From an uncultured delta proteobacterium (lineage in GTDB: Bacteria; Myxococcota; Myxococcia; Myxococcales; Myxococcaceae), in assembly GCA_963771175.1 (NCBI GenBank), contig CAVYSY010000052.1:64001-128000 (forward strand): a DNA stretch of 64,000 nucleotides, written 5' to 3'. Of the stretch, positions 1 through 64,000 are shown one piece after another; position 1 is the stretch's first letter; each line of letters begins with the position of its first letter. The notes beneath the pieces are model-generated. The model ran no database searches. It saw only the letters and a list, made by a program, of their open reading frames with translations, and was not told the DNA's origin. The translations under genes and the position numbers were made by a program.

Positions 1-1
1 C

Positions 2-319
2 CTGGAAGCCCTCACCGACATCCTCTCGGTGGAGGGGTATGAGGTGGCCACGGCCGCCAACGGGGCCGAGGGGCTCAGGCGCGCCGGCGAGGAGCACCCG
101 GACCTCATCCTCCTGGACCTGATGATGCCGGTGATGGACGGCCAGGAGATGCTGCGCCGGCTCAAGGAGAGCTCGGAGCTGCGGGGCATTCCCGTGGTGG
201 TGATGAGCGCCGGGCGCGTCACCAAGGCGGAGCTGCAGGGCAGCCGCTTCCTGGCCAAGCCCTTCGAGCTGGATGACCTGCTGGACACCGTGTCCGAGGA
301 GCTCAACCCGCAGCACTGA
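2..319 (+). CDS. Response regulator receiver domain protein (5' end outside window)
   Basis: PDLILLDLMMPVMDG phospho-acceptor motif, VVVMSA and FLAKPF; frame is open back to the window edge. Confidence 0.9.
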   Translation: MEALTDILSVEGYEVATAANGAEGLRRAGEEHPDLILLDLMMPVMDGQEMLRRLKESSELRGIPVVVMSAGRVTKAELQGSRFLAKPFELDDLLDTVSEELNPQH

Positions 320-328
320 GCGCGAGGC

Positions 329-901
329 TCAGGGGCTGCCCGAGCCTCCGGCGGCCGCGCGGAAGAGGTGCGCGCGGTAGTGGCTGAGCTCGGCGAGGCT
401 CGCGCGCAGGTCCGCCAGCGCCGTGTGCCCCGAGGTCGTCTTCTTCATCGGCGTCATGTCCGGGAACCACGAGCTGGCCAGCACCTTGAGGCTCGACACG
501 TCCACCTGCCGGTAGTGCAGGTAGCGATCGAGCATCGGCATGTACTTCACCAGGAAGCGCCGGTCCGTGTGGATGGAGTTGCCGCAGAGAATCCCCTCGC
601 CCAGCGCGCAGTGCCGCGCCACCAGCGCGGTGACGTCCCGCTCGGCCACCCGCAGCGACACCTGCGAGTCGCGCACCTTCTTCCACAGGCCGTTGCGCGA
701 GTGCATCTCCTTCACCACCGGCTCCATCCGCGCCAGCACCTCGTCCGGCTGCCAGATGACGCGCTCGATTTCCGCCTTCGGCACCAGGTCCGGGCCCGTG
801 ATGATGACGCCAATCTCGATGATGGCCGACTCGTCCGGGTCCAACCCGGTCATCTCCAGGTCGAGCCACACGAAACACTGGGGGGGCATGGGTGCTGGCA
901 T
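329..901 (-). CDS. orn: Oligoribonuclease
   Basis: VWLDLEMTGLDP, IIEIG, LCGNSIHTDRRFL, HYRQVDVSSLK and H-x-A-L-x-D DEDDh motifs; start placed at ATG 901. Confidence 0.93.
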   Translation of the reverse strand: MPAPMPPQCFVWLDLEMTGLDPDESAIIEIGVIITGPDLVPKAEIERVIWQPDEVLARMEPVVKEMHSRNGLWKKVRDSQVSLRVAERDVTALVARHCALGEGILCGNSIHTDRRFLVKYMPMLDRYLHYRQVDVSSLKVLASSWFPDMTPMKKTTSGHTALADLRASLAELSHYRAHLFRAAAGGSGSP

Positions 902-912
902 GGCCCCCCACT

Positions 913-2166
913 CTATCCCGAGTTCACTCCCCGGGGCTCGTCCTCCAGGAAGGTCCGCACGTCGATCTCCGACTCCATCGTGCGGTGCACCGGGCACCGG
1001 TCCGCCAGCTGTACCAGTCGCTGCCGCTGCTCCACGCTCAGGGGGCCCTCCAGCGTCACCGTCCGGTCAATCCGGTCCACCTTGCCCTCCTTCGTCTCGC
1101 AGTTCCGGCAGTCCTCGGCGTGCACCTTGCTGTGGCGCAGCCGCACCGCGACGTGCTCCAGCGGCCAGCCCTTGCTCCGCGCGTACATGCGCAGCGTCAT
1201 CGCCGTGCACGCCCCCAGCGCCGCCGCCAGCAGCCCGTAGGGAGAGGGGCCCGTGTCCTTGCCTCCGAAGGCCGTCGGCTCGTCGGCGCGCAGCCGGTGC
1301 CGCCCCACCCGGATGTCCTGCGAGAACGGGCCCTCTCCCGCCTCGTGGACCTCCACGAGTCCGTGCGACAGCTCCCGCTCGGACTCCCGCTGCGCCTCCA
1401 CCTCCCGCGCCCCCACGTACCTCCCCGCCCACGCCCCCAGCATCGCCGCCGCGAAGCGCGCGTCCTCCGGTCGGCTCAGGAAGTGGTCCGCGCCCTCCAG
1501 CGCCAGGATGCTCCTCGGCTGCCTCGCCGACTCGTAGAGCCGCTGCGCACTCGCCAGTCCCACCACTCCGTCCGTCGGCGCGTGGAGCACCAGCAGCGCC
1601 CGGCCCAGCCCGTGCAGCGTCTCCTGCATCCGCGGCTCGGAGAGCTCCTCCAGGAAGCGCCGGGACATGCGCAGCGCGTGCGTCCCCAGCCGCACCCGCG
1701 CCTCCCCCCGCTCCTCGGCCTGCTTCAACACCGGGGCCAGCAGCCCGTGCACGTGCGCCAGCGAGAAGGGCGCGCCGAGCGTGGCCACCGCCTTCACCTC
1801 GGGCAGCGACAGCGCCGCGCGCAGCACCGCCGTGCCTCCCAGGCTGTGGCCGATGAGCAGCCGCGGGGCCTCGTGCCAGGTCCGCAGGTGCTCCGCCGCC
1901 GCCACCACGTCCTCCACGTCCGAGAGGACGTGCGTGCTCGCGTCCTCGCCGTCCCCCGGGCTGGTGAAGTCGAAGCGCAGCACCCCCAGCCCATGCCCGG
2001 CCAGCGTCTGGCTGATGGACTCGGCCGCGAAGGGGTTGTCCCCATACGTGAAGCAGTGCGCGAACAGCACCCAGGCCACGGGCGTCCGCGCCGGGTGGTC
2101 CAGGCGCGCCTCCAGCGTGCGACCCTCGGCGCCTCGGATGACCACCTTCTCCGAACGCGTCTCCAT
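913..2166 (-). CDS. Bifunctional alpha/beta hydrolase - OsmC family protein
   Basis: LFAHCFT, LIGHSLGG nucleophile elbow, GADH; C-terminal ADEP...GPSPY..LAAALGACTAMT...CPVHRT OsmC domain; start METRSEK at 2166. Confidence 0.9.
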   Translation of the reverse strand: METRSEKVVIRGAEGRTLEARLDHPARTPVAWVLFAHCFTYGDNPFAAESISQTLAGHGLGVLRFDFTSPGDGEDASTHVLSDVEDVVAAAEHLRTWHEAPRLLIGHSLGGTAVLRAALSLPEVKAVATLGAPFSLAHVHGLLAPVLKQAEERGEARVRLGTHALRMSRRFLEELSEPRMQETLHGLGRALLVLHAPTDGVVGLASAQRLYESARQPRSILALEGADHFLSRPEDARFAAAMLGAWAGRYVGAREVEAQRESERELSHGLVEVHEAGEGPFSQDIRVGRHRLRADEPTAFGGKDTGPSPYGLLAAALGACTAMTLRMYARSKGWPLEHVAVRLRHSKVHAEDCRNCETKEGKVDRIDRTVTLEGPLSVEQRQRLVQLADRCPVHRTMESEIDVRTFLEDEPRGVNSG

Positions 2167-2212
2167 GTGCCCCACCTCGACGGGAGTGACTCCGTGCTCC
2201 GCGTTGCCCGGC

Positions 2213-3641
2213 TCAACCCTTGATGCAGGCCAGGGGCTCGAGCCTCGCCACCTTGTGCGACAGGCCCGCCACCTCCGCCGCGTCCACCACCTCCACCACG
2301 TCCTTGTAGGCCCCGGGTGCCTCCTCGGCCACGCCTCGCATCGACGGGCTGCGGATGAGGATTCCCCTCGCCGCCAGCGAGTCCACCAGCTCCCTCCCCC
2401 GCCAGTGCCGGAGCGCCTCGTGCCGGCTCTGGCTCCGCCCCGCCCCATGCGCCGAGGAGCTGAAGGCCCGCGCCTCACTCTCCTTCGTCCCCGCCAGCAC
2501 GTACGACGCCGTCCCCATGCTCCCGCCGATGAGCACCGGCTGCCCCACCTCGCGCAGCCCCTCCGGCAGCTCCGGGTGTCCCGGCCCGAAGGCCCGCGTC
2601 GCCCCCTTGCGGTGCACGAAGAGCCGACGCTTCTTCCCGTCCACCTCGTGCTCCTCCACCTTGCACGTGTTGTGGGACACGTCGAAGAGCAGCGGCAGCT
2701 CCGACACGCCCGCCACCCGCGCGAACACCTGCCGCACCAGGTGGGTGATGATTTCACGGTTCGCCAGCGCGCAGTTGATGCCCGCCCGCATCGCTCCCAG
2801 GTACTCCCGCCCCACGTCCGAGCGGATGGGCGCGCACGCCAGCTCCCGGTCCGGCAGCGTCAGCCCGTGCTTCGCGGCTTGCAGCGTCATCGCGCGCAGG
2901 TACTCGGTGCCAATCTGATGCCCCAGCCCTCGCGAGCCACAGTGGATGCTCACCACCACCTGCCCCTCGCGCAGCCCGTACGCCGCCGCCAGCCGCGCGT
3001 CCTCCACGTGCGCCACGTGCTGCACCTCGAGGTAGTGGTTGCCCGAGCCCAGCGTCCCCATCTCGTCCGCCTGCCGCTCCCGCGCCCGCCGCGACACGGA
3101 CTCGGGCCGAGCGCCCTTCATGCACCCGCCCTCCTCGATGCGCGGCAGGTCCCCCCACGCCCCGTAGCCCTGCTCCACCGCCCAGCGCGCGCCCCCGGCC
3201 AGCATCGCGTCCAGGCCCGTCATCGTCCAGATGCACCCGCCCCGTGCTCCCCACCCCCACCGGCACCTCGTAGTAGAGCGCGTCCGCCAGCGCCTCCTTC
3301 AGGGGCTCCAGCTGCTCGCGCGTGAGGGGCGTCTCCAGCAGTCGCACCCCGCACGAGATGTCGAAGCCCACCCCGCCCGCGGAGATGATGCCCTCCTCCT
3401 CGTCGAAGGCCGCCACCCCGCCAATGGGGAAGCCGTAGCCCCAGTGCGCGTCCGGCATCGCGTACGACGCCTTCACGATGCCCGGCAGGCTCGCCACGTT
3501 GCAGGCCTGCTCGTACACCTTCAGGTCCATCTCCCGCATCAGCGCCTCGGAGGCGTACACCACCGCCGGCACCCGCATGGTCCCGTGCGGCTCCACCCAC
3601 CACTCCGCGTCCGCGTGCTTGCTGACGAGTGCCAGGTCCAT
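2213..3641 (-). CDS. rtcB: RtcB family RNA ligase (one frameshift near 3220)
   Basis: [14 protein letters not shown] and GVGFDISCG in ORF 2754..3641; [43 protein letters not shown] in ORF 2213..3223. Confidence 0.92.
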
Positions 3642-3665
3642 CGCTGCTCCTCCCTCGGGCCGGCG

Positions 3666-4790
3666 TCACACGTCGACCACGCACTGCGCGTACCAACCGC
3701 CGTCCGGCTCCTGCCTCACCTCGAGCCCCGTCAGCGTCGCCGCCTTCACCTCCACCGCCGGCTCGTGCCTCGCCACGTCCACCGGCTCGCCCCACGCCAC
3801 GCCCTCGAGGTGGTCGTCCGTGAGGTGCACCTCGAAGCGGCTGAAGAGCATGCGCCGCGCCGACATCTCGTAGACGAGCGCGTTCAGCCAGTCCGCGAAG
3901 AGCAGCTCCACGTCCGGGGCCTCGCAGCGCACCTCCACCCGCTCCCGGGGGACGACTCGCGCGGGCTCCGTGACGACCGCGCAGAGCGCCACTCCCGCCC
4001 GCTCGAAGGCCTCCTCCCGCGTGCGCCCCCGGCCCCAGACTCCAATGTCCGAGCCGTGGCGCAGGTGGCCCCACATGGAGGAGGCGGATTCTCGTGGAGG
4101 CTCCACCTGCATCCTCAGGGCCTCGCCTCGAGCTTCCAACCGCGCCCCCAGGAACCTCACGAACCAGTCCCCCGCCAGCGCCGCCACCCGCTCCAGCGCC
4201 CCCCGCTCCGGGAAGAGGTGCGTGGCCCCTGGAATCACCTCCAGCGCCTTCTGCGTCCGCAGTTGGTCATAGGCCCGCTGGTTCAGCTCCAGCACCACGT
4301 CGTCCGCACCACCCACGATGAACAGCGTCGGCGCCAGCACCCGCCCGAGTGCGCCTCCCGCCATGTCCGGCCTCCCGCCGCGCGACACCACCGCTCCAAT
4401 CGCCTCCGGCCTGTCCGCCGCCGCCACCAGCGCCGCCGCCGCCCCCGTACTCGAACCGAAGTAGCCCACCCGCATCCGGCTCAGCTCCGGATGCATGAAG
4501 ACCCAGTCCGTCACCTGGCCCAGCCGCCTCGCCAGGAAGTCGATGTCGAAACGCAGCGCCCCCGTGATGTCGTCCTCCGCCTCCTCGTCCTCCGTCAGCA
4601 GGTCGAACAGCAGCGTGCCCACCCCCGCCGCCCGCAGCGAGTACGCCACGTAGCGGTTGCGGGGACTGTGCCGGCTGCTCCCACTTCCGTGCGCGAAGAT
4701 GACCAGCCCCTGGGCTCCGTCTGGAACGGCGAGCGTCCCGCCAAGCCTCGCGTTCCCCGCCAGCACCTCGACTTCCCGCTCCGCTGCCAT
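3666..4790 (-). CDS. Dienelactone-hydrolase-like alpha/beta hydrolase read in frame with an archease domain
   Basis: FAHGSGSSRHSPRN, GYFGSSTGAAAAL, VSRGGRPD, GATHLF, then HGSDIGVWGRG...LFADWLNALVY...VEVKAAT...AQCVVDV (archease); lies directly upstream of rtcB. Confidence 0.8.
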   Translation of the reverse strand: MAAEREVEVLAGNARLGGTLAVPDGAQGLVIFAHGSGSSRHSPRNRYVAYSLRAAGVGTLLFDLLTEDEEAEDDITGALRFDIDFLARRLGQVTDWVFMHPELSRMRVGYFGSSTGAAAALVAAADRPEAIGAVVSRGGRPDMAGGALGRVLAPTLFIVGGADDVVLELNQRAYDQLRTQKALEVIPGATHLFPERGALERVAALAGDWFVRFLGARLEARGEALRMQVEPPRESASSMWGHLRHGSDIGVWGRGRTREEAFERAGVALCAVVTEPARVVPRERVEVRCEAPDVELLFADWLNALVYEMSARRMLFSRFEVHLTDDHLEGVAWGEPVDVARHEPAVEVKAATLTGLEVRQEPDGGWYAQCVVDV

Positions 4791-4810
4791 GTCGCTCCTC
4801 CTCTCGCGCC

Positions 4811-5503
4811 TCAAATCCACCAGTTGTCACCGGCGTCCATCGCCGGCTCGGGGCCGCGCTCGGCCCCCCGCTCGCGCGCCCGCGCCAGCAGCTCCTGCAC
4901 CTCCGAGTCCTGCGTCTGGCTGAAGTCGTCGTAGAACTCGCCCACCGACAGCATGAACTCGGCCGGATGGACGCAGACCAGGTCGTCCACCTCGGGGCGC
5001 AGCGAGTCCAGCGACTCCACCGCCCCCACCGGCACCGCGAGGACGAGCTTCCGCGGGTGCCTCGTGCGCAGCGCCTGGATGGCCGCCCGCACCGTGCCGC
5101 CCGTGGCCACGCCGTCGTCCACCAGGAGGACCGTGCGCCCCTCGAGGTCCGGCGGCGGGTGCACCCCCCGGAAGCGCACGACGCGGGCCCCCACCTCGTC
5201 CGCCTCGCGCTCGGCCGTCTGCATCACCTCCGTCTCGGAGGCGCCCAGCGAGCGCATCAGCTCCCGGTCCAGGACGAGCGCCCCGCCCTCGGCCACCGCG
5301 CCCAGCCCCAGCTCCGGCCGCCCCGGGGCCCCCACCTTCCGCACCACCCACACGTCCAACGGAGCCCCCAGCTCCCGGGCAACCTCATAGGCCACCGGCA
5401 CCCCGCCTCGCGGCAGGCCGAGCACCAGCGGCGACTCCTCCCGGTACTTCGTCAGCAGGGCCGCCAACTCCCGGCCCGCTTCCGTCCTGTTTCGAAAGCG
5501 CAT
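4811..5503 (-). CDS. Phosphoribosyltransferase (Rv0571c/Rv2143-like)
   Basis: MRFRNRTEAGRELA, LGLPRGGVPV, VRKVGAP, PRPP-binding loop LLVDDGVATGGT, VGEFYDDFSQ. Confidence 0.9.
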   Translation of the reverse strand: MRFRNRTEAGRELAALLTKYREESPLVLGLPRGGVPVAYEVARELGAPLDVWVVRKVGAPGRPELGLGAVAEGGALVLDRELMRSLGASETEVMQTAEREADEVGARVVRFRGVHPPPDLEGRTVLLVDDGVATGGTVRAAIQALRTRHPRKLVLAVPVGAVESLDSLRPEVDDLVCVHPAEFMLSVGEFYDDFSQTQDSEVQELLARARERGAERGPEPAMDAGDNWWI

Positions 5504-5541
5504 GGGTCCTCTCTGGAGGCGAACGTCCTCCCTCCAGGAGA

Positions 5542-5557
5542 AGCACGGCGCCGGCCA
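5542..5557 (-). promoter_or_regulatory. Putative sigma54 promoter for the PRTase-hydrolase/archease-rtcB operon
   Basis: Minus strand TGGCCGGCGCCGTGCT = GG-N10-GC, about 40 bp upstream of the PRTase ATG. Confidence 0.55.
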
Positions 5558-5799
5558 TTGGCTCCCGACGCCCCACCGAGGGCCCGGCCGTTCTCTCGAC
5601 ACGGGGGGTGCGCTCCGATGGGCAGGAGGGCACGAAGAACTCCGACGAAGGGCGGGCGCACGAGGGCGCCGAACCGCTCCCGCTTGTGCGCGGGAAGTCA
5701 ATGGAGCACGCCCCCCCCATCCCACGCCCGGGCGGAATGAGGGATGATGCGGCTCCCCCCGACGCGGCCAGCCCGGCCCGACGGGACACGGAGGGCAGC

Positions 5800-6714
5800 A
5801 TGGACCTGACCGTCTTCAGCGGCACCGCCAACCGTCCGCTCGGCGAGGCGCTCGCTCGCACGCTCGAACGCCCGCTCGGGAAGTGCCACCTCGAGCGCTT
5901 CCCGGATGGCGAGATGCATGTGGAGCTCCAGGAGGACGTGCTCGGTCGGAACGTGTGCCTCATCCAGCCCACCGTGCCGCCCGTGGGAGAGAACCTGCTG
6001 GAGCTGCTGCTGATGGCGGACGCGTGCTGGCGCGGAGGCGCGGCGCGGCTGCTGGCGGTGCTGCCCTACTTCGGCTACGCGCGGCAGGACCGGCGCAAGG
6101 GGATTGGCGAGGCGCTCGGGGGCCGGCTGGTGGCGGACCTGCTGGAGCGCGGACACTTCGACCGACTCATGGCGGTGAACCTGCACACGGCCGCGCTGGA
6201 GGGCTGCTTCAACATCCCGCTGGAGCACCTCGACGCGTGCTCCCTGCTGGTCGACGCCCTGCGCCCCCACGTGGGCCCGGGCTCGGTGGTGGTGTCGCCG
6301 GACCTCGGAGCGGTGAAGCTGGCCGAGCGCTACGCGCGGCACCTCGGGCTGCCGCTGGCCATCGTCCACAAGAGCCGGGTGAGCGGCTCCGAGGTGAACG
6401 TCCAGGGACTGGTGGGCGAGGTGAAGGGACTGCGGCCCATCATCGTGGATGACCTCATCTCCACGGCGGGCACCATCGCGGCCACGGCGGAGACGGTGCT
6501 CAAGGAGGGCTGCGCCGACGACATCACCGTGGTGGCCACCCACGCCCTGCTGGTGGGCCCCGCGGTGGAGCGGCTGGCCCGGGTGCCCATCCGCCGGCTC
6601 CTCTCCACCGACAGCGTGCCGCACCGCACCGAGCTGCCCTTCAAGCACGAGGTGGTGGGCCTCGCCCCCCTGCTCGCCGGCGCCATCCGCCGCATCACCA
6701 GCAAGGGGCGCTGA
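5800..6714 (+). CDS. prs: Ribose-phosphate pyrophosphokinase
   Basis: FSGTAN, RFPDGE, PYFGYARQDR, VVSPDLGAVK, IIVDDLISTAGT, ATHALL motifs. Confidence 0.93.
   Translation: MDLTVFSGTANRPLGEALARTLERPLGKCHLERFPDGEMHVELQEDVLGRNVCLIQPTVPPVGENLLELLLMADACWRGGAARLLAVLPYFGYARQDRRKGIGEALGGRLVADLLERGHFDRLMAVNLHTAALEGCFNIPLEHLDACSLLVDALRPHVGPGSVVVSPDLGAVKLAERYARHLGLPLAIVHKSRVSGSEVNVQGLVGEVKGLRPIIVDDLISTAGTIAATAETVLKEGCADDITVVATHALLVGPAVERLARVPIRRLLSTDSVPHRTELPFKHEVVGLAPLLAGAIRRITSKGR
6543..6596 (+). repeat. 54-bp segment of prs, copy 1 of an imperfect direct repeat
   Basis: 48/54 identical to 7688..7741 by manual alignment. Confidence 0.85.
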
Positions 6715-6721
6715 CGATTCC

Positions 6722-7177
6722 TCAAGGCTCCGCCAGACAGGCCTCCTCGTAACCCCATCGCTCCTGCTCGCGACCTGAATCCAGCACCCGCTTGAGCTCA
6801 TCCCAGGAGACGGACGGAGGCACGTCGATCGCGATCAATCGGGGCAGATGGCTCTGCTCCGTCGAGCATCCCATCTGCTTGAAGAGCGCATGCACCGCGG
6901 GGACGTCGGACGGGTCATGGACGACGACACGAAGCGTACCGTGGCCCGAGGTCTGAACGACATCCTTGAAACGAAAAACTCCCTCCTCTGGGACGGCCGA
7001 GACGACATCCCCCACGGCGATTCCGAGCACGAAGAAGGGAATGTTGTCGATCTTGAAGAGCCCCTCCCCCACCGGGACGGCCCAAAGCGTTTCCGCACTG
7101 GCTGGCGGATAGCCATCCTCATCCTGCTCCAGGTCGAACAGGATTTTCACATGCTCCCCAGTCCTGGGGTCTGACAT
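6722..7177 (-). CDS. DUF4265-like protein, probable immunity protein
   Basis: ETLWA...FKIDNIPFF..GIAVGDVV...SGHGTLRV...IAIDVPP...WGYEEAC pattern; immediately downstream of an HNH gene. Confidence 0.75.
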   Translation of the reverse strand: MSDPRTGEHVKILFDLEQDEDGYPPASAETLWAVPVGEGLFKIDNIPFFVLGIAVGDVVSAVPEEGVFRFKDVVQTSGHGTLRVVVHDPSDVPAVHALFKQMGCSTEQSHLPRLIAIDVPPSVSWDELKRVLDSGREQERWGYEEACLAEP

Positions 7178-7190
7178 GGACAGGTCTCCC

Positions 7191-7628
7191 TCACTCTACC
7201 TTGTCACTCTTCTTGAGATTGCACTCCCGACACAGCACCTGGCCATTGTCAGGCTCACCCGCCCCGCCTTTCGCCTTGGGGATGATGTGATCAACCTGTG
7301 TCTCGTTCTTTGGAGGCGTGACACCTTTCTTGTGTTGCTGGGGCTGAACCGTTTCGACGCCGCAGTTCTCGCATCGAGTCTTGCCCTCGTTGCGAGAAGC
7401 GTTGTCCTGTTTGACGACTTCCTTGTCCTTCTGGGTGAACCGTGTTCCGGCTCGTTTCTTGCCGGCCACTACGTCCATTCGAGCGGCGTCCGGATCCACT
7501 TCAGGGCGGAAGCAGTCCACCAGGCGCGAAGGGGCAACAACGGACTGCTGGAGCTCGGGTCCGCTATCTGAACCGACCGCGCCAACCAGAAAAGGAACAA
7601 GCGCCAACAGGAGGTAGGGCCATCGCAT
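7191..7628 (-). CDS. HNH endonuclease with N-terminal signal-like hydrophobic segment (probable toxin)
   Basis: CENC...QVDHIIPKAKGG...NGQVLCRECN HNH/Zn motif; MRWPYLLLALVPFLVGA N-terminus; lower GC than flanks. Confidence 0.8.
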   Translation of the reverse strand: MRWPYLLLALVPFLVGAVGSDSGPELQQSVVAPSRLVDCFRPEVDPDAARMDVVAGKKRAGTRFTQKDKEVVKQDNASRNEGKTRCENCGVETVQPQQHKKGVTPPKNETQVDHIIPKAKGGAGEPDNGQVLCRECNLKKSDKVE

Positions 7629-7687
7629 GGCTGCATCTTGGGCAATAGCGGCAAGCGCCGGCAAGAGCCGCTCTGCCTCCATCACAC

Positions 7688-7741
7688 CGCCCTACTGGTG
7701 GACCTCTCGGTGGAGCGACTCGCCCGGGTGCCCATCCGCCG
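7688..7741 (+). repeat. Degenerate second copy of the prs 3' segment
   Basis: Translates ALLVDLSVERLARVPIRR versus ALLVGPAVERLARVPIRR in prs. Confidence 0.85.
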
Positions 7742-8825
7742 CGTCAACGGCAACGGGCTGACGGCATTTCACGCCGAGGATGAGTTCCCGATAGAGCGGG
7801 TTGGCCACCTCAAGGCCGCCCATCTGCGCCATGCGGACCAGCCCCAGGTCCTGGACGCTGCGCAGGTCCTCCTCGGGCACGTCGCCCAGGGCGAGACCAG
7901 CGAGAATGGGCTCAAGGATGCGTCGCATGCGTGGCTCGTGCAGGCTCTCGGCGAGGCGTCCCAGGTGGGTGTCCTGGTGGTGCAGCAGAATCTCCTTGGC
8001 GGCGTCCACATGAGCGGCGGTGAGGGGCTGGCTCCGGTCGGGCACCAGCTTCTCCACCATCTGCCGGGCCAGGGCATTGACCAGCCAGGGCTGGCCTTGC
8101 GTCCAGTAGAAGGCCCGCTCAATGGCCTCGGGGAGGAACACCTGGCCGGTGTCGGAGGTGTGCTGTTGGTAGAGTTCAGTCACCTCGTCGCGAGTGAAGT
8201 CGCGCAGGGTGAGCGACTCGACCGTGATGTTGAAGAAGCTGGCTGTGCCAGGCTGGCCGCGCTCGCCCGAGGACACCTTGTAGTCGCGCACATCGCGCAG
8301 ACCGCACAGGACAACAGAAGCAGGGAAAGCATCGGGGCGGTCGGAGAAACCGGAGCGCAACTGGCGCAGCACGCTGAGCAGGCCCTGACCGCGCAAAGCA
8401 TCAATCTCATCGAAGAAGAGCACCAGAGGCCTGGGACAAGCACGCGCCCAGGTGAAGAGAGCAGTGCCCAGGAGCGCGCTGTCAGGCGCGTTGGGGAAGG
8501 GTGGTGGGTGCAGTTCCGTGGGCAGGGAGAGCTCAGCGTTGCGGCGAATACGCGACAGGATGGCCCGCTGCGCCTCGGCGAAGTTGTCACCGGCCGCCTC
8601 TCCCTCCTCACAGGAGAAGTGAAGCGCGGCGTAGCGGCCGGAGGCGGTGAGTTCCTCGGCCAAGGCTCGCAGTGCCGTCGTCTTGCCTACTTGTCGGGGG
8701 GCGTGGAGGACGAAGTAGCTCTCCTGGGCAATGAGGGAGAGCACCTCGGGCAGACGCCGCAAGGCCGGAAGCATGTAGTTGCGGTCCGCCCGGCAAGGAC
8801 CAGCGGTGTTGAACCAACGAGGCAT
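7692..8825 (-). CDS. AAA-like P-loop ATPase, probably C-terminally truncated
   Basis: MPRWFNTAGPC, APRQVGKTT Walker A, LFFDEID Walker B, TQGQPWLVNAL, ANPLYRE; the last residues are the reverse complement of the prs duplicate. Confidence 0.75.
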   Translation of the reverse strand: MPRWFNTAGPCRADRNYMLPALRRLPEVLSLIAQESYFVLHAPRQVGKTTALRALAEELTASGRYAALHFSCEEGEAAGDNFAEAQRAILSRIRRNAELSLPTELHPPPFPNAPDSALLGTALFTWARACPRPLVLFFDEIDALRGQGLLSVLRQLRSGFSDRPDAFPASVVLCGLRDVRDYKVSSGERGQPGTASFFNITVESLTLRDFTRDEVTELYQQHTSDTGQVFLPEAIERAFYWTQGQPWLVNALARQMVEKLVPDRSQPLTAAHVDAAKEILLHHQDTHLGRLAESLHEPRMRRILEPILAGLALGDVPEEDLRSVQDLGLVRMAQMGGLEVANPLYRELILGVKCRQPVAVDAADGHPGESLHREVHQ

Positions 8826-8855
8826 GGAGAGAAGGTAACACCTCGCCGGCACCTC

Positions 8856-9551
8856 TCACACGCTCGCCCGCTCCTGCCTACGCTTCGTCATCAAGCTCTC
8901 GTACGCGAGGTACGAGAGCAGCACGAGCCCGGCGAACACCACCGTGGTGCCCACCAGCCACCGGTACGTCAGCGGCTCGCTCACGTGGCCGAGCACCGCC
9001 TCCAGCAGCGAGCGCGGCCGGTTCAGCACGTTCCAACTGTTCCACCGCTCGAAGCGGCCCAGGTAGATGCCGTAGCCGCACAGCACCGACGCGGCCAGCA
9101 CCCCGCCCCACGCCGCCACCCGCCCCCACCGCTCCTCCAGCAGCCGCTTCCACACCTCCAGCGAGAGCAGCCCCAGCAGCCACCCCGTGGCCGCGAAGCT
9201 CGCCAGCATCGCCGCGTCGAACCACATCGGCACGCCCGGCCTCGGCCGCAGGTGGATGAAGTCCGTCAGCAGGTACGGCGCGTTGGGGAACGACAGCAGC
9301 CACGCCACGCCCAGCGGCAGCAGGTTCCACCACCGCCCCCGCCCGCGCGCCTGCAGCAGGCTCGCCAGCAGCGCGAGGCCATACGGCACCCACGCGAGGA
9401 ACAGGTTCCACACCAGGAAGATGAAGCTCACCCTCCCGCTCCACTCCAGCCGCGCCTGGAGCATCACGATGGCCACCACGCTGCTCAGCAGCACCGGCGG
9501 CAACCCATGGTGGTGGAGAAAGGACAGCAGTCGGGAGTGCAGGGTCAGCAT
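8856..9551 (-). CDS. DUF1361-like membrane protein
   Basis: LVWNLFLAWVPY, FPNAPYLLTDFIHL, GIYLGRFERWNSW signature; multiple TM segments. Confidence 0.85.
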   Translation of the reverse strand: MLTLHSRLLSFLHHHGLPPVLLSSVVAIVMLQARLEWSGRVSFIFLVWNLFLAWVPYGLALLASLLQARGRGRWWNLLPLGVAWLLSFPNAPYLLTDFIHLRPRPGVPMWFDAAMLASFAATGWLLGLLSLEVWKRLLEERWGRVAAWGGVLAASVLCGYGIYLGRFERWNSWNVLNRPRSLLEAVLGHVSEPLTYRWLVGTTVVFAGLVLLSYLAYESLMTKRRQERASV

Positions 9552-9751
9552 GGTGTGCACCAGGGTGTGGCCCGAGGGCCGCGGGTGGGGCGGACTCCCC
9601 CGTGCCCCCGCGCCTCGGACTGACACGAAGACACGGCAACCGTGGTCACGGAGCGACAGGGAGACACGTTGGCGGGGCTGGAGGGCATCCACCCGGGCAA
9701 CGAAGCAAGCCCCGGGCCATTTCCCCCTTCCTCCAGGTAATCTCCCCCTCC

Positions 9752-10501
9752 ATGTCCGACACGCTGCTGACGAACCTCGAGGCCGGAGTCCTCACCCTCA
9801 CCTTCAACCGGCCCCAGAAGAAGAACGCCTTCACCGGCGAGATGTACGACGCCGCCGCCCACGCCCTCCTCGACGCCGACTCCAATGACGCGGTGCGTGT
9901 GGTGGTGCTCACCGGCTCGGCCGGCGCCTTCACCGCCGGCAATGACCTCAAGGACTTCCTCGAGAACCCCCCCGCTGGCGAGGACAGCCCCGTCTTCCGC
10001 TTCCTGCGCGCCCTCGCCCACCACTCGCGCCCCGTGGTGGCCGGCGTGGACGGCGTGGCGGTGGGCATCGGCACCACCCTGCTGCTGCACTGTGACTACG
10101 TGGTGGCCTCCGAGCGCGCCCTCTTCAGCATGCCCTTCGTCAACCTGGGCCTCAGCCCCGAGGGCGCCTCCAGCGTGCTGCTGCCCCGCGTGGCCGGCAT
10201 GGCGCTCGCCTCCGAGCTGCTCATGTTCGGCGACCCCTTCGACGCGGCCACCGCCCTGCGCGCCGGCATCATCAACCAGGTGGTGCCCGAGGCCTCCCTC
10301 GCCGAGGTGGTGCAGAAGCGCGCCGCCACGCTCGCCGCCAAGCCCGTGGAGTCCCTGCGCCTCACCAAGCGGCTGCTGCGCGAGCCCCTGCGCGCCACCG
10401 TGGACGACGCCCTCTCCCGCGAGGGCGAGCTCTTCGTCTGGCGGCTCGGCTCGGCCGAGGCCCGCGAGGCCCTCAACGCCTTCCTCGCCAAGAAGAAGTA
10501 G
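9752..10501 (+). CDS. Enoyl-CoA hydratase/isomerase family protein
   Basis: TFNRPQKKNA, FTAGNDL, GVAVGIGTTLLLHCD, PFVNLGLSPE crotonase motifs. Confidence 0.92.
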   Translation: MSDTLLTNLEAGVLTLTFNRPQKKNAFTGEMYDAAAHALLDADSNDAVRVVVLTGSAGAFTAGNDLKDFLENPPAGEDSPVFRFLRALAHHSRPVVAGVDGVAVGIGTTLLLHCDYVVASERALFSMPFVNLGLSPEGASSVLLPRVAGMALASELLMFGDPFDAATALRAGIINQVVPEASLAEVVQKRAATLAAKPVESLRLTKRLLREPLRATVDDALSREGELFVWRLGSAEAREALNAFLAKKK

Positions 10502-10517
10502 CGCGGGCTTCCGCCCC

Positions 10518-10748
10518 TCACGTCCCCAGCAGCGACACCCTCGGCTCCGAGTCCCTCAGGGACTGGGCCGACAGCTTCAACCGCCGCACCACCCGCCCCA
10601 TGTCCCCCGGGGACATCGGCGGCCACACCCGAGGGGGGGTGCGCGGGAGGCTGGGGCGAGCGGGGCCCTCTCCCGACGTCGTCTCCTCCGAGGGAGACGA
10701 CTGGGGATTCACCAGGGGAGACCGGCCGTCATCCGTCGTGTGCGCCAT
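10518..10748 (-). CDS. Possible small hypothetical protein (76 aa)
   Basis: GGAGG Shine-Dalgarno just upstream of the ATG; fills the gap between two genes; no recognisable domain. Confidence 0.3.
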   Translation of the reverse strand: MAHTTDDGRSPLVNPQSSPSEETTSGEGPARPSLPRTPPRVWPPMSPGDMGRVVRRLKLSAQSLRDSEPRVSLLGT

Positions 10749-10901
10749 TGTCGCCTCCGAGGGGACTGCGACTCCAGGTGAAAAGGCTAAAGAGCCCCTC
10801 CTGGAGGGTCAAGGCAGCCGGGCCCTGGAGGGAGAATCTGTTTTCCATCCAAAGCCTGGAAAGCCTCGACTGTCTCGCGCGCGACAGCGGGCGAGCGACC
10901 C

Positions 10902-13622
10902 TCAGCGTCCGGAGCGGGCCGGCACCTTCCTCGGCGAGGCGAGGAAGGACTCGATGCCGGGGCCCTGGGCCGCCTTGAAGGCGATGCACAGGTCCACCGC
11001 CTCCAGCACCTGGGCGAGCATGCGGGGCCCGCCGGGGACCTTCGCGGAGCGCTCGGTGAAGAAGGCGGCCAGCTCCTGGCGGTGGACGGGGTCGCAGTAG
11101 GAGGCCCCCACCCAGGCCAGCCCGGACCGGTACTCCTCCGGCATGCGCGCGGCGAGCGCGTCGTAGTTCTCCTTCACGAAGGCGAAGGCCACGTCGCGCG
11201 TCCGCACGTTCGAGGCGCCGAACAGCAGCATCCCCAGCTCGCGCACGTCCTCGGAGGGGTCCAACAGCAGCTTCAGGTTCTCCCGCACCAGCGCCGGGTC
11301 GGTGAAGCCACTCAGCGCGTCGACGAGCTGCTGGCGCACTCCTGCGCTCCTTCTCCCCCTTCAGGGCCGCCAGCAGCCTGCCGTGCAGGGCCGCGTCCCC
11401 GTTGTCCGCGGCGATGGCGAGCATCGGGTCCACCACCTCGGGCGCCACCGCGTTGGAGTCCACCAGCCACCTGTCCATGAGCCGCTTCGCCTCGGCCACC
11501 AGCTTCGGCTCGCGGCCCTGGCGGCCGGCGCTCCACAGCAGCGTGGAGCGCAGCAGCCGGGTGTCCTCGTCCTCCCCGGCGCGCGGGGTGAAGCCGAGCG
11601 CCCGGGCCCGGGCCCCGTAGGTGTCACGCAGGAAGCGCTCCCGGTCCGCCTGGCGCGCGTCGGAGAGAATCGACGGCTTGAGGAGGCCCGTCAGGTCCAG
11701 CGCCGCCTGGAACACCAGCCGGTCCTTCTCCCCGGCCAGGCCCGGCAGCAGGCCGAGCGCGTCCGCGGCCGGCAGCGTGCCCGCGTTCACCAGGGCCTGC
11801 ACGTCCCCGAGGAGGGCGACGCGCTCGGCGCGGGAGAGGTGGCGGCTGTCGGTGGAGAGGAGCCGGGCCAGCATCTTCCCGTCCACGGCGGCGCGGTAGT
11901 AGCCGGCCCCCTCCGCGTTGGGCAGCAGCCAGGTGGGGCACGCCTTCGCCTCGGGGAGCGGCAGCTCGGCCTCCTCGCCCTCCAGCACGGTGCAGGCGCG
12001 GCCCGCCTGGGCCCCCGTGCCGTAGCGCACGCACAGGGGCACCTTCCACAGTTGCTTCGCGTCCCCCGCCGAGCCCACCGGCAGGAAGCGGCGCTGGGAG
12101 AGCTTCACCGCGGGCACCTTGCCCGAGCAGTCCAGTCGCAGCGGAGACCACCGGCGCGCCGCCCTGGTCCAGGAAGGTGCCCAGCACGACGGACACGTCC
12201 CGGCCCGCCTCGGCCGAGAGGGCGTCGAGGAAGTCCTTCGCGGTGGCGTTGCCGTGGGCGTGGGCGCGCAGGTAGCGCCGCACGCCGCGCTGGAAGACGT
12301 CGCGGCCCAGCCAGCTCTCGGCCATGGCCAGCACCGCCGAGCCCTTGCCGTAGGTGATGCCGTCGAAGGCGTTGTAGACGTCGTCCTCGGACTCGATGGG
12401 CTGGCGGATGCGGCGCGCGGACACCAGGCTGTCGGTGGACAGCGCGAACGAGCGGCCCCGCACGCGCTCGATGGGGACGTCCCACGAGGGCTGCGCGCCC
12501 TCGACGATGCGCGGCGTCGTCCAGGTGGCGAAGGCCTCGTTGAGCCACACGTCGTCCCACCACGCCAGGGTGACGAGGTTGCCGAACCACTGGTGCGCCA
12601 GCTCGTGCGTCTGCACGTTGTAGAAGTCGCGCTGCCGGCGGAGGGTGTCCTCGGCGGGCTTGGACAGGAGGAGCCCCGAGTTGAACGTGACCAGGCCCGG
12701 GTGCTCCATGGCCCCCCCGAAGAGCGGCACGGCCAGCACGTCCAGCTTCTCGTACGGGAAGGCGATGCCGAAGTACTTCTCCAGGTGGCCGAGAATCTCC
12801 GGCGTCACCTGGGCGGCATAGGCGCCCTCGGCGGCGCGGCCCTCGCGGGGTGATGATGCGGGTGCGCACGCCCTTCTCCCCCGAGGGCTTCGCCTCGAGG
12901 AAGTCGAAGGGGCCCACGCCGAGGGCGATGAGGTAGCTGGGCAGCGGCTGGGTGCGGGCGAAGCGGTACGTGGTGCCGTTGGCGCCCGGCTCCTCGGCCA
13001 CGAGCGGGGTGTTGGTGACGGCCACGTTGCCCCGGGGCACGTGCAGGGTGAGCTGCCAGGGCACCTTGAAGCCCGGCTCGTCGAAGCACGGGAAGACGCG
13101 CCGCGCCCCGAGCGGCTCGAACTGGGTGAAGACGTACCAGTCCCCTCCCTCCCGAGCCCGGAAGGCGCCGCTGACCTCGCGCTCGGAGAGCTGCCCCTCG
13201 TAGGCGAGGCGCAGGCGCGCGGTGCCGGGCTGGAGCGTGGCCTCCGGGACGAAGCCGAGGAAGTCCCCGTTGCCCTTCGTCTGCGTGAGGGCCACCGGCC
13301 TGCCACCCACGGTGAGTGTCGCCTCCTTCACCGTGAGGGAGCGGCCATGGAGCCAGAGGACGTCGGTGGCCTCCTTCACGTCCAGGTCGATGTCCACCAC
13401 CCCCTGGAAGGTGGGGGCGGCCGGGTCGAGGGTGAGCTCGGCGGTGTAGCCGGAGGGGCGCACCTGGGTCGGCAGGCGCAGCGCGGGGGACACGGGCGCG
13501 GGCCGGGCGGCCTCGGCCACGGGGGCGGAGGCGACATCCGGAGTGGGCACGGGCTGGCGGGCGCCGCAGGCCGTCAGGGCGGCCAGGAGGGCGAGCGAGG
13601 CACGGCGGGTCGGCTTGGACAT
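10902..13622 (-). CDS. M1 family aminopeptidase lipoprotein (about 3 frameshifts)
   Basis: Lipobox ALTAC, TQFEPLGARRVFPCFDEP, GAMEH, THELAHQWFGNLVT...WLNEAFA, ITYGKG, ERAP1-like C-terminus distributed over 4 ORFs. Confidence 0.88.
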
Positions 13623-13716
13623 GGCCGAGGGTCTAGCCCAGGAGGGGCGGGCAAGGTAGCGATGGGCAGTGGGAGCCCCTTGCCCAGCTTGCCGCTTCCA
13701 GGTGGAGTGCGCCGCC

Positions 13717-14688
13717 GTGTCCCTGCCCGCCCCCGTTCCCGAGTCCCCGCGCCTGCCCCTCCCCATTCCTCCTGCCCGTCTCACCCAGGTGCTCGGCCAG
13801 CGCCCGGGGCCGGTGGGCGGCTGGCTCGCCAACCAGGTGATGGACGCGGTGTGCGCGCTGTCCCCGCGGCGGCGGGACGCGTTCGCCCGTTTCGTGGGGT
13901 GGCTCGCGTTCACCCTGGGCATCCGCCGCCGGGTGGCGCTGGAGAACCTGGCCCACGCGTACCCGGAGAAGAGCGAGGCCGAGCGGCGGAAGATTGCCCT
14001 CGGGGCCTACATCACCATGGCGCGCGTGGTGTTCGAGTCCATCGACGAGAAGGACCACGTGGAGCCGCGGTGGGAGGTGCCCGAGGTCCAGGGCGCGGCC
14101 TGGGAGGCCCTCCAGGCGAACATCGCGAAAGGCCAGGGCGCGCTGCTGGTGACGGCGCACTTCGGCAACTGGGAGCGGGCGGGGAAGATGTTGCTGCGCC
14201 GGGGTATCCCCCTCAACGCACTGGTGCGGCCCCTGAACGGGGCGCTCAACATGCGCATCGTCGACAACCGGCTGCGCGCGGGAGCGGGGCTCATCTACCC
14301 CAAGGGCGCCATCGCCGAGGCGCAGGAGGCGGTGAAGCTGGGCGAGACGGTGCTGATGCTGCTGGACCAGTCCCTGCCGGCGAAGGCGGCGGTGTTCGTG
14401 CCCTTCTTCGGACGGCCGGCGTCCACCACGCCGGCGATGGCGGTGGTGGCCCAGCGCACGGGGGCCCCGGTGTTCGTGGTGATGGGGATTCGGGACGAGA
14501 GCGGGCTCAAGCTGCGGCTGGAAGTCGAGGGGCCCATCCTCCCGCCCGAGGGCGTGAGCGAGCAGGACGCCGCCACCGCGCACACGGCGGCGGTGACGGC
14601 GGTGCTGGAGAAGTACATCCGGCGCTACCCGGACCAGTGGCTGTGGCTGCACCGGCGCTGGAAGGTGCAGCCTCCGAAGGGCGAGTGA
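13717..14688 (+). CDS. Lipid A lauroyl/lysophospholipid acyltransferase family protein
   Basis: TAHFGNWE, LLDQ, VPFFGRPAST, YPDQWLWLHRRWK; start codon uncertain. Confidence 0.85.
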   Translation: MSLPAPVPESPRLPLPIPPARLTQVLGQRPGPVGGWLANQVMDAVCALSPRRRDAFARFVGWLAFTLGIRRRVALENLAHAYPEKSEAERRKIALGAYITMARVVFESIDEKDHVEPRWEVPEVQGAAWEALQANIAKGQGALLVTAHFGNWERAGKMLLRRGIPLNALVRPLNGALNMRIVDNRLRAGAGLIYPKGAIAEAQEAVKLGETVLMLLDQSLPAKAAVFVPFFGRPASTTPAMAVVAQRTGAPVFVVMGIRDESGLKLRLEVEGPILPPEGVSEQDAATAHTAAVTAVLEKYIRRYPDQWLWLHRRWKVQPPKGE

Positions 14689-15360
14689 TGACGAGGACCC
14701 TCTTCATCGGAGACGTCCACGGCTGCGCGGAGGAGCTGGACGCCCTGCTGGCCGAGTGCCAGTACCGCCCGGGCGACCGCGTGGTGCTGGTGGGGGACCT
14801 GGTGGCGAAGGGGCCGGACTCGGCGGGCGTGGTGCGCCGGGCGAGGGAGCGCGGGATGCTCGCGGTGCGCGGGCAACCACGACGAGCACGTGCTGCGCTG
14901 GCACGCGGGGAAGATGCCCGAGGGCAAGAAGCTCAAGCCCGAGCACCAGCCGGTGCTCGACACGCTGGAGGACGAGGACTGGGCGTACCTCGAGTCGCTG
15001 CCCCTGCAGCGCCACTTCCCCGAGCTGAACGTGCGCGTGGTGCACGGAGGGCTGGTGCCCGGCGTGCCCCTGGAGAAGCAGAAGCCGGTGCTGATGCTCA
15101 ACCTGCGCAGCATCACGCCGGACGGAGAGCCCTCGAAGAGGGTGGACGACGGCGCTCCGTGGGCGAGCCTCTGGAAGGGGCCGGAGCTGGTCATCTTCGG
15201 CCACGACGCGCTGCGAGGGCTGCAGCGCCACCCGCATGCCATCGGACTGGACACGGGGTGCGTGTACGGCCAGCGGCTCACCGCGTACGTGCTGCCGGAG
15301 GCCCGCTTCTACTCGGTGAAGGCGAAGCGGGCCTATATGGCGCTCGCCGGCCCCCCGTGA
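14688..15360 (+). CDS. Metallophosphoesterase, ApaH/PrpE-like (frameshift near 14873)
   Basis: IGDVHGC, VGDLVAKGPDS, RG/NHD split by an indel, VHGG, IFGHDA, GLDTGCVYG. Confidence 0.88.
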
Positions 15361-15381
15361 GGGGCCGGGCACACGGACGCG

Positions 15382-16680
15382 TCACGCCTCCGGCGGGCGC
15401 ACCACCAGCACGGGCCGGTCGGCGCGCGACATCACTTCCTTCGTCACCGAGCCCATCAGCGTCGTCTTCAGCGCCGAGCGCCCGTGCGTGCCCAGGCACA
15501 TCACGTCCACGTTCAGGCGCTCGGCGGCCTTGAGCAGCGTCTCGGCCACGTCCTTGCCCGAGAGAATCTCCACCTGCACCTTGCGCCCGTTGGCATCCCC
15601 GTCCCGGGGCACGAGCTGGTGCAGCCGCTGGCGCAGCTCCCGCTCCTGCTCCACCACCTGCGGCGGCTCGCCCACGTACGTCACGTAGACAGTGCCCCCG
15701 GCCGGTAGCAGCGAGAAGGCATACGGAATGGCCCGGTTGGCCGCATCCGAGAAGTCCGTGGACACCAGCACCGAGCGCAGCGCCGGAATCGGCACCTCCG
15801 CGCCCCGCGCCGAGGCCATCACCGGCACGCTCACCACCGACATCTTCGCCAGCCGCAGCGCGTGGTGCGACACGCTCCACAGCTTGCCCAGCGCGCGCCG
15901 CTGGTGCGTGCCCACCACCAGCACGTCCACCTTCTCGTCCGCCGCCAGCGCCACCAGGTGGTCCGCGATGCGACCCACCCCCAGCTCCAGCCGCACCTTC
16001 ACCGGCGGCTGCCCCTGCGCCTCCAGCGGCGACGCCAGCGTGCGCACCTCCTGCTCCAGCGTGCGCCGCAGCTCCGGCGACACGTCCTGGAACGCCTGCG
16101 GGTGCGGCAGCCCCATCCGCTGGTACTCCTCGTGCGGCCAGTAGATGCGCCCGGCCACCACCTCCACCTGGCCGTACCGCCTCAGGCCCCGCACCCAGTC
16201 CCGCGCCGCCTCGAAGGGCAGCGAGCGGTCCACTCCCACCATCACCTTCAGCGCGCGCGAGCCCTTCGCCCACTCCGCGAAGGCGCCGTCATCGCGCACC
16301 ACCAGCAGCGGCACCGGCAGCGTCGTGGCCAGGCGGTCCACCGTGCCGCCCAGCCCCAGGAAGGGCGAGGCGCTCGTGGGGCCCGCCGTCACCACCAGCG
16401 AGGCGCCCTTCTCCTCCACGAAGCGCGCCAGCTCCTCCGAGGGCTCGCCGGTCAGCAACTGGTGGCTCACCCGCGCCCCCAGCTTCTCCAACCGCCGCAC
16501 CTCGTCCATCAGCGCCGAGCTCGCCGTGTCCTTCAACGTCTGGCCAAAGGCGCGCGCCAGGTCCCCTGGCAGCACGTGCACCAGGAAGAGGGGCTCATCC
16601 AGCCGGCGCGCGAGCTCCGCGGCGGCAGTGGCCGCCCGCTGCGCGGCGTCCGAGAAGTGGGTGGCACAGACAATCGTCAT
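15382..16680 (-). CDS. Universal stress protein, three USP domains
   Basis: IVCATHFS, VMVGVDRS, VLVSTDFS repeats; GTHGRS...MGSVTKEV. Confidence 0.9.
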   Translation of the reverse strand: MTIVCATHFSDAAQRAATAAAELARRLDEPLFLVHVLPGDLARAFGQTLKDTASSALMDEVRRLEKLGARVSHQLLTGEPSEELARFVEEKGASLVVTAGPTSASPFLGLGGTVDRLATTLPVPLLVVRDDGAFAEWAKGSRALKVMVGVDRSLPFEAARDWVRGLRRYGQVEVVAGRIYWPHEEYQRMGLPHPQAFQDVSPELRRTLEQEVRTLASPLEAQGQPPVKVRLELGVGRIADHLVALAADEKVDVLVVGTHQRRALGKLWSVSHHALRLAKMSVVSVPVMASARGAEVPIPALRSVLVSTDFSDAANRAIPYAFSLLPAGGTVYVTYVGEPPQVVEQERELRQRLHQLVPRDGDANGRKVQVEILSGKDVAETLLKAAERLNVDVMCLGTHGRSALKTTLMGSVTKEVMSRADRPVLVVRPPEA

Positions 16681-16817
16681 GGTTGCTCCAAGTACGGAAG
16701 GCCCCCGGGGGCCCGGTCGAAGGTTGTCAGTTCACGTCCTATGCCACCCACTCTAAGCCATCGGAGGACGTCCCCTCAGAAGTAACGCACGACCCACGTC
16801 CTGGCCTCGCCGCGCGG

Positions 16818-16844
16818 AAACCTGTCCGACAGTCGGACAGGTTT
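16818..16844. repeat. 27-bp perfect palindrome, REP-like interspersed repeat copy 1
   Basis: AAACCTGTCCGAC-A-GTCGGACAGGTTT; identical core at 45425..45451 with similar downstream flank. Confidence 0.85.
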
Positions 16845-17079
16845 TTGAAAAACGCGCCCAGGAGGTCTCCCGCCCTGGAAACCTGAATCACCGCCGCTCC
16901 GGAACCCGGGACCTCGACGCAAAAACCGCATCTCGGCGGAACGCCTCCGCAAAGCCTGCATGCCCGTCCCCGGAGCACGCGAGCGGCGAGAGCCGGCACC
17001 GGATTTGCGAGGGCTCCCCGAGGAAGCGCCGGAGCCGTCCGGCATCCCTAACTTGGAGCGAAGAGTCGCGGAGGTTCCC

Positions 17080-17529
17080 ATGTTCCGCTGTTCGTCCTGT
17101 GGTGCCTTCAACCGCGTGCGCGAGCCCCGGCCCCTCGGTGAGCCCACCTGTGGCCGCTGCCAGCGTCCGCTCGACCTGTCGGGCGCCCCCCAGGAAGTGG
17201 ACGGGGAGGCGCTGGGGCGGGCGGTGCGGTCCTCGCCCGTCCCCGTGCTGCTGGACCTGTGGGCACCGTGGTGTGGCCCCTGCCGTGCCGCCGCCCCCAT
17301 CCTCGCCGCGGTGGGTCGCGCCCAGGCGGGCCGGCTCCTCGTCCTCAAGCTGAACACGGAGGACCACCCCCAGGCGGCCAGCCAGCTCGGCGTGCGCGGC
17401 ATTCCCACCTTCGTCGTCTTCTCCGGCGGCCAGGAGGTGGCGCGACGCAGCGGACTGATGCCGCAGCCAGAGTTGGAGCGCTGGGTCCTCTCGGCGGCAC
17501 CGGGCGGAGGACCGAGGGCCTCGGCATGA
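17080..17529 (+). CDS. trxC: Thioredoxin 2 type (N-terminal Zn ribbon)
   Basis: CSSCGAFNRV...CGRC Zn site plus WAPWCGPC active site and GIPT. Confidence 0.88.
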   Translation: MFRCSSCGAFNRVREPRPLGEPTCGRCQRPLDLSGAPQEVDGEALGRAVRSSPVPVLLDLWAPWCGPCRAAAPILAAVGRAQAGRLLVLKLNTEDHPQAASQLGVRGIPTFVVFSGGQEVARRSGLMPQPELERWVLSAAPGGGPRASA

Positions 17530-17536
17530 GGGCGCG

Positions 17537-18895
17537 GTGAGGAAGACGATGGACGCGGCGCTCCTCCTGGACCTCTACGAGCTCACCATGGTGGACGCCT
17601 ACCTCCACGAGGGGCTCCACGAGGAGGCCGCCTTCAGCCTCTTCGCCCGCAAGCTGCCCGCGCACCGCAACTTCCTGCTCGCCTGCGGGCTGGAGCAGGC
17701 CCTCTCGTACCTGGAGACGCTCCGCTTCCCGCCGGAGGCACTCGCCTGGCTGGAGTCGCTGGGGCGCTTCTCGAAGCGGCTGCTGGATTGGCTGGAGCGC
17801 TTCCGCTTCACCGGGGACGTGTACGCCGTGCCCGAGGGCACTCCCGTCTTCCCCGAGGAGCCGCTGCTGGAGGTCGTGGCGCCCCTGCCCGAGGCGCAAC
17901 TGGCGGAGACGTACCTCATCAACCAGGTACACCTGCAGACGGTGGCGGCGTCCAAGGCGGCGCGAGTGGTGGAGGCGGCCCAGGGGCGGCCGGTGGTGGA
18001 CTTCGGGGTGCGGCGGATGCACGGAGTGGACGCGGGCCTGAAGGTGGCGCGCGCGGGCTACATCGCCGGAGTGGCCGCCACCTCCAACCTGCTGGCGGGC
18101 CAGCGCTACGGAATCCCGGTGGCCGGCACCATGGCCCACAGCTACGTGCAGGCCCATGACGACGAGCTCTCCGCGTTCCGCGCCTACGTGCGCCGCTTCC
18201 CGGAGACGACGTTGCTCGTGGACACGTACGACACGCTGGAGGGCGTGCGCAACGTGGTGAGGCTGGCCCGGGAGCTGGGGCCGGACTTCCGGGTGCGCGC
18301 CGTGCGGCTGGACTCGGGAGACCTGGGCGCGCTGGCGCACTCGGCGCGCGCCCTGCTGGACGCGGCGGGACTGGAGCGGGTCCAGATTTTCGCGAGCGGC
18401 GGGCTGGACGAGGACGAAGTGGCGCGACTGATGGCGCGACAGGCTCCCATCGATGCCTTCGGCGTGGGCACGGCGATGGGCGTGTCCGCGGACGCGCCCT
18501 CCCTCGACATGGCCTACAAGCTGGTGGCGTACGCGGGCAGGGGGCGGATGAAGCTGTCCACGGCGAAGGTGCAGCTGCCCGAGCGCAAGCAGGTGTTCCG
18601 CGAGGAGGCGGATGGGGAGGCACGCCGGGACGTGCTGGCCCGCCACGACGAGGTGCTCCCGGGACGTCCGCTGCTGCGGCGGATGATGCACGGAGGGCGG
18701 CGGCTGAAGGGCGCGAGCCCCACACTGGAGGAGCTCCGGACGAACGCGAGGGAGGAGCTGGCACGCCTGCCCTCGCGGGTGCGGGCGCTGCCGCGAGCCG
18801 AGCCCCCCTACCCGGTGGAGGTGAGCCCCACGTTGAGCGAGGCGCGAGACCGGCTCGCGAAGGAGCTGAGCCGGCCCGAGGAGGTGGACCGATGA
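17537..18895 (+). CDS. pncB: Nicotinate phosphoribosyltransferase
   Basis: DLYELTM, DFGVRR, GTMAHSY, LLVDTYDT, VRLDSGD, ASGGLDE, FGVGT, AYKLV. Confidence 0.93.
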   Translation: MRKTMDAALLLDLYELTMVDAYLHEGLHEEAAFSLFARKLPAHRNFLLACGLEQALSYLETLRFPPEALAWLESLGRFSKRLLDWLERFRFTGDVYAVPEGTPVFPEEPLLEVVAPLPEAQLAETYLINQVHLQTVAASKAARVVEAAQGRPVVDFGVRRMHGVDAGLKVARAGYIAGVAATSNLLAGQRYGIPVAGTMAHSYVQAHDDELSAFRAYVRRFPETTLLVDTYDTLEGVRNVVRLARELGPDFRVRAVRLDSGDLGALAHSARALLDAAGLERVQIFASGGLDEDEVARLMARQAPIDAFGVGTAMGVSADAPSLDMAYKLVAYAGRGRMKLSTAKVQLPERKQVFREEADGEARRDVLARHDEVLPGRPLLRRMMHGGRRLKGASPTLEELRTNAREELARLPSRVRALPRAEPPYPVEVSPTLSEARDRLAKELSRPEEVDR

Positions 18896-19557
18896 GGATG
18901 CGATTCCGGAACCGGGAAGAGGCGGGGCGGATGCTGGCCACGAAACTGGAGCACCTGCGGGATGAGGCGCCCGTGGTGCTGGCGCTGCCTCGGGGCGGGG
19001 TGCCGGTGGGCTACGAAATCGCCATGGCCCTGGGCGCGCCGCTGGAGGTGCTGGTGGTGCGCAAGCTGGGAGTGCCGTGGCGACCGGAGCTGGGGATGGG
19101 CGCCATCGCCGAGGGCGGCGCGACGTACATGAACCGCGAGGTGCTGGAGTACGGGGACCTGACGGACGAGGAGGTACGGGCCGTGGCGGAGGAGGAGACC
19201 CAGGAGCTGGAGCGCCGGGTGCGGCAGTACCGGGGGGGCAGACCGCTGCCGGACGTGCGGGGACGCACGGTCATCCTGGTGGACGACGGGCTGGCGACGG
19301 GAGGCACGGCACGAGCGGCGGCTCGGGCCGTGCGCGGACTGAACCCCCGGCGGCTGGTGCTCGCGGTCCCGGTGGCCGGGGCGGAGACGGCCGCGGCGCT
19401 GCGCCGCGAGGAGGTGGACGAGATGGTGGCGTTCGAGGAGCCGACGATGCTGGGCGCCGTGGGCGTCTGGTACGAGGACTTCCACCAGGTGGACGACGAG
19501 GAGGTGCTCGCGCTGCTGGAGGAGGCCCACGACCTCGGGGCCGCGCCGACGCCCTGA
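18892..19557 (+). CDS. Phosphoribosyltransferase (paralog of 4811..5503)
   Basis: FRNREEAG, LALPRGGVPV, ILVDDGLATGGT, VGVWYEDFHQV; overlaps the pncB stop (ATGA). Confidence 0.9.
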   Translation: MRMRFRNREEAGRMLATKLEHLRDEAPVVLALPRGGVPVGYEIAMALGAPLEVLVVRKLGVPWRPELGMGAIAEGGATYMNREVLEYGDLTDEEVRAVAEEETQELERRVRQYRGGRPLPDVRGRTVILVDDGLATGGTARAAARAVRGLNPRRLVLAVPVAGAETAAALRREEVDEMVAFEEPTMLGAVGVWYEDFHQVDDEEVLALLEEAHDLGAAPTP

Positions 19558-19560
19558 GCG

Positions 19561-20679
19561 TCACTGCTCCTTGAAGATGGCGACGGAGGGCGTGCCGTCC
19601 CGCCCCATGTAGCCGCGGTACATGCCCGTCGAGTTGAAGGGCATGGCCACGTTGCCCTGCGCGTCCATGGCGATGACGCCGCCCTCGCCGCCCGCCTTCA
19701 CGAGCGTGTCCATCACCACCGAGTGGGCGGCCTCGAGCAGCGGCAGGTCCAGGTACTCCATGCGGGAGCAGATGTCGCGAGCCACGGTGTAGCGGATGAA
19801 GTACTCGCCATGGCCGGTGGCGGAGACGGCGCAGCGCTCGTTGGCGTAGGTGCCGGCGCCGATGACGGGGACGTCGCCCACGCGGCCGAAGCGCTTGTTC
19901 GTCATGCCTCCCGTGGAGGTGCCCGCCGCGAGGTTGCCGGCCTGGTCGAGCGCCACCGCGCCCACGGTGCCGAACTTGTGCTCCCGGCCCGCGGGGTGCT
20001 CCCAGAAAGTGGAAGGCCCCTGCGGCTGCCCCTGCTCGGGCGGCGCCTGCTGCTGCGTCTTCTCCGCCTCCAGGGCGCGCTGCAACGACTGCCAGCGCTC
20101 CTCGGTGTAGAAGTAGCTCTCGGGGACGAGCTCCACGCCCTGCTGCTTCGCGAACTCCTCGGCGCCCGCGCCAATCATCATCACGTGCGGCGACTTCTCC
20201 ATCACGGCCCGCGCGAGGGTGATGGGGTTCTTCACGTGGTGCAGGCCCGCCACGGAGCCGGCCTCGCGGGTGCGCCCGTTCATGATGGCGGCGTCGAGCT
20301 CGTTCTTCCCGTCGTGGGTGAAGACGGAGCCCTTGCCGGCGTTGAAGAGGGGCGAGTCCTCCATGACGCGGACGGCGGCGGTGACGGCCTCCACGCTGGT
20401 GCCTCCCTGGGCGAGGATGGCATGGCCGGCCTGGAGGGCCTCGGTGAGGACGGCGCGGACGGCGGCCTCGCGCTCGGGGGAGAGGGACTCGCGCTTGATG
20501 ACGCCGGCCCCCCCGTGGATGACGATGCCCCAACGGGGGGCCGGCCTGGAGACGTCGTCGGAGGAGCTCATGCGCCTATCTTCCTCACGCTTGCTGGTAA
20601 GGGCAGTGGAGCACCCGAGCGGCAGGAGCAGGGCCGCCAGGGCTGCGGCGGAGAGGGCTCGACGGAGCGGCAAGGACAT
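19561..20679 (-). CDS. Isoaspartyl peptidase/L-asparaginase (Ntn hydrolase), lipoprotein
   Basis: IHGGAG, FNAGKG, GTVGAVA autocleavage Thr, TSTGG, GRVGD, ATGHGE; lipobox LPLGC. Confidence 0.92.
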   Translation of the reverse strand: MSLPLRRALSAAALAALLLPLGCSTALTSKREEDRRMSSSDDVSRPAPRWGIVIHGGAGVIKRESLSPEREAAVRAVLTEALQAGHAILAQGGTSVEAVTAAVRVMEDSPLFNAGKGSVFTHDGKNELDAAIMNGRTREAGSVAGLHHVKNPITLARAVMEKSPHVMMIGAGAEEFAKQQGVELVPESYFYTEERWQSLQRALEAEKTQQQAPPEQGQPQGPSTFWEHPAGREHKFGTVGAVALDQAGNLAAGTSTGGMTNKRFGRVGDVPVIGAGTYANERCAVSATGHGEYFIRYTVARDICSRMEYLDLPLLEAAHSVVMDTLVKAGGEGGVIAMDAQGNVAMPFNSTGMYRGYMGRDGTPSVAIFKEQ

Positions 20680-20740
20680 GCGGGGGAATCTCCGGGGGCT
20701 GTGGCTGGAAGGAGGGTCTACGCCCAACTCGCCCGGCGAC

Positions 20741-21392
20741 TCACCCGGCGGCTGGACGCGGAGGCGGATACACATCACCCGGACCCGCGGTGCTCAGGAA
20801 GCGGAGCGCCCGCTCGAAGGTGCCGAACGAGGGCACGTTGGCCGCTCGCAGGGTGGGCAGGTCGAGCATCTGGGTCATCGGGAGTTGATCGAGCGTGGGC
20901 TTGTAGGCCTTGCCTCCCGCGAAGTGCTTGGAGAGCCACTCCTTCACGCCCCGGATGGACTCCACGTTCCCATTGAACGCGGTGCCCGCTTCAAGTCCCG
21001 GGCGTTCGATGGGACCGGAAACGAGCGGCTTGCCTGCCATCTGGTGGACGCAAGGTAGAAACCACGTCTCGAACTCCCGGTGGGGCAGGACCACGGCGAC
21101 CGGAAAGGGCAGTTGCAGTTCCTTCACCCATGCAGCCGTCTCCGGACCGCGCGCCTTGGGGCAGAGGTCGTCCTCGTCCCGGAGCAGCAAGGCCCGCTCA
21201 CACTGGGACTTGGAGCGGAGGAGCTGCACAAGCCTTCATCACCCCCAGACGGGTGTGGAGACCCACGCCACGGATGGGATGAGCGTCCCAATGGACATGC
21301 GGCAATCCCAGATCCGCCCAGACCCGATGCACCAGCTTGAGCGCGGCCTGCCCGTCCCCATGTCCCTCGACGATGAGGTAGCCCTTGCCCAT
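20741..21392 (-). CDS. DUF4276-like TOPRIM-fold protein (frameshift near 21225)
   Basis: LIVEGHGD N-terminus, LLLRDEDD (DxD), REFETWFL, YKPTLDQ, SF..F; directly follows the ATPase. Confidence 0.7.
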
Positions 21393-21393
21393 G

Positions 21394-22515
21394 TCAGCTC
21401 TCCGCCGGCCGGAGACCTTCGGCACGCATCAGCTCGCCAGGAGTCAGCAGGGAACTCTTCACCGCCTCCCGCTGCTCCTCCTCGAGCGGAGCGATCCGGG
21501 TGACCCCGTCCCTACGCTCCACGACTCGAACCTCCTCCACATCGAGCAGATCGAGCAACTCGGGGCTGTGCGTCGTGAGCAGGACCTGACCCGTGCGGGC
21601 GGTCTGGCGGAAGAAGTCGTAGAGCACCGGAATGGCCCCTGGATGAATGGTGAGCTCAGGCTCCTCGATGCCCACCAGCGTCAACGGGGGCGACTGAAGG
21701 AGCGCCGTGAGAATGCCCGCGCATCTCAAAGTACCATCGGACTCCTGGGAGGCATCGAACCAGCGCTCCCGGTTCCCCATCTTCCCGTGACGGAAGGAGA
21801 CCGCCAGATAACCCGCGAGCTGGGACACCTTGACATCATCAATGTCCCCCACGATGCGAGAAAGCGCGGCAAGCAGGTCCGGCATCCCTGTCGAGGCATC
21901 CATCGCCTTGAGAATGGACGCCCAGTTCTCGCCGTGCTCCAACATCGGCCGCGCTGGATTGGGCTTCTGCGGCTCACGCAGCTTGTCAGGAAAGATTTGA
22001 TACAGAGCGACGTTCTTCAGCTCGGTTGCGAGTTCGTGAAACCGTGAGTCGCCAGCAATGAGCGGAAGCGCCAGCGCCGTGCGTTCGAGTGCAGGGTCGA
22101 GTGACTCGGGACGCCGTAGCCACTGTCCCCCCACCACCTCGAAACGGTATTCGACCCCCGGCTTGTCCACGGGGGACCAGAGAGCAGCCTCTCCCTTGAC
22201 GTAGTACGCGCCGCCGGACTCCTGGGCCAACTGGAAGCCCCAAAGCCCAGAGCCCCGCGCATTCTCGATCGTGACAACCAGGCCAAGGTCAAAGGGCCTG
22301 CCACTGCTCCATCGGATGAGCGAACCGATTCCATTGCGCCGGGAGACCGCCGCATCGAGCCCTTCGCGAAGGCATTCCGAGAGGAAGCGGAGAGCATCGC
22401 CCACGTTGCTCTTTCCCGAGCCATTGATTCCCACCAGCGCGGTAAGTGGCCCCAAGTTGATTGAGACGTCCTGCCCCAAGCTCCGGAAATTGTTGACGAC
22501 GAGCCGCGTAATCAC
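21394..22515 (-). CDS. ABC-type (AAA_15/AAA_21-like) ATPase
   Basis: VNNFRSL, GINGSGKSN Walker A, ESDGTLR signature, GIEEPE Walker B, LTTHSP H-loop. Confidence 0.88.
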   Translation of the reverse strand: MITRLVVNNFRSLGQDVSINLGPLTALVGINGSGKSNVGDALRFLSECLREGLDAAVSRRNGIGSLIRWSSGRPFDLGLVVTIENARGSGLWGFQLAQESGGAYYVKGEAALWSPVDKPGVEYRFEVVGGQWLRRPESLDPALERTALALPLIAGDSRFHELATELKNVALYQIFPDKLREPQKPNPARPMLEHGENWASILKAMDASTGMPDLLAALSRIVGDIDDVKVSQLAGYLAVSFRHGKMGNRERWFDASQESDGTLRCAGILTALLQSPPLTLVGIEEPELTIHPGAIPVLYDFFRQTARTGQVLLTTHSPELLDLLDVEEVRVVERRDGVTRIAPLEEEQREAVKSSLLTPGELMRAEGLRPAES

Positions 22516-22846
22516 CCGATGCCTCGCATGCCTCCCTCTCGATACGAGCCGGGAGAGGTCAATATGCCTCAGCAGGAGCGTCCTCGGAGGAACTCCGCAC
22601 ATGAGGAAGTCGCAGGGTGGGCATGAGGACGGGCCCCTCGCAACCCTGGGCGACCCCTGCCCCGGCGCCCCCACGCCCCGCAAGTCGGGGAACCCCTCCC
22701 CCGCTCGCCGGGACTCCAGGGGAACGGGGCGCAGGGGCCGCGCGAGTCGCCCGCTCGGAGCGCCTGGGTCGCAGCGGATGACACCGCGCTCCCCAGGCAA
22801 CACCGTTGGAACGAAGACTGCTAAACGGCGCGGGCTGGGAGGGTGC

Positions 22847-24737
22847 ATGCACGAGCAGGACTGGCAGCGGCGGTACGCGGACAAGGTGACGACGGCGGAG
22901 GAGGCCATCCGCCTCATTCCCCCGGGGCGGCGCATCCTCATCGGCTCGGGAGCGGCCGAGCCCGTGGCCCTGGTGAAGGCCATGGTGGAGCGGGGCGAGC
23001 ACCTGGCCGACAACGAGGTGGTCCACCTGCTGACGCTGGGCCCGGCCCCCTACGTGGAGCCCGAGTACCAGCACCGCTTCCGCCACACCGCCTTCTTCAT
23101 CGGCGCCAACACGCGCAAGGCGGTGCAGGAGGGCCGGGCGGACTTCATGCCCGTGTTCCTCTCGGAGATTCCCGAGCTCATCCGCAGCCACCGCGTCCGG
23201 GTGGACGTGGCCCTGCTCCAGGTGAGCCCGCCGGACGCGCACGGGTACGTGAGCCTGGGGGTGTCCGTGGACATCGTCCGCTCGGCGGTGGAGTCGGCCA
23301 CGCTGCTGCTCGCCGAGGTCAACCCGCACATGCCGCGCACGCACGGGGACTCGTTCCTCCACGTGAGCCGCGTGCACCGGCTGGTGCCGGTGGACCAGCC
23401 GCTCCTGGAGCGCCCCCACGAGGAGCAGGACCCCGTCTCCGAGCAGATTGGCGGCCACATCGCCCGGCTGATTCCCGACGGGGCCACGCTGCAACTGGGC
23501 ATCGGGAAGATTCCGGACGCGGTGCTGGCCCAGCTCACGGGCCACAAGGACCTCGGGCTGCACACGGAGATGATGTCCGACGGGGTGATGGACCTGGTGG
23601 AGGCGGGCGTCATCACCGGGCGCCGCAAGACGCTGCTGCCGGGCAAGCTGGTGACGTCCTTCATCATGGGCACCCGGAAGCTGTACGACGTGGGTCCACG
23701 ACAACCCCGCCATCGACATGCGGCCGAGCGACTTCACCAACGACCCGGGCGTGGTGGCGCAGAACGAGCGGATGGTGGCCATCAACGGGGCGCTGGCGGT
23801 GGACCTCACCGGGCAGGTGGCGGCGGACACGCTGGGCGGGTGCTTCTTCTCGGGCATCGGCGGACAGGTGGACTTCATCCGCGGCGCGGCGAGGAGCCGG
23901 GGCGGCCGGCCCATCATCGCCCTGCCCTCGACGGCCAAGGGCGGCAAGGTGAGCCGGATTCAAGTGGTGCTGGAGCCGGGCACGGGCGTGGTGACGAGCC
24001 GCGGCGACGTGCACTACGTGGTGACGGAGTACGGGGTGGCGGACCTGTGGGGGAAGAACATCCGCGAGCGCGCCAAGGCGCTCATCCACATCGCCCACCC
24101 GGACTTCCGCGCCGAGCTGATGGCGGCGGCGAAGGAGCGGCACTACGTGCTGCCGGACCAGGTGGTGCCTCGGGCGCGCTACCCGTGGACGGAGGAGCGG
24201 GTGGAGCGCATCCTCTCGGGACAGGAGCTGCTCATCCGCCCCGCGCGCATCACCGACGAGCGGGCGCTGCAGGACCTGCTGTACGGACTGAGCGACGACA
24301 GCACCTGGCGGCGCTTCCTGTGCTTCAAGCGGCGGCACCCGCACGAGGAGGTGCAGGAGCTCGTCAACCTGGACTACGAGCAGAACATGGCGCTGGTGGC
24401 GTGCGTGCCGGGCACGGACGACATGGTGGGCGTGGTGCGCTACGACGTGGAGCCCTCGACGCGGCTGGCGGACGTGGCCTTCGTGGTGCGCGACGACTGG
24501 CAGGGCAAGGGCGTGGGCACGGCGCTGATGAAGCGCATCCGCGAGGCCGCCCAGGCCCGCGGGCTGCCGGGCTTCCAGGCCGACGTGCTGGTGACGAACA
24601 AGCCCATGATGGACGTCTTCGCCGAGAGCGGCCTCACCATGCAGGCGCGCCTGGAGGGCGACACCTACCACCTGGAGCTGCTCTTCCCCCAGGGCGCGTC
24701 GGACCAGCGTCCTGACACGTCAAGACCCGCTCCTTGA
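22847..24737 (+). CDS. Acetyl-CoA hydrolase/transferase fused to a C-terminal GNAT domain (frameshift near 23693)
   Basis: TLQLGIGKIPD, GLHTEM, SGIGGQVDF, VVTEYG; C-terminal VRDDWQGKGVG acetyl-CoA motif. Confidence 0.88.
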
Positions 24738-24815
24738 CGCGTCAGCACGCGCTCCCCCGAGATTCCCCGACCGGCAACTCCTTGATTTCATTCTGAATGC
24801 TCCTCGGGACGCCCG

Positions 24816-24831
24816 TGGTGCGGTGCGTGCA
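24816..24831 (+). promoter_or_regulatory. Putative sigma54 promoter
   Basis: TGGTGCGGTGCGTGCA = GG-N10-GC, 40 bp upstream of ATG 24871. Confidence 0.5.
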
Positions 24832-24870
24832 ATCGCACTCCGCGCACCCCACCAGGGTCCAGGAGCAATC

Positions 24871-27800
24871 ATGAATTCAACACCCCTTCCCACCCCGCGC
24901 CGCCGCACGGCCGCGCGCCGCGTGATGTCCGCGTCCCTTTCCACGGCACTCGCCGTGCTGCTCTCCGTCACCTCGGGCTGCACCCGCGGCGACCTCCCCG
25001 AGGCGTCCGCCCAGCCCACACCCGAGGACACCGCCCAGAGCGGGCAGGCGCTCTTCACCAACGGCAGCTTCGAGGAGGGCTCGCTCAACGGCTGGAGCCG
25101 TCTCCACCCACCTCAATCCCGGCATCACCGTCCCCGCCGGCGAGCAAGGCGGACCTCAACCTCCAGAGCGGAGGCACCGCGCTCACCTTCGCCCGGAACG
25201 CGGCCGGAGGCCCGGAGAGCGAGATTCCCGCCGGCCTGAACTCCACCGCGTCGCTGCGCTGGCCCCGCTACGGCCAGTGGGCCGCGGTGGTGAACGAGTT
25301 CGGCAAGAACAAGAACGTCAACCGCCTGGTGCAGTCGGCCACGCTCACCCCGGCCGACGTGGACCCGGCCGACGGCAAGGTGCACGTCCGGTTCGCGCTC
25401 GCCCCGGTGCTCGAGAACCCGGGCCACACCGCCAACCAGCAGCCCTACATCTACATCACCCTGCGCAACGTGACGCGCGACGAGGTGCTCTGGTCCACCT
25501 TCAACTTCGCCAACCAGCCCGGCGTCCCCTGGAAGACCCTCGGCGGCATCCAGTACACCGACTGGCAGTCCATCGACGTGGCGCCCGGTGACGCGCGGCT
25601 CGCCGCCGGAGACACCGTGGAGCTCGAGGTCATCGCCGCCGGCTGCTCGCCGGGCGCCCACTGGGGCCACGTGTACGTGGACGGCTTCGGCGCGTTCCTC
25701 CCCGGCCTGTCCATCGCCGCCAGCGCGCCCCGCTCGGCCAACGCGGACTCGGACCTGACGTACACCTACCTCGTGAAGAACTCGGGCGAGAGCGCGGTGG
25801 GCTCCACCACCGTCACCCTCGTCCTGCCGGACCAGACGACGTTCGTCTCGCTCGACACGCCGCCGGGCGTGAGCTGCACCCACGACGGCCCCTCCCGCAC
25901 GGTGACGTGCGACCTGGGCACGATGAACCCCACCGCCAGCACCAGCTTCGGGGTGAAGGTGCACATCGACCCCGCGGCCACCGGCAAGGTGTCCCACGGC
26001 AACTACACCGTCAGCGGCCAGGGCGTGTCCCCGCTCATCGGGCCCCTGGTGGAGACGGCCCTCACCTCGGGCGCCACCTACGCCGACCTCTCCGCCTCCC
26101 TCACCGACGGTGTCGTGGCCGTGGGTTGGGACAAGCCCGTCCGCTACACCCTCACCGTCTCCAACAAGGGCCCCAGCGCCGTCACCGGCGCCACCCTCGA
26201 CGACGACTTCCCCGCCGAGCTCACCGGCATCTCCTGGACGTGCACGGCCTCGGGGGGCGCCACCTGCCCGGCCGACTCGGGCACCGGCAACCTCCACACC
26301 CCCGTGGACCTGCCCGTGGGCGGCAAGGTGACGTACACCGTGGACGCCCGGGTGGTCCCCGGCTCCGGCTCCGGCTCGCTCGTCCATCGCGCCTCCGTCA
26401 CCACGCCCTCGGGCATCCAGGACCCGGACGACACCAACAACGTGGCCGTGGACATCGACGGCATCGGCACCCTGCACACCCTCACGGTGGAGAAGGACCC
26501 CGCGGGCCAGGGCAGCGGCACCGTCGTCAGCAGCCCCGCCGCCCTCCAGTGTGACCCGGCCTGCGCCACGCGGAGCGCCGACTTCCTCGAGGGCTCCCTG
26601 GTGAGCCTCACCGCCACCGCGGCCCCCGGCAGCACCTTCGCCGGCTGGAGCGGCGGCTGCACCGGCACCGCCAACCCCTGCACCCTCACCGCCAGCGCGG
26701 CGGCCACCGTCACCGCCCGCTTCGACATCTCCACGTACGCCGTCACCTCCACCAGCGGCCCGGGGGGCACCGTCTCCTGCCCCTCCCCCGTCGCGCACGG
26801 CCAGTCCGTCACCTGCACCATCACCCCGACGCCGGGCTACGCGCTGGCCGCGCTCACGGACAACGGCGTGGAGGTCCTCGCCTCCGTCTCCGAGAACGGG
26901 ACGTACACCCTGACGAACGTCACCCAGGCCCACGACCTGGAGGCCGCCTTCTCGAAGCGTCCGGGCACGGACTGGGGCGGCGCGTGCACCACCGACAGCG
27001 AGTGCTCCACCGGCTTCTGCGCCGACGGCGTGTGCTGCGACACCGCCTGCGACGGCCAGTGCGAGGCCTGCAACGCGGCCGGCTCCCTCGGCACGTGCGG
27101 CGCCGTGACGGGCTCGCCCCGCGGCGACCGCCCGGCCTGCGGCTCCGACGGCAGCGAGTGCGGCGGCATCTGCGACGGCACCAGCCGCGCCACCTGCTCC
27201 TACCCCGGTGAGAGCGTCCAGTGCGGCACGGCGAGCTGCTCCGAGGGAGTCTCCATCTCGGGCGGCACCTGCAACGGCGCCGGCACCTGCGCCCAGCAGA
27301 ACCAGAGCTGCGGCGACTACGTCTGCGGCGAGGTGGCCTGCCTCTCCGCCTGCACCTCGGACGACCAGTGCGCGGAGAACGCCTTCTGCCTGTCCGGCCA
27401 GTGCAAGCCGAAGGGGGACCACTCGAAGTGGCTCGTGCAGGGCAGCGGCTGCTCCAGCACGGGGGGCACCGGCGCCTGGTGGCCGCTGCTGCTGGGCGCG
27501 CTCGGCCTGCTCCCGCGCCGCCGCCGGGGCACGGGCGTGACGCTCGCCGCCGCGGCGGTGCTCGCCGTGCCGGTGGCCGCCCGGGCCCAGGACGACCTCA
27601 GCCGCTCCTTCCTCGTGGAGCGCTTCCAGCCGCAGCCCGGCAGGGAGGACGTGCTCGGCGTGCAGTCGGCGCACGTCGGTGAGCACCTCTCCTTCCATGC
27701 CCGCCTCTTCGGCGACTACGCCAACCAGCCGCTGCGCCTCATCTCCAGCGAGGATCCGCGCTTCCAGCGCCTGCTGGTGGGCGGCCAGTCGTACCTCACG

Positions 27801-29158
27801 CTCGCCGGCTCCGTGTCGCTGTGGGACCGGTTCGAGGTCGGCGCGGCCATTCCCATGATGGTCTACCAGAGCACGAGCCCCGCCGGCATGGCGGACGCCC
27901 GGCTCCAGGGAGGACTCCCCACGGCGGCGCTCTCGGACCTGCGCCTCTCCCTGAAGACGGTGCTGGTGGAGTCCGGGGACCTCGGGCTCGCGCTGTCGCT
28001 GCCCGTCTCCCTGCCCACGGCCCCGGAGGACTCCTACGTGGGCGGCGGGAGCCTCACCTTCAACCCCACCCTCGTCGGCGAGTGGCGCGGGCCCCGCGGC
28101 TCGGCCGTCCTGGCCAACGCCGGCTTCTTCTTCGGGCGCCCCCAGCGCTTCCTCAACCTGGACCTCGGCACGTCGGTGACGTACGGCCTCGGCGGCAAGG
28201 TGGACCTGGTGCCCCGCTGGAAGCTCGCCCTGCTGTCCACCCTGTCCGGTGAGGTGGGGCTCGGCAGCCCCTCCGTCCCGACGAGCCCGCTGGAGCTGCT
28301 GCTCGCCCTGCGCTGGGGCTTCTACAAGAACCTGGAGATGACCCTGGGCGGCGGCCCCGGCCTCACCAACGGCTTCGGCACGCCTCGCTACCGGCTCCTC
28401 GCGGCCCTCAGCTTCGTGCCCACCGGCGCCCCGCCGCGCCCGGCGCCCGCTCCGCGCCCGTCATCGCCGCCCCGCCCCCGCCGCCTCCGCCTCCCGCGCT
28501 CGTGGCGCACGATGACGAGGGCCAGGTGCTCGCGGGCCAGTCCATCACCCTCGACCTCCTGAAGAACGACGAGGGCCAGCCCGGCGAGTCGCTGCGCGTG
28601 GCCGAGGTGGGGGTGACCTCCAGTGGCGGCATCGTGGAGACCACGCCCGAGGGCGCGCTGCGCTACACCGCGAAGGAGGGCTTCTCCGGCCGCGACACCT
28701 TCACCTACCGCGTCACGGGCGGCCCCGAGCGCTCGGCCACGGCCAACGTCGTGGTGCGGGTCGACGCGCCGCCTCCGCCTCCGCCCGCTCCGTCGAAGGT
28801 GGTGGTGGAGAAGGGCAAGCTGCGCACGCTGGAGAAGGTGTTCTTCGCCACCGCCAAGGACAACGCGCTGCCCGAGTCCCTGCCCATCCTCGACCAGGTG
28901 GCCACCGTGCTGGAGGGCAACCCGGACATCCAGAAGCTGCGGATTGAAGCCCACACCGACGGGGCCGGCAAACCCAGCTACAACAAGGACCTGTCTCAGC
29001 GCCGCGCGAAGTGGGTGCGCGAGTACCTCGTCCAGAAGGGCATCGCCGCGCAGCGACTGGACTCGGAGGGCTTCGGCATGGAGAAGCCCATCGACACCAA
29101 CGACACCGCCGAGGGCCGCGCCAACAACCGGCGCGTGGAGTTCGTGGTCGTCGAGTAG
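24871..29158 (+). CDS. Large surface protein: lipobox, DUF11/Ig-like repeats, Cys-rich region, internal MYXO-CTERM-like motif, beta-barrel-like region, Ig-like domain, OmpA C-domain (frameshifts near 25100-25140 and 28460)
   Basis: VTSGC; ADLS..TDG...YTLTVSNKGPS; CSTGFCADGVCCDTAC; GSGCSSTGG...LLPRRRR; IEAHTD...LSQRRA...GRANNRRVEF. Confidence 0.8.
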
Positions 29159-29195
29159 GAACGCGCCCTGGCGCTCCCGTGGAAGACTGCGCGCC

Positions 29196-29860
29196 ATGCG
29201 CGCACGGCTTCGCTCCTCGCTCGCTCCCGGCTCACGGAGCGGGCGGGAGCATCGACTTCCAGGGGGCGCCCGGTGGCGGGCGGTGGCGATGGGGCTCGCG
29301 GTGCTGCTGGTGCAGGGATGCGCCACCGTGCGGCACCAGGGCGACAACGGCGACTCCCCGCCGGGCCTCGCTGCCTTTCCGGCGGAGGCCACCCTCGTCT
29401 CCACCCACTGGAGCACCTCTCCCTCCGAGGACACCCGAGGAGGCCAGGCCGTGCCCCCGGGCTGGCCCGACTTCTCCTCTGGAGACGAGGAGGAGCTATT
29501 GGCGCCCTTCCTCGCCTGCGCCTCGCCCGCCGAATTCGTCGCGTTGCAGCAGCGCGTGGACATGCCCCGGCTGGTGGAGGCGTTGGACGACTGGGGCGCG
29601 GTGCGGCTGGGCGCCCTGGGGCCCGTGCGCGAGGACGCCGCCCACCTGCTGCAACGCAAGCGCGCGGCCTTCCTCGTGAGCGCCACCGAGCGCTACGGCC
29701 CCTTCCACGCCGAGGTGTTCGCACTCTTCGTGCTGCACTCGGCCCACGACGACGAAGTGGACGCGGTGCTGCGGCTACGCCCAAGAAGGCCAAGGACTTG
29801 GAGTCAGCCGTGCGAGAAGCAGAGCACAAGGTTCCGCGAGTGGAGGTTTCGTTCCAATGA
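29196..29860 (+). pseudogene. Internally deleted lipoprotein (polymorphic-toxin-like) gene remnant
   Basis: Lipobox LLVQGC and gene-like frame to about 29775, then an abrupt switch to a short different-frame tail (PKKAKDLESAVREAEHKVPRVEVSFQ*) whose stop overlaps the next ATG. Confidence 0.55.
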
Positions 29861-31197
29861 AGGTGCTGGAGTTTCACGGAGTGAAGGACGAGGACTACCT
29901 TTGGCTCACCTTCGAAGGCGCCTTCGACCCGCGGACAGCACTGAAGGACGAACTGGAGCCCTTCATCCAGGCGCTCGAGGAGTACGCCGGCGAGTGGATG
30001 CCGGACATCGCTGAAGGCAAGCGGCGACGCAAATACTCCCGCTCCGCCATCTGGAAGGCCCTGGAGGAGGAGCGCGACGAAAACAGCACATCCATCGTGC
30101 TCCGTCGCACGAAATGGCCCGCGTTGTATCTATGGCCCAGGCTCGATTTTCCGCCGCTCCCTCCCGAATTGCGCATCACACTCAAGGTGCGGCCCTTGTC
30201 CTTCTTTTCGGAGGTGGAACGCTGTCGCCAATTCGTGGAGCTGGTGCGCGCCTGGGCCTCTCGCTACCCGGTCTCCCATGCCGTGGCCCACAGCAGTGAT
30301 GACTCGGAGTTGGCGGGCTTTCCCAGCTTCGGCCGCGATAAAGAGACCTGGTACAGGGACGGGTTCGACAAGGTCTACGAGGTGTGCTGGCTCAACGTCT
30401 TCGGCCCGAAGCTGGTGGAGACCGTTGGCCGCGAGCGCATGCTGTCCACGCCGGCCTGGCGGGTGGAGGAACTCCCCAACGGCTGCGTCCTCCTTGTGAC
30501 ATGGCCCACCGCCGCGGACTTCGCCAGCGAGGAGGCGCGTGAGGCCCAGGCCCGTGCCCACTGCCACCTCCGGCCGGACCTGGACTTCTCCACCGTGCTG
30601 CGCACCCTGCGCGAGCGCAGCGCCACCCTCGCTCCCGTGGAGCCCCGCTTTCACCCGGACCTGGCGCCGCTCCTCTCGCGCGTGGTGGACCGTGTCGCCA
30701 GCCACAAGCGCCAGCGCAGGATTGCCGAGCTCAACGCCTGGCAGCCGCCCGAGCCCGAGGAGTGGCTCCCCGCTGACGCCGCGCTGCCTTCCGACGTGGA
30801 GGACCCGGAGCGGGCCCTCGAGCACTACAGCTACCTCGCCGAGCTCCTCGTGGCCCTGCTGCACACCGAGGTGCCCTCCATCTTCGAGGAGACGCCCGAG
30901 TCCCTCACGGATGTCGACTTCTACTTCTGGCGCGAGGAGTTCCCCACCAGTCGCCTGCGGGAGAACATCGACGCTCGTGCCGTGCCCGCCATTGGCGCCT
31001 ACCTGGGCGAGGTGCTGGTGCGCAACCTCGGAGGCCGGTGGATACCGCGCCAGAAGCTCGAGGAGGCCCAGGTGCTCGTGGGCAACCGTGTCTGGTTCCC
31101 CTTTGCCCGGGCCCGCCACTACATGCGCTCGCGCCAGGCGCTCCTGGACTCCTCCCTCACCCGGCTCTACCGCGTGGCCGAGCGGCACCGCGCCTGA
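29857..31197 (+). CDS. Hypothetical protein, probable immunity protein
   Basis: 446-aa intact ORF; VCWLNVFGP..VETVGRERMLSTPA..VEELPNG.VLLV motif of immunity-like proteins; lower-GC 5' part; coupled to upstream remnant. Confidence 0.65.
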   Translation: MKVLEFHGVKDEDYLWLTFEGAFDPRTALKDELEPFIQALEEYAGEWMPDIAEGKRRRKYSRSAIWKALEEERDENSTSIVLRRTKWPALYLWPRLDFPPLPPELRITLKVRPLSFFSEVERCRQFVELVRAWASRYPVSHAVAHSSDDSELAGFPSFGRDKETWYRDGFDKVYEVCWLNVFGPKLVETVGRERMLSTPAWRVEELPNGCVLLVTWPTAADFASEEAREAQARAHCHLRPDLDFSTVLRTLRERSATLAPVEPRFHPDLAPLLSRVVDRVASHKRQRRIAELNAWQPPEPEEWLPADAALPSDVEDPERALEHYSYLAELLVALLHTEVPSIFEETPESLTDVDFYFWREEFPTSRLRENIDARAVPAIGAYLGEVLVRNLGGRWIPRQKLEEAQVLVGNRVWFPFARARHYMRSRQALLDSSLTRLYRVAERHRA

Positions 31198-31293
31198 AGA
31201 GGAGGCGGACAGCGAGGAGAGGACCGGCGCGAGGTGCGCCTGGGCGCCCAACCGGGCTGAGACGGACTCCGGCTCCCCCGGTATGCTCGCCCC

Positions 31294-34200
31294 GTGCGGA
31301 ACACCGGGGCAAGGCATGAGCTGTACGAGGAGGAGTTGCTCCTCGCGCTGGACGCGGGGCTGCTCTCCCACGAGGAGGCGGCGGCCCTGCGCGAGGAGGC
31401 GCTCCGTCTGGCGCGCGGCCCCCTGGAGTTGCTGAGGGAGCGGGACCTCCTCTCCGAGGACACCCTGCTCCAGTTGCGCGCGGAGCTCTCCCGCGAGGAC
31501 ACGAACCGGCACGAGGACTCGCCCTCCGGTGGCGCCCGGCCCGAGGAGGCCCCCACCCTGCCCCCCGTCACGCCGGGAGCCCCGGCGCCCTCGGCCAGCG
31601 GGCCCTCCAGCGAGAAGCAGGAGCCCGCCTTCCCCGTGCTGGGCTGGGACCACTACCAGCCCGTGCGCTTCCTCGGCCAGGGCGGCATGGGGCAGGTGTT
31701 CCTCGCGTATGACCCGCGGCTGCGCCGCAACGTGGCCCTCAAGTTCGTTCGCGGCGAGGACCCCGAGCTCGCGCGCCGCTTCCTCTCGGAGGCCCGCGCC
31801 CAGGCCCGGGTGCGCCACGAGCGCGTGTGCGAGGTGTACGAGGTCGGCGAGGTCGCAGGGCCGCGGCTACATCGCCATGCGGTACGTGGACGGGCAACCC
31901 CTCGGCGCGCTCGCGGGCACCCTCACCCTGGAGCAGAAGGTGCTGGCGCTGCGCCAGGCCTGCGAGGGCGTGCACGCGGCCCACCGCGCCGGCCTCGTCC
32001 ACCGCGACCTCAAGCCCGCCAACATCCTGGTGGAGCGCACCGAGGACGGGGGCCTCTCGCCCTTCGTCATGGACTTCGGCCTCGCGCGCGACTGGCGGGA
32101 CGAGGGCACGGCCACGCACGGGGTGGTGGGCACTCCCCACTACATGGCTCCCGAGCAGGCCCGGGGCGAGGTGGCCCGCCTGGACCGGCGCGTGGACGTC
32201 TACGCCCTGGGCGCCACGCTCTACACCCTGCTGGTGGGCCAGCCCCCCTTCACCGGCACCAACGCCCTCGAGGTGCTCACCCGCATCCAGTCCGAGGAGC
32301 CTCGCCCCCCGCGCGCGCTGGACAAGGACGTGCCGGAGGACCTGGAGGCCATCGTCCTCAAGTGCCTGGAGAAGGAGCGCTCGGCCCGCTACGACTCGGC
32401 GCGCGCGCTCGCCGAGGACCTGGAGCGCTTCCTCGCCGGAGAGCCGGTGCGGGCTCGCCAGGGCCTGGGCTACCGGCTGCGCAAGAGGGCCCGCAAGCAC
32501 CGGGGGGTGCTGTCCCTGGCCGCCTCCTCGCTGCTGGTGGTGACGCTGGCCCTCGGGCAGGCCGTGCTCGCCCGCCGCGAGGGGGCCGAGCGCGAGCGCC
32601 TCTCCCGCCACTTCACCGAGAGGGTGGAGCGGATGGAGGCCTCGGCGCGCTACTCCGCCCTGTCCCCGCTGCACGACACCCGCGAGGACCGCGAGGCCCT
32701 CCGGGCGGGGATGACCGCACTGGAGGCCGAGGTGCACCAGGCCGGCCCCCAGGCCCAGGGCCCGGGACACTACGCCCTGGGCCGCGCGCGGCTGGCCCTG
32801 GACGACCTGGAGGGAGCGCGCGAGCAGCTCGAGTCCGCCTGGGCGCTCGGCTACCGCGAGCCGCGGGTGGCCTGGGCGCTCGCGCTGGTGCTGGGCCATC
32901 TCTACCGGGAGCAGCTCCTGCTGGACGTGGAGCGCCGCGAGCCCCGAGCAGCGCGAGGCCCGCCGCCGCGAGCTCGAGCAGCGCTACCGGGACCCGGCCC
33001 TCGCGTACCTCCGCCAGGCCGAGGGCCCCGGCGTCCCCGCCCCTCCTTTATATGTGAAGGCGCTGCTCGCCTTCTTCGAGGGCCGCCACGAGGAGGCCCT
33101 GGCCCACCTGGACGCCATGGGCGGCGCGCGGCCCTGGTTCTACGAGGCACCGCTGCTGCGCGGCGACATCCTCCTGGCCCGGGCCACCTCGCGCTGGAGC
33201 CAGGGCGAGCGCGACGGCGCCCAGGCGGACCTCGACGCCGGCCGCCGGGCCTATGCCGCCGCCATCGCCATCGCCGAGAGCGCGCCCGCCGTCGCACCAC
33301 GCCCTGGGCCTGCTGGAGCTCGCCGCGCTCGTCATGGAGCTGTACGGCCAGGGCAACGTCCTGCCCCACTACGAGCGCGGCCTGGAGGCCCTCTCCCGCG
33401 CGCTCACCGCCGACGTCCGACCACTACCGCTCCCATCGTGCTGGTGGCCCGCCTGCACCGCCGGCTCGCCGAGCACCGCGCCACCCGGGGCGGCGAGGAC
33501 GTGGTGCCGCTGCTGGAGAAGTCCCTCGCCGCCGCGCGCGACGCCTCGCGACTCGCGCCTCCGAGCGCCCGCGTCCCGCTGGAGCTGGCCGTCACCCACA
33601 GGCAGTGGGCCCGCTACCTCCAGCAGCGCGGGGAGGACCCTCGCGAGCAGCTCCGCCTGGCCCTCGAGGCCTTCGAGCGCCTGCGCCCCGAGGAGCGGGA
33701 CTACGCCTTCCACGCCAACCTCGGCATGCTCCACCAGGTGTGGGCCGATTACGAGAGCGAGCACGGGGGGGAGCCGCTCGTCCACCAGGACCGGGCCATC
33801 GCCGCCTACCGCGAGGCCATCCACCTGGACGAGCGTCAGGCGGATGCGTGGATCAACCTGGGCAACGCCTGGCGCAAGCGGGCCTCGTTCCCGGGCGCGA
33901 CGGACGCGGAGGGAGACCTGGGGCGGGCCCGAGAAGCCCTGGAGCGGGCGCGCGGCCTCAACCCGGCCAACGTGGTGGCCTGCTACCAGGGAGCCTATGT
34001 CTCCAAGCAGCTCGCCCAGCGGAGCCGGGACCGGGGCGAGGAGTACGGGCCGGACCTGGAGAAGGCCCTGGCGCTCTACCGCGAGGGGCTGGCCCTCAAC
34101 CCCAAGCTGCCGCAGCTCCACGACGGCCTGGGCGTGGCGCTGCTGTGGCAGGCGGAACAACTCTGGGATGACGGCGGAGACCCCGAGCCGCTGCTCACCG

Positions 34201-35001
34201 AGGCCCGGCGGGCCTTCGAGCAGGCCCGGGCCGTGGCGCCCCAGCAGGCCTTCGCCACCAACAACCTCGGCGAGGTGGAGGTGACGCGGGCCTCGTTCCA
34301 GCTCGCGCGCGGGGAGGACCCGGGCCCCAGCGCGAGCGCGGCCGTGAAGTCCTACCGCGCAGGCGCTCGCGCTGCTGCCCGGCGATGCCGACCTGTGGGC
34401 CAACCTGGCCCGGGCGCACGTCCTGCGGGCCACCTGGAGGTTGGAGCAGGGAGAAGACCCGGAGCCGGAGCTCGCCCGGGCCGAGGAGGCCCTGACGCGC
34501 GCGCACGCGCTCAACCCCCGCCTGGGCCACGCGTGGCGCAACCTCGGGGAGGCACGGGGCGTCAGGGCGCGCTGGCTGGCCCGGAAGGACGAGGCGCGGG
34601 AGGAGGACTTCCAGGAGGCGGCCCAGGCCTTCCAGCAAGCCCTGGAGCTGGCGCCCGAGAAGCTGGAGTACCGGCTCGCCGCCGGCCACCTCCAGCGTGA
34701 CTGGGCCGGGTGGAGGCAGCGCCGGGGCGAGGACCCCGTCCCGGAGTTGGAGCGAGGCCTCGAGCTGGCCGGACAGGCCCTGGCCTCGCGCCCCCAGTGG
34801 GCCCGTGCCCGGGTGCTGCGCGCCAGCGTGCTGCTGGCGCTGGCGGGTACGGATGCCCCGCCCGAGCAGCGGCGGACATGGGCGGCGCGGGCCCGGGAGG
34901 ACCTGGAGCTGGCACTGGCCCACAATCCCCACCTCGGGCCCGCGTGGCGCGGCCGCCTCACCGCGTTGCACGAGCCCGAGGCCGGCGCGCCGGTGCCTTA
35001 G
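31294..35001 (+). CDS. Ser/Thr protein kinase with TM segment and TPR-like repeats (about 5 frameshifts)
   Basis: LGQGGMGQV, VALK, HRDLKPANIL, DFGLAR, GTPHYMAPEQ, DVYALG; helical repeats such as AWINLGNA and AWRNLGE. Confidence 0.88.
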
Positions 35002-35357
35002 CGCTTCTCCTTGTCCTTCGGAGGATCCGTCGTCACATCCAGCTCGCCCTGCTTCGCTTCCGTTCCCGCCCAGCTTCTGCGCGTGACGCGCTGGCCCAAG
35101 ACCTCCACCGAGTACGTGTACGTGCGTCTTCGCGGCGAGTGGAGGAGACCGCCCGGGGTGAGCACGAGGCCGTGAGCGAGTTGCTCCCGTCCAGCGTGAG
35201 GGGCGTGGAGTCGGTGAGGCAACAGGGCGTGTCGAAGGTCACCGAGACGTCCTGGGTGCCCTCCACCTGAAAGGTCACCGTGTCCCCGTGTTGGATGGAC
35301 CGTCGGGTTGGGGCGGGGATCTCCACCTTCCAGGATCTCGATAATGATGTTGGCCAT
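34998..35357 (-). CDS. Small hypothetical beta-rich protein (frameshifted)
   Basis: MANIIIEILEGG / IQHGDTVTFQVEG / YTYSVEV...GELDVTTDPP pieces in adjacent frames; AGGAG RBS and upstream sigma54-like site. Confidence 0.55.
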   Translation of the reverse strand: MANIIIEILEGGDPRPNPTVHPTRGHGDLSGGGHPGRLGDLRHALLPHRLHAPHAGREQLAHGLVLTPGGLLHSPRRRTYTYSVEVLGQRVTRRSWAGTEAKQGELDVTTDPPKDKEKR

Positions 35358-35417
35358 GGCTCTTGGGCTCCTCGTGTCCCTCGCGGGGACGTTGGATGAA
35401 CGTTGCCAGCGGAAGAT

Positions 35418-35433
35418 TGCAGGCACCGTACCA
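35418..35433 (-). promoter_or_regulatory. Putative sigma54 promoter of the small gene
   Basis: Minus strand TGGTACGGTGCCTGCA = GG-N10-GC; inverted repeat GACACGTCA-N11-TGACGTGTC at 35504..35532 upstream. Confidence 0.6.
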
Positions 35434-35530
35434 GCGACCCTGACACGCTCTCGCCTCGGGAGCACCGTGCACCCGGCCGCACCGGAGCCCGGCGGCACTC
35501 ACGGACACGTCACCGGCCGGGACTGACGTG

Positions 35531-37155
<1,625 letters not shown>

Positions 37156-37207
37156 GGGCCTTCTGGACGGCGGCAGTGCCGCTCAGAAGTCTACACCGCC
37201 CCGGGTG

Positions 37208-37774
37208 TCACGGAGAGGGCCGCCAGAGCACCTCGAGCTCCAGCTCCACGGCCTCGAAGGGCTCCGCCCGGATGCCCTGCTCCCCACCATGGTTGCCGAT
37301 GAGCACCCAGCGGTCCTCCTCGCGACGGAAGACCTCGAGCGTCCGGGACACCGGCTCGATGAGCCAGACGTGACCAACCCGCTCGCGCATGTACACGGGC
37401 ATCTTCCGCACCCGATCGAGCACCGCGGTCGAGGGGGAGAGCACCTCACAGACCCAGTCCGGCGGAAGCGTGAAGAAGGGCGCATCGGGAGACACCGGCA
37501 TCCGCGAGCGCTTCCATCCGGCCAGGTCCGGGACGAGGACGTCCTTGCCGAAGTGAAGCTCCGGCTCATCGAAGATCCACCAGCCCCCCGGGCCGCCCTC
37601 CCCCAACTGGAAGGGCCCGCCCAGCTTGATCCCCAGAGTGGACGCAACGAGGACATGACGGCTGGCGGGCCGGGGCGAAACGGAGAGCTCGCCCCCGATG
37701 AGCTCACCCACCACCGTCTCCGGCAGGGCACGGAGATCCTCGTACGTCGCGGGCTTCTTGACCGTGGTCGTCAT
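37208..37774 (-). CDS. Uma2 family endonuclease-like protein
   Basis: ATYEDL...GELIGGEL..SPRP, EPELH, LVPDLAGW, PDWVCEVLSPST, VWLIEP. Confidence 0.9.
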   Translation of the reverse strand: MTTTVKKPATYEDLRALPETVVGELIGGELSVSPRPASRHVLVASTLGIKLGGPFQLGEGGPGGWWIFDEPELHFGKDVLVPDLAGWKRSRMPVSPDAPFFTLPPDWVCEVLSPSTAVLDRVRKMPVYMRERVGHVWLIEPVSRTLEVFRREEDRWVLIGNHGGEQGIRAEPFEAVELELEVLWRPSP

Positions 37775-38103
37775 GAGTTCCGAGGAGAGCAGAGCACGAC
37801 CCCGCCAGCCTGGGGAAGCATCCTCTTGGGACATGATGGGTTGCATGACCTTAAAAGTAACATAGGCATCACCCAGACCTCCAGGGTAATCCGCATCCAG
37901 ACAACTCCTGGAGTCACCCCGGCGCACGAACACCGCGCAGGGTCCACCTGTCTCCCCGCCCATCCTCCCTCCGAGGAGACGACCGCTCCCCTGCGAGCCA
38001 GGTCTCCTCCCTGGACCTCCCCACCGGGGCCTCGGCGGCTCGGGCGCGGAGTGTGCATTTTTGGAGGGAAGGTACGGGCTGGAGGAGACGCGAACCTCTC
38101 CGG

Positions 38104-38140
38104 GCGCAACGCTTGCGCTCCAGGTGCGCAGCTGTTGCGC
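38104..38140. promoter_or_regulatory. Tandem palindromic activator sites GCGCA-N5-TGCGC
   Basis: GCGCAACGCTTGCGC (38104..38118) and GCGCAGCTGTTGCGC (38126..38140), 22-bp period, upstream of sigma54-like TGGCACGGGACATGGA (38182..38197). Confidence 0.65.
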
Positions 38141-38213
38141 ACCAGCCCGCCCGTGCCCGGGTCCGTCCCTCGGAGCGGTGCTGGCACGGGACATGGAATG
38201 GTAATGAGGTGTT

Positions 38214-38639
38214 ATGACTCGCATCCTCATCGCGGTCGATGGCTCCGCCCCCTCGCAGCGGGCGCTGGAGTTCGGTGCCTCCCTGGCGGCGAAGCTGGGC
38301 GAGGGCATCGTGCTGCTCCACGTCATGCCCCAGGTGGCGCTCCCACTGGGAGGCGGTGGCCCCGGTTCGCTCTCCGAGCTGCAGCAGTCCCTCCGAGCCG
38401 AGGGCACCCAACTGCTGGAGGCCCTGGCGGACAAGGCCCGCTCGCATGGCGTGGCGGTGGAGACGGAGCTGGGAGTAGGAGACCCGGCCATCGCCATCTA
38501 CGACCGCGCGGAGTTGGAGGACGTGCGGATGGTGGTGATGGGGAGCCGTGGGCAGGGTACGGTGGCGAGGCTGCTGCTCGGCAGCGTGGCCACCAAGGTG
38601 GTGCACACGTCGACCCGACCCGTGGTGGTGGTGCGGTAG
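38214..38639 (+). CDS. Universal stress protein
   Basis: ILIAVDGS, GDPA..I, VVMGSRG...LLGSVATKVV. Confidence 0.92.
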   Translation: MTRILIAVDGSAPSQRALEFGASLAAKLGEGIVLLHVMPQVALPLGGGGPGSLSELQQSLRAEGTQLLEALADKARSHGVAVETELGVGDPAIAIYDRAELEDVRMVVMGSRGQGTVARLLLGSVATKVVHTSTRPVVVVR

Positions 38640-38655
38640 GCGGGCCTGGAGGTAG

Positions 38656-41602
<2,947 letters not shown>

Positions 41603-41605
41603 AGG

Positions 41606-43066
41606 CTAGTGCAGGAGGTCGGAGCCCTCGGGCTGGGCCTCCGGTGGGTGCGCCGCCGCGCGGGACAGGGGCAGGCGCACGCGGAAGGTGGAGCCCACAC
41701 TGGGGCGACTCTCCACCTCGATGCGGCCCCCGTGGGCCTCGACGATGCGCCGGGCCACGGACAGGCCGAGCCCCACGCCCGGGGCCTTCTCGCGGGCCCG
41801 CCCCGAGCGCCGGAAGGGAGTGAAGAGGTTGCGCATCTCCTCGGCCGAGACGCCGATGCCCCGGTCCACCACGGACAGCACCGCCTCGTCCCCCTCGCGG
41901 CGCACAATCACATCCACCCGGCTCCCCGTGGGCGAGTACTTCAACGCGTTGCTCACCAGGTTGTGCAGCACCTGCTCCACGCGCGTGCCATCGCACTTCA
42001 GGAGGACGGGCTCCTCGGGCAGGTCGAGCCGCAGGTCATGCGAGGAGCCTCCCGCCAGGTACAGCTCCGCCACCTCGCTAGCCAGGTCGCGGACGTCATG
42101 CTCCTCCAACTGCAGCTCGAAGCGGCCAGCCTCGATGTGGGTGGAGTCGAGCAGGTCCCCCACCATCCGGTCCAACCGGGCCACCTGGCGGCGCACGAGG
42201 GCCATCGTCTTCTGCATGCGCTCCTCGGTGACGGGGCGGCCGGAGGTGACGAGCGCGGCGGACATCTTCAGGGCGGAGAGGGGGTTGCGCAGGTCATGCG
42301 CCACACCGGCGAGGAAGGTGAGCTGCTCCTCCTGCTGGCGCCCCAGGGAGTTGGCCATCTCGTTGAAGGTGCGGGCTATCTCGCGCAGCTCGGTGGGGCC
42401 CTCCTCGGGAGCACGGGTGCGCTTGCGCCCGCTGCCGAAGCGGTGCATGGCGCGGCTGATGTCGAGCAGGGGACGGAAGACGGAGCGGCGCATCCACAGC
42501 AGCATCACCGTGCCGCCGAGCACCAGGAGCACGGCCACGCCCACACCGCCGATATTGGCGAGGTGATCCCACCGGTCCGCCAGGGACTGGGCGCGGCGGG
42601 CCTCCTCCACGTTGAAGTCGACGAGTCGTCCCAGGGCCTGGAGGGCCGCCTCCAGGGGAGAACCCAGCGCCAGTGCCGACTTCCGCTCCTCCGGCAGGTT
42701 CCGCACCTCTTCACGCTTGAGCAGGTAGAAGGAGATGGCCTGCTCGGCCTCGGCGAGCAGCGCCCGCTCCTGCTCCGATGGCGCCTGGCGCCGGGCCTCG
42801 GCGAGGTGGGCGCGGATGGCGGCCTCCGTCTCGGCGAGCGAGCGGTCGGTATCGGAGGGCAGGGTCCGCTCGGAGGCGGACAACCGGACGAGGGTGAGCA
42901 GGTCGACCTGGAGTGCCTCGGCGAGCCGGACGCCCTCCACCGAATTACCGAGGCTCTCGGTGGTGTGGTGCAGGTAGCTCGTCAGGATGATGAGCGAGGC
43001 AGCGCCCGCAAGGGAGAGTGCCCCCAGCGCAACGAGGGTCATGGTCATGATCCGCTTGAGGCTCAT
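41606..43066 (-). CDS. HAMP-domain sensor histidine kinase
   Basis: Two TM segments, HAMP (FNEMA), AHDLRNPL H-box, NLVSNALKY, DRGIG, GVGLGL. Confidence 0.92.
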   Translation of the reverse strand: MSLKRIMTMTLVALGALSLAGAASLIILTSYLHHTTESLGNSVEGVRLAEALQVDLLTLVRLSASERTLPSDTDRSLAETEAAIRAHLAEARRQAPSEQERALLAEAEQAISFYLLKREEVRNLPEERKSALALGSPLEAALQALGRLVDFNVEEARRAQSLADRWDHLANIGGVGVAVLLVLGGTVMLLWMRRSVFRPLLDISRAMHRFGSGRKRTRAPEEGPTELREIARTFNEMANSLGRQQEEQLTFLAGVAHDLRNPLSALKMSAALVTSGRPVTEERMQKTMALVRRQVARLDRMVGDLLDSTHIEAGRFELQLEEHDVRDLASEVAELYLAGGSSHDLRLDLPEEPVLLKCDGTRVEQVLHNLVSNALKYSPTGSRVDVIVRREGDEAVLSVVDRGIGVSAEEMRNLFTPFRRSGRAREKAPGVGLGLSVARRIVEAHGGRIEVESRPSVGSTFRVRLPLSRAAAHPPEAQPEGSDLLH

Positions 43067-43336
43067 GCCGCCTCCGGGTGGAAGGAGCACAGACGGCGCG
43101 GAGCGCGGCGGGGGATGCAGGGGTCCACGCGAGTCCTCCCGGAGTCGAGGGCGCGGGCCTCCGCGCCATACCTTCCAAACAGGAAGATGTGTCCGGGAGA
43201 AGCCAGTCGGCGCGGCCCGGTCGGAGAGCATCCGACGAGGCGGGGGTGGAGGAAGAGAGAGGCCCCCCACTCCCGCGGTTGCTCACGTTACGGGCTCACG
43301 GGCTAGATGCGCGTGTCGGAGCCCTTGGAGGTGTGC

Positions 43337-44149
43337 TCAGGCGCCGAATCCCCCGAGGGCGGTGCGGCTGAAGCTGGCGGCGCCCTGGCTGACGCGGACG
43401 GCGGACTGGCTGAAGACCTGGAAGGCCTTGCGGATGTCCTGGGCGCTCTGGCCGGGAGTGAGGATCCACTTGTCCTCGATGCCCATCTCGCGGAAGACCT
43501 TGCGGAAGTCGGTGCTGCCATCGTCGATGCCCATGGCGGCGACGATGTGATTCTCGGCGCGGCGCAGGTCATTCACGAGCGAGGCGACGTCCCGGGCGCG
43601 AGCGTTCTGCGAGTGGCAGTCGGCCCCATCGGTGATGAGGAGGGTGACGGTGCGAGCGGAGACGCCGTTGCGGGTGAACTCCTGGGCCTTGGCGAGCACG
43701 GTGCCGAGCAGGACGACGGCCTGGTCATAGAGGGGCGTGCCCTTGTCGGGGTCGTAGTTCTTCGCGTGCATGCGGACGACGTCCTCGAGGGGCCGGAAGG
43801 GGTTGAGGACGAAGCCGTTGAGGTAGCGGGTGTGGAAGAGGATGCCGTCCTTCTGCTGGCTGGAGAGGAGGGCATCGAGGACGAGGTTGTGGCCGTCGCA
43901 GACGGTGCGGGCGTGACCGGAGTGCTGGATGGAGCCGGAGTCATCGGGCATGACGGTGACGAGGACGACCTCGCTGGCCTGGACGTCATCGACGCTGATG
44001 CCGAGGCCGGCCTGGATCTGCGCGCCGAGGTCCACGACGGTGAGGGCCTGAAGGGCCTGGGGGCTGAGGACGCCCTCGGAGTGAGCGGCCTGGAAGAGCT
44101 GGGAGACATTGGCGCTGCCGCTGTTGCCATTGCTGGACTGGGAGCTCAT
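43337..44149 (-). CDS. vWA (MIDAS) domain protein, TerY-like
   Basis: PDDSGSI (DxSxS), GTPLYD, LLITDG motifs. Confidence 0.75.
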   Translation of the reverse strand: MSSQSSNGNSGSANVSQLFQAAHSEGVLSPQALQALTVVDLGAQIQAGLGISVDDVQASEVVLVTVMPDDSGSIQHSGHARTVCDGHNLVLDALLSSQQKDGILFHTRYLNGFVLNPFRPLEDVVRMHAKNYDPDKGTPLYDQAVVLLGTVLAKAQEFTRNGVSARTVTLLITDGADCHSQNARARDVASLVNDLRRAENHIVAAMGIDDGSTDFRKVFREMGIEDKWILTPGQSAQDIRKAFQVFSQSAVRVSQGAASFSRTALGGFGA

Positions 44150-44186
44150 CTGCGACTCCTTTCAAGAGAGAGGGGTGTGACGCCCG

Positions 44187-45257
44187 TTACGCGATGCGCA
44201 GGTCGGGCCAGGCGGCGAGCGGGTCGGTGGACTTCACGAGGTGCATGCCGGCATCGGCGAAGCGCTTGAGAGCGGACTCGGCCTGAGGGGTGAAGTCAGC
44301 GGCGAACCCGCCCTTGCCATCGGGGACGGTGACGGCGGACATGCAGTCGGTGAGCAGGTACACCTTGCGAGCGAGCGCGGCGTCCTGGGCGAGAATCTCC
44401 CCGAGCAGGTCATCGATGGAGCTCTTCACGCAGTGGCTGGCGGCCTGACCGGCGATGACGACGGCATCGGCGGTGAGGAGCGTCTTGAGGAACTGGGTAT
44501 TGCGCTGGGCGAGCGGCTGGCCGTCATGGCGAGTGAGGACCTCCGGGCGCAGGACGGAGTAGTTCTCGGTGAGGGGGTTGCCGCCCTTGACCTCGACCCA
44601 GGACTGAGCGCCGCGGGCGAACGAGTGGAACAGGCGGGCCTCCTGCACGACACCGGCGATGGCGTGCCCGTCGCCGCCGAGGAGGCAGTGAGGCGGCCAC
44701 AGGTAGAGCGTGTACTTGCCGGCGCGCTCGAGCTCCTCGCAGTAGTACTTCACCTGCTTGAGGAGCCAGGGGTAGTTGCCGCCGCAGAGCCACCTGGCGA
44801 CAGCGGGGTTGGGGCGCACCTGGCCGCGTTCAATCTGCTCGCGAGTGATTTCGCGGTAGGCGGTGAGGGGCTGGTCGTTCTGGTCGACCCAGAAGGACGG
44901 GAAGAAGATCTGGTAGGCGAAGTGGGTGTCCAACGTGGTGGTGACGTTGGTGAGGGCGCCGAGGTTCTTGTAGATGAACTCGGCGATGCGGCGGCTGTCG
45001 TCGATGGCGCCGCGACCGCTGCGACCGGCGACGTAGAGCGAGCCCTCGGGGAAGCAGAAGTCCTTCTGCACGTCGATGAGCAGCAGGTGGAGGTTGAAGG
45101 AGTCAGTGGCGGCGGCGGTGACGCCGTGGGCGCCGCGCCAGGACTGGGCCTCGGCCTGGAGACTCATGGCGTTGGGGCCGTAGGCATACGAGGCGGCATT
45201 GGCGGGCTTGTAGAACGACGGAAGCGGCAGTTCCTTCAGCTTCGACTGCGTCTTCAT
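44187..45257 (-). CDS. Long nicotinamidase/isochorismatase family protein
   Basis: LLIDVQKDFC, GSLYV, TLDTH, WPPHC, VKG, AGQAASHCVKSS (Asp-Lys-Cys triad plus metal ligands). Confidence 0.85.
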   Translation of the reverse strand: MKTQSKLKELPLPSFYKPANAASYAYGPNAMSLQAEAQSWRGAHGVTAAATDSFNLHLLLIDVQKDFCFPEGSLYVAGRSGRGAIDDSRRIAEFIYKNLGALTNVTTTLDTHFAYQIFFPSFWVDQNDQPLTAYREITREQIERGQVRPNPAVARWLCGGNYPWLLKQVKYYCEELERAGKYTLYLWPPHCLLGGDGHAIAGVVQEARLFHSFARGAQSWVEVKGGNPLTENYSVLRPEVLTRHDGQPLAQRNTQFLKTLLTADAVVIAGQAASHCVKSSIDDLLGEILAQDAALARKVYLLTDCMSAVTVPDGKGGFAADFTPQAESALKRFADAGMHLVKSTDPLAAWPDLRIA

Positions 45258-45268
45258 GTGCATCCCCC

Positions 45269-45316
45269 TTAGTGTCTCGACAACAACAACATAGTGTCCA
45301 ATCAACACCATGTCAA
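45269..45316 (-). promoter_or_regulatory. Sigma70-like promoter with two NrtR-type boxes upstream of the nicotinamidase
   Basis: TTGACA-17-TATGTT on the minus strand; boxes TTAGTGTCTCGACAACAACAA (45269..45289) and ATAGTGTCCAATCAACACCAT (45291..45311). Confidence 0.75.
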
Positions 45317-45357
45317 GGCACGTTGGGTTCGGAGGTCCGTGGCGTCAAGAAGCAGAA

Positions 45358-45389
45358 ACCCCGGGGCCTCACATCGAGGCACCCGGGGT
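45358..45389 (-). terminator. Putative intrinsic terminator
   Basis: GC-rich imperfect hairpin followed by TTCT on the minus strand, between the TA pair and the nicotinamidase promoter; short U tract. Confidence 0.45.
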
Positions 45390-45424
45390 GGGAAGCAGGA
45401 AGGGCTTCTGGGCGCGGTCTTGAA

Positions 45425-45451
45425 AAACCTGTCCGACAGTCGGACAGGTTT
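45425..45451. repeat. 27-bp perfect palindrome, REP-like interspersed repeat copy 2
   Basis: Identical to 16818..16844. Confidence 0.85.
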
Positions 45452-45550
45452 CTGAAAAGCGCGCCCGGGAGGTGGGGGTCTGAAACGACTTACTTTAGAG
45501 AGCCTGGCGGGGAACTCACGGACGACGAGCTCCGGAGCGCCCCTGGGCGC

Positions 45551-45889
45551 CTACGTTCCTCGCAGCAGCCGCGCCAGTAGGACGCTCTCCAGGTCCCTAC
45601 GTCCGTCCAGCACGGCCACCACGAAGACCCGGTCAGCCCCTATGCGGTAGAGGATGCGCCAGGGACGAACGATGAGTTCCCGATAGAGGCGGATATCGGA
45701 CCGCGCGAGCTCGGGCACCACGCGACCCCGGCGCGGCATCGTCTCCAGCCGTTGCGCAGCCTGCTCCAGCCGCTCCAAGACACGTGAAGCCGCACCCGGG
45801 TTCTCGCGCTCGATGAAGTCCACTAATTCGGAGAGGTCGGTGAGCGCCACCTCCGCCCACTCGACCTTGAAGCGTCTCGCCACACTCAC
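45551..45889 (-). CDS. RelE/ParE family toxin
   Basis: VEWAEVALTDL, GRVVPEL, RELIVRPWRILYRI, VLDGRRDL. Confidence 0.88.
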   Translation of the reverse strand: MSVARRFKVEWAEVALTDLSELVDFIERENPGAASRVLERLEQAAQRLETMPRRGRVVPELARSDIRLYRELIVRPWRILYRIGADRVFVVAVLDGRRDLESVLLARLLRGT

Positions 45890-46164
45890 TCCTTGATGGC
45901 GAGCCTCCGCCGAACACGGGCGAACGCTTCCGCTTGGGGAACGGTACGGCCCGCCTGGATGTCGGCTTCGCCCTGGGCGGTGAGCTTCAGGAGCAGTGTG
46001 GCATCACGAAGGGCCTCATAGGTGGCCACATCGAGGACGACCGCCTGAGCTTCCCCATGCTGGGTGATGACGACCGGCCGGCGAGAGCGCTTCACCTCGC
46101 GCAACAACTCGGCAGCGCGCGTCTTCATGTACGACACCGGCTTGATGTCCTCGGTCAGCTTCAC
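45886..46164 (-). CDS. Phd/YefM family antitoxin
   Basis: DIKPVSYMK, RPVVITQHGEAQAVV, GEADIQAGR; overlaps the toxin start. Confidence 0.88.
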   Translation of the reverse strand: MKLTEDIKPVSYMKTRAAELLREVKRSRRPVVITQHGEAQAVVLDVATYEALRDATLLLKLTAQGEADIQAGRTVPQAEAFARVRRRLAIKE

Positions 46165-46293
46165 GCCCCACTCCTCTCCAGGTCCAGACAAGGTACCAAC
46201 TTCAGCCCCGCTCGGCACGCACACCACGGAAGCCGGTCTCCTGGCAGGTATCCTAGAGTCCAAGGATCAGGGCAGGAACCACCTGTCCTGGGC

Positions 46294-48162
46294 TCACGTC
46301 ATCCGCAGAGCGGTGACGTCCTGGCGGCGCACGACGGTCAGTCCGTTGCGAGTGAGGAAGAGGCGGCTGTCGGCGTCGACGAAGGGCTCGGTGTCGGGGA
46401 ACTCGCGGACGACGGCGAGCTGCCCCTGGCGCAGCTCCACCCGGACCAGGCCCGCGTCCGTGGCGGCGAAGAGCGCCTCCCCCGCGGCGCACTTGCCCCT
46501 CAGTGAGCCGAGCCACGAGCCGTCCCCGGCCTCCGTCTTCGCACTGGCCTTCACCGCGCCATCCGCGCCCACCACCACGCAGTGATGCACCGTGCGACCC
46601 CCCGTCTCCTCGGCGAGGAAGAGCCAGCAACTCGGCCCGTCGAACACGGCCTCCGCGTCCACCAGTCGGCCCGAGGGCCACGGCAGCGCCAGTCCATCCT
46701 TGAGTCCCGGGCGCTCGGCATCGAAGACGAAGGCCCCGCGCAGCGAGCCCGCGCGGTGGAAACCGAGCCCGAAGCGAGGGCCCACGAAGAGGCGCGTCTG
46801 TCCGGCGAGCACCTCGCCCATGCGCTCGGGGCCGAGAGTACCGTCCCGCCACAGCGCACCGGCGTGGGCCCAGTAGCGGTGGCGCGCGTTGGCGGCGAAG
46901 GCGGGGCGTTGGTCCGGAGCATCCACGCCGAGCCGCTCGGGGCGCTGGCCCGAGGCGAGCACGGCGAACTCCCCGCCCTTCCCCACCAGCGTGGTGGCGC
47001 CCTGGAGGTCCCAGTGCAGCGCGGGGTCCATCGCCCCCTGGAGCACGGCCGAGCCATCCTCGCGCCGGTACGCCCCATCCGAGTGGAAGAGCCAGCGCAG
47101 GGTGCCGTCCTCGACGCGGGCGTGGAGGATGACGCCCTCGGTGGTGAAGAGGCGGGTGGCCACCACCTGGCCGCGCACGGTGGTGACAGGCGTGGTGGTC
47201 ATCGTCGCGCTGGGGCGGCACGTGGGGCACGAGGCCCGCGCGTGCTCCACGCCGCACGAGGGGCACACGGAGAAGCGCAGCGAGTCCAGCAGCGGGAGCG
47301 GGAAGCCACCCCGGGCATCCTCGACGAACACCCGGTGCAGACAGTGCAGCAGGTCATCCGGCAGCACGCCGAAGGGCGTTGCGGGCTTGGGGTATTGGAC
47401 GTCCGGGTGGAAGACGGTGAGGCGCTGGAGGACGCGAGCGGTGGGCGTGGCCTTGGGCGAGGGAGGCGTGGGGCGGTGGATGCCGCCATAGGGCCCCACG
47501 CACAGGAGGCTCTGCATCAGCGCGACGGCGAAGGCATACCAGTCGCTATCCCGCGAGGCCGGGCGCGAGGGCATGAGGCCCTGGCTCGCTCCGCCCAGGC
47601 GCAGCGGGTCGAGGAACTTCTCGGTGAAGACGCTGGCGAGGTAGGGCCCGAACTGGAAGCTGTCCGCGTCGATGAGCCAGGCGTCGTTGCCGGTGACGAG
47701 GATGTTCAGGTCATTGAAGTCGCCCACCACCACCCCGCACGAGTGCAGCGCGGAGAGCGTACGGTGCAGGCCCCGGAAGAGCTCGGCGACGCGGGAGGAC
47801 GGCACACCGGCGCGGCGGAAGGCGGGCTCCCCGAAGCGGCGCAAGGGCTCGGCGCCTTCGAGCTTGCGCATGGCGTAGCCGAGCACCGTCTTCCCCTTCT
47901 TGTCGGTGGCGAGCGTCTGGGGCGAGACGACGCGCGCGGGCAGTGTCTTCGGGAAGGCGGGCAGCTTGAGCTGGTGCTCGGCGATGCGGGCGCGGGCCGC
48001 GGCCTGCTCGTCGGGGAGGTTGCCGTAGTCGGGGTGCTCGGGGGGCTTGAAGAGCTTGAGGACCCGCCCGTCGCCGAGGTCGAAGACGTCGGCCTCGCCG
48101 CCCTTGCCGAGCGCCTGGGTGGGGTCCACCCGGAGCTTCTTCCCTTCGAGATAGACGTCCAT
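46294..48162 (-). CDS. YegI-like Ser/Thr kinase with Zn ribbon and beta-rich C-terminal domain
   Basis: LGKGGEADV, VLKLF, VVVGDFNDLNILV, LIDADSFQ, DWYAFAV, CPSC...H...CPTC. Confidence 0.85.
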   Translation of the reverse strand: MDVYLEGKKLRVDPTQALGKGGEADVFDLGDGRVLKLFKPPEHPDYGNLPDEQAAARARIAEHQLKLPAFPKTLPARVVSPQTLATDKKGKTVLGYAMRKLEGAEPLRRFGEPAFRRAGVPSSRVAELFRGLHRTLSALHSCGVVVGDFNDLNILVTGNDAWLIDADSFQFGPYLASVFTEKFLDPLRLGGASQGLMPSRPASRDSDWYAFAVALMQSLLCVGPYGGIHRPTPPSPKATPTARVLQRLTVFHPDVQYPKPATPFGVLPDDLLHCLHRVFVEDARGGFPLPLLDSLRFSVCPSCGVEHARASCPTCRPSATMTTTPVTTVRGQVVATRLFTTEGVILHARVEDGTLRWLFHSDGAYRREDGSAVLQGAMDPALHWDLQGATTLVGKGGEFAVLASGQRPERLGVDAPDQRPAFAANARHRYWAHAGALWRDGTLGPERMGEVLAGQTRLFVGPRFGLGFHRAGSLRGAFVFDAERPGLKDGLALPWPSGRLVDAEAVFDGPSCWLFLAEETGGRTVHHCVVVGADGAVKASAKTEAGDGSWLGSLRGKCAAGEALFAATDAGLVRVELRQGQLAVVREFPDTEPFVDADSRLFLTRNGLTVVRRQDVTALRMT

Positions 48163-48166
48163 GGTG

Positions 48167-48973
48167 TCAGGCCCTCCCCTGCCGACGGCGGAGGACGACG
48201 AGGGTGGTGTCGTCGGAGAGCAGCCCGGGCACGCGCTCGAGGCGCCGGGCCAGGAAGTCGGCGCGGACGGCCTCGCGGTTGAGGAGCGAGAGGCGGCGGC
48301 GCAGCACGTCCGGGTTGCGGAAGTAGCGGTCGTCGGACCAGAACTGGGAGAGCGGGCCCACGGGCTCGTTACTCTCGGGGACACGGGCCTCGGCGAGCCC
48401 CGCGAGGTCCGCGGCCCCATCCGTGCCGAGCAGCAGCGAGTCCACCTCGGCGGTGGGCCGGAGGGCGTTGGTCTTCAGGGCGACGGCGCCCGGCTTCAGC
48501 AGCCCATAGGAGAGGTAGGGCGGCGCGTTCCCGGGGAAGGGCCCGAGCCGCTGGACGTCGCCATTGAGGGCCCAGAGCCCATCCCCCGCCGAGAAGACGA
48601 GGCAGTGCTCCGGGGTGACGACCGCGCCGACGATGGTGAAGAGGAGCGCCTCGCCGATGGCCCGCTCGCCCAGCTCCCCGGAGATGGCCTGCAGGAAGCA
48701 GAGCACGTCCGCGCCCAGGCGCTGGAGGAACTCGGGCGAGTCGACGGGCACTCCCTGGCCCAGCAGGGAGAGCGAGCCCTCCACGACGCGCCGGGCCCCG
48801 AGCTGCGCGCCCAGCTCGCTCTGGGCGCCACTGCCGCACCCGTCCGTGACGACGGCGGCCAGGCCGTGCTCGGTGGCACGAGCCCAGAAGGCATCCTGGT
48901 TGTTGCGTCCGGCACGGGCGTGCTCCCGGCCCAGGACGGTGGCGGCGGCGAGCTCGAAGGGCAGCGAGGACAT
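48167..48973 (-). CDS. PP2C-like (PphC/YegK type) protein phosphatase
   Basis: GREH...NNQDA, VVTDGCGSG, AGDG, LGTDG, SDDTT. Confidence 0.88.
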   Translation of the reverse strand: MSSLPFELAAATVLGREHARAGRNNQDAFWARATEHGLAAVVTDGCGSGAQSELGAQLGARRVVEGSLSLLGQGVPVDSPEFLQRLGADVLCFLQAISGELGERAIGEALLFTIVGAVVTPEHCLVFSAGDGLWALNGDVQRLGPFPGNAPPYLSYGLLKPGAVALKTNALRPTAEVDSLLLGTDGAADLAGLAEARVPESNEPVGPLSQFWSDDRYFRNPDVLRRRLSLLNREAVRADFLARRLERVPGLLSDDTTLVVLRRRQGRA

Positions 48974-49001
48974 GGCTCTCCTCTCGGGTGGCCCTGCATA
49001 C

Positions 49002-49049
49002 TTCGTGTCTACAGGACACAGGCTTAGTGTCCAAAAAACACAAAGTCAA
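49002..49049 (-). promoter_or_regulatory. Promoter with two NrtR-type boxes upstream of PP2C-kinase
   Basis: Boxes TTCGTGTCTACAGGACACAGG (49002..49022) and TTAGTGTCCAAAAAACACAAA (49024..49044); TTGACT-17-TAAGCC on the minus strand. Confidence 0.72.
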
Positions 49050-49090
49050 GCCGGGCGCCAGCCGTGCCTCGCCGACCGTCGGGTCGGGGA

Positions 49091-49780
49091 CTACAGCTCG
49101 AAGTTGAAGCCGGCCTTCTCGAGCTGCTTGTACTTCTTGTGGTCGAACCGGTAGAGGCGCGCGGCGCGGTGGGAGACGTCCTGCTCCACCTCGTCCAGCT
49201 CCTCGAGCAGGTCCATGGAGAGGATCTTCTTGCGGAAGTTCCGCTTGTCGAGCTCGCGCTCGAGGAGCTTCTCGTAGAGGCGCTGGAGCTGGGTGAGGGT
49301 GAACTTGGGGGGGAGCAGCTCGAAGCCGATGGGCTGGTAGCGGACCTTGCCCTTGAGCCGCTGGAGGGCGGTGGCGAGGATGTCCGCGTGGTCGAAGGCC
49401 AGCTTGGGAGTGTCCCAGACGGAGAACCAGGCGGCCTCCTTCGCATCGGTGGCGGCCTGGACGCGGTGGTCCGTCAGCTTCACCAGGGCGAAGTAGGCCA
49501 CGGTGATGACGCGGCCGCGAGGGTCTCGCCCCGGGTCGCCGAAGGTGTAGAGCTGCTCCAGGAGGTTGGGGCGGACGCCGGCCTCCTCCTGGAGCTCGCG
49601 GCGCGCGGCGTCTTCCAGTGACTCGTCCATGCGCACGAAGCCGCCGGGCAAGGCCCACCGGCCCTGGAAGGGCTCCACGCCGCGCTTGATGAGCAGCACC
49701 TTCAGGTCCTCTTCATCCAGACCGAACACCACACAGTCCACCGTCAACGCGGGACGCGGGTACTCGTAGGTGTAGCTCAC
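49091..49780 (-). CDS. nrtR: NrtR family regulator (Nudix + winged HTH)
   Basis: TVDCVVF, WALPGGF...[16 protein letters not shown]udix box, [32 protein letters not shown]...[14 protein letters not shown]. Confidence 0.92.
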
Positions 49781-49813
49781 GGGAGGGACCTTTCGTGTTG
49801 TCGTTCCAGAGCC

Positions 49814-49842
49814 CACATAGTGTCAGGAAGACACGAAATCAA
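49814..49842 (-). promoter_or_regulatory. nrtR promoter with an autoregulatory NrtR-type box
   Basis: ATAGTGTCAGGAAGACACGAA (49817..49837) in the spacer of TTGATT-17-TATGTG. Confidence 0.75.
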
Positions 49843-50861
49843 GCCTTCCGGGCACGGCGGAAGGACTCGGGGCTCATGCCCCACCAGCGCTTGAAGGCGC
49901 GATGGAAGGTGGCGGGCTCGCCGTAGCCCAGCAGGAAGGAGACCTCCGCGATGGACATCCGGCGCCGCAGGTAGTCCTCGGACAGCTCGCGGCGCACGGC
50001 CTCCAGGATGCCCGCGTAGCTCTGCCCCTCCTCGGCGAGATGCCGCTGCAGCGTGCGCTGGCTCAGGTGCAGCGCCCGCGCCACCGCCTGGAAGGAGAAG
50101 TCCCCTCCCGGCAGCGTGCGCCGCACCTGCTGCCGCACCCGCTCGGCCATGCTGGCGGCCACCGGCAGCTTCGCGAGCGCGCGCTGTGCCTGCTGCTCGA
50201 ACATGGCGCTCAACAGCGCATCCGCGTGGGCGAAGGGCCGCTCCGCGTCCTCCGTGGAGAACTCGATGTCGCTGTGGGGCGCGCCGAAGACGAGCGGGCA
50301 GCCGAAGAGGGCCTCGTGCGCTCGGGTGTCCGAGGGCGCGGGGTGAACGAAGCGCACCTGGAGCGGCTTCACGTCCGCCCCGGTCAGGAAGCGCGTCCCC
50401 TGGGCGAGCTGGGCGAGGGCGAGCTCCACATGGTGCCGGTGGGCCGGCCGCCAGGGGCCCACGGGAGTGAAGCGCATGCGCACCCCGTGCTCCGTCTCCT
50501 CCACCCGAAAGCGCTCGCCGTCGCCCCAGACGCGCTGGTAGCGGCACCCGCGCACCAGGGACTCCTTCAGGTTCGCGCTCGTGAGGATGACGAGTGAGGC
50601 GGCATCGTCCGGATCCACCACGGCCATGCGCGCCAGGTGCAGGCCCAGGTTGTCGTCCCCCGTCACCTGCACCGCCCGCTCCACGAGGGAGTCCAGCACG
50701 CGGTAGGGGATGCGCAGCTCGGGGTCGTCGAGGTCCCCCAGGCGCAGGCCCACCTCGCGGCAGAGCTCCTCGACGGGCAGGCCGTGCTCGGCCGCGATAT
50801 TCAGCGCCTGACGGGCCAGCCGGGCGGAGAGGGCCGCGGACTGAGGAGGAGAGGACGGCAT
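49839..50861 (-). CDS. AraC family transcriptional regulator
   Basis: C-terminal SQRTLQRHL...IAEVSFLLGY.EPATFHRAFKRW. Confidence 0.92.
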   Translation of the reverse strand: MPSSPPQSAALSARLARQALNIAAEHGLPVEELCREVGLRLGDLDDPELRIPYRVLDSLVERAVQVTGDDNLGLHLARMAVVDPDDAASLVILTSANLKESLVRGCRYQRVWGDGERFRVEETEHGVRMRFTPVGPWRPAHRHHVELALAQLAQGTRFLTGADVKPLQVRFVHPAPSDTRAHEALFGCPLVFGAPHSDIEFSTEDAERPFAHADALLSAMFEQQAQRALAKLPVAASMAERVRQQVRRTLPGGDFSFQAVARALHLSQRTLQRHLAEEGQSYAGILEAVRRELSEDYLRRRMSIAEVSFLLGYGEPATFHRAFKRWWGMSPESFRRARKA

Positions 50862-50959
50862 CGCCAGCGAGGACGCTAGCGGCCGGCTGGCGCCCCCGGC
50901 AAGCCGTTCTGGCGCCAGCGGTCAGTGCGCGATGGCGGGCCGGGTGGCACCTTCTGGCC

Positions 50960-51796
50960 ATGACCGAGTCCTCCCAGGAGGCCACCATGAGCGAGAATGC
51001 CGTCGCGATGACCCTGCTCCCCCGCCTGCACCTCTTCGAGCTGATCGACCAAGGCTGGTACCCGCGCGCCCTGAGGGACCTCGGCACGGACTACCTCGAG
51101 ACCATCAGCACCCGGATGGGCATGTTCGACGGCGCGGCGGACGTGCTCGCCCGGGCGGTGCGGGCGTCGGAGAACCAGCAACTGCTCGACCTATGCTCGG
51201 GCGGCGGGGGCCCCCTGCCCCAACTGCGCGGACTGCTGGAGTCCCAGCACGGGCTGAAGTCCCACGTGGTGCACACCGACCTGTACCCCAACGCCCGGGC
51301 GGCGGAGCGGGCCCGCGCGCAGGGAGTCGACTACCTGGAGCGGCCGGTGGACGCGCTGCGGGTGCCGGCGGATCTCCGGGGCGCGCGCACCCTCTTCAAC
51401 GCCCTGCACCACTTCCGCCCCGAGCAGGTGCGCGAGATGCTCGCGGATGCCCAGGCGAAGGGCGTCCCCTTCGCCGCCTTCGAGGTGGTGGAGCGCACGC
51501 CGAAGGGCCTCCTCGGCACGGTGTTGATACCGCTGCTGGTGCTGCTCTTCACCCCGCTCGTCCGGCCGCTGACGCCGCTGCGTCTGCTGCTCACCTACGT
51601 GCTGCCGGTGGCGCCCCTCACCATCACCTGGGACGGACTGGTGTCCACGCTCCGGGCGCATCGCCCCGAGGAGCTGCGCGCCCTGACGACCTCCCTCGCC
51701 CGCGAGGGCTACACCTGGGAGGTGGGCCAGGTGCACCAGGGCGGCAAGGGCACCCTCACCTACGTGCTCGGACTGCCCGAGCGCCCCGCCCGCTGA
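50960..51796 (+). CDS. SAM-dependent methyltransferase-fold protein
   Basis: LLDLCSGGGGP, TDLYPN, VDAL, FNALHHF; start codon uncertain; divergent from the AraC gene. Confidence 0.72.
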   Translation: MTESSQEATMSENAVAMTLLPRLHLFELIDQGWYPRALRDLGTDYLETISTRMGMFDGAADVLARAVRASENQQLLDLCSGGGGPLPQLRGLLESQHGLKSHVVHTDLYPNARAAERARAQGVDYLERPVDALRVPADLRGARTLFNALHHFRPEQVREMLADAQAKGVPFAAFEVVERTPKGLLGTVLIPLLVLLFTPLVRPLTPLRLLLTYVLPVAPLTITWDGLVSTLRAHRPEELRALTTSLAREGYTWEVGQVHQGGKGTLTYVLGLPERPAR

Positions 51797-51806
51797 GGCG
51801 CGCGCC

Positions 51807-52814
51807 TCACGCGAAGATGCGCCCGAGCTGCCGCCAGTCCACGAGCTGCACGGACTCCTGGGCCAGCTCGAACTCGATGGAGCGCCGCATGCCCATGGCA
51901 TCGCCGGCCAGCTGGAAGGGCACCTCGCGGTCGAAGTCCATGCGCACGCGCTCGACGAAGAAGTCGTGCATCTTCGGCAGCGGGTGGTGGCCGCGCCACA
52001 GCTTGAACATGTTGCGCGTGGCCTCCAGCACGCCGGCGCCGTAGACGCGCACCGAGAGCCGGCCGGGCACCGCCTGGGCGAAGGGGAAGGCCTTGAAGCC
52101 GAAGCCCCACTCGGGCGTGGTGGCCGCCCCGGCGACTCCGGCGGGGCCCTCGTAGAGGAGCGCGCCGGGGCCCCCGTGCGGCACGGGCAGGAGGGAGCCG
52201 CGCGCGTCGATGGTCAGCGCCTGCCCCCCGAGGTTGTACACCTTCACCTGCGGGTTGCCGGAGCCGAACATGTGCCGGGGGACGGCGCCGGTGAACAGGG
52301 CGCCCAGGTACCCGCGCAGGCCGGCGTTCGCCTCGCGCAGGGGTCCGGGCGGGAACCGGGCGAGGTAGTTCTTGAAGTCTTGAATCGTCTCCGCGTCCCA
52401 GCCGGTGCCAGCGAAGGGAGCCACCCGGTTCTCCACCCGCACGAGGGAGAAGGGGCGCAGGGGCGGCAGGCGCTCACCGCAGGCGGCGATCTGCCGCAGG
52501 GCTTCCGAGGGCTTCGGTGCCCCGGTGACGCGCGCCCAGGCATTTCCCGTGCCCAGCGGCAGCACCCCGATGGCGGGCAGGGACAGCCCCTGCTCGCGCA
52601 GCTCGTTGAGCAGCCCGGTGATGGTGCCATCCCCTCCGCCGGCCAGCAGCAGCGTGGGGGGATTGGGTCGGAGCTGCTCGGTAATCCAGGTCCGCGCCTC
52701 CTCCAGGGAGCGAGTGAGGGCCAGGCGGGCCCGGGGGAAGGAGCGCTGCACCATGCCGCCGATCCTCTCGGAGCCGCGGCGTGCACGCAGGTTGACCATC
52801 ACGGCGATGTTCAT
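51807..52814 (-). CDS. Diacylglycerol/lipid kinase family protein
   Basis: VMVN, AGGGDGT, LPLGTGNAWA, GTGWDA, FQLAGD. Confidence 0.85.
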   Translation of the reverse strand: MNIAVMVNLRARRGSERIGGMVQRSFPRARLALTRSLEEARTWITEQLRPNPPTLLLAGGGDGTITGLLNELREQGLSLPAIGVLPLGTGNAWARVTGAPKPSEALRQIAACGERLPPLRPFSLVRVENRVAPFAGTGWDAETIQDFKNYLARFPPGPLREANAGLRGYLGALFTGAVPRHMFGSGNPQVKVYNLGGQALTIDARGSLLPVPHGGPGALLYEGPAGVAGAATTPEWGFGFKAFPFAQAVPGRLSVRVYGAGVLEATRNMFKLWRGHHPLPKMHDFFVERVRMDFDREVPFQLAGDAMGMRRSIEFELAQESVQLVDWRQLGRIFA

Positions 52815-53244
52815 GGCGGTTGCACTCTCCACGAGCCATGTCACGGCTTTGTCATGGCGCCGGCCCCTGGGCGTCACGTTCCGGTGGCGGACACATGAGG
52901 TGAGCCCCTCCTCACCATCCGACGTGAGCGGTGATCGCTCCTCCCGTTGGCCAAGATGAGGATGACGCACGGCGGCGCACGGGCGGCACGAGTCGGTCCC
53001 CCGCTGGGCGGGCGGGCGGGTGACCGGAGAGGCCGGGACCCGGGACGGGGCGTCCATGAGCGGGACGGAGCCCCCCGAGCCGAGGCGACGGCGGCGGAGC
53101 GGTGGGGGAGGAAGGCACCGTGATGGGTAGGGAGCCGAGCACCCGCCCAAGGCCCTGAAAAGAGGCGCCTTTTCAAGCCCGGTGGATGGGTTGTGGGCAG
53201 GGCGCGGCGGCTGGTATCTCCGGGGACGCGCGCCCGGCCACCGA

Positions 53245-53260
53245 CGGAACGGCACGTGCA
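53245..53260 (+). promoter_or_regulatory. Possible sigma54 promoter
   Basis: CGGAACGGCACGTGCA = GG-N10-GC, but only 15 bp from the ATG. Confidence 0.3.
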
Positions 53261-53275
53261 ATCCCGCCCCACATC

Positions 53276-54778
53276 ATGAACCTCTCCAAACTCTTCTCTT
53301 CAATCGTGGTGGTGTCCGCCCTCGCGCTGGGAAGCGCGGCGGGAGCATCTCCGCGCCGCGTGGTGGTCTCCAGCGGTGACTGCAAGGACGCCGAGCTCAG
53401 CGCCCAGACCAAGGCCTTCTACGGCGCGCTGGTGGGCCGTCCGGGGGAGAACGTCCTCACCGCGGCGGACTTCTCCGAGCGACTCTTCCCGCAGCCCTCC
53501 GGCAGCTTCGAGGACATCCAGCGGCAGCTCGAGGCCGCCCAGAGCCAGTTCTACGAGGCGCGCTACGCCAAGGCAGCGCAGGCCATCGTCGAGGTGCTGC
53601 GGCAGGTGGCGCGCCTCCCGGTGGGTGAGGCCCGCTGGAAGCTGTACGTGGACACCCAGCTCCTCCAGGCCCTGAACCACCGCGCCCAGAACAAGGTGAA
53701 GGAGAGCGACGACGCCTTCCGCAACGTGCTGCGGCTGGATGCGCAGTACAAGCTCGACCCCGACCTCTTCACGCCCTCCACGCGCCAGGCCTTCGAGAAG
53801 CTGCGCAAGGAGCTGGCCCGGGGCAAGAAGGTGAAGCTCTCGGTGAAGTCCACCCTGCCCGCCTCCGGGGTCTTCCTCGACGGCCGGAGCATGGGGCAGA
53901 CCCCGCTCGCGCTGGAGGTGCCCGCTGGTACCTACGAGCTCACCCTCGAGAACGGTGACGCCGTCAGCTTCCCCCGCCAGCTTCCGGTACAGGGCGAGGA
54001 GACGCCGGTGCTCGTGGACCTGGCGTACGAGGGCGCCATCGTGGCCACGCCCTTCCCCTGTCTCGCGTCCAGCGGGGACGGGGACAAGGAGCTCTCCCAC
54101 GCCATCCGCCTGGGCGGCACCCTGGGCGTGGAGGAGGTCATCGTGGTGAAGCTGGAGCGGGCGAGCAGCGGGCCGAAGTGGCTCGCCGCCACCGTGCTCA
54201 ACGTGGAGGGCGGCCAGAAGCTGCGCGAGGGCGGTTTCAAGACCCAGGGTCTCGACGCCCCCACCGAGTCCCTCACCGCGCTCGTCGACTTCGTCACCAC
54301 CGGCAAGACCCAGCCCAGCCTCGTGGTCCTCAATGCCAACACCGAGGCCCCCTGGGACAAGCCCAACTCCGCGCGCACCGCGCTCGTCCCGGACGGCGCG
54401 AAGGCCTCTTCGGAGGTGACGGCGAAGTCCGGCTCCGTCCGGCCCCTGCGCACCACCTCCTATATGGTGCTGGGCGCGGGCGTGGCCGCCGCCGCCGGAG
54501 CGGGCGTCGTGCGGCTCGCCGCGCAGTCGGACTACACCGAGCTCCAGAAGCACCTCAACGCCAACGGGAAGCTCGACGCCAATGACGCCACCGGCAGGGA
54601 GCTGCTCGGAAAGCTGGCCCTGAAGGGCAACCTCATCACGGGCCTGCTCATCGGCTCGGGCGCGGCGCTCGCCACCGGCACCGTGCTCTACTTCCTCTCG
54701 CCGACGCCCCCGCCCGTGTCGGTGGGCGTCACCGCCGGCCCGGACGGGGCGGGCGCCTCGCTGTCGGGTACGTTCTGA
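53276..54778 (+). CDS. PEGA domain-containing exported protein
   Basis: Signal peptide, helical region, LSVKS...VFLDGRSMGQTPL...PAGTYEL PEGA motif, C-terminal hydrophobic segments ending LSGTF. Confidence 0.8.
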   Translation: MNLSKLFSSIVVVSALALGSAAGASPRRVVVSSGDCKDAELSAQTKAFYGALVGRPGENVLTAADFSERLFPQPSGSFEDIQRQLEAAQSQFYEARYAKAAQAIVEVLRQVARLPVGEARWKLYVDTQLLQALNHRAQNKVKESDDAFRNVLRLDAQYKLDPDLFTPSTRQAFEKLRKELARGKKVKLSVKSTLPASGVFLDGRSMGQTPLALEVPAGTYELTLENGDAVSFPRQLPVQGEETPVLVDLAYEGAIVATPFPCLASSGDGDKELSHAIRLGGTLGVEEVIVVKLERASSGPKWLAATVLNVEGGQKLREGGFKTQGLDAPTESLTALVDFVTTGKTQPSLVVLNANTEAPWDKPNSARTALVPDGAKASSEVTAKSGSVRPLRTTSYMVLGAGVAAAAGAGVVRLAAQSDYTELQKHLNANGKLDANDATGRELLGKLALKGNLITGLLIGSGAALATGTVLYFLSPTPPPVSVGVTAGPDGAGASLSGTF

Positions 54779-54802
54779 ACGGGTCTCGGGTACGTTCCGC
54801 CC

Positions 54803-56212
54803 ATGAACGTACTCCTGGCCCTGCTGCTGGCCGCGAGCACCCAGAGTGCTCCGGCCCCCCGCACCTTCCGCGTCGACTACTTCCACACCGGCAACGCCAC
54901 CGAGGAGCGCTTCAGCCTCGACCGGCTCGTGGTGGAGCCGCTGCCCTGGCCCGGCCACCCCGCCCGCGCCGTCGACGAAACGAACCTCGGCAAGTACCTC
55001 TTCGAGGTGCGGGACAGGGACACGAATCGCCTGCTGTACTCGCGCGGCTTCGCCTCCATCCACGGTGAGTGGGAGACGACTCCCGAGGCCCGTGAGGTGA
55101 ACCGCACCTTCCACGAGTCGCTGCGCTTCCCCGCCCCGTCAAAGCCCGTCCAGGTGCTCCTCAAGAAGCGCGCGAAGGACAACTCCTTCCGCGAGGTGTG
55201 GAGCCTCGCGGTGGACCCCCAGGACATGTTCGTCGACCCGTCCTCCCCCGGCGCTCCGGGCCCGCTGCTCAAGCTGGTGGAGAGCGGCCCGTCGGCGGAG
55301 AAGGTGGACCTGCTCATCCTCGGGGACGGCTACACCGAGCAGGAGCGCGCCAAATTCGAGAAGGACGCGCGGCGGCTGGTGGACATCCTCTTCACCTTCT
55401 CGCCCTTCAAGGAGCGCAAGGCGGACTTCAACGTCTGGGGATTGATGCCGCCCTCCGCGCAGTCCGGCATCTCGCGCCCGTCCACCGGCATCCACCGCTA
55501 CTCGCCCGTGGGCGCCACCTATGACGCCTTCGGCAGCGAGCGCTACGTCCTCACCTTCGAGAACCGCCGCTTCCGCGACCTCGCCGCGTTCGCGCCCTAC
55601 GAGTTCGTCGAAATCCTCGTCAACGGCAACACCTACGGCGGCGGTGGCATCTTCGGCCTCTACAGCACCGTGGCCGCCGACAGCCTCTGGTCCCCCTATG
55701 TCTTCGTCCACGAGTTCGGCCACCACTTCGCCGGGCTGGCGGACGAGTACTACACCTCGGAGTCGGCCTACGCCCCCGCCGCGGAGCTCGTGGAGCCGTG
55801 GGAGAAGAACGTCACCGCGCTGAAGGACCCCGCCCGGCTCAAGTGGAAGGACCTGGTGGCCGCCAATACGCCGCTGCCCACCCCGTGGAAGAAGGACGAG
55901 TACGAGGCCCACGCCCGCAAGGTGCAGGAGCAGCGCCGGAAGATTCGCGCCGAGCGCCGCCCCGAGTCCGAGATGGATGCACTCTTCACCGCCCAACGGG
56001 ACTGGGAGGAGCCGTTCCTCGCCAAGCAGCCGTACTCGGGCAAGGTGGGGGCCTTCGAGGGTGCCATGTACGAGGCCCGTGGTTACTACCGCCCCCAGCT
56101 CGACTGCGTGATGTTCACCCGCGACCGCGTGCCCTTCTGCGCCGTGTGCCAGCGGGCCCTCGGCGAGGTCATCGACCTGTATACGGGCAAGGGCGCGAAG
56201 GCGGCCCCCTGA
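54803..56212 (+). CDS. Peptidase M64 family metallopeptidase
   Basis: LILGDGYT, YGGGGI, HEFGHHFAGLADEY, FEGA, C-x-M and FCAVC. Confidence 0.9.
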   Translation: MNVLLALLLAASTQSAPAPRTFRVDYFHTGNATEERFSLDRLVVEPLPWPGHPARAVDETNLGKYLFEVRDRDTNRLLYSRGFASIHGEWETTPEAREVNRTFHESLRFPAPSKPVQVLLKKRAKDNSFREVWSLAVDPQDMFVDPSSPGAPGPLLKLVESGPSAEKVDLLILGDGYTEQERAKFEKDARRLVDILFTFSPFKERKADFNVWGLMPPSAQSGISRPSTGIHRYSPVGATYDAFGSERYVLTFENRRFRDLAAFAPYEFVEILVNGNTYGGGGIFGLYSTVAADSLWSPYVFVHEFGHHFAGLADEYYTSESAYAPAAELVEPWEKNVTALKDPARLKWKDLVAANTPLPTPWKKDEYEAHARKVQEQRRKIRAERRPESEMDALFTAQRDWEEPFLAKQPYSGKVGAFEGAMYEARGYYRPQLDCVMFTRDRVPFCAVCQRALGEVIDLYTGKGAKAAP

Positions 56213-56328
56213 GGGCGGCACCTCCGGCCCGGGAGCGGGGTCCCTGGCCGCCAGGGCGTCCTTCCCTTGCCTGCTGCCGTCCTGGTGCAACGTCTCCAAC
56301 CTGACAGGGAAAGGAGGCGGACACACCC

Positions 56329-56787
56329 ATGGCCATGATGCACAATCAGGAGACGGAGTCCTGGTCCGGTGAAGGCGTAGGAACGAGCGCGGAGTCGTTC
56401 CTCGCGCGAATCAACCGCGAGGTCCCCGAGTATCCCCCGGCCGATGCGGCGGACGCGGTGATGAGCGCACTCTGCGCACGGTTGCCCGGTGGGCTGGTGC
56501 AGGAGATGAGGGAGCAGTTCCCCGAGGATCTGCGACAACTCTTCCAGCACTGCTGGAAGGACCGCAGCGCTCCCGGGAAGAAGTTCGACAAGGACGACTT
56601 CTACATGGACGTCGCCGAGCATCTGCAGATTGACGCCGAGCAGGTCCGTCTCGTCCTCTACGTCGTCTTCGCCTCCATCCGCTCGCAGATCACCGAGAAG
56701 CTGTCGGACAAGATCGACGGTGAGCTGCCGCCCAACATGTCCGGCACCTGGGAAGCCTCGCATCGGGGCGCGGAGCGGCCTCGCTGA
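56329..56787 (+). CDS. DUF2267-like protein
   Basis: Helical repeat pattern AVMSALCARL...QFPEDL / VFASIRSQI...ELPPNM..W; AGGAGG RBS. Confidence 0.7.
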   Translation: MAMMHNQETESWSGEGVGTSAESFLARINREVPEYPPADAADAVMSALCARLPGGLVQEMREQFPEDLRQLFQHCWKDRSAPGKKFDKDDFYMDVAEHLQIDAEQVRLVLYVVFASIRSQITEKLSDKIDGELPPNMSGTWEASHRGAERPR

Positions 56788-56850
56788 GACTCCGCGGGGC
56801 CCCGGTGGGCCATGTGCCCCCGGGGCCCCTTCGCTTCGAGACCCCGCGTC

Positions 56851-57642
56851 CTACCGGCCCGGTGCCGGCGCTCCCGGCTCGATGGCGAAGATGAGCGTCA
56901 CCACCGCCCGCACCGTCTGCTCCTCCGGTTGGATGGGCGTCGTCACGTCCGCCGGCGCTCCCCCCCGGGCCAGCTCGTAGCGCGCCACCACCGGGATGGG
57001 TCGCTGCGGCTCCGTCACCGTGCTCGCGTCCAGCACCGGCCCCAGCTTCACCCCCAACGACGTCGCCAGCACCTGCGCCGACTGCCTCGCCCGCTCCACC
57101 GCGTTGCGCAGCGCCTCTCCCTGCACCGTCTCCGGCTTGCTCAGCCCGAAGCGCACCGACTCCACCCGGTTCGCCCCCGCCCCCAACGCCGTGTCCAGCA
57201 GCGTCCCCACCCGCGCCAGCTCGCGCACGTGCACCTCCACCAGGTTGCTCACCCGGTAGCCCCGCAGCTTCGGCGCCTCGTCCGGCTTCGTCGGCGGCGT
57301 GTACTCCGGGTACACCGCGTAGTTGCGCGTCTCCATCTCCTTGCGCGGAATCCCCGCCCGCACCAGCGCGGTGATGACCTTGTCCATGTTCCGCGCGTTG
57401 TCCTCCGCCGCCGCCTTCGCCGTCGGGGCCTGCGTCTCCACCGCCAGGTCGATGAAGGCCTCGTCCGGCGCCACCTTCACCTCGCCCATCCCCTCCACCC
57501 GGATGGTCCGCTCCGAGGGAGCCACCCGCGGCGGGGGGAGCGGCGCGGGCACGGGCGTCGGCTCCCGGGGTTGGGCCTCGGCCACCCACGTCAGGGGGCT
57601 CATCAGCAGAACGAGCAACGGGGCCATGCGCGCAACGAACAT
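56851..57642 (-). CDS. SIMPL (DUF541) domain exported protein
   Basis: TIRVEGMGEVKVAPDEA, GYRVSN, GANRV, IQPEEQTVRAVV. Confidence 0.9.
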   Translation of the reverse strand: MFVARMAPLLVLLMSPLTWVAEAQPREPTPVPAPLPPPRVAPSERTIRVEGMGEVKVAPDEAFIDLAVETQAPTAKAAAEDNARNMDKVITALVRAGIPRKEMETRNYAVYPEYTPPTKPDEAPKLRGYRVSNLVEVHVRELARVGTLLDTALGAGANRVESVRFGLSKPETVQGEALRNAVERARQSAQVLATSLGVKLGPVLDASTVTEPQRPIPVVARYELARGGAPADVTTPIQPEEQTVRAVVTLIFAIEPGAPAPGR

Positions 57643-57877
57643 CGCGGTGCCTCCTCGCGGGGTGGGCTCCTCCTCAAGGTGGGTCCGTGGACAAGGGGTG
57701 GCATTGCCCGGCGGGTGGACCGGACGAGCGCTCGCCAGGGCCGAGCGTCCACCTTCCAGCGATAGACGCTCCCTCCGGGACATTGCAACGACGCAGCGCG
57801 CTGCCCATCCTCCCCTCGGCCGAACCGGAGCACATGGACCGACCCGGCGAGGCCCTGCCGTCCGAGGGGGAGACACC

Positions 57878-58849
57878 GTGGCCACTGACACCCTGCGCCT
57901 GCGCGTGGAGCGCATCACGCCCGAAGCCGAGGACATCCTCTCCTACGAGCTCGTCTCCGAGGACGGCGGCCCGCTGCCACCCTTCGAGGCCGGCTCCCAC
58001 CTGGACGTCCACGTCCCCGGGGGTTTCCTGCGGCAGTACTCGCTCTGCAATGACCCGGAGGAGACACACCGCTACCTCATCGCCGTGCAGCGGGACTCGC
58101 GGGGACGCGGGGGCTCGCGCGCGATGCACGAGCAGGTCCACCCCGGCGCCGTGCTCACCACCCGTCCGCCGCGCAACGACTTCCCGCTGCTGCACGCCCG
58201 CGGCTACGTGCTGGTGGCCGGTGGCATCGGCATCACCCCGCTGCTGTCCATGGCCCGCACCCTCCGGCGCCGGGGCGCGAAGTGGCACCTCTATTTCTGC
58301 ACCCGCTCGCCCGAGCGCACCGCCTTCCGCGAGCTGCTCTCCTCACCGGACTTCGCCGGCCACGTCACCTTCCACCATGATGGGGGAGACCCGTCCCGGG
58401 GGCTCGACATGAGGGAGCTGCTCGCCACGCGGACCGCGGGCTTCCGCCTCTACTGCTGCGGCCCCGCCGGGTTGATGAAGGCCGTGCGCGAGGCCTCCGT
58501 CCACCACCAGTGGCCGAGCGAGAAGGTCCACTTCGAGGCCTTCACCGCCGAGGCCACCGGCGCCATCAGCGCGCGCGCGGACTCCGAGTTCCAGGTCGTC
58601 GTCCGCAGCACCGGCGCCGCCTACCCCGTCCCGGCGGGGCAGACCGTGCTCAACGTGCTGCGCAAGAACGGGCTGCGCGTCCCCAGCGACTGCGAGGCCG
58701 GCTCCTGCGGCACCTGCCTCACCCACGTCCTCGAGGGCGAGCCCGACCACCGCGACACCTTCCTGTCCGAGCCCCAGCGCAACACGTGCCGCAACATGCT
58801 CCTCTGCGTGTCGCGCGCTCGCTCGCGCAAGCTCGTGCTGGACCTGTAG
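57878..58849 (+). CDS. PDR/VanB family ferredoxin reductase
   Basis: RQYSL, GRGGS, AGGIGITP, YCCGP, HFEAF, 2Fe-2S CEAGSCGTC...CVSR. Confidence 0.93.
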   Translation: MATDTLRLRVERITPEAEDILSYELVSEDGGPLPPFEAGSHLDVHVPGGFLRQYSLCNDPEETHRYLIAVQRDSRGRGGSRAMHEQVHPGAVLTTRPPRNDFPLLHARGYVLVAGGIGITPLLSMARTLRRRGAKWHLYFCTRSPERTAFRELLSSPDFAGHVTFHHDGGDPSRGLDMRELLATRTAGFRLYCCGPAGLMKAVREASVHHQWPSEKVHFEAFTAEATGAISARADSEFQVVVRSTGAAYPVPAGQTVLNVLRKNGLRVPSDCEAGSCGTCLTHVLEGEPDHRDTFLSEPQRNTCRNMLLCVSRARSRKLVLDL

Positions 58850-58867
58850 GCGCGCGGGCCCCGCGCC

Positions 58868-61800
58868 TCACGCCGCCTGGCCCGGCTCCCGGCCTCGCGC
58901 CTTCGCCACCCAGCCGCGCACCTGCTCGCGCAGCTTCTGTGGATCAAACGGCTTGTCCACGCGCTCGTTCTCCACGCGGTCCATGAAGGAGCGCGCCGCC
59001 GGCGTGAAGGCGCCTCCGGTGAGGAACACCATCCGCTGAGCCACCGTGGGTGCCGCCACCGTCAGCTCGGCGTGCACCTCCATGCCCGTCAGGTCCGGCA
59101 TCATCAGGTCGCAGAGGATGACGTCCACCTCCTGCCCCTTGGGACCCAGCAGCATCGTCAGCGCCTGACGGGAGCTCGTCACCACCTCCACGTCGTGCTC
59201 GCGCGCCAGCGTCCGCCTCACCGCGGAGCTCACCATCACATCATCGTCGACAATCATCACTCGGCCACGCACGCGCGCACCCTCCTGCTGTTCCCGCTGT
59301 ACCGGACGCACTCCCGAGGCAGCGGGCGCCGCCGCTGCCCCCAGTGTCACACGAAACACCGTCCCCTTGCCCGGCTCACTCTCCACGGAAATGTCCCCGC
59401 CCAGGGCGCTGATGAATCGATGACACAGCGCCAGCCCCAACCCCGTCCCCACCCCCACCGGTTTGGTGGTGAAGAAGGGGTCGAAGATGTGCGCCATCAC
59501 CTCCGGGGGAATACCACACCCGGTGTCCCTGCACCTCCGCCACCACCCGCTCTCCGGCCCGCAGCGTCACCAGCCGCACCTCGTGGAGCGCCACCTGTCC
59601 CTCGGGAAAGGCCTGCGCGGCGTTGATGATGAGGTTGAGGAAGACCTGCGCCAGCCGAGGCTCGTTGCCGTCCACCCAGGCGAAATCCCCGTACTCCTTC
59701 ACCAGCCGGGCCCGTGGGCGCAGCTCGTTCGCCGCCAGCTTCGCCGCCGAGTCCAGCACCGCGTGCAGGTCCACCGGCCCGCGCGCCTCCTCGTCGCCGC
59801 GTGAGAAGGTCCTCAGGTCCTGGACGATGCGCCGCACCCGCTCCGCGCCGTGCAGGGCCTCGCGCAGCGCCCGCTCCATGTCCTCGAGCCGCTTGCCGCC
59901 CGGAGTGCCCGCCGGCAGCTCCCGCCCCAGCACCGCCGCCTCCGCGCTGGCGAACTCCAGGTTGGACACGATGTAGGCCAGCGGGTTGTTGATTTCGTGG
60001 CCCACGCCCGCGGCCAGCGTGCCCACCGCCGCCATCTTCCCCGCCTGCACCAGTTGGGACTGGGCCTGACGCAGGGCGCGCAGGTTCTCGTCCAGCTCGC
60101 GGTTGGCCATGGCCAGCTCGCGCGTGCGCTCCTCCACGCGCGCCTCCAGCCAGCGCTCGCGAGCCTTGAGCCGGCCCACCCGCAGCGCGTACAGCCCCGT
60201 GCCCGCCGCCCCCACGCCCAGCACGCACAGCGCGTAGAACCACAGCGTCTCGTGGAAGCGCGGCACGAGCGTCAGCTCCACGGTGACGCCGGGCTCGGTC
60301 CACACCGCGTCCCGGTTGGCCGCCGTCACCTCGAAGCGGTAGTCGCCCGGGGGCAGGTGCGTGTACGAGACGGTGCGACGCTCCTCGGCATCCACCCACT
60401 CCGGGTCATGCCCCACCAGCCGGTAGCGGAGGGGCAGCCGGGTGGAGTCCCCCAGCGAGAGCGCGGTGAAGCGGAACTCCACGTCCCGCTGTCCCGGCTC
60501 CAGCACCAGCTTGCCGGCGGGCGGCACCGGCCGGCCCTGCACCCGCACCTCCTCCAGACGCGGCTCGGCCGGCGGGCGGCTGCACCACCAGCTTCTTCGG
60601 GTCCACCGCCACCACGCCCTTGAGCGTGGGGAACCACAGCCGCCCGTCGCGCGAGCGCCACCCCGCGGGCGACAGGTTGCCGTTGCACTCGGCGCTGCGC
60701 AGGCCGTCGCGCCTGTCGAAGAAGAGCGCGCGCACCGCGGTGCGCTGGCCCTCGGCCACCTCCTCCAGCTCGCGCCGGGACACCCGGGAGATGCCCTTGT
60801 TGCAGCTCATCCACAGGTGGCCCTCCTCGTCCTCGAGGATGCGGAAGACGGCGTCGTCGACGAGGCCCTGCGCGGTGGTGAAGCGCGTGAAGCGCCCGCC
60901 TCGCAGCAGGGTGAGGCCCGTGCTCGTCCCCACCCACAGGCCGCCCGCGCGGGTCCGCGTACAGGTCTATCACCCGGTTGCCCGTGAGCCCGTCCGCCGT
61001 GGTGAAGCGCGTGAAGGTGTCGCCCGACAGCCGGTACAGCCCCCCGAAGGAGCCGAACCAGAGCGTCCCCTCGGAGTCCTCGGCGATGGTGGGAACGCTC
61101 TCCTGCGGGCCCCCCTGCTCCGGGCCGAAGCAGGTGAGGGCGGCCCCGCGCTTGCGGCACAGGCCCCCCAGCGTGCCGAATCCACAGGTCGCCCCGCGAG
61201 TCGACGAAGAGGGAGAAGACGAGGTCATCCGCCAGCCCGTGCTCGCGCCCCAGCCGGGTGAAGCTCCGGCCGTCGTAGTGGAAGACGCCCCCGGGGGTGC
61301 CCACCCACAGCGTGCCGTCCCGGTCCTCGGCGATGGCGCGGAGGGTCTCCTGGGTGAGCCCCTCCTCCCGTCCGAAGTGGGTGAGCACTCCGTCCTTCAT
61401 CCGGGTCAGTCCACCCGCGTAGGACCCCATCCACAGCGCGCCCTGATGATCCTCCAGCACCACCGTGGACAGGTCGTCCTTGAGGCCCTCGGGTTGGCCG
61501 AAGGCGATGAAGGGGGCAGCCCGAAACCGATAGAGGCCTCCCATGAACGTGCCCACCCAGAGGGAGCCCTCACGGTCCTCCAGCAGGGACATCACGCTCC
61601 CGCCGGGGAAGCCCTCCTTCGGGCCGAGCACGGAGAAGCCCGCCGCCGAGCCACGCCACAGCCGGCCCTTCTCGGTGCCCACCCACAGGTTGCCGTCGCG
61701 GTCCTCCGCGAGCGCGTTCACCTGCTCGCCCGGAGCACCCTCCCGGAGAGTGACGAGCCGGGCCTGTCCCTCGTGAAAGCGGACCAGGCCCGCGTCCGTG

Positions 61801-62514
61801 CCCACCCACAGCGACTCGTCCCGCCGCTCGAGCAGCGCCCGCACCGCCACTCCGGCCACGCCCCCCGGCAGACGCACCGGCTCCAGGCGACCCTTGGACA
61901 GGCGCGCCAGTCCCCGCGTCGTCCCCACCCACAGCACGCCCTCGCTGGTCCAGCAGCAGCGACGCCACCTTGCCGGAAGGCAGCCCCTCGTGGGTGCCGT
62001 AGCGCCGCACCTGCCCGTCCCGCAGGAGGAAGAGCCCCTCCTCCGCCCCCACCCACAGGCTCCCGTCCCCGCCCACCGCGAGCGCGTGCACCTCCACGTC
62101 GCCCAATTCCGACTCCGGGGCCACGCGCTGGAAACGCCCCTCCCGGTAGGAGAGGACGCCCCGCCCCGTGCCCACCCACAGCGTGCCGGTCGCGTCCTCG
62201 ACGAGCGCGCGGCTCACCTCGTCGCGCAGCTCGGGCGTGTTGTGCTTGTCGAAGACGGTGAAGCGCAGGCCATCGAAACGGACGAGTCCCTCCCACGTCC
62301 CTCCCCACAGGAAGCCGTCGCGCGTCTGCGCCAGCGAGTAGATGGAGTTCTGCGGCAGCCCGTCCTCGTCCCTCCAGACGTCCTGGCTGTACTGGGTGAC
62401 GCGGCGGTGGGGATCGAGCGCGTGCGCGGGCGCCCCCAGGCCCACCAGCACCGCCATGGCCGGCACCAGCAGGCCGTGCATCCCGACTCGTCGCATTCCG
62501 GCCAGATGTGCCAT
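58868..62514 (-). CDS. Hybrid histidine kinase with beta-propeller/Y_Y_Y sensor and receiver (about 5 frameshifts)
   Basis: Repeated EDRDGxLWVGT/GL units, YTHLPPGDYRFEV, GHEINNPL, NLIINAAQ, PFFTTK..GTGLGL, CDLMMP. Confidence 0.9.
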
Positions 62515-62707
62515 GTCCGACAGCCTCGTATCAAACCAGGTCCGAGAAATAGCCCCCTACCCGGCCAGGACTCCCTCGGTTCCCCGGCTCGTAGACGGGA
62601 TTCCCCTGGAAAAACAAGCGGGTAGCCGAGCAAGAGCGTGACCTCCCGAATACCTGCCTTCCTGGAAGATGCTAGGTTCGCGCCCCTCACCCCGGCCCCC
62701 GCCTCCG

Positions 62708-64000
62708 ATGACCGCCGCCAGCCCCCGGGCCACCCCCGAGCCCCTCCCCGAGCCGCCCCCGTCCCCCCCAGAGGAGCCACGCCGCCGCTCCCGGTCCCGC
62801 GCGGACCGGCCGCGCCAGGCGAGCATCGCCGCGGTGGTGGCCCTGCTCCTCTTCGAGTTCACCGTGAGGGGCAACGACATCCCCTGGCGCGAGGCGGTGG
62901 CGGTGCTGCTGGCGGGGGCGGTGGTGGCCACCTTCGGCGGGGAGCTGGTGCGCGACGCCTGGGCCTTCCGCCTGCGCCTGTGGCGCCACCGGTGGCCGGA
63001 CCTGCTCTTCACCGTGCCGACGGCGCTGTCGCTGGGCGCGGGCAGCCCCCGGGGCGCGGCCACCCTGCTGGCGCTGAGGCTGCTGGCGCGCGAGCTCATC
63101 GACCTGGTGGCCTGGCGCCCCGCGCGACCCGTGCTCCAGGCGCTGATGCGGCGCCCGCTGCCGCTGCTGTGCCTCTCCTTCCTGCTCACCATCAGCCTGG
63201 GCACGCTGGCGCTGATGTTCCCCGCGGCCACGCGCGACGGGGTGGGCGCGCCCTTCCTGGTGGCCCTCTTCACCGCCACCAGCGCCTCGTGCGTGACGGG
63301 GCTGTCCGTGGTGGACACCGGGAGCTTCTTCAGCCCCTTCGGCCACTGGGTGATTCTCGGGCTCATCCAGGTGGGGGGCCTGGGCATCATGACCATCACC
63401 ACCACGCTGGCCCTGGCCTTCCGCAGCCAGCTCTCGGCGCGCACCCGGGGGGCCATGCAGGAGCTGCTCGAGGAGGACACGGTCCAGGGCTTCCAGCGGC
63501 TGCTCTACTCCATGTCGCTCATCACCGTGACGCTGGAGGTGCTGGGCGCGCTGGCCCTCTACCCCTCGATGGCGCTGGCGCCGGATGGGCACCCGCTGTC
63601 GGCCTCGGACCGGGCCTTCTACGCCCTGTTCCACGCGGTGAGCGCCTTCTGCAACGCGGGCTTCGGGCTCTACCCGGACAACCTGGTGCGCTTCGTGGGC
63701 AGCCCCGGCGTCAACCTCACCGTCATCTCCCTCATCACCCTGGGAGGCCTGGGCTTCCCCGTCGTCACCTCGCTGCTGGACTGGAGACTGTGGAAGGAGC
63801 GGGGCCTTCGCGGCGCCTGGCGCTTCCTGCCGGTGCACACGCGCGTGGTGCTCCTCACCAGCGCCGCGCTGATGCTGGGGGGCACGCTCGCGTGGCTCGT
63901 CCTGGAGTGGAACCACTCGCTGGCCGGGCTCTCCCTGGGACAGCGGCTGTGGGGCAGCCTCTTCCAGAGCGTCACCTTGCGCACCGCGGGCTTCAACTCG
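62708..64000 (+). CDS. TrkH/KtrB family potassium uptake membrane protein (runs off window end)
   Basis: Frame from ATG 62708 gives FTATSASCVTGLSVVDT, IQVGGLGIMT, FHAVSAFCNAGF, LGGLGF, FQSVTLRTAGFN; absent from the ORF track because no stop is reached. Confidence 0.9.
   Translation, partial: MTAASPRATPEPLPEPPPSPPEEPRRRSRSRADRPRQASIAAVVALLLFEFTVRGNDIPWREAVAVLLAGAVVATFGGELVRDAWAFRLRLWRHRWPDLLFTVPTALSLGAGSPRGAATLLALRLLARELIDLVAWRPARPVLQALMRRPLPLLCLSFLLTISLGTLALMFPAATRDGVGAPFLVALFTATSASCVTGLSVVDTGSFFSPFGHWVILGLIQVGGLGIMTITTTLALAFRSQLSARTRGAMQELLEEDTVQGFQRLLYSMSLITVTLEVLGALALYPSMALAPDGHPLSASDRAFYALFHAVSAFCNAGFGLYPDNLVRFVGSPGVNLTVISLITLGGLGFPVVTSLLDWRLWKERGLRGAWRFLPVHTRVVLLTSAALMLGGTLAWLVLEWNHSLAGLSLGQRLWGSLFQSVTLRTAGFNS

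Follow-up and report, generated by a model that had tools for sequence, protein, structure and literature searches.

NrtR regulons are built around an autoregulated repressor that combines a Nudix domain with a winged helix, count a nicotinamidase gene among their targets, and rely on palindromic operators with a GT-N7-AC core that overlap promoters (Rodionov et al. 2008, PMC2330246). Binding of NrtR to DNA is suppressed in vitro by ADP-ribose, and regulators of this family have been recruited to other pathways (PMC2330246); some members have other ligands, as in the case of BtAraR, which senses arabinose (PMC4666351). A second group of relevant systems, TerY-P and the E. coli yegL-pphC-yegI genes, unites a vWA protein, a PP2C phosphatase and a Ser/Thr kinase with a zinc ribbon, and in E. 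coli B the PP2C gene lies directly upstream of the kinase gene, PphC being reported to dephosphorylate YegI (bioRxiv 10.1101/303594). Predicted anti-ADP-ribosylation systems centred on ADP-ribosylglycohydrolase (ARG), in turn, combine within one operon a stand-alone vWA protein, a phosphatase and a negative regulator of the Nudix-HTH type, which presumably senses ADP-ribose, with Macro or NADAR sometimes attached (Iyer, Burroughs, Anantharaman, Aravind 2022, PMC9503650).

Gene content and relation to described systems

The locus at 43337-49842 of the window (the whole stretch of DNA analyzed, 64 kb) appears to be a myxobacterial NrtR-controlled nicotinamidase operon joined to a kinase/phosphatase/vWA phospho-switch, and the same gene set recurs in many bacterial phyla. 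As originally predicted, six gene classes were found in the same orientation:

49091-49816, minus strand: nrtR, Nudix-domain and winged-helix repressor (NrtR_WHD E 1.1e-29, NUDIX E 2.8e-24)
48167-48973, minus strand: PP2C-family Ser/Thr phosphatase, 268 aa (PP2C_2 E 3.1e-15, scoring 56.7 bits where the cut-off is 24)
46294-48162, minus strand: YegI-like kinase, 622 aa (hhalign to YegI and motifs; start 4 nt past the PP2C stop)
45886-46263, minus strand: Phd/YefM antitoxin (PhdYeFM_antitox E 5e-15, over the Pfam cut-off), probable start at GTG 46164
45551-45889, minus strand: ParE/RelE-fold toxin (ParE_toxin E 4.3e-19, over the Pfam cut-off)
44187-45257, minus strand: nicotinamidase-like cysteine hydrolase of the long form, 356 aa when counted from the conserved MKTQ start, within an ORF reaching 45311
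43337-44149, minus strand: stand-alone vWA protein (TerY/YegL-like), 270 aa, with an intact MIDAS (DDSGS...T138...D174)

Gene identities, folds and catalytic motifs, as well as operator conservation, co-occurrence and the NAD-related neighbourhood, were established in silico. The longest ORF of nrtR begins at GTG 49816, although homologue starts suggest a true start nearer GTG 49780. Its match to the NCBIfam NrtR equivalog (182 bits) was under the cut-off of 400, and inspection by eye showed an intact Nudix box (consensus GX5EX7REUXEEXG). ADP-ribose is the presumed effector of this regulator.

The kinase ORF reaches 48420, yet all 15 aligned homologues begin at MDVYLEG, and the start at 48162 was taken. 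The protein comprises a protein-kinase fold (residues 1-295), a zinc ribbon (about 297-316) and a beta-propeller (327-621), and its model (pLDDT 80) matched LRRK2 kinase-WD40, BamB, Kelch and PknB structures in the PDB. The motifs on which kinship with E. coli YegI had been proposed (GDFNDLN, IDADSFQ and C300-x2-C303...H307...C312-x2-C315, corresponding to GDxNxxN, IDxDSFQ and CxxC..H..CxxC) are real and invariant in 16 sequences, and hhalign recovered YegI over residues 15-322 with a probability of 98.2% (E 4.5e-14). The likeness of the PP2C protein to PphC (BLASTP E 0.009) and of the vWA protein to YegL (BLASTP E 2e-4) was weak, and the triad is a distant relative of yegL-pphC-yegI. No sequence match to the vWA protein was obtained in Pfam, NCBIfam or the PDB; its AlphaFold model (pLDDT 83, pTM 0.85) gave 138 PDB vWA-domain matches at E<=0.001, and the MIDAS residues were invariant in the homologue alignment.

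Matches of the hydrolase to known families fell below their cut-offs, both for Pfam Isochorismatase (E 3.5e-4, 21.2 bits vs. 27) and, by far, for the NCBIfam PncA equivalog (E 3.7e-5, 23.6 vs. 174 bits). Its homologues carry the name nicotinamidase in the sources, phmmer aligned it partially to M. tuberculosis PncA (PDB 3pl1) at a marginal E of 0.047, and the family profile recovered no PDB chain at E<=0.01. Short PncA's catalytic residues (Asp, Lys, Cys) and its DxH...H metal site are aligned or retained: D62, D110-x-H112, H190, K224 and C276 were invariant across 16 hydrolase sequences. In PncA structures the metal ligands hold the pyridine nitrogen, and nicotinamide is the likely substrate of the 356-aa enzyme. 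The protein exceeds short PncA by about 170 residues, with ~55 aa added at the N-terminus and ~75 aa inserted between DxH and WPxH, neither of which short PncA has, and its gene is always followed by a vWA gene.

Compared with the triads, the locus holds the same three protein classes, a PP2C gene immediately preceding that of the kinase, an arrangement also seen in E. coli B, a vWA protein that is likewise stand-alone with a MIDAS, and a kinase detectably homologous to YegI including the zinc ribbon. It differs in gene order (PP2C-kinase-[nicotinamidase]-vWA), in its NrtR operators, in its obligate link to a nicotinamidase and in having no PADLOC match; moreover, the kinase C-terminus is a cytosolic beta-propeller, in contrast to the two-pass membrane segment of YegI (10.1101/819920) and the OB fold of anti-phage TerY-P kinases (PMC11090510). 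The repressor architecture, autoregulation, operator type and nicotinamidase target of NrtR regulons are shared, but the targets include a kinase/phosphatase/vWA switch that does not appear in the published NrtR table, and the nicotinamidase is a 350-aa long form, unlike those regulons (PMC2330246). The regulator, stand-alone vWA protein and a phosphatase are shared with ARG-centred systems; the window, however, lacks an ARG, its phosphatase belongs to the PP2C family and comes with a protein kinase, in place of a rhodanese, calcineurin, HD or HAD phosphatase, and its conserved enzyme is the nicotinamidase, a term that, like PncA, has no occurrence in PMC9503650. Five cyanobacterial relatives of the operon do have an internal ARG, between PP2C and kinase. 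A literature search found no paper describing the combination of NrtR, nicotinamidase and PP2C/kinase/vWA, in line with the initial impression of novelty.

Predicted operators and promoters

Five palindromes of the GTGT-N7-ACAC type were placed within three promoters, those serving nrtR, PP2C and the nicotinamidase gene; the motif agrees with the published NrtR operator core, GT-N7-AC (PMC2330246). The regulatory features were as follows:

49820..49834: NrtR-type operator, exact GTGT-N7-ACAC, in the spacer of the nrtR promoter (TTGATT ... TATGTG)
49005..49041: tandem NrtR-type operators overlapping the PP2C promoter (sites 49027-49041 and 49005-49019, 22 bp apart)
45410..45466, minus strand: strong terminator-like hairpin after the toxin-antitoxin pair (MFE -39.6 kcal/mol, z-score -7.8, 0/200 shuffles as stable)
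45272..45316, minus strand: promoter of the nicotinamidase-vWA unit (TTGACA-17-TATGTT), from a promoter scan
45294-45308: operator in the spacer of the nicotinamidase-vWA promoter
45272-45286: operator with one mismatch, just downstream of the spacer site

The claim of shared operators was borne out: the window contains four exact sites against 0.41 expected (0/100 shuffles reach 4), and these, together with the fifth, one-mismatch site, all fall in the nrtR-vWA locus. Among 80 related loci, where base composition predicts about 12.6 exact sites, 224 were counted, and 217 of these fell within -260..+20 of nrtR, PP2C or nicotinamidase starts. A site equivalent to that of the nrtR promoter was present in 62/65 loci, and the region upstream of PP2C carried the operator pair in 58/74 loci and at least one site in 64/74, the pair ranging from Myxococcota to Cyanobacteria, CPR and Acidobacteriota. 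Operator pairs ahead of the nicotinamidase gene were found in 17/65 loci, all of them Archangiaceae-like. In the same window, no such operator was found at the NAPRTase-family gene (17537-18895) or at prs (5608-6714), so the regulon does not simply cover NAD salvage as a whole. The published NrtR targets of unassigned role, nrtX and nrtY, presumably a Band-7 protein and a PpnK-like protein by their SEED role names, would be different genes from those of the window.

Conservation, distribution and neighbouring genes

The 80 loci compared belong to Myxococcota, Cyanobacteria, CPR, Acidobacteriota, Gemmatimonadota and others. PP2C was present in 75/75 loci, the nicotinamidase and vWA genes in 62/66 (four lacked the adjacent pair) and nrtR in 65/70 (no nearby nrtR in five), so that the five genes, leaving out the toxin-antitoxin pair, recur as a module across several phyla. 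Identity across phyla was 58-70% for vWA (58-84% in the vWA comparison), 45-85% for nicotinamidase and 44-57% for the kinase. Relatives are patchy, 420 in a collection of 185,579 species genomes; they occur in many phyla and remain highly identical, implying horizontal transfer. In Myxococcaceae the module is syntenic, core and highly conserved in sequence, with a DAGK gene at a fixed upstream position in 45 of the 49 listed Myxococcaceae/Archangiaceae-like loci (L005 and three short contigs make up the remainder). Searches of plasmid and phage collections gave no close copy: vWA had no match in either, and the kinase had only distant YegI-like matches.

The Phd/ParE pair was seen in a single locus of the 80 (L003) and was rejected as a module member; it represents a secondary insertion of unrelated cargo. 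The hairpin behind it divides the PP2C-kinase-TA unit from the nicotinamidase-vWA unit. The same junction holds variable cargo in Archangiaceae-like loci, including ThsB-TIR (E 6.4e-40), TIR and AriA/AriB-like (PARIS-like) genes, and acts as a hotspot for integration within the family. Outside these loci, the nicotinamidase gene lies <=400 bp from the kinase end in 43/45 cases, the four genes being contiguous behind a single operator pair.

Accessory genes in distant loci point to NAD/ADP-ribose metabolism. They include pncB straight after vWA (L054), ARG, Nudix and pncB downstream (L057), nadA-nadC-rSAM-nadB immediately upstream of PP2C (L075), an upstream prs along with a nadE fragment (L051) and NADAR after vWA (L080), in addition to the cyanobacterial ARG genes. 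On a Variovorax megaplasmid, an NrtR gene is divergent from nicotinamidase-like and vWA-like genes that adjoin NAD kinase and Macro genes, without kinase or PP2C.

Alternative readings and proposed mechanism

With a confidence close to even, we favour the operon as a conserved, horizontally spread response to NAD breakdown, derepressed by ADP-ribose, whose enzymatic output would be nicotinamide deamidation and whose TerY-P-type phospho-switch would control or accompany that output. It is rather unlikely that the operon itself serves in immunity against phages or toxins, as a system in which ADP-ribose or ADP-ribosylated protein derived from infection or intoxication would induce a TerY-P-type effector switch that arrests cell or invader, while the nicotinamidase would deepen NAD+ starvation of the phage or restore the host afterwards. 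Such a role would fit the patchy spread, the integrase and ParA/ParB genes adjoining the module in L050, and the ADPr-erasing ARG, NADAR and Macro genes that accompany it, a set resembling the predicted ARG-centred systems, which have regulators of the Nudix-HTH type and chaperones of the vWA type (PMC9503650). Yet PADLOC defence models gave no convincing match to the seven proteins (the best was a generic Nudix match, and core proteins were hit at marginal E-values at most), an obvious effector such as a nuclease or pore is absent from the module, the fixed synteny and strong conservation are atypical of defence genes, close plasmid or phage copies were not found, and the linked genes are mostly biosynthetic (pncB, nadABC, prs). 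Because the conserved accessory context is NAD biosynthesis/salvage and ADP-ribose removal, the defence half of the original title stays a matter of inference, the ThsB-TIR, AriA/AriB-like and TIR cargo inserted in Archangiaceae-like loci being the sole pointer to conflict. A defence role is suggested by genomic context only; these insertions, together with the anti-phage activity reported for stand-alone TerY-P-like triads (Gao 2020, as cited in PMC11090510), speak for a possible conflict role.

It is unlikely, too, that an ordinary NrtR-controlled salvage gene of the pncA type and a generic TerY-P signalling triad with targets elsewhere, e.g. in metal or envelope stress, merely have a regulator in common. 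The pncA gene is commonly under NrtR (nrtR-#pncA-pncB and similar arrangements in Table 1 of PMC2330246), TerY-P triads join a wide range of unrelated systems (Ter, CoCoNuT and GAP1-N2 GTPase systems among them), the Archangiaceae-like halves have separate promoters and tolerate inserts of 0.4-5.7 kb between them, and the Variovorax pair occurs alone; but the vWA gene always follows the nicotinamidase gene and not the kinase gene, and the triad is therefore physically interleaved with the enzyme. The contiguity behind a single operator pair outside Archangiaceae-like loci, and an association kept across at least seven phylum-level groups despite horizontal transfer, argue in the same direction. 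That the hydrolase has a different substrate, be it another amide or a compound linked to protein or nucleotide, with an NrtR ligand other than ADP-ribose and another pathway being served, appears improbable: the sub-threshold family matches, the extension and insertion absent from short PncA and the recruitment of NrtR-family regulators elsewhere (PMC2330246) would agree with it, whereas the nicotinamidase-defining triad and metal ligands are all invariant, linkage to pncB, whose enzyme uses nicotinate, is repeated, and the Nudix box is intact. Overall, the original prediction is partly supported: in silico it holds for the conserved module, the NrtR-type operators, the distant yegL-pphC-yegI kinship and the lack of a description in the papers found, but not for the defence label.

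Under the favoured NAD-breakdown response, NrtR at rest would occupy GTGT-N7-ACAC operators in the -35/-10 spacer and at the transcription start, blocking RNA polymerase at the nrtR, PP2C-kinase and nicotinamidase-vWA promoters. Cleavage of NAD+ by ADP-ribosyltransferases, sirtuins, TIR/SIR2-type NADases or incoming NADase toxins would raise free ADP-ribose, which would bind the Nudix domain and release NrtR from DNA. Derepression would yield the stand-alone vWA protein, PP2C and YegI-like kinase as a TerY-P-type switch, in which the beta-propeller is a likely sensor or docking surface and reversible Ser/Thr phosphorylation may tune its putative targets, the vWA protein and/or the nicotinamidase, in their activity or their partners. 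It would also yield the metal-dependent long-form nicotinamidase, which would convert nicotinamide to nicotinate for Preiss-Handler salvage and, by removing nicotinamide, may relieve product inhibition of NAD-consuming enzymes.

Gene layout and NrtR-type operators

A run of minus-strand genes was marked out in the window (G+C about 71%; closest protein relatives in Archangium, Cystobacter and other Myxococcota) by third-position G+C, and the genes were then named by Pfam.

Genes of the minus-strand run, as named by Pfam scan
41606-43270, minus strand, HAMP histidine kinase
43337-44149, minus strand, 270-aa protein without Pfam assignment (the vWA protein)
44187-45311, minus strand, ORF of a weak isochorismatase-like protein (the hydrolase)
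45551-45889, minus strand, ParE
45886-46263, minus strand, Phd
46294-48420, minus strand, 708-aa ORF without Pfam assignment (the kinase)
48167-48973, minus strand, PP2C_2
49091-49816, minus strand, NrtR (Nudix and NrtR_WHD)
49839-50861, minus strand, AraC regulator
51807-53261, minus strand, DAGK-like kinase

The regulator carries an N-terminal Nudix domain (PF00293, E 2.8e-24), with a Nudix box judged intact by eye, and a C-terminal winged helix (PF21906, E 1.1e-29). Its score against the NCBIfam equivalog for the ADPR-responsive repressor was 182.3 bits, with a cut-off of 400; it is a member of the NrtR family, not the curated equivalog. PMC2330246 describes NrtR motifs as palindromes of 21 bp built on a GT-N7-AC core and reports that ADP-ribose suppresses NrtR-DNA binding in vitro. 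NrtR-family operators with this core occur at target promoters, including that of the regulator itself, and the same arrangement was found in the window. The original prediction had proposed operators shared by the genes of the locus, and these were recovered: GTGT-N7-ACAC occurred at 4 exact sites in the 64 kb (0.41 expected; no shuffle reached 4), all at promoters of this locus, and a fifth operator with one mismatch was located 22 bp from an exact site.

Operators of the locus
nrtR promoter: operator within the -35/-10 spacer of TTGATT...TATGTG
upstream of PP2C: operator pair, 22 bp apart
upstream of the hydrolase gene: operator pair in a TTGACA-17-TATGTT promoter

A NAPRTase-family gene (17537-18895, possible pncB) and prs (5608-6714) were also present in the window, 25-38 kb from the operon; no GTGT-N7-ACAC site was found near either of them, even with one mismatch allowed.

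Features of the encoded proteins

The kinase was assigned a length of 622 aa (46294-48162), since 15/15 aligned homologues of the 708-aa ORF begin at the internal MDVYLEG; the PP2C gene adjoins the kinase gene, with 4 nt between the stop of the former and the start of the latter. The YegI-like motifs and ribbon that had been attributed to this protein proved to be conserved: GKGGEAD, GDFNDLN, IDADSFQF and C-x2-C...H...C-x2-C were invariant in 16 sequences, and an hhalign profile comparison with E. coli YegI covered both kinase and zinc ribbon (probability 98.2%, E 4.5e-14). In the AlphaFold model (pLDDT 80), the kinase fold and the ribbon were followed by a C-terminal domain that was predicted confidently and is all-beta (residues 327-621), and the PDB matches of the model were LRRK2 kinase-WD40, BamB, Kelch and WD40 propellers, and PknB; a PDB sequence search with the kinase profile returned marginal kinase matches only. 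The phosphatase matched PP2C_2 with 56.7 bits, above the Pfam cut-off of 24. No match to the vWA protein was obtained in PADLOC, NCBIfam, permissive Pfam or PDB sequence searches. The top PDB matches of its AlphaFold model (pLDDT 83, pTM 0.85) were vWA domains (138 at E<=0.001), and the MIDAS residues, DDSGS (DxSxS), T138 and D174, were invariant in aligned homologues; similarity to YegL was weak (E 2e-4 across 62 residues). The window thus encodes a stand-alone MIDAS vWA, a kinase-adjoining PP2C and a kinase with a C-terminal zinc ribbon, features of the TerY-P triad defined in a 2012 paper, as cited in PMC11090510. The PADLOC comparison suggested along with the original prediction of a defence system turned up no convincing match for the core proteins: among curated models, the best for the kinase were MkoA (E 0.017) and PD-T4-6 (E 0.036), PP2C reached E 0.063 at best, and none was found for vWA.

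The hydrolase starts at a conserved MKTQ at 45257, giving 356 aa, and is longer than short PncA by an N-terminal extension of ~55 aa and an insertion of ~75 aa. Its D62, K224 and C276 (Asp-Lys-Cys triad) did not vary among 16 sequences spanning about 7 phylum-level groups, and D110-x-H112, W187-P-x-H190 and S-H-C276-V were likewise invariant across phyla in the same number of sequences. We take these residues to be the nicotinamidase triad and metal ligands, the DxH...H site presumably binding the pyridine nitrogen as in PncA structures. The Asp region aligned to D8 of 3pl1, and WPPHC to the same motif in 3pl1 and 3r2j. Scores were sub-threshold (Pfam, 21.2 vs. 27 bits; NCBIfam PncA, 23.6 vs. 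174 bits; E 0.047 against 3pl1), and no PDB chain was found with the family profile at E<=0.01. PF00857 was detected in some homologues, public sources label homologues as nicotinamidase, and the look-alikes in the ESM Atlas were of the “nicotinamidase family” only. A complex prediction for nicotinamidase and vWA, run without controls, scored 0.00 (mark 0.32) and counts neither way.

Relatives of the long-form nicotinamidase (30-34% identity) were also observed in three very large uncultured phage genomes of 462-595 kb (LR756511.1, LR745208.1 and LR756500.1), where they may serve phage NAD+ salvage; a vWA relative was not found in these three records. A Gemmatimonadota MAG (locus L055, 11968-13029) contained a nicotinamidase-like ORF with one in-frame stop; the gene is a pseudogene there, or the assembly is in error.

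Distribution and genomic context of the module

Scanning a single genome for each species yielded 420 loci encoding relatives of the window kinase (numbered with the prefix L), of which the best 80 were retained; gene presence was assessed by tblastn with the window proteins and counted only where the contig extended far enough. In this survey, which the original prediction had called for, the association of its five genes was upheld: among the best 80 of 420 loci, PP2C was present in 75/75, hydrolase and vWA in 62/66 (the pair lacking in L012, L029, L044 and L079), and nrtR in 65/70 (lacking in L005, L055, L072, L075 and L079). The 65 nrtR genes were co-oriented in 59 cases and divergent in 6, the latter cyanobacterial. 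Sources among these best 80 loci comprised the myxobacterial Archangiaceae, Myxococcaceae, Sorangium and Polyangia, as well as Cyanobacteria, candidate phyla radiation MAGs, Gemmatimonadota, Acidobacteriota, Entotheonellaceae and one “Woesearchaeota” bin, with labels taken as given. The module was syntenic and strongly conserved in Myxococcaceae, and no close copy was found in the plasmid and phage collections searched. Locus L023, from a record titled Comamonas sp. KCTC 72670, encoded a kinase 72% identical to that of the window in full synteny with Myxococcus and Pyxidicoccus loci, DAGK-like neighbour included; its organism label looks wrong, or the assembly contaminated.

The operators followed the same distribution. 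For the best 80 of 420 loci, base composition predicts ~12.6 exact sites and 224 were counted; of these, 217 fell at -260 to +20 of nrtR, PP2C or hydrolase starts. Within this set, at least one operator was located upstream of PP2C in 64/74 loci (a pair in 58/74) and upstream of nrtR in 62/65, while an operator pair upstream of the hydrolase was found in 17/65, all of them Archangiaceae-like. Outside Archangiaceae-like loci the four genes are contiguous, with a single operator pair ahead.

The window Phd (PF02604, E 5e-15) and ParE (PF05016, E 4.3e-19) genes are adjacent with a 4-nt overlap, constituting a type II ParE/Phd pair; they sit downstream of the kinase gene and ahead of the hydrolase promoter, and a very stable hairpin (z-score -7.8) lies 3' of them. 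As the pair was found in 1 of the best 80 loci (L003), its distribution rules it out as a component of the system. The AraC-family gene between the DAGK-like gene and nrtR, with a stop codon that overlaps the nrtR promoter at the -35 box, appears to be another local insertion, because a relative occupied the same position in just 4 of the best 80 loci (L004, L006, L008 and L009).

The kinase-hydrolase junction exceeded 400 bp in 10 of the 18 Archangiaceae-like loci having both genes; in other groups the hydrolase gene was at <=400 bp from the kinase end (20/20 and 23/24 loci). Junction inserts were of lower G+C (0.59-0.66), their cargo varied by locus, and in Archangiaceae-like loci the junction is a hotspot of integration. 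In four cases, window included, the cargo is co-oriented directly 3' of the kinase gene, and it may therefore be under NrtR control.

Cargo of the kinase-hydrolase junction
window 45258-46293: Phd/ParE, co-oriented directly 3' of the kinase gene
L002 11867-16770: ThsB-type TIR (PADLOC E 6.4e-40), MazG_C and 5-hmdU-kinase-like gene, co-oriented
L016: AriA-like, AriB-like and PD-T4-6-like kinase, co-oriented
L011: TIR protein and CdiA_C-domain protein
L007 and L049: TPR/NACHT-like proteins
L009: Tox-PAAR-like protein
L017: PLD-like protein

Genes related to NAD or ADP-ribose were found beside several copies of the module. In five cyanobacterial loci among the best 80 of 420 (L050, L053, L061, L072 and L073), an ADP-ribosylglycohydrolase (ARG) gene separated PP2C from the kinase.

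NAD and ADP-ribose genes at other loci
L050 9213-9986: ARG gene (PF03747, E 7.7e-41)
L051: prs and nadE fragment upstream
L054: pncB directly 3' of vWA
L057: ARG, Nudix and pncB downstream; second isochorismatase upstream
L075: nadA-nadC-radical SAM-nadB immediately upstream of PP2C
L080: NADAR 3' of vWA

In L050 and L061, hydrolase and vWA were separated by a Uma2 nuclease-like gene. Genes for ParA-like and ParB-like proteins and a tyrosine integrase (2447-7159) adjoin the L050 copy, which suggests that this cyanobacterial module is carried on a mobile island.

In L082 (4094-8767), on the megaplasmid named plasmid 2 of Variovorax sp. WDL1, nrtR and a hydrolase gene whose product shares 32% identity with that of the window lie divergently, and a vWA-like protein (hhalign probability 74%, E 2.9e-5) is encoded next after the hydrolase. 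Deoxyribosyltransferase-like and NAD kinase genes lie downstream, Macro and Nudix genes lie on the nrtR side, and the nrtR-hydrolase intergenic region contains two GTTAGT-N11-ACTAAC palindromes. Since no kinase or PP2C was found at this locus, the hydrolase-vWA pair under NrtR is the more basic unit, and kinase-PP2C an addition. Identification of this pair with the published nrtX-nrtY was considered and dropped, these being presumably different genes by their SEED role names. The names nrtX and nrtY in the sense of PMC2330246 were found in no other paper.

Proposed function and significance

The best-supported interpretation is that the operon is a response to NAD+ cleavage, derepressed through NrtR by ADP-ribose, in which the predicted nicotinamidase would recycle the nicotinamide released and the TerY-P-type switch would govern the nicotinamidase or act beside it. 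Regulatory architecture, folds, motifs and co-occurrence of the operon were established in silico; ADP-ribose as effector, nicotinamide as substrate and the target of the kinase are what we infer.

A defence function of the operon is possible. Other TerY-P-like modules were reported to be anti-phage (Gao et al. 2020, as cited in PMC11090510), yet none of the core proteins here matched a PADLOC model and no effector domain was evident in them. PMC9503650 (section 3.8) predicts that ARG-centred systems combining Nudix-HTH regulators with vWA proteins counteract ADP-ribosylation by viruses; their core enzyme, ARG, is absent from the window locus. The defence genes nested within the operon are consistent with such a role, whereas conserved synteny in Myxococcaceae and the absence of close copies from the plasmid and phage collections searched argue against it. 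Rather unlikely, in our estimation, is a more elaborate version, an ADP-ribose-gated “NAD+ damage” circuit of bacterial immunity with defence cargo docked in Archangiaceae and a feedback loop. ADP-ribose freed by the cell's own TIR/SIR2 effectors, by phage enzymes or by competitor-injected NADase toxins would relieve NrtR repression and induce the kinase/PP2C/vWA decision switch together with nicotinamide recycling, and in Archangiaceae the ADP-ribose-inducible transcript would have been turned into a site at which defence cargo docks. In Archangiaceae-like loci, ThsB-TIR and PARIS-like genes do lie co-oriented directly 3' of the kinase gene, an arrangement by which NAD+-consuming defence genes would be looped to a sensor of their own product.

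The proposed response to NAD+ cleavage combines known kinds of element, namely NrtR regulons, TerY-P triads and nicotinamidases. What appears to be undescribed is threefold: their fixed association in one gene set, a propeller-bearing kinase controlled by NrtR, and the pairing of a long-form nicotinamidase with a vWA partner. No description of the gene set was found in the openly accessible full texts that were searched. TerY-P/YegI-type triads are widespread, and to our knowledge they have been assigned neither an input nor an output or substrate. In this operon the triad is tied to a defined enzyme, the predicted nicotinamidase, and to a regulator of a family with a known effector, ADP-ribose, which opens concrete assays for the function of such phospho-switches. 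Independently of this, the operon-internal hotspot of defence genes offers another lead. Should the operon indeed act in conflict, NAD+-depleting immunity or toxins would be connected with a circuit dedicated to recovery and decision. If the proposed function is true, the NrtR regulon would take in a signalling module besides metabolic genes, and a long-form nicotinamidase would be defined that is always accompanied by a vWA partner.
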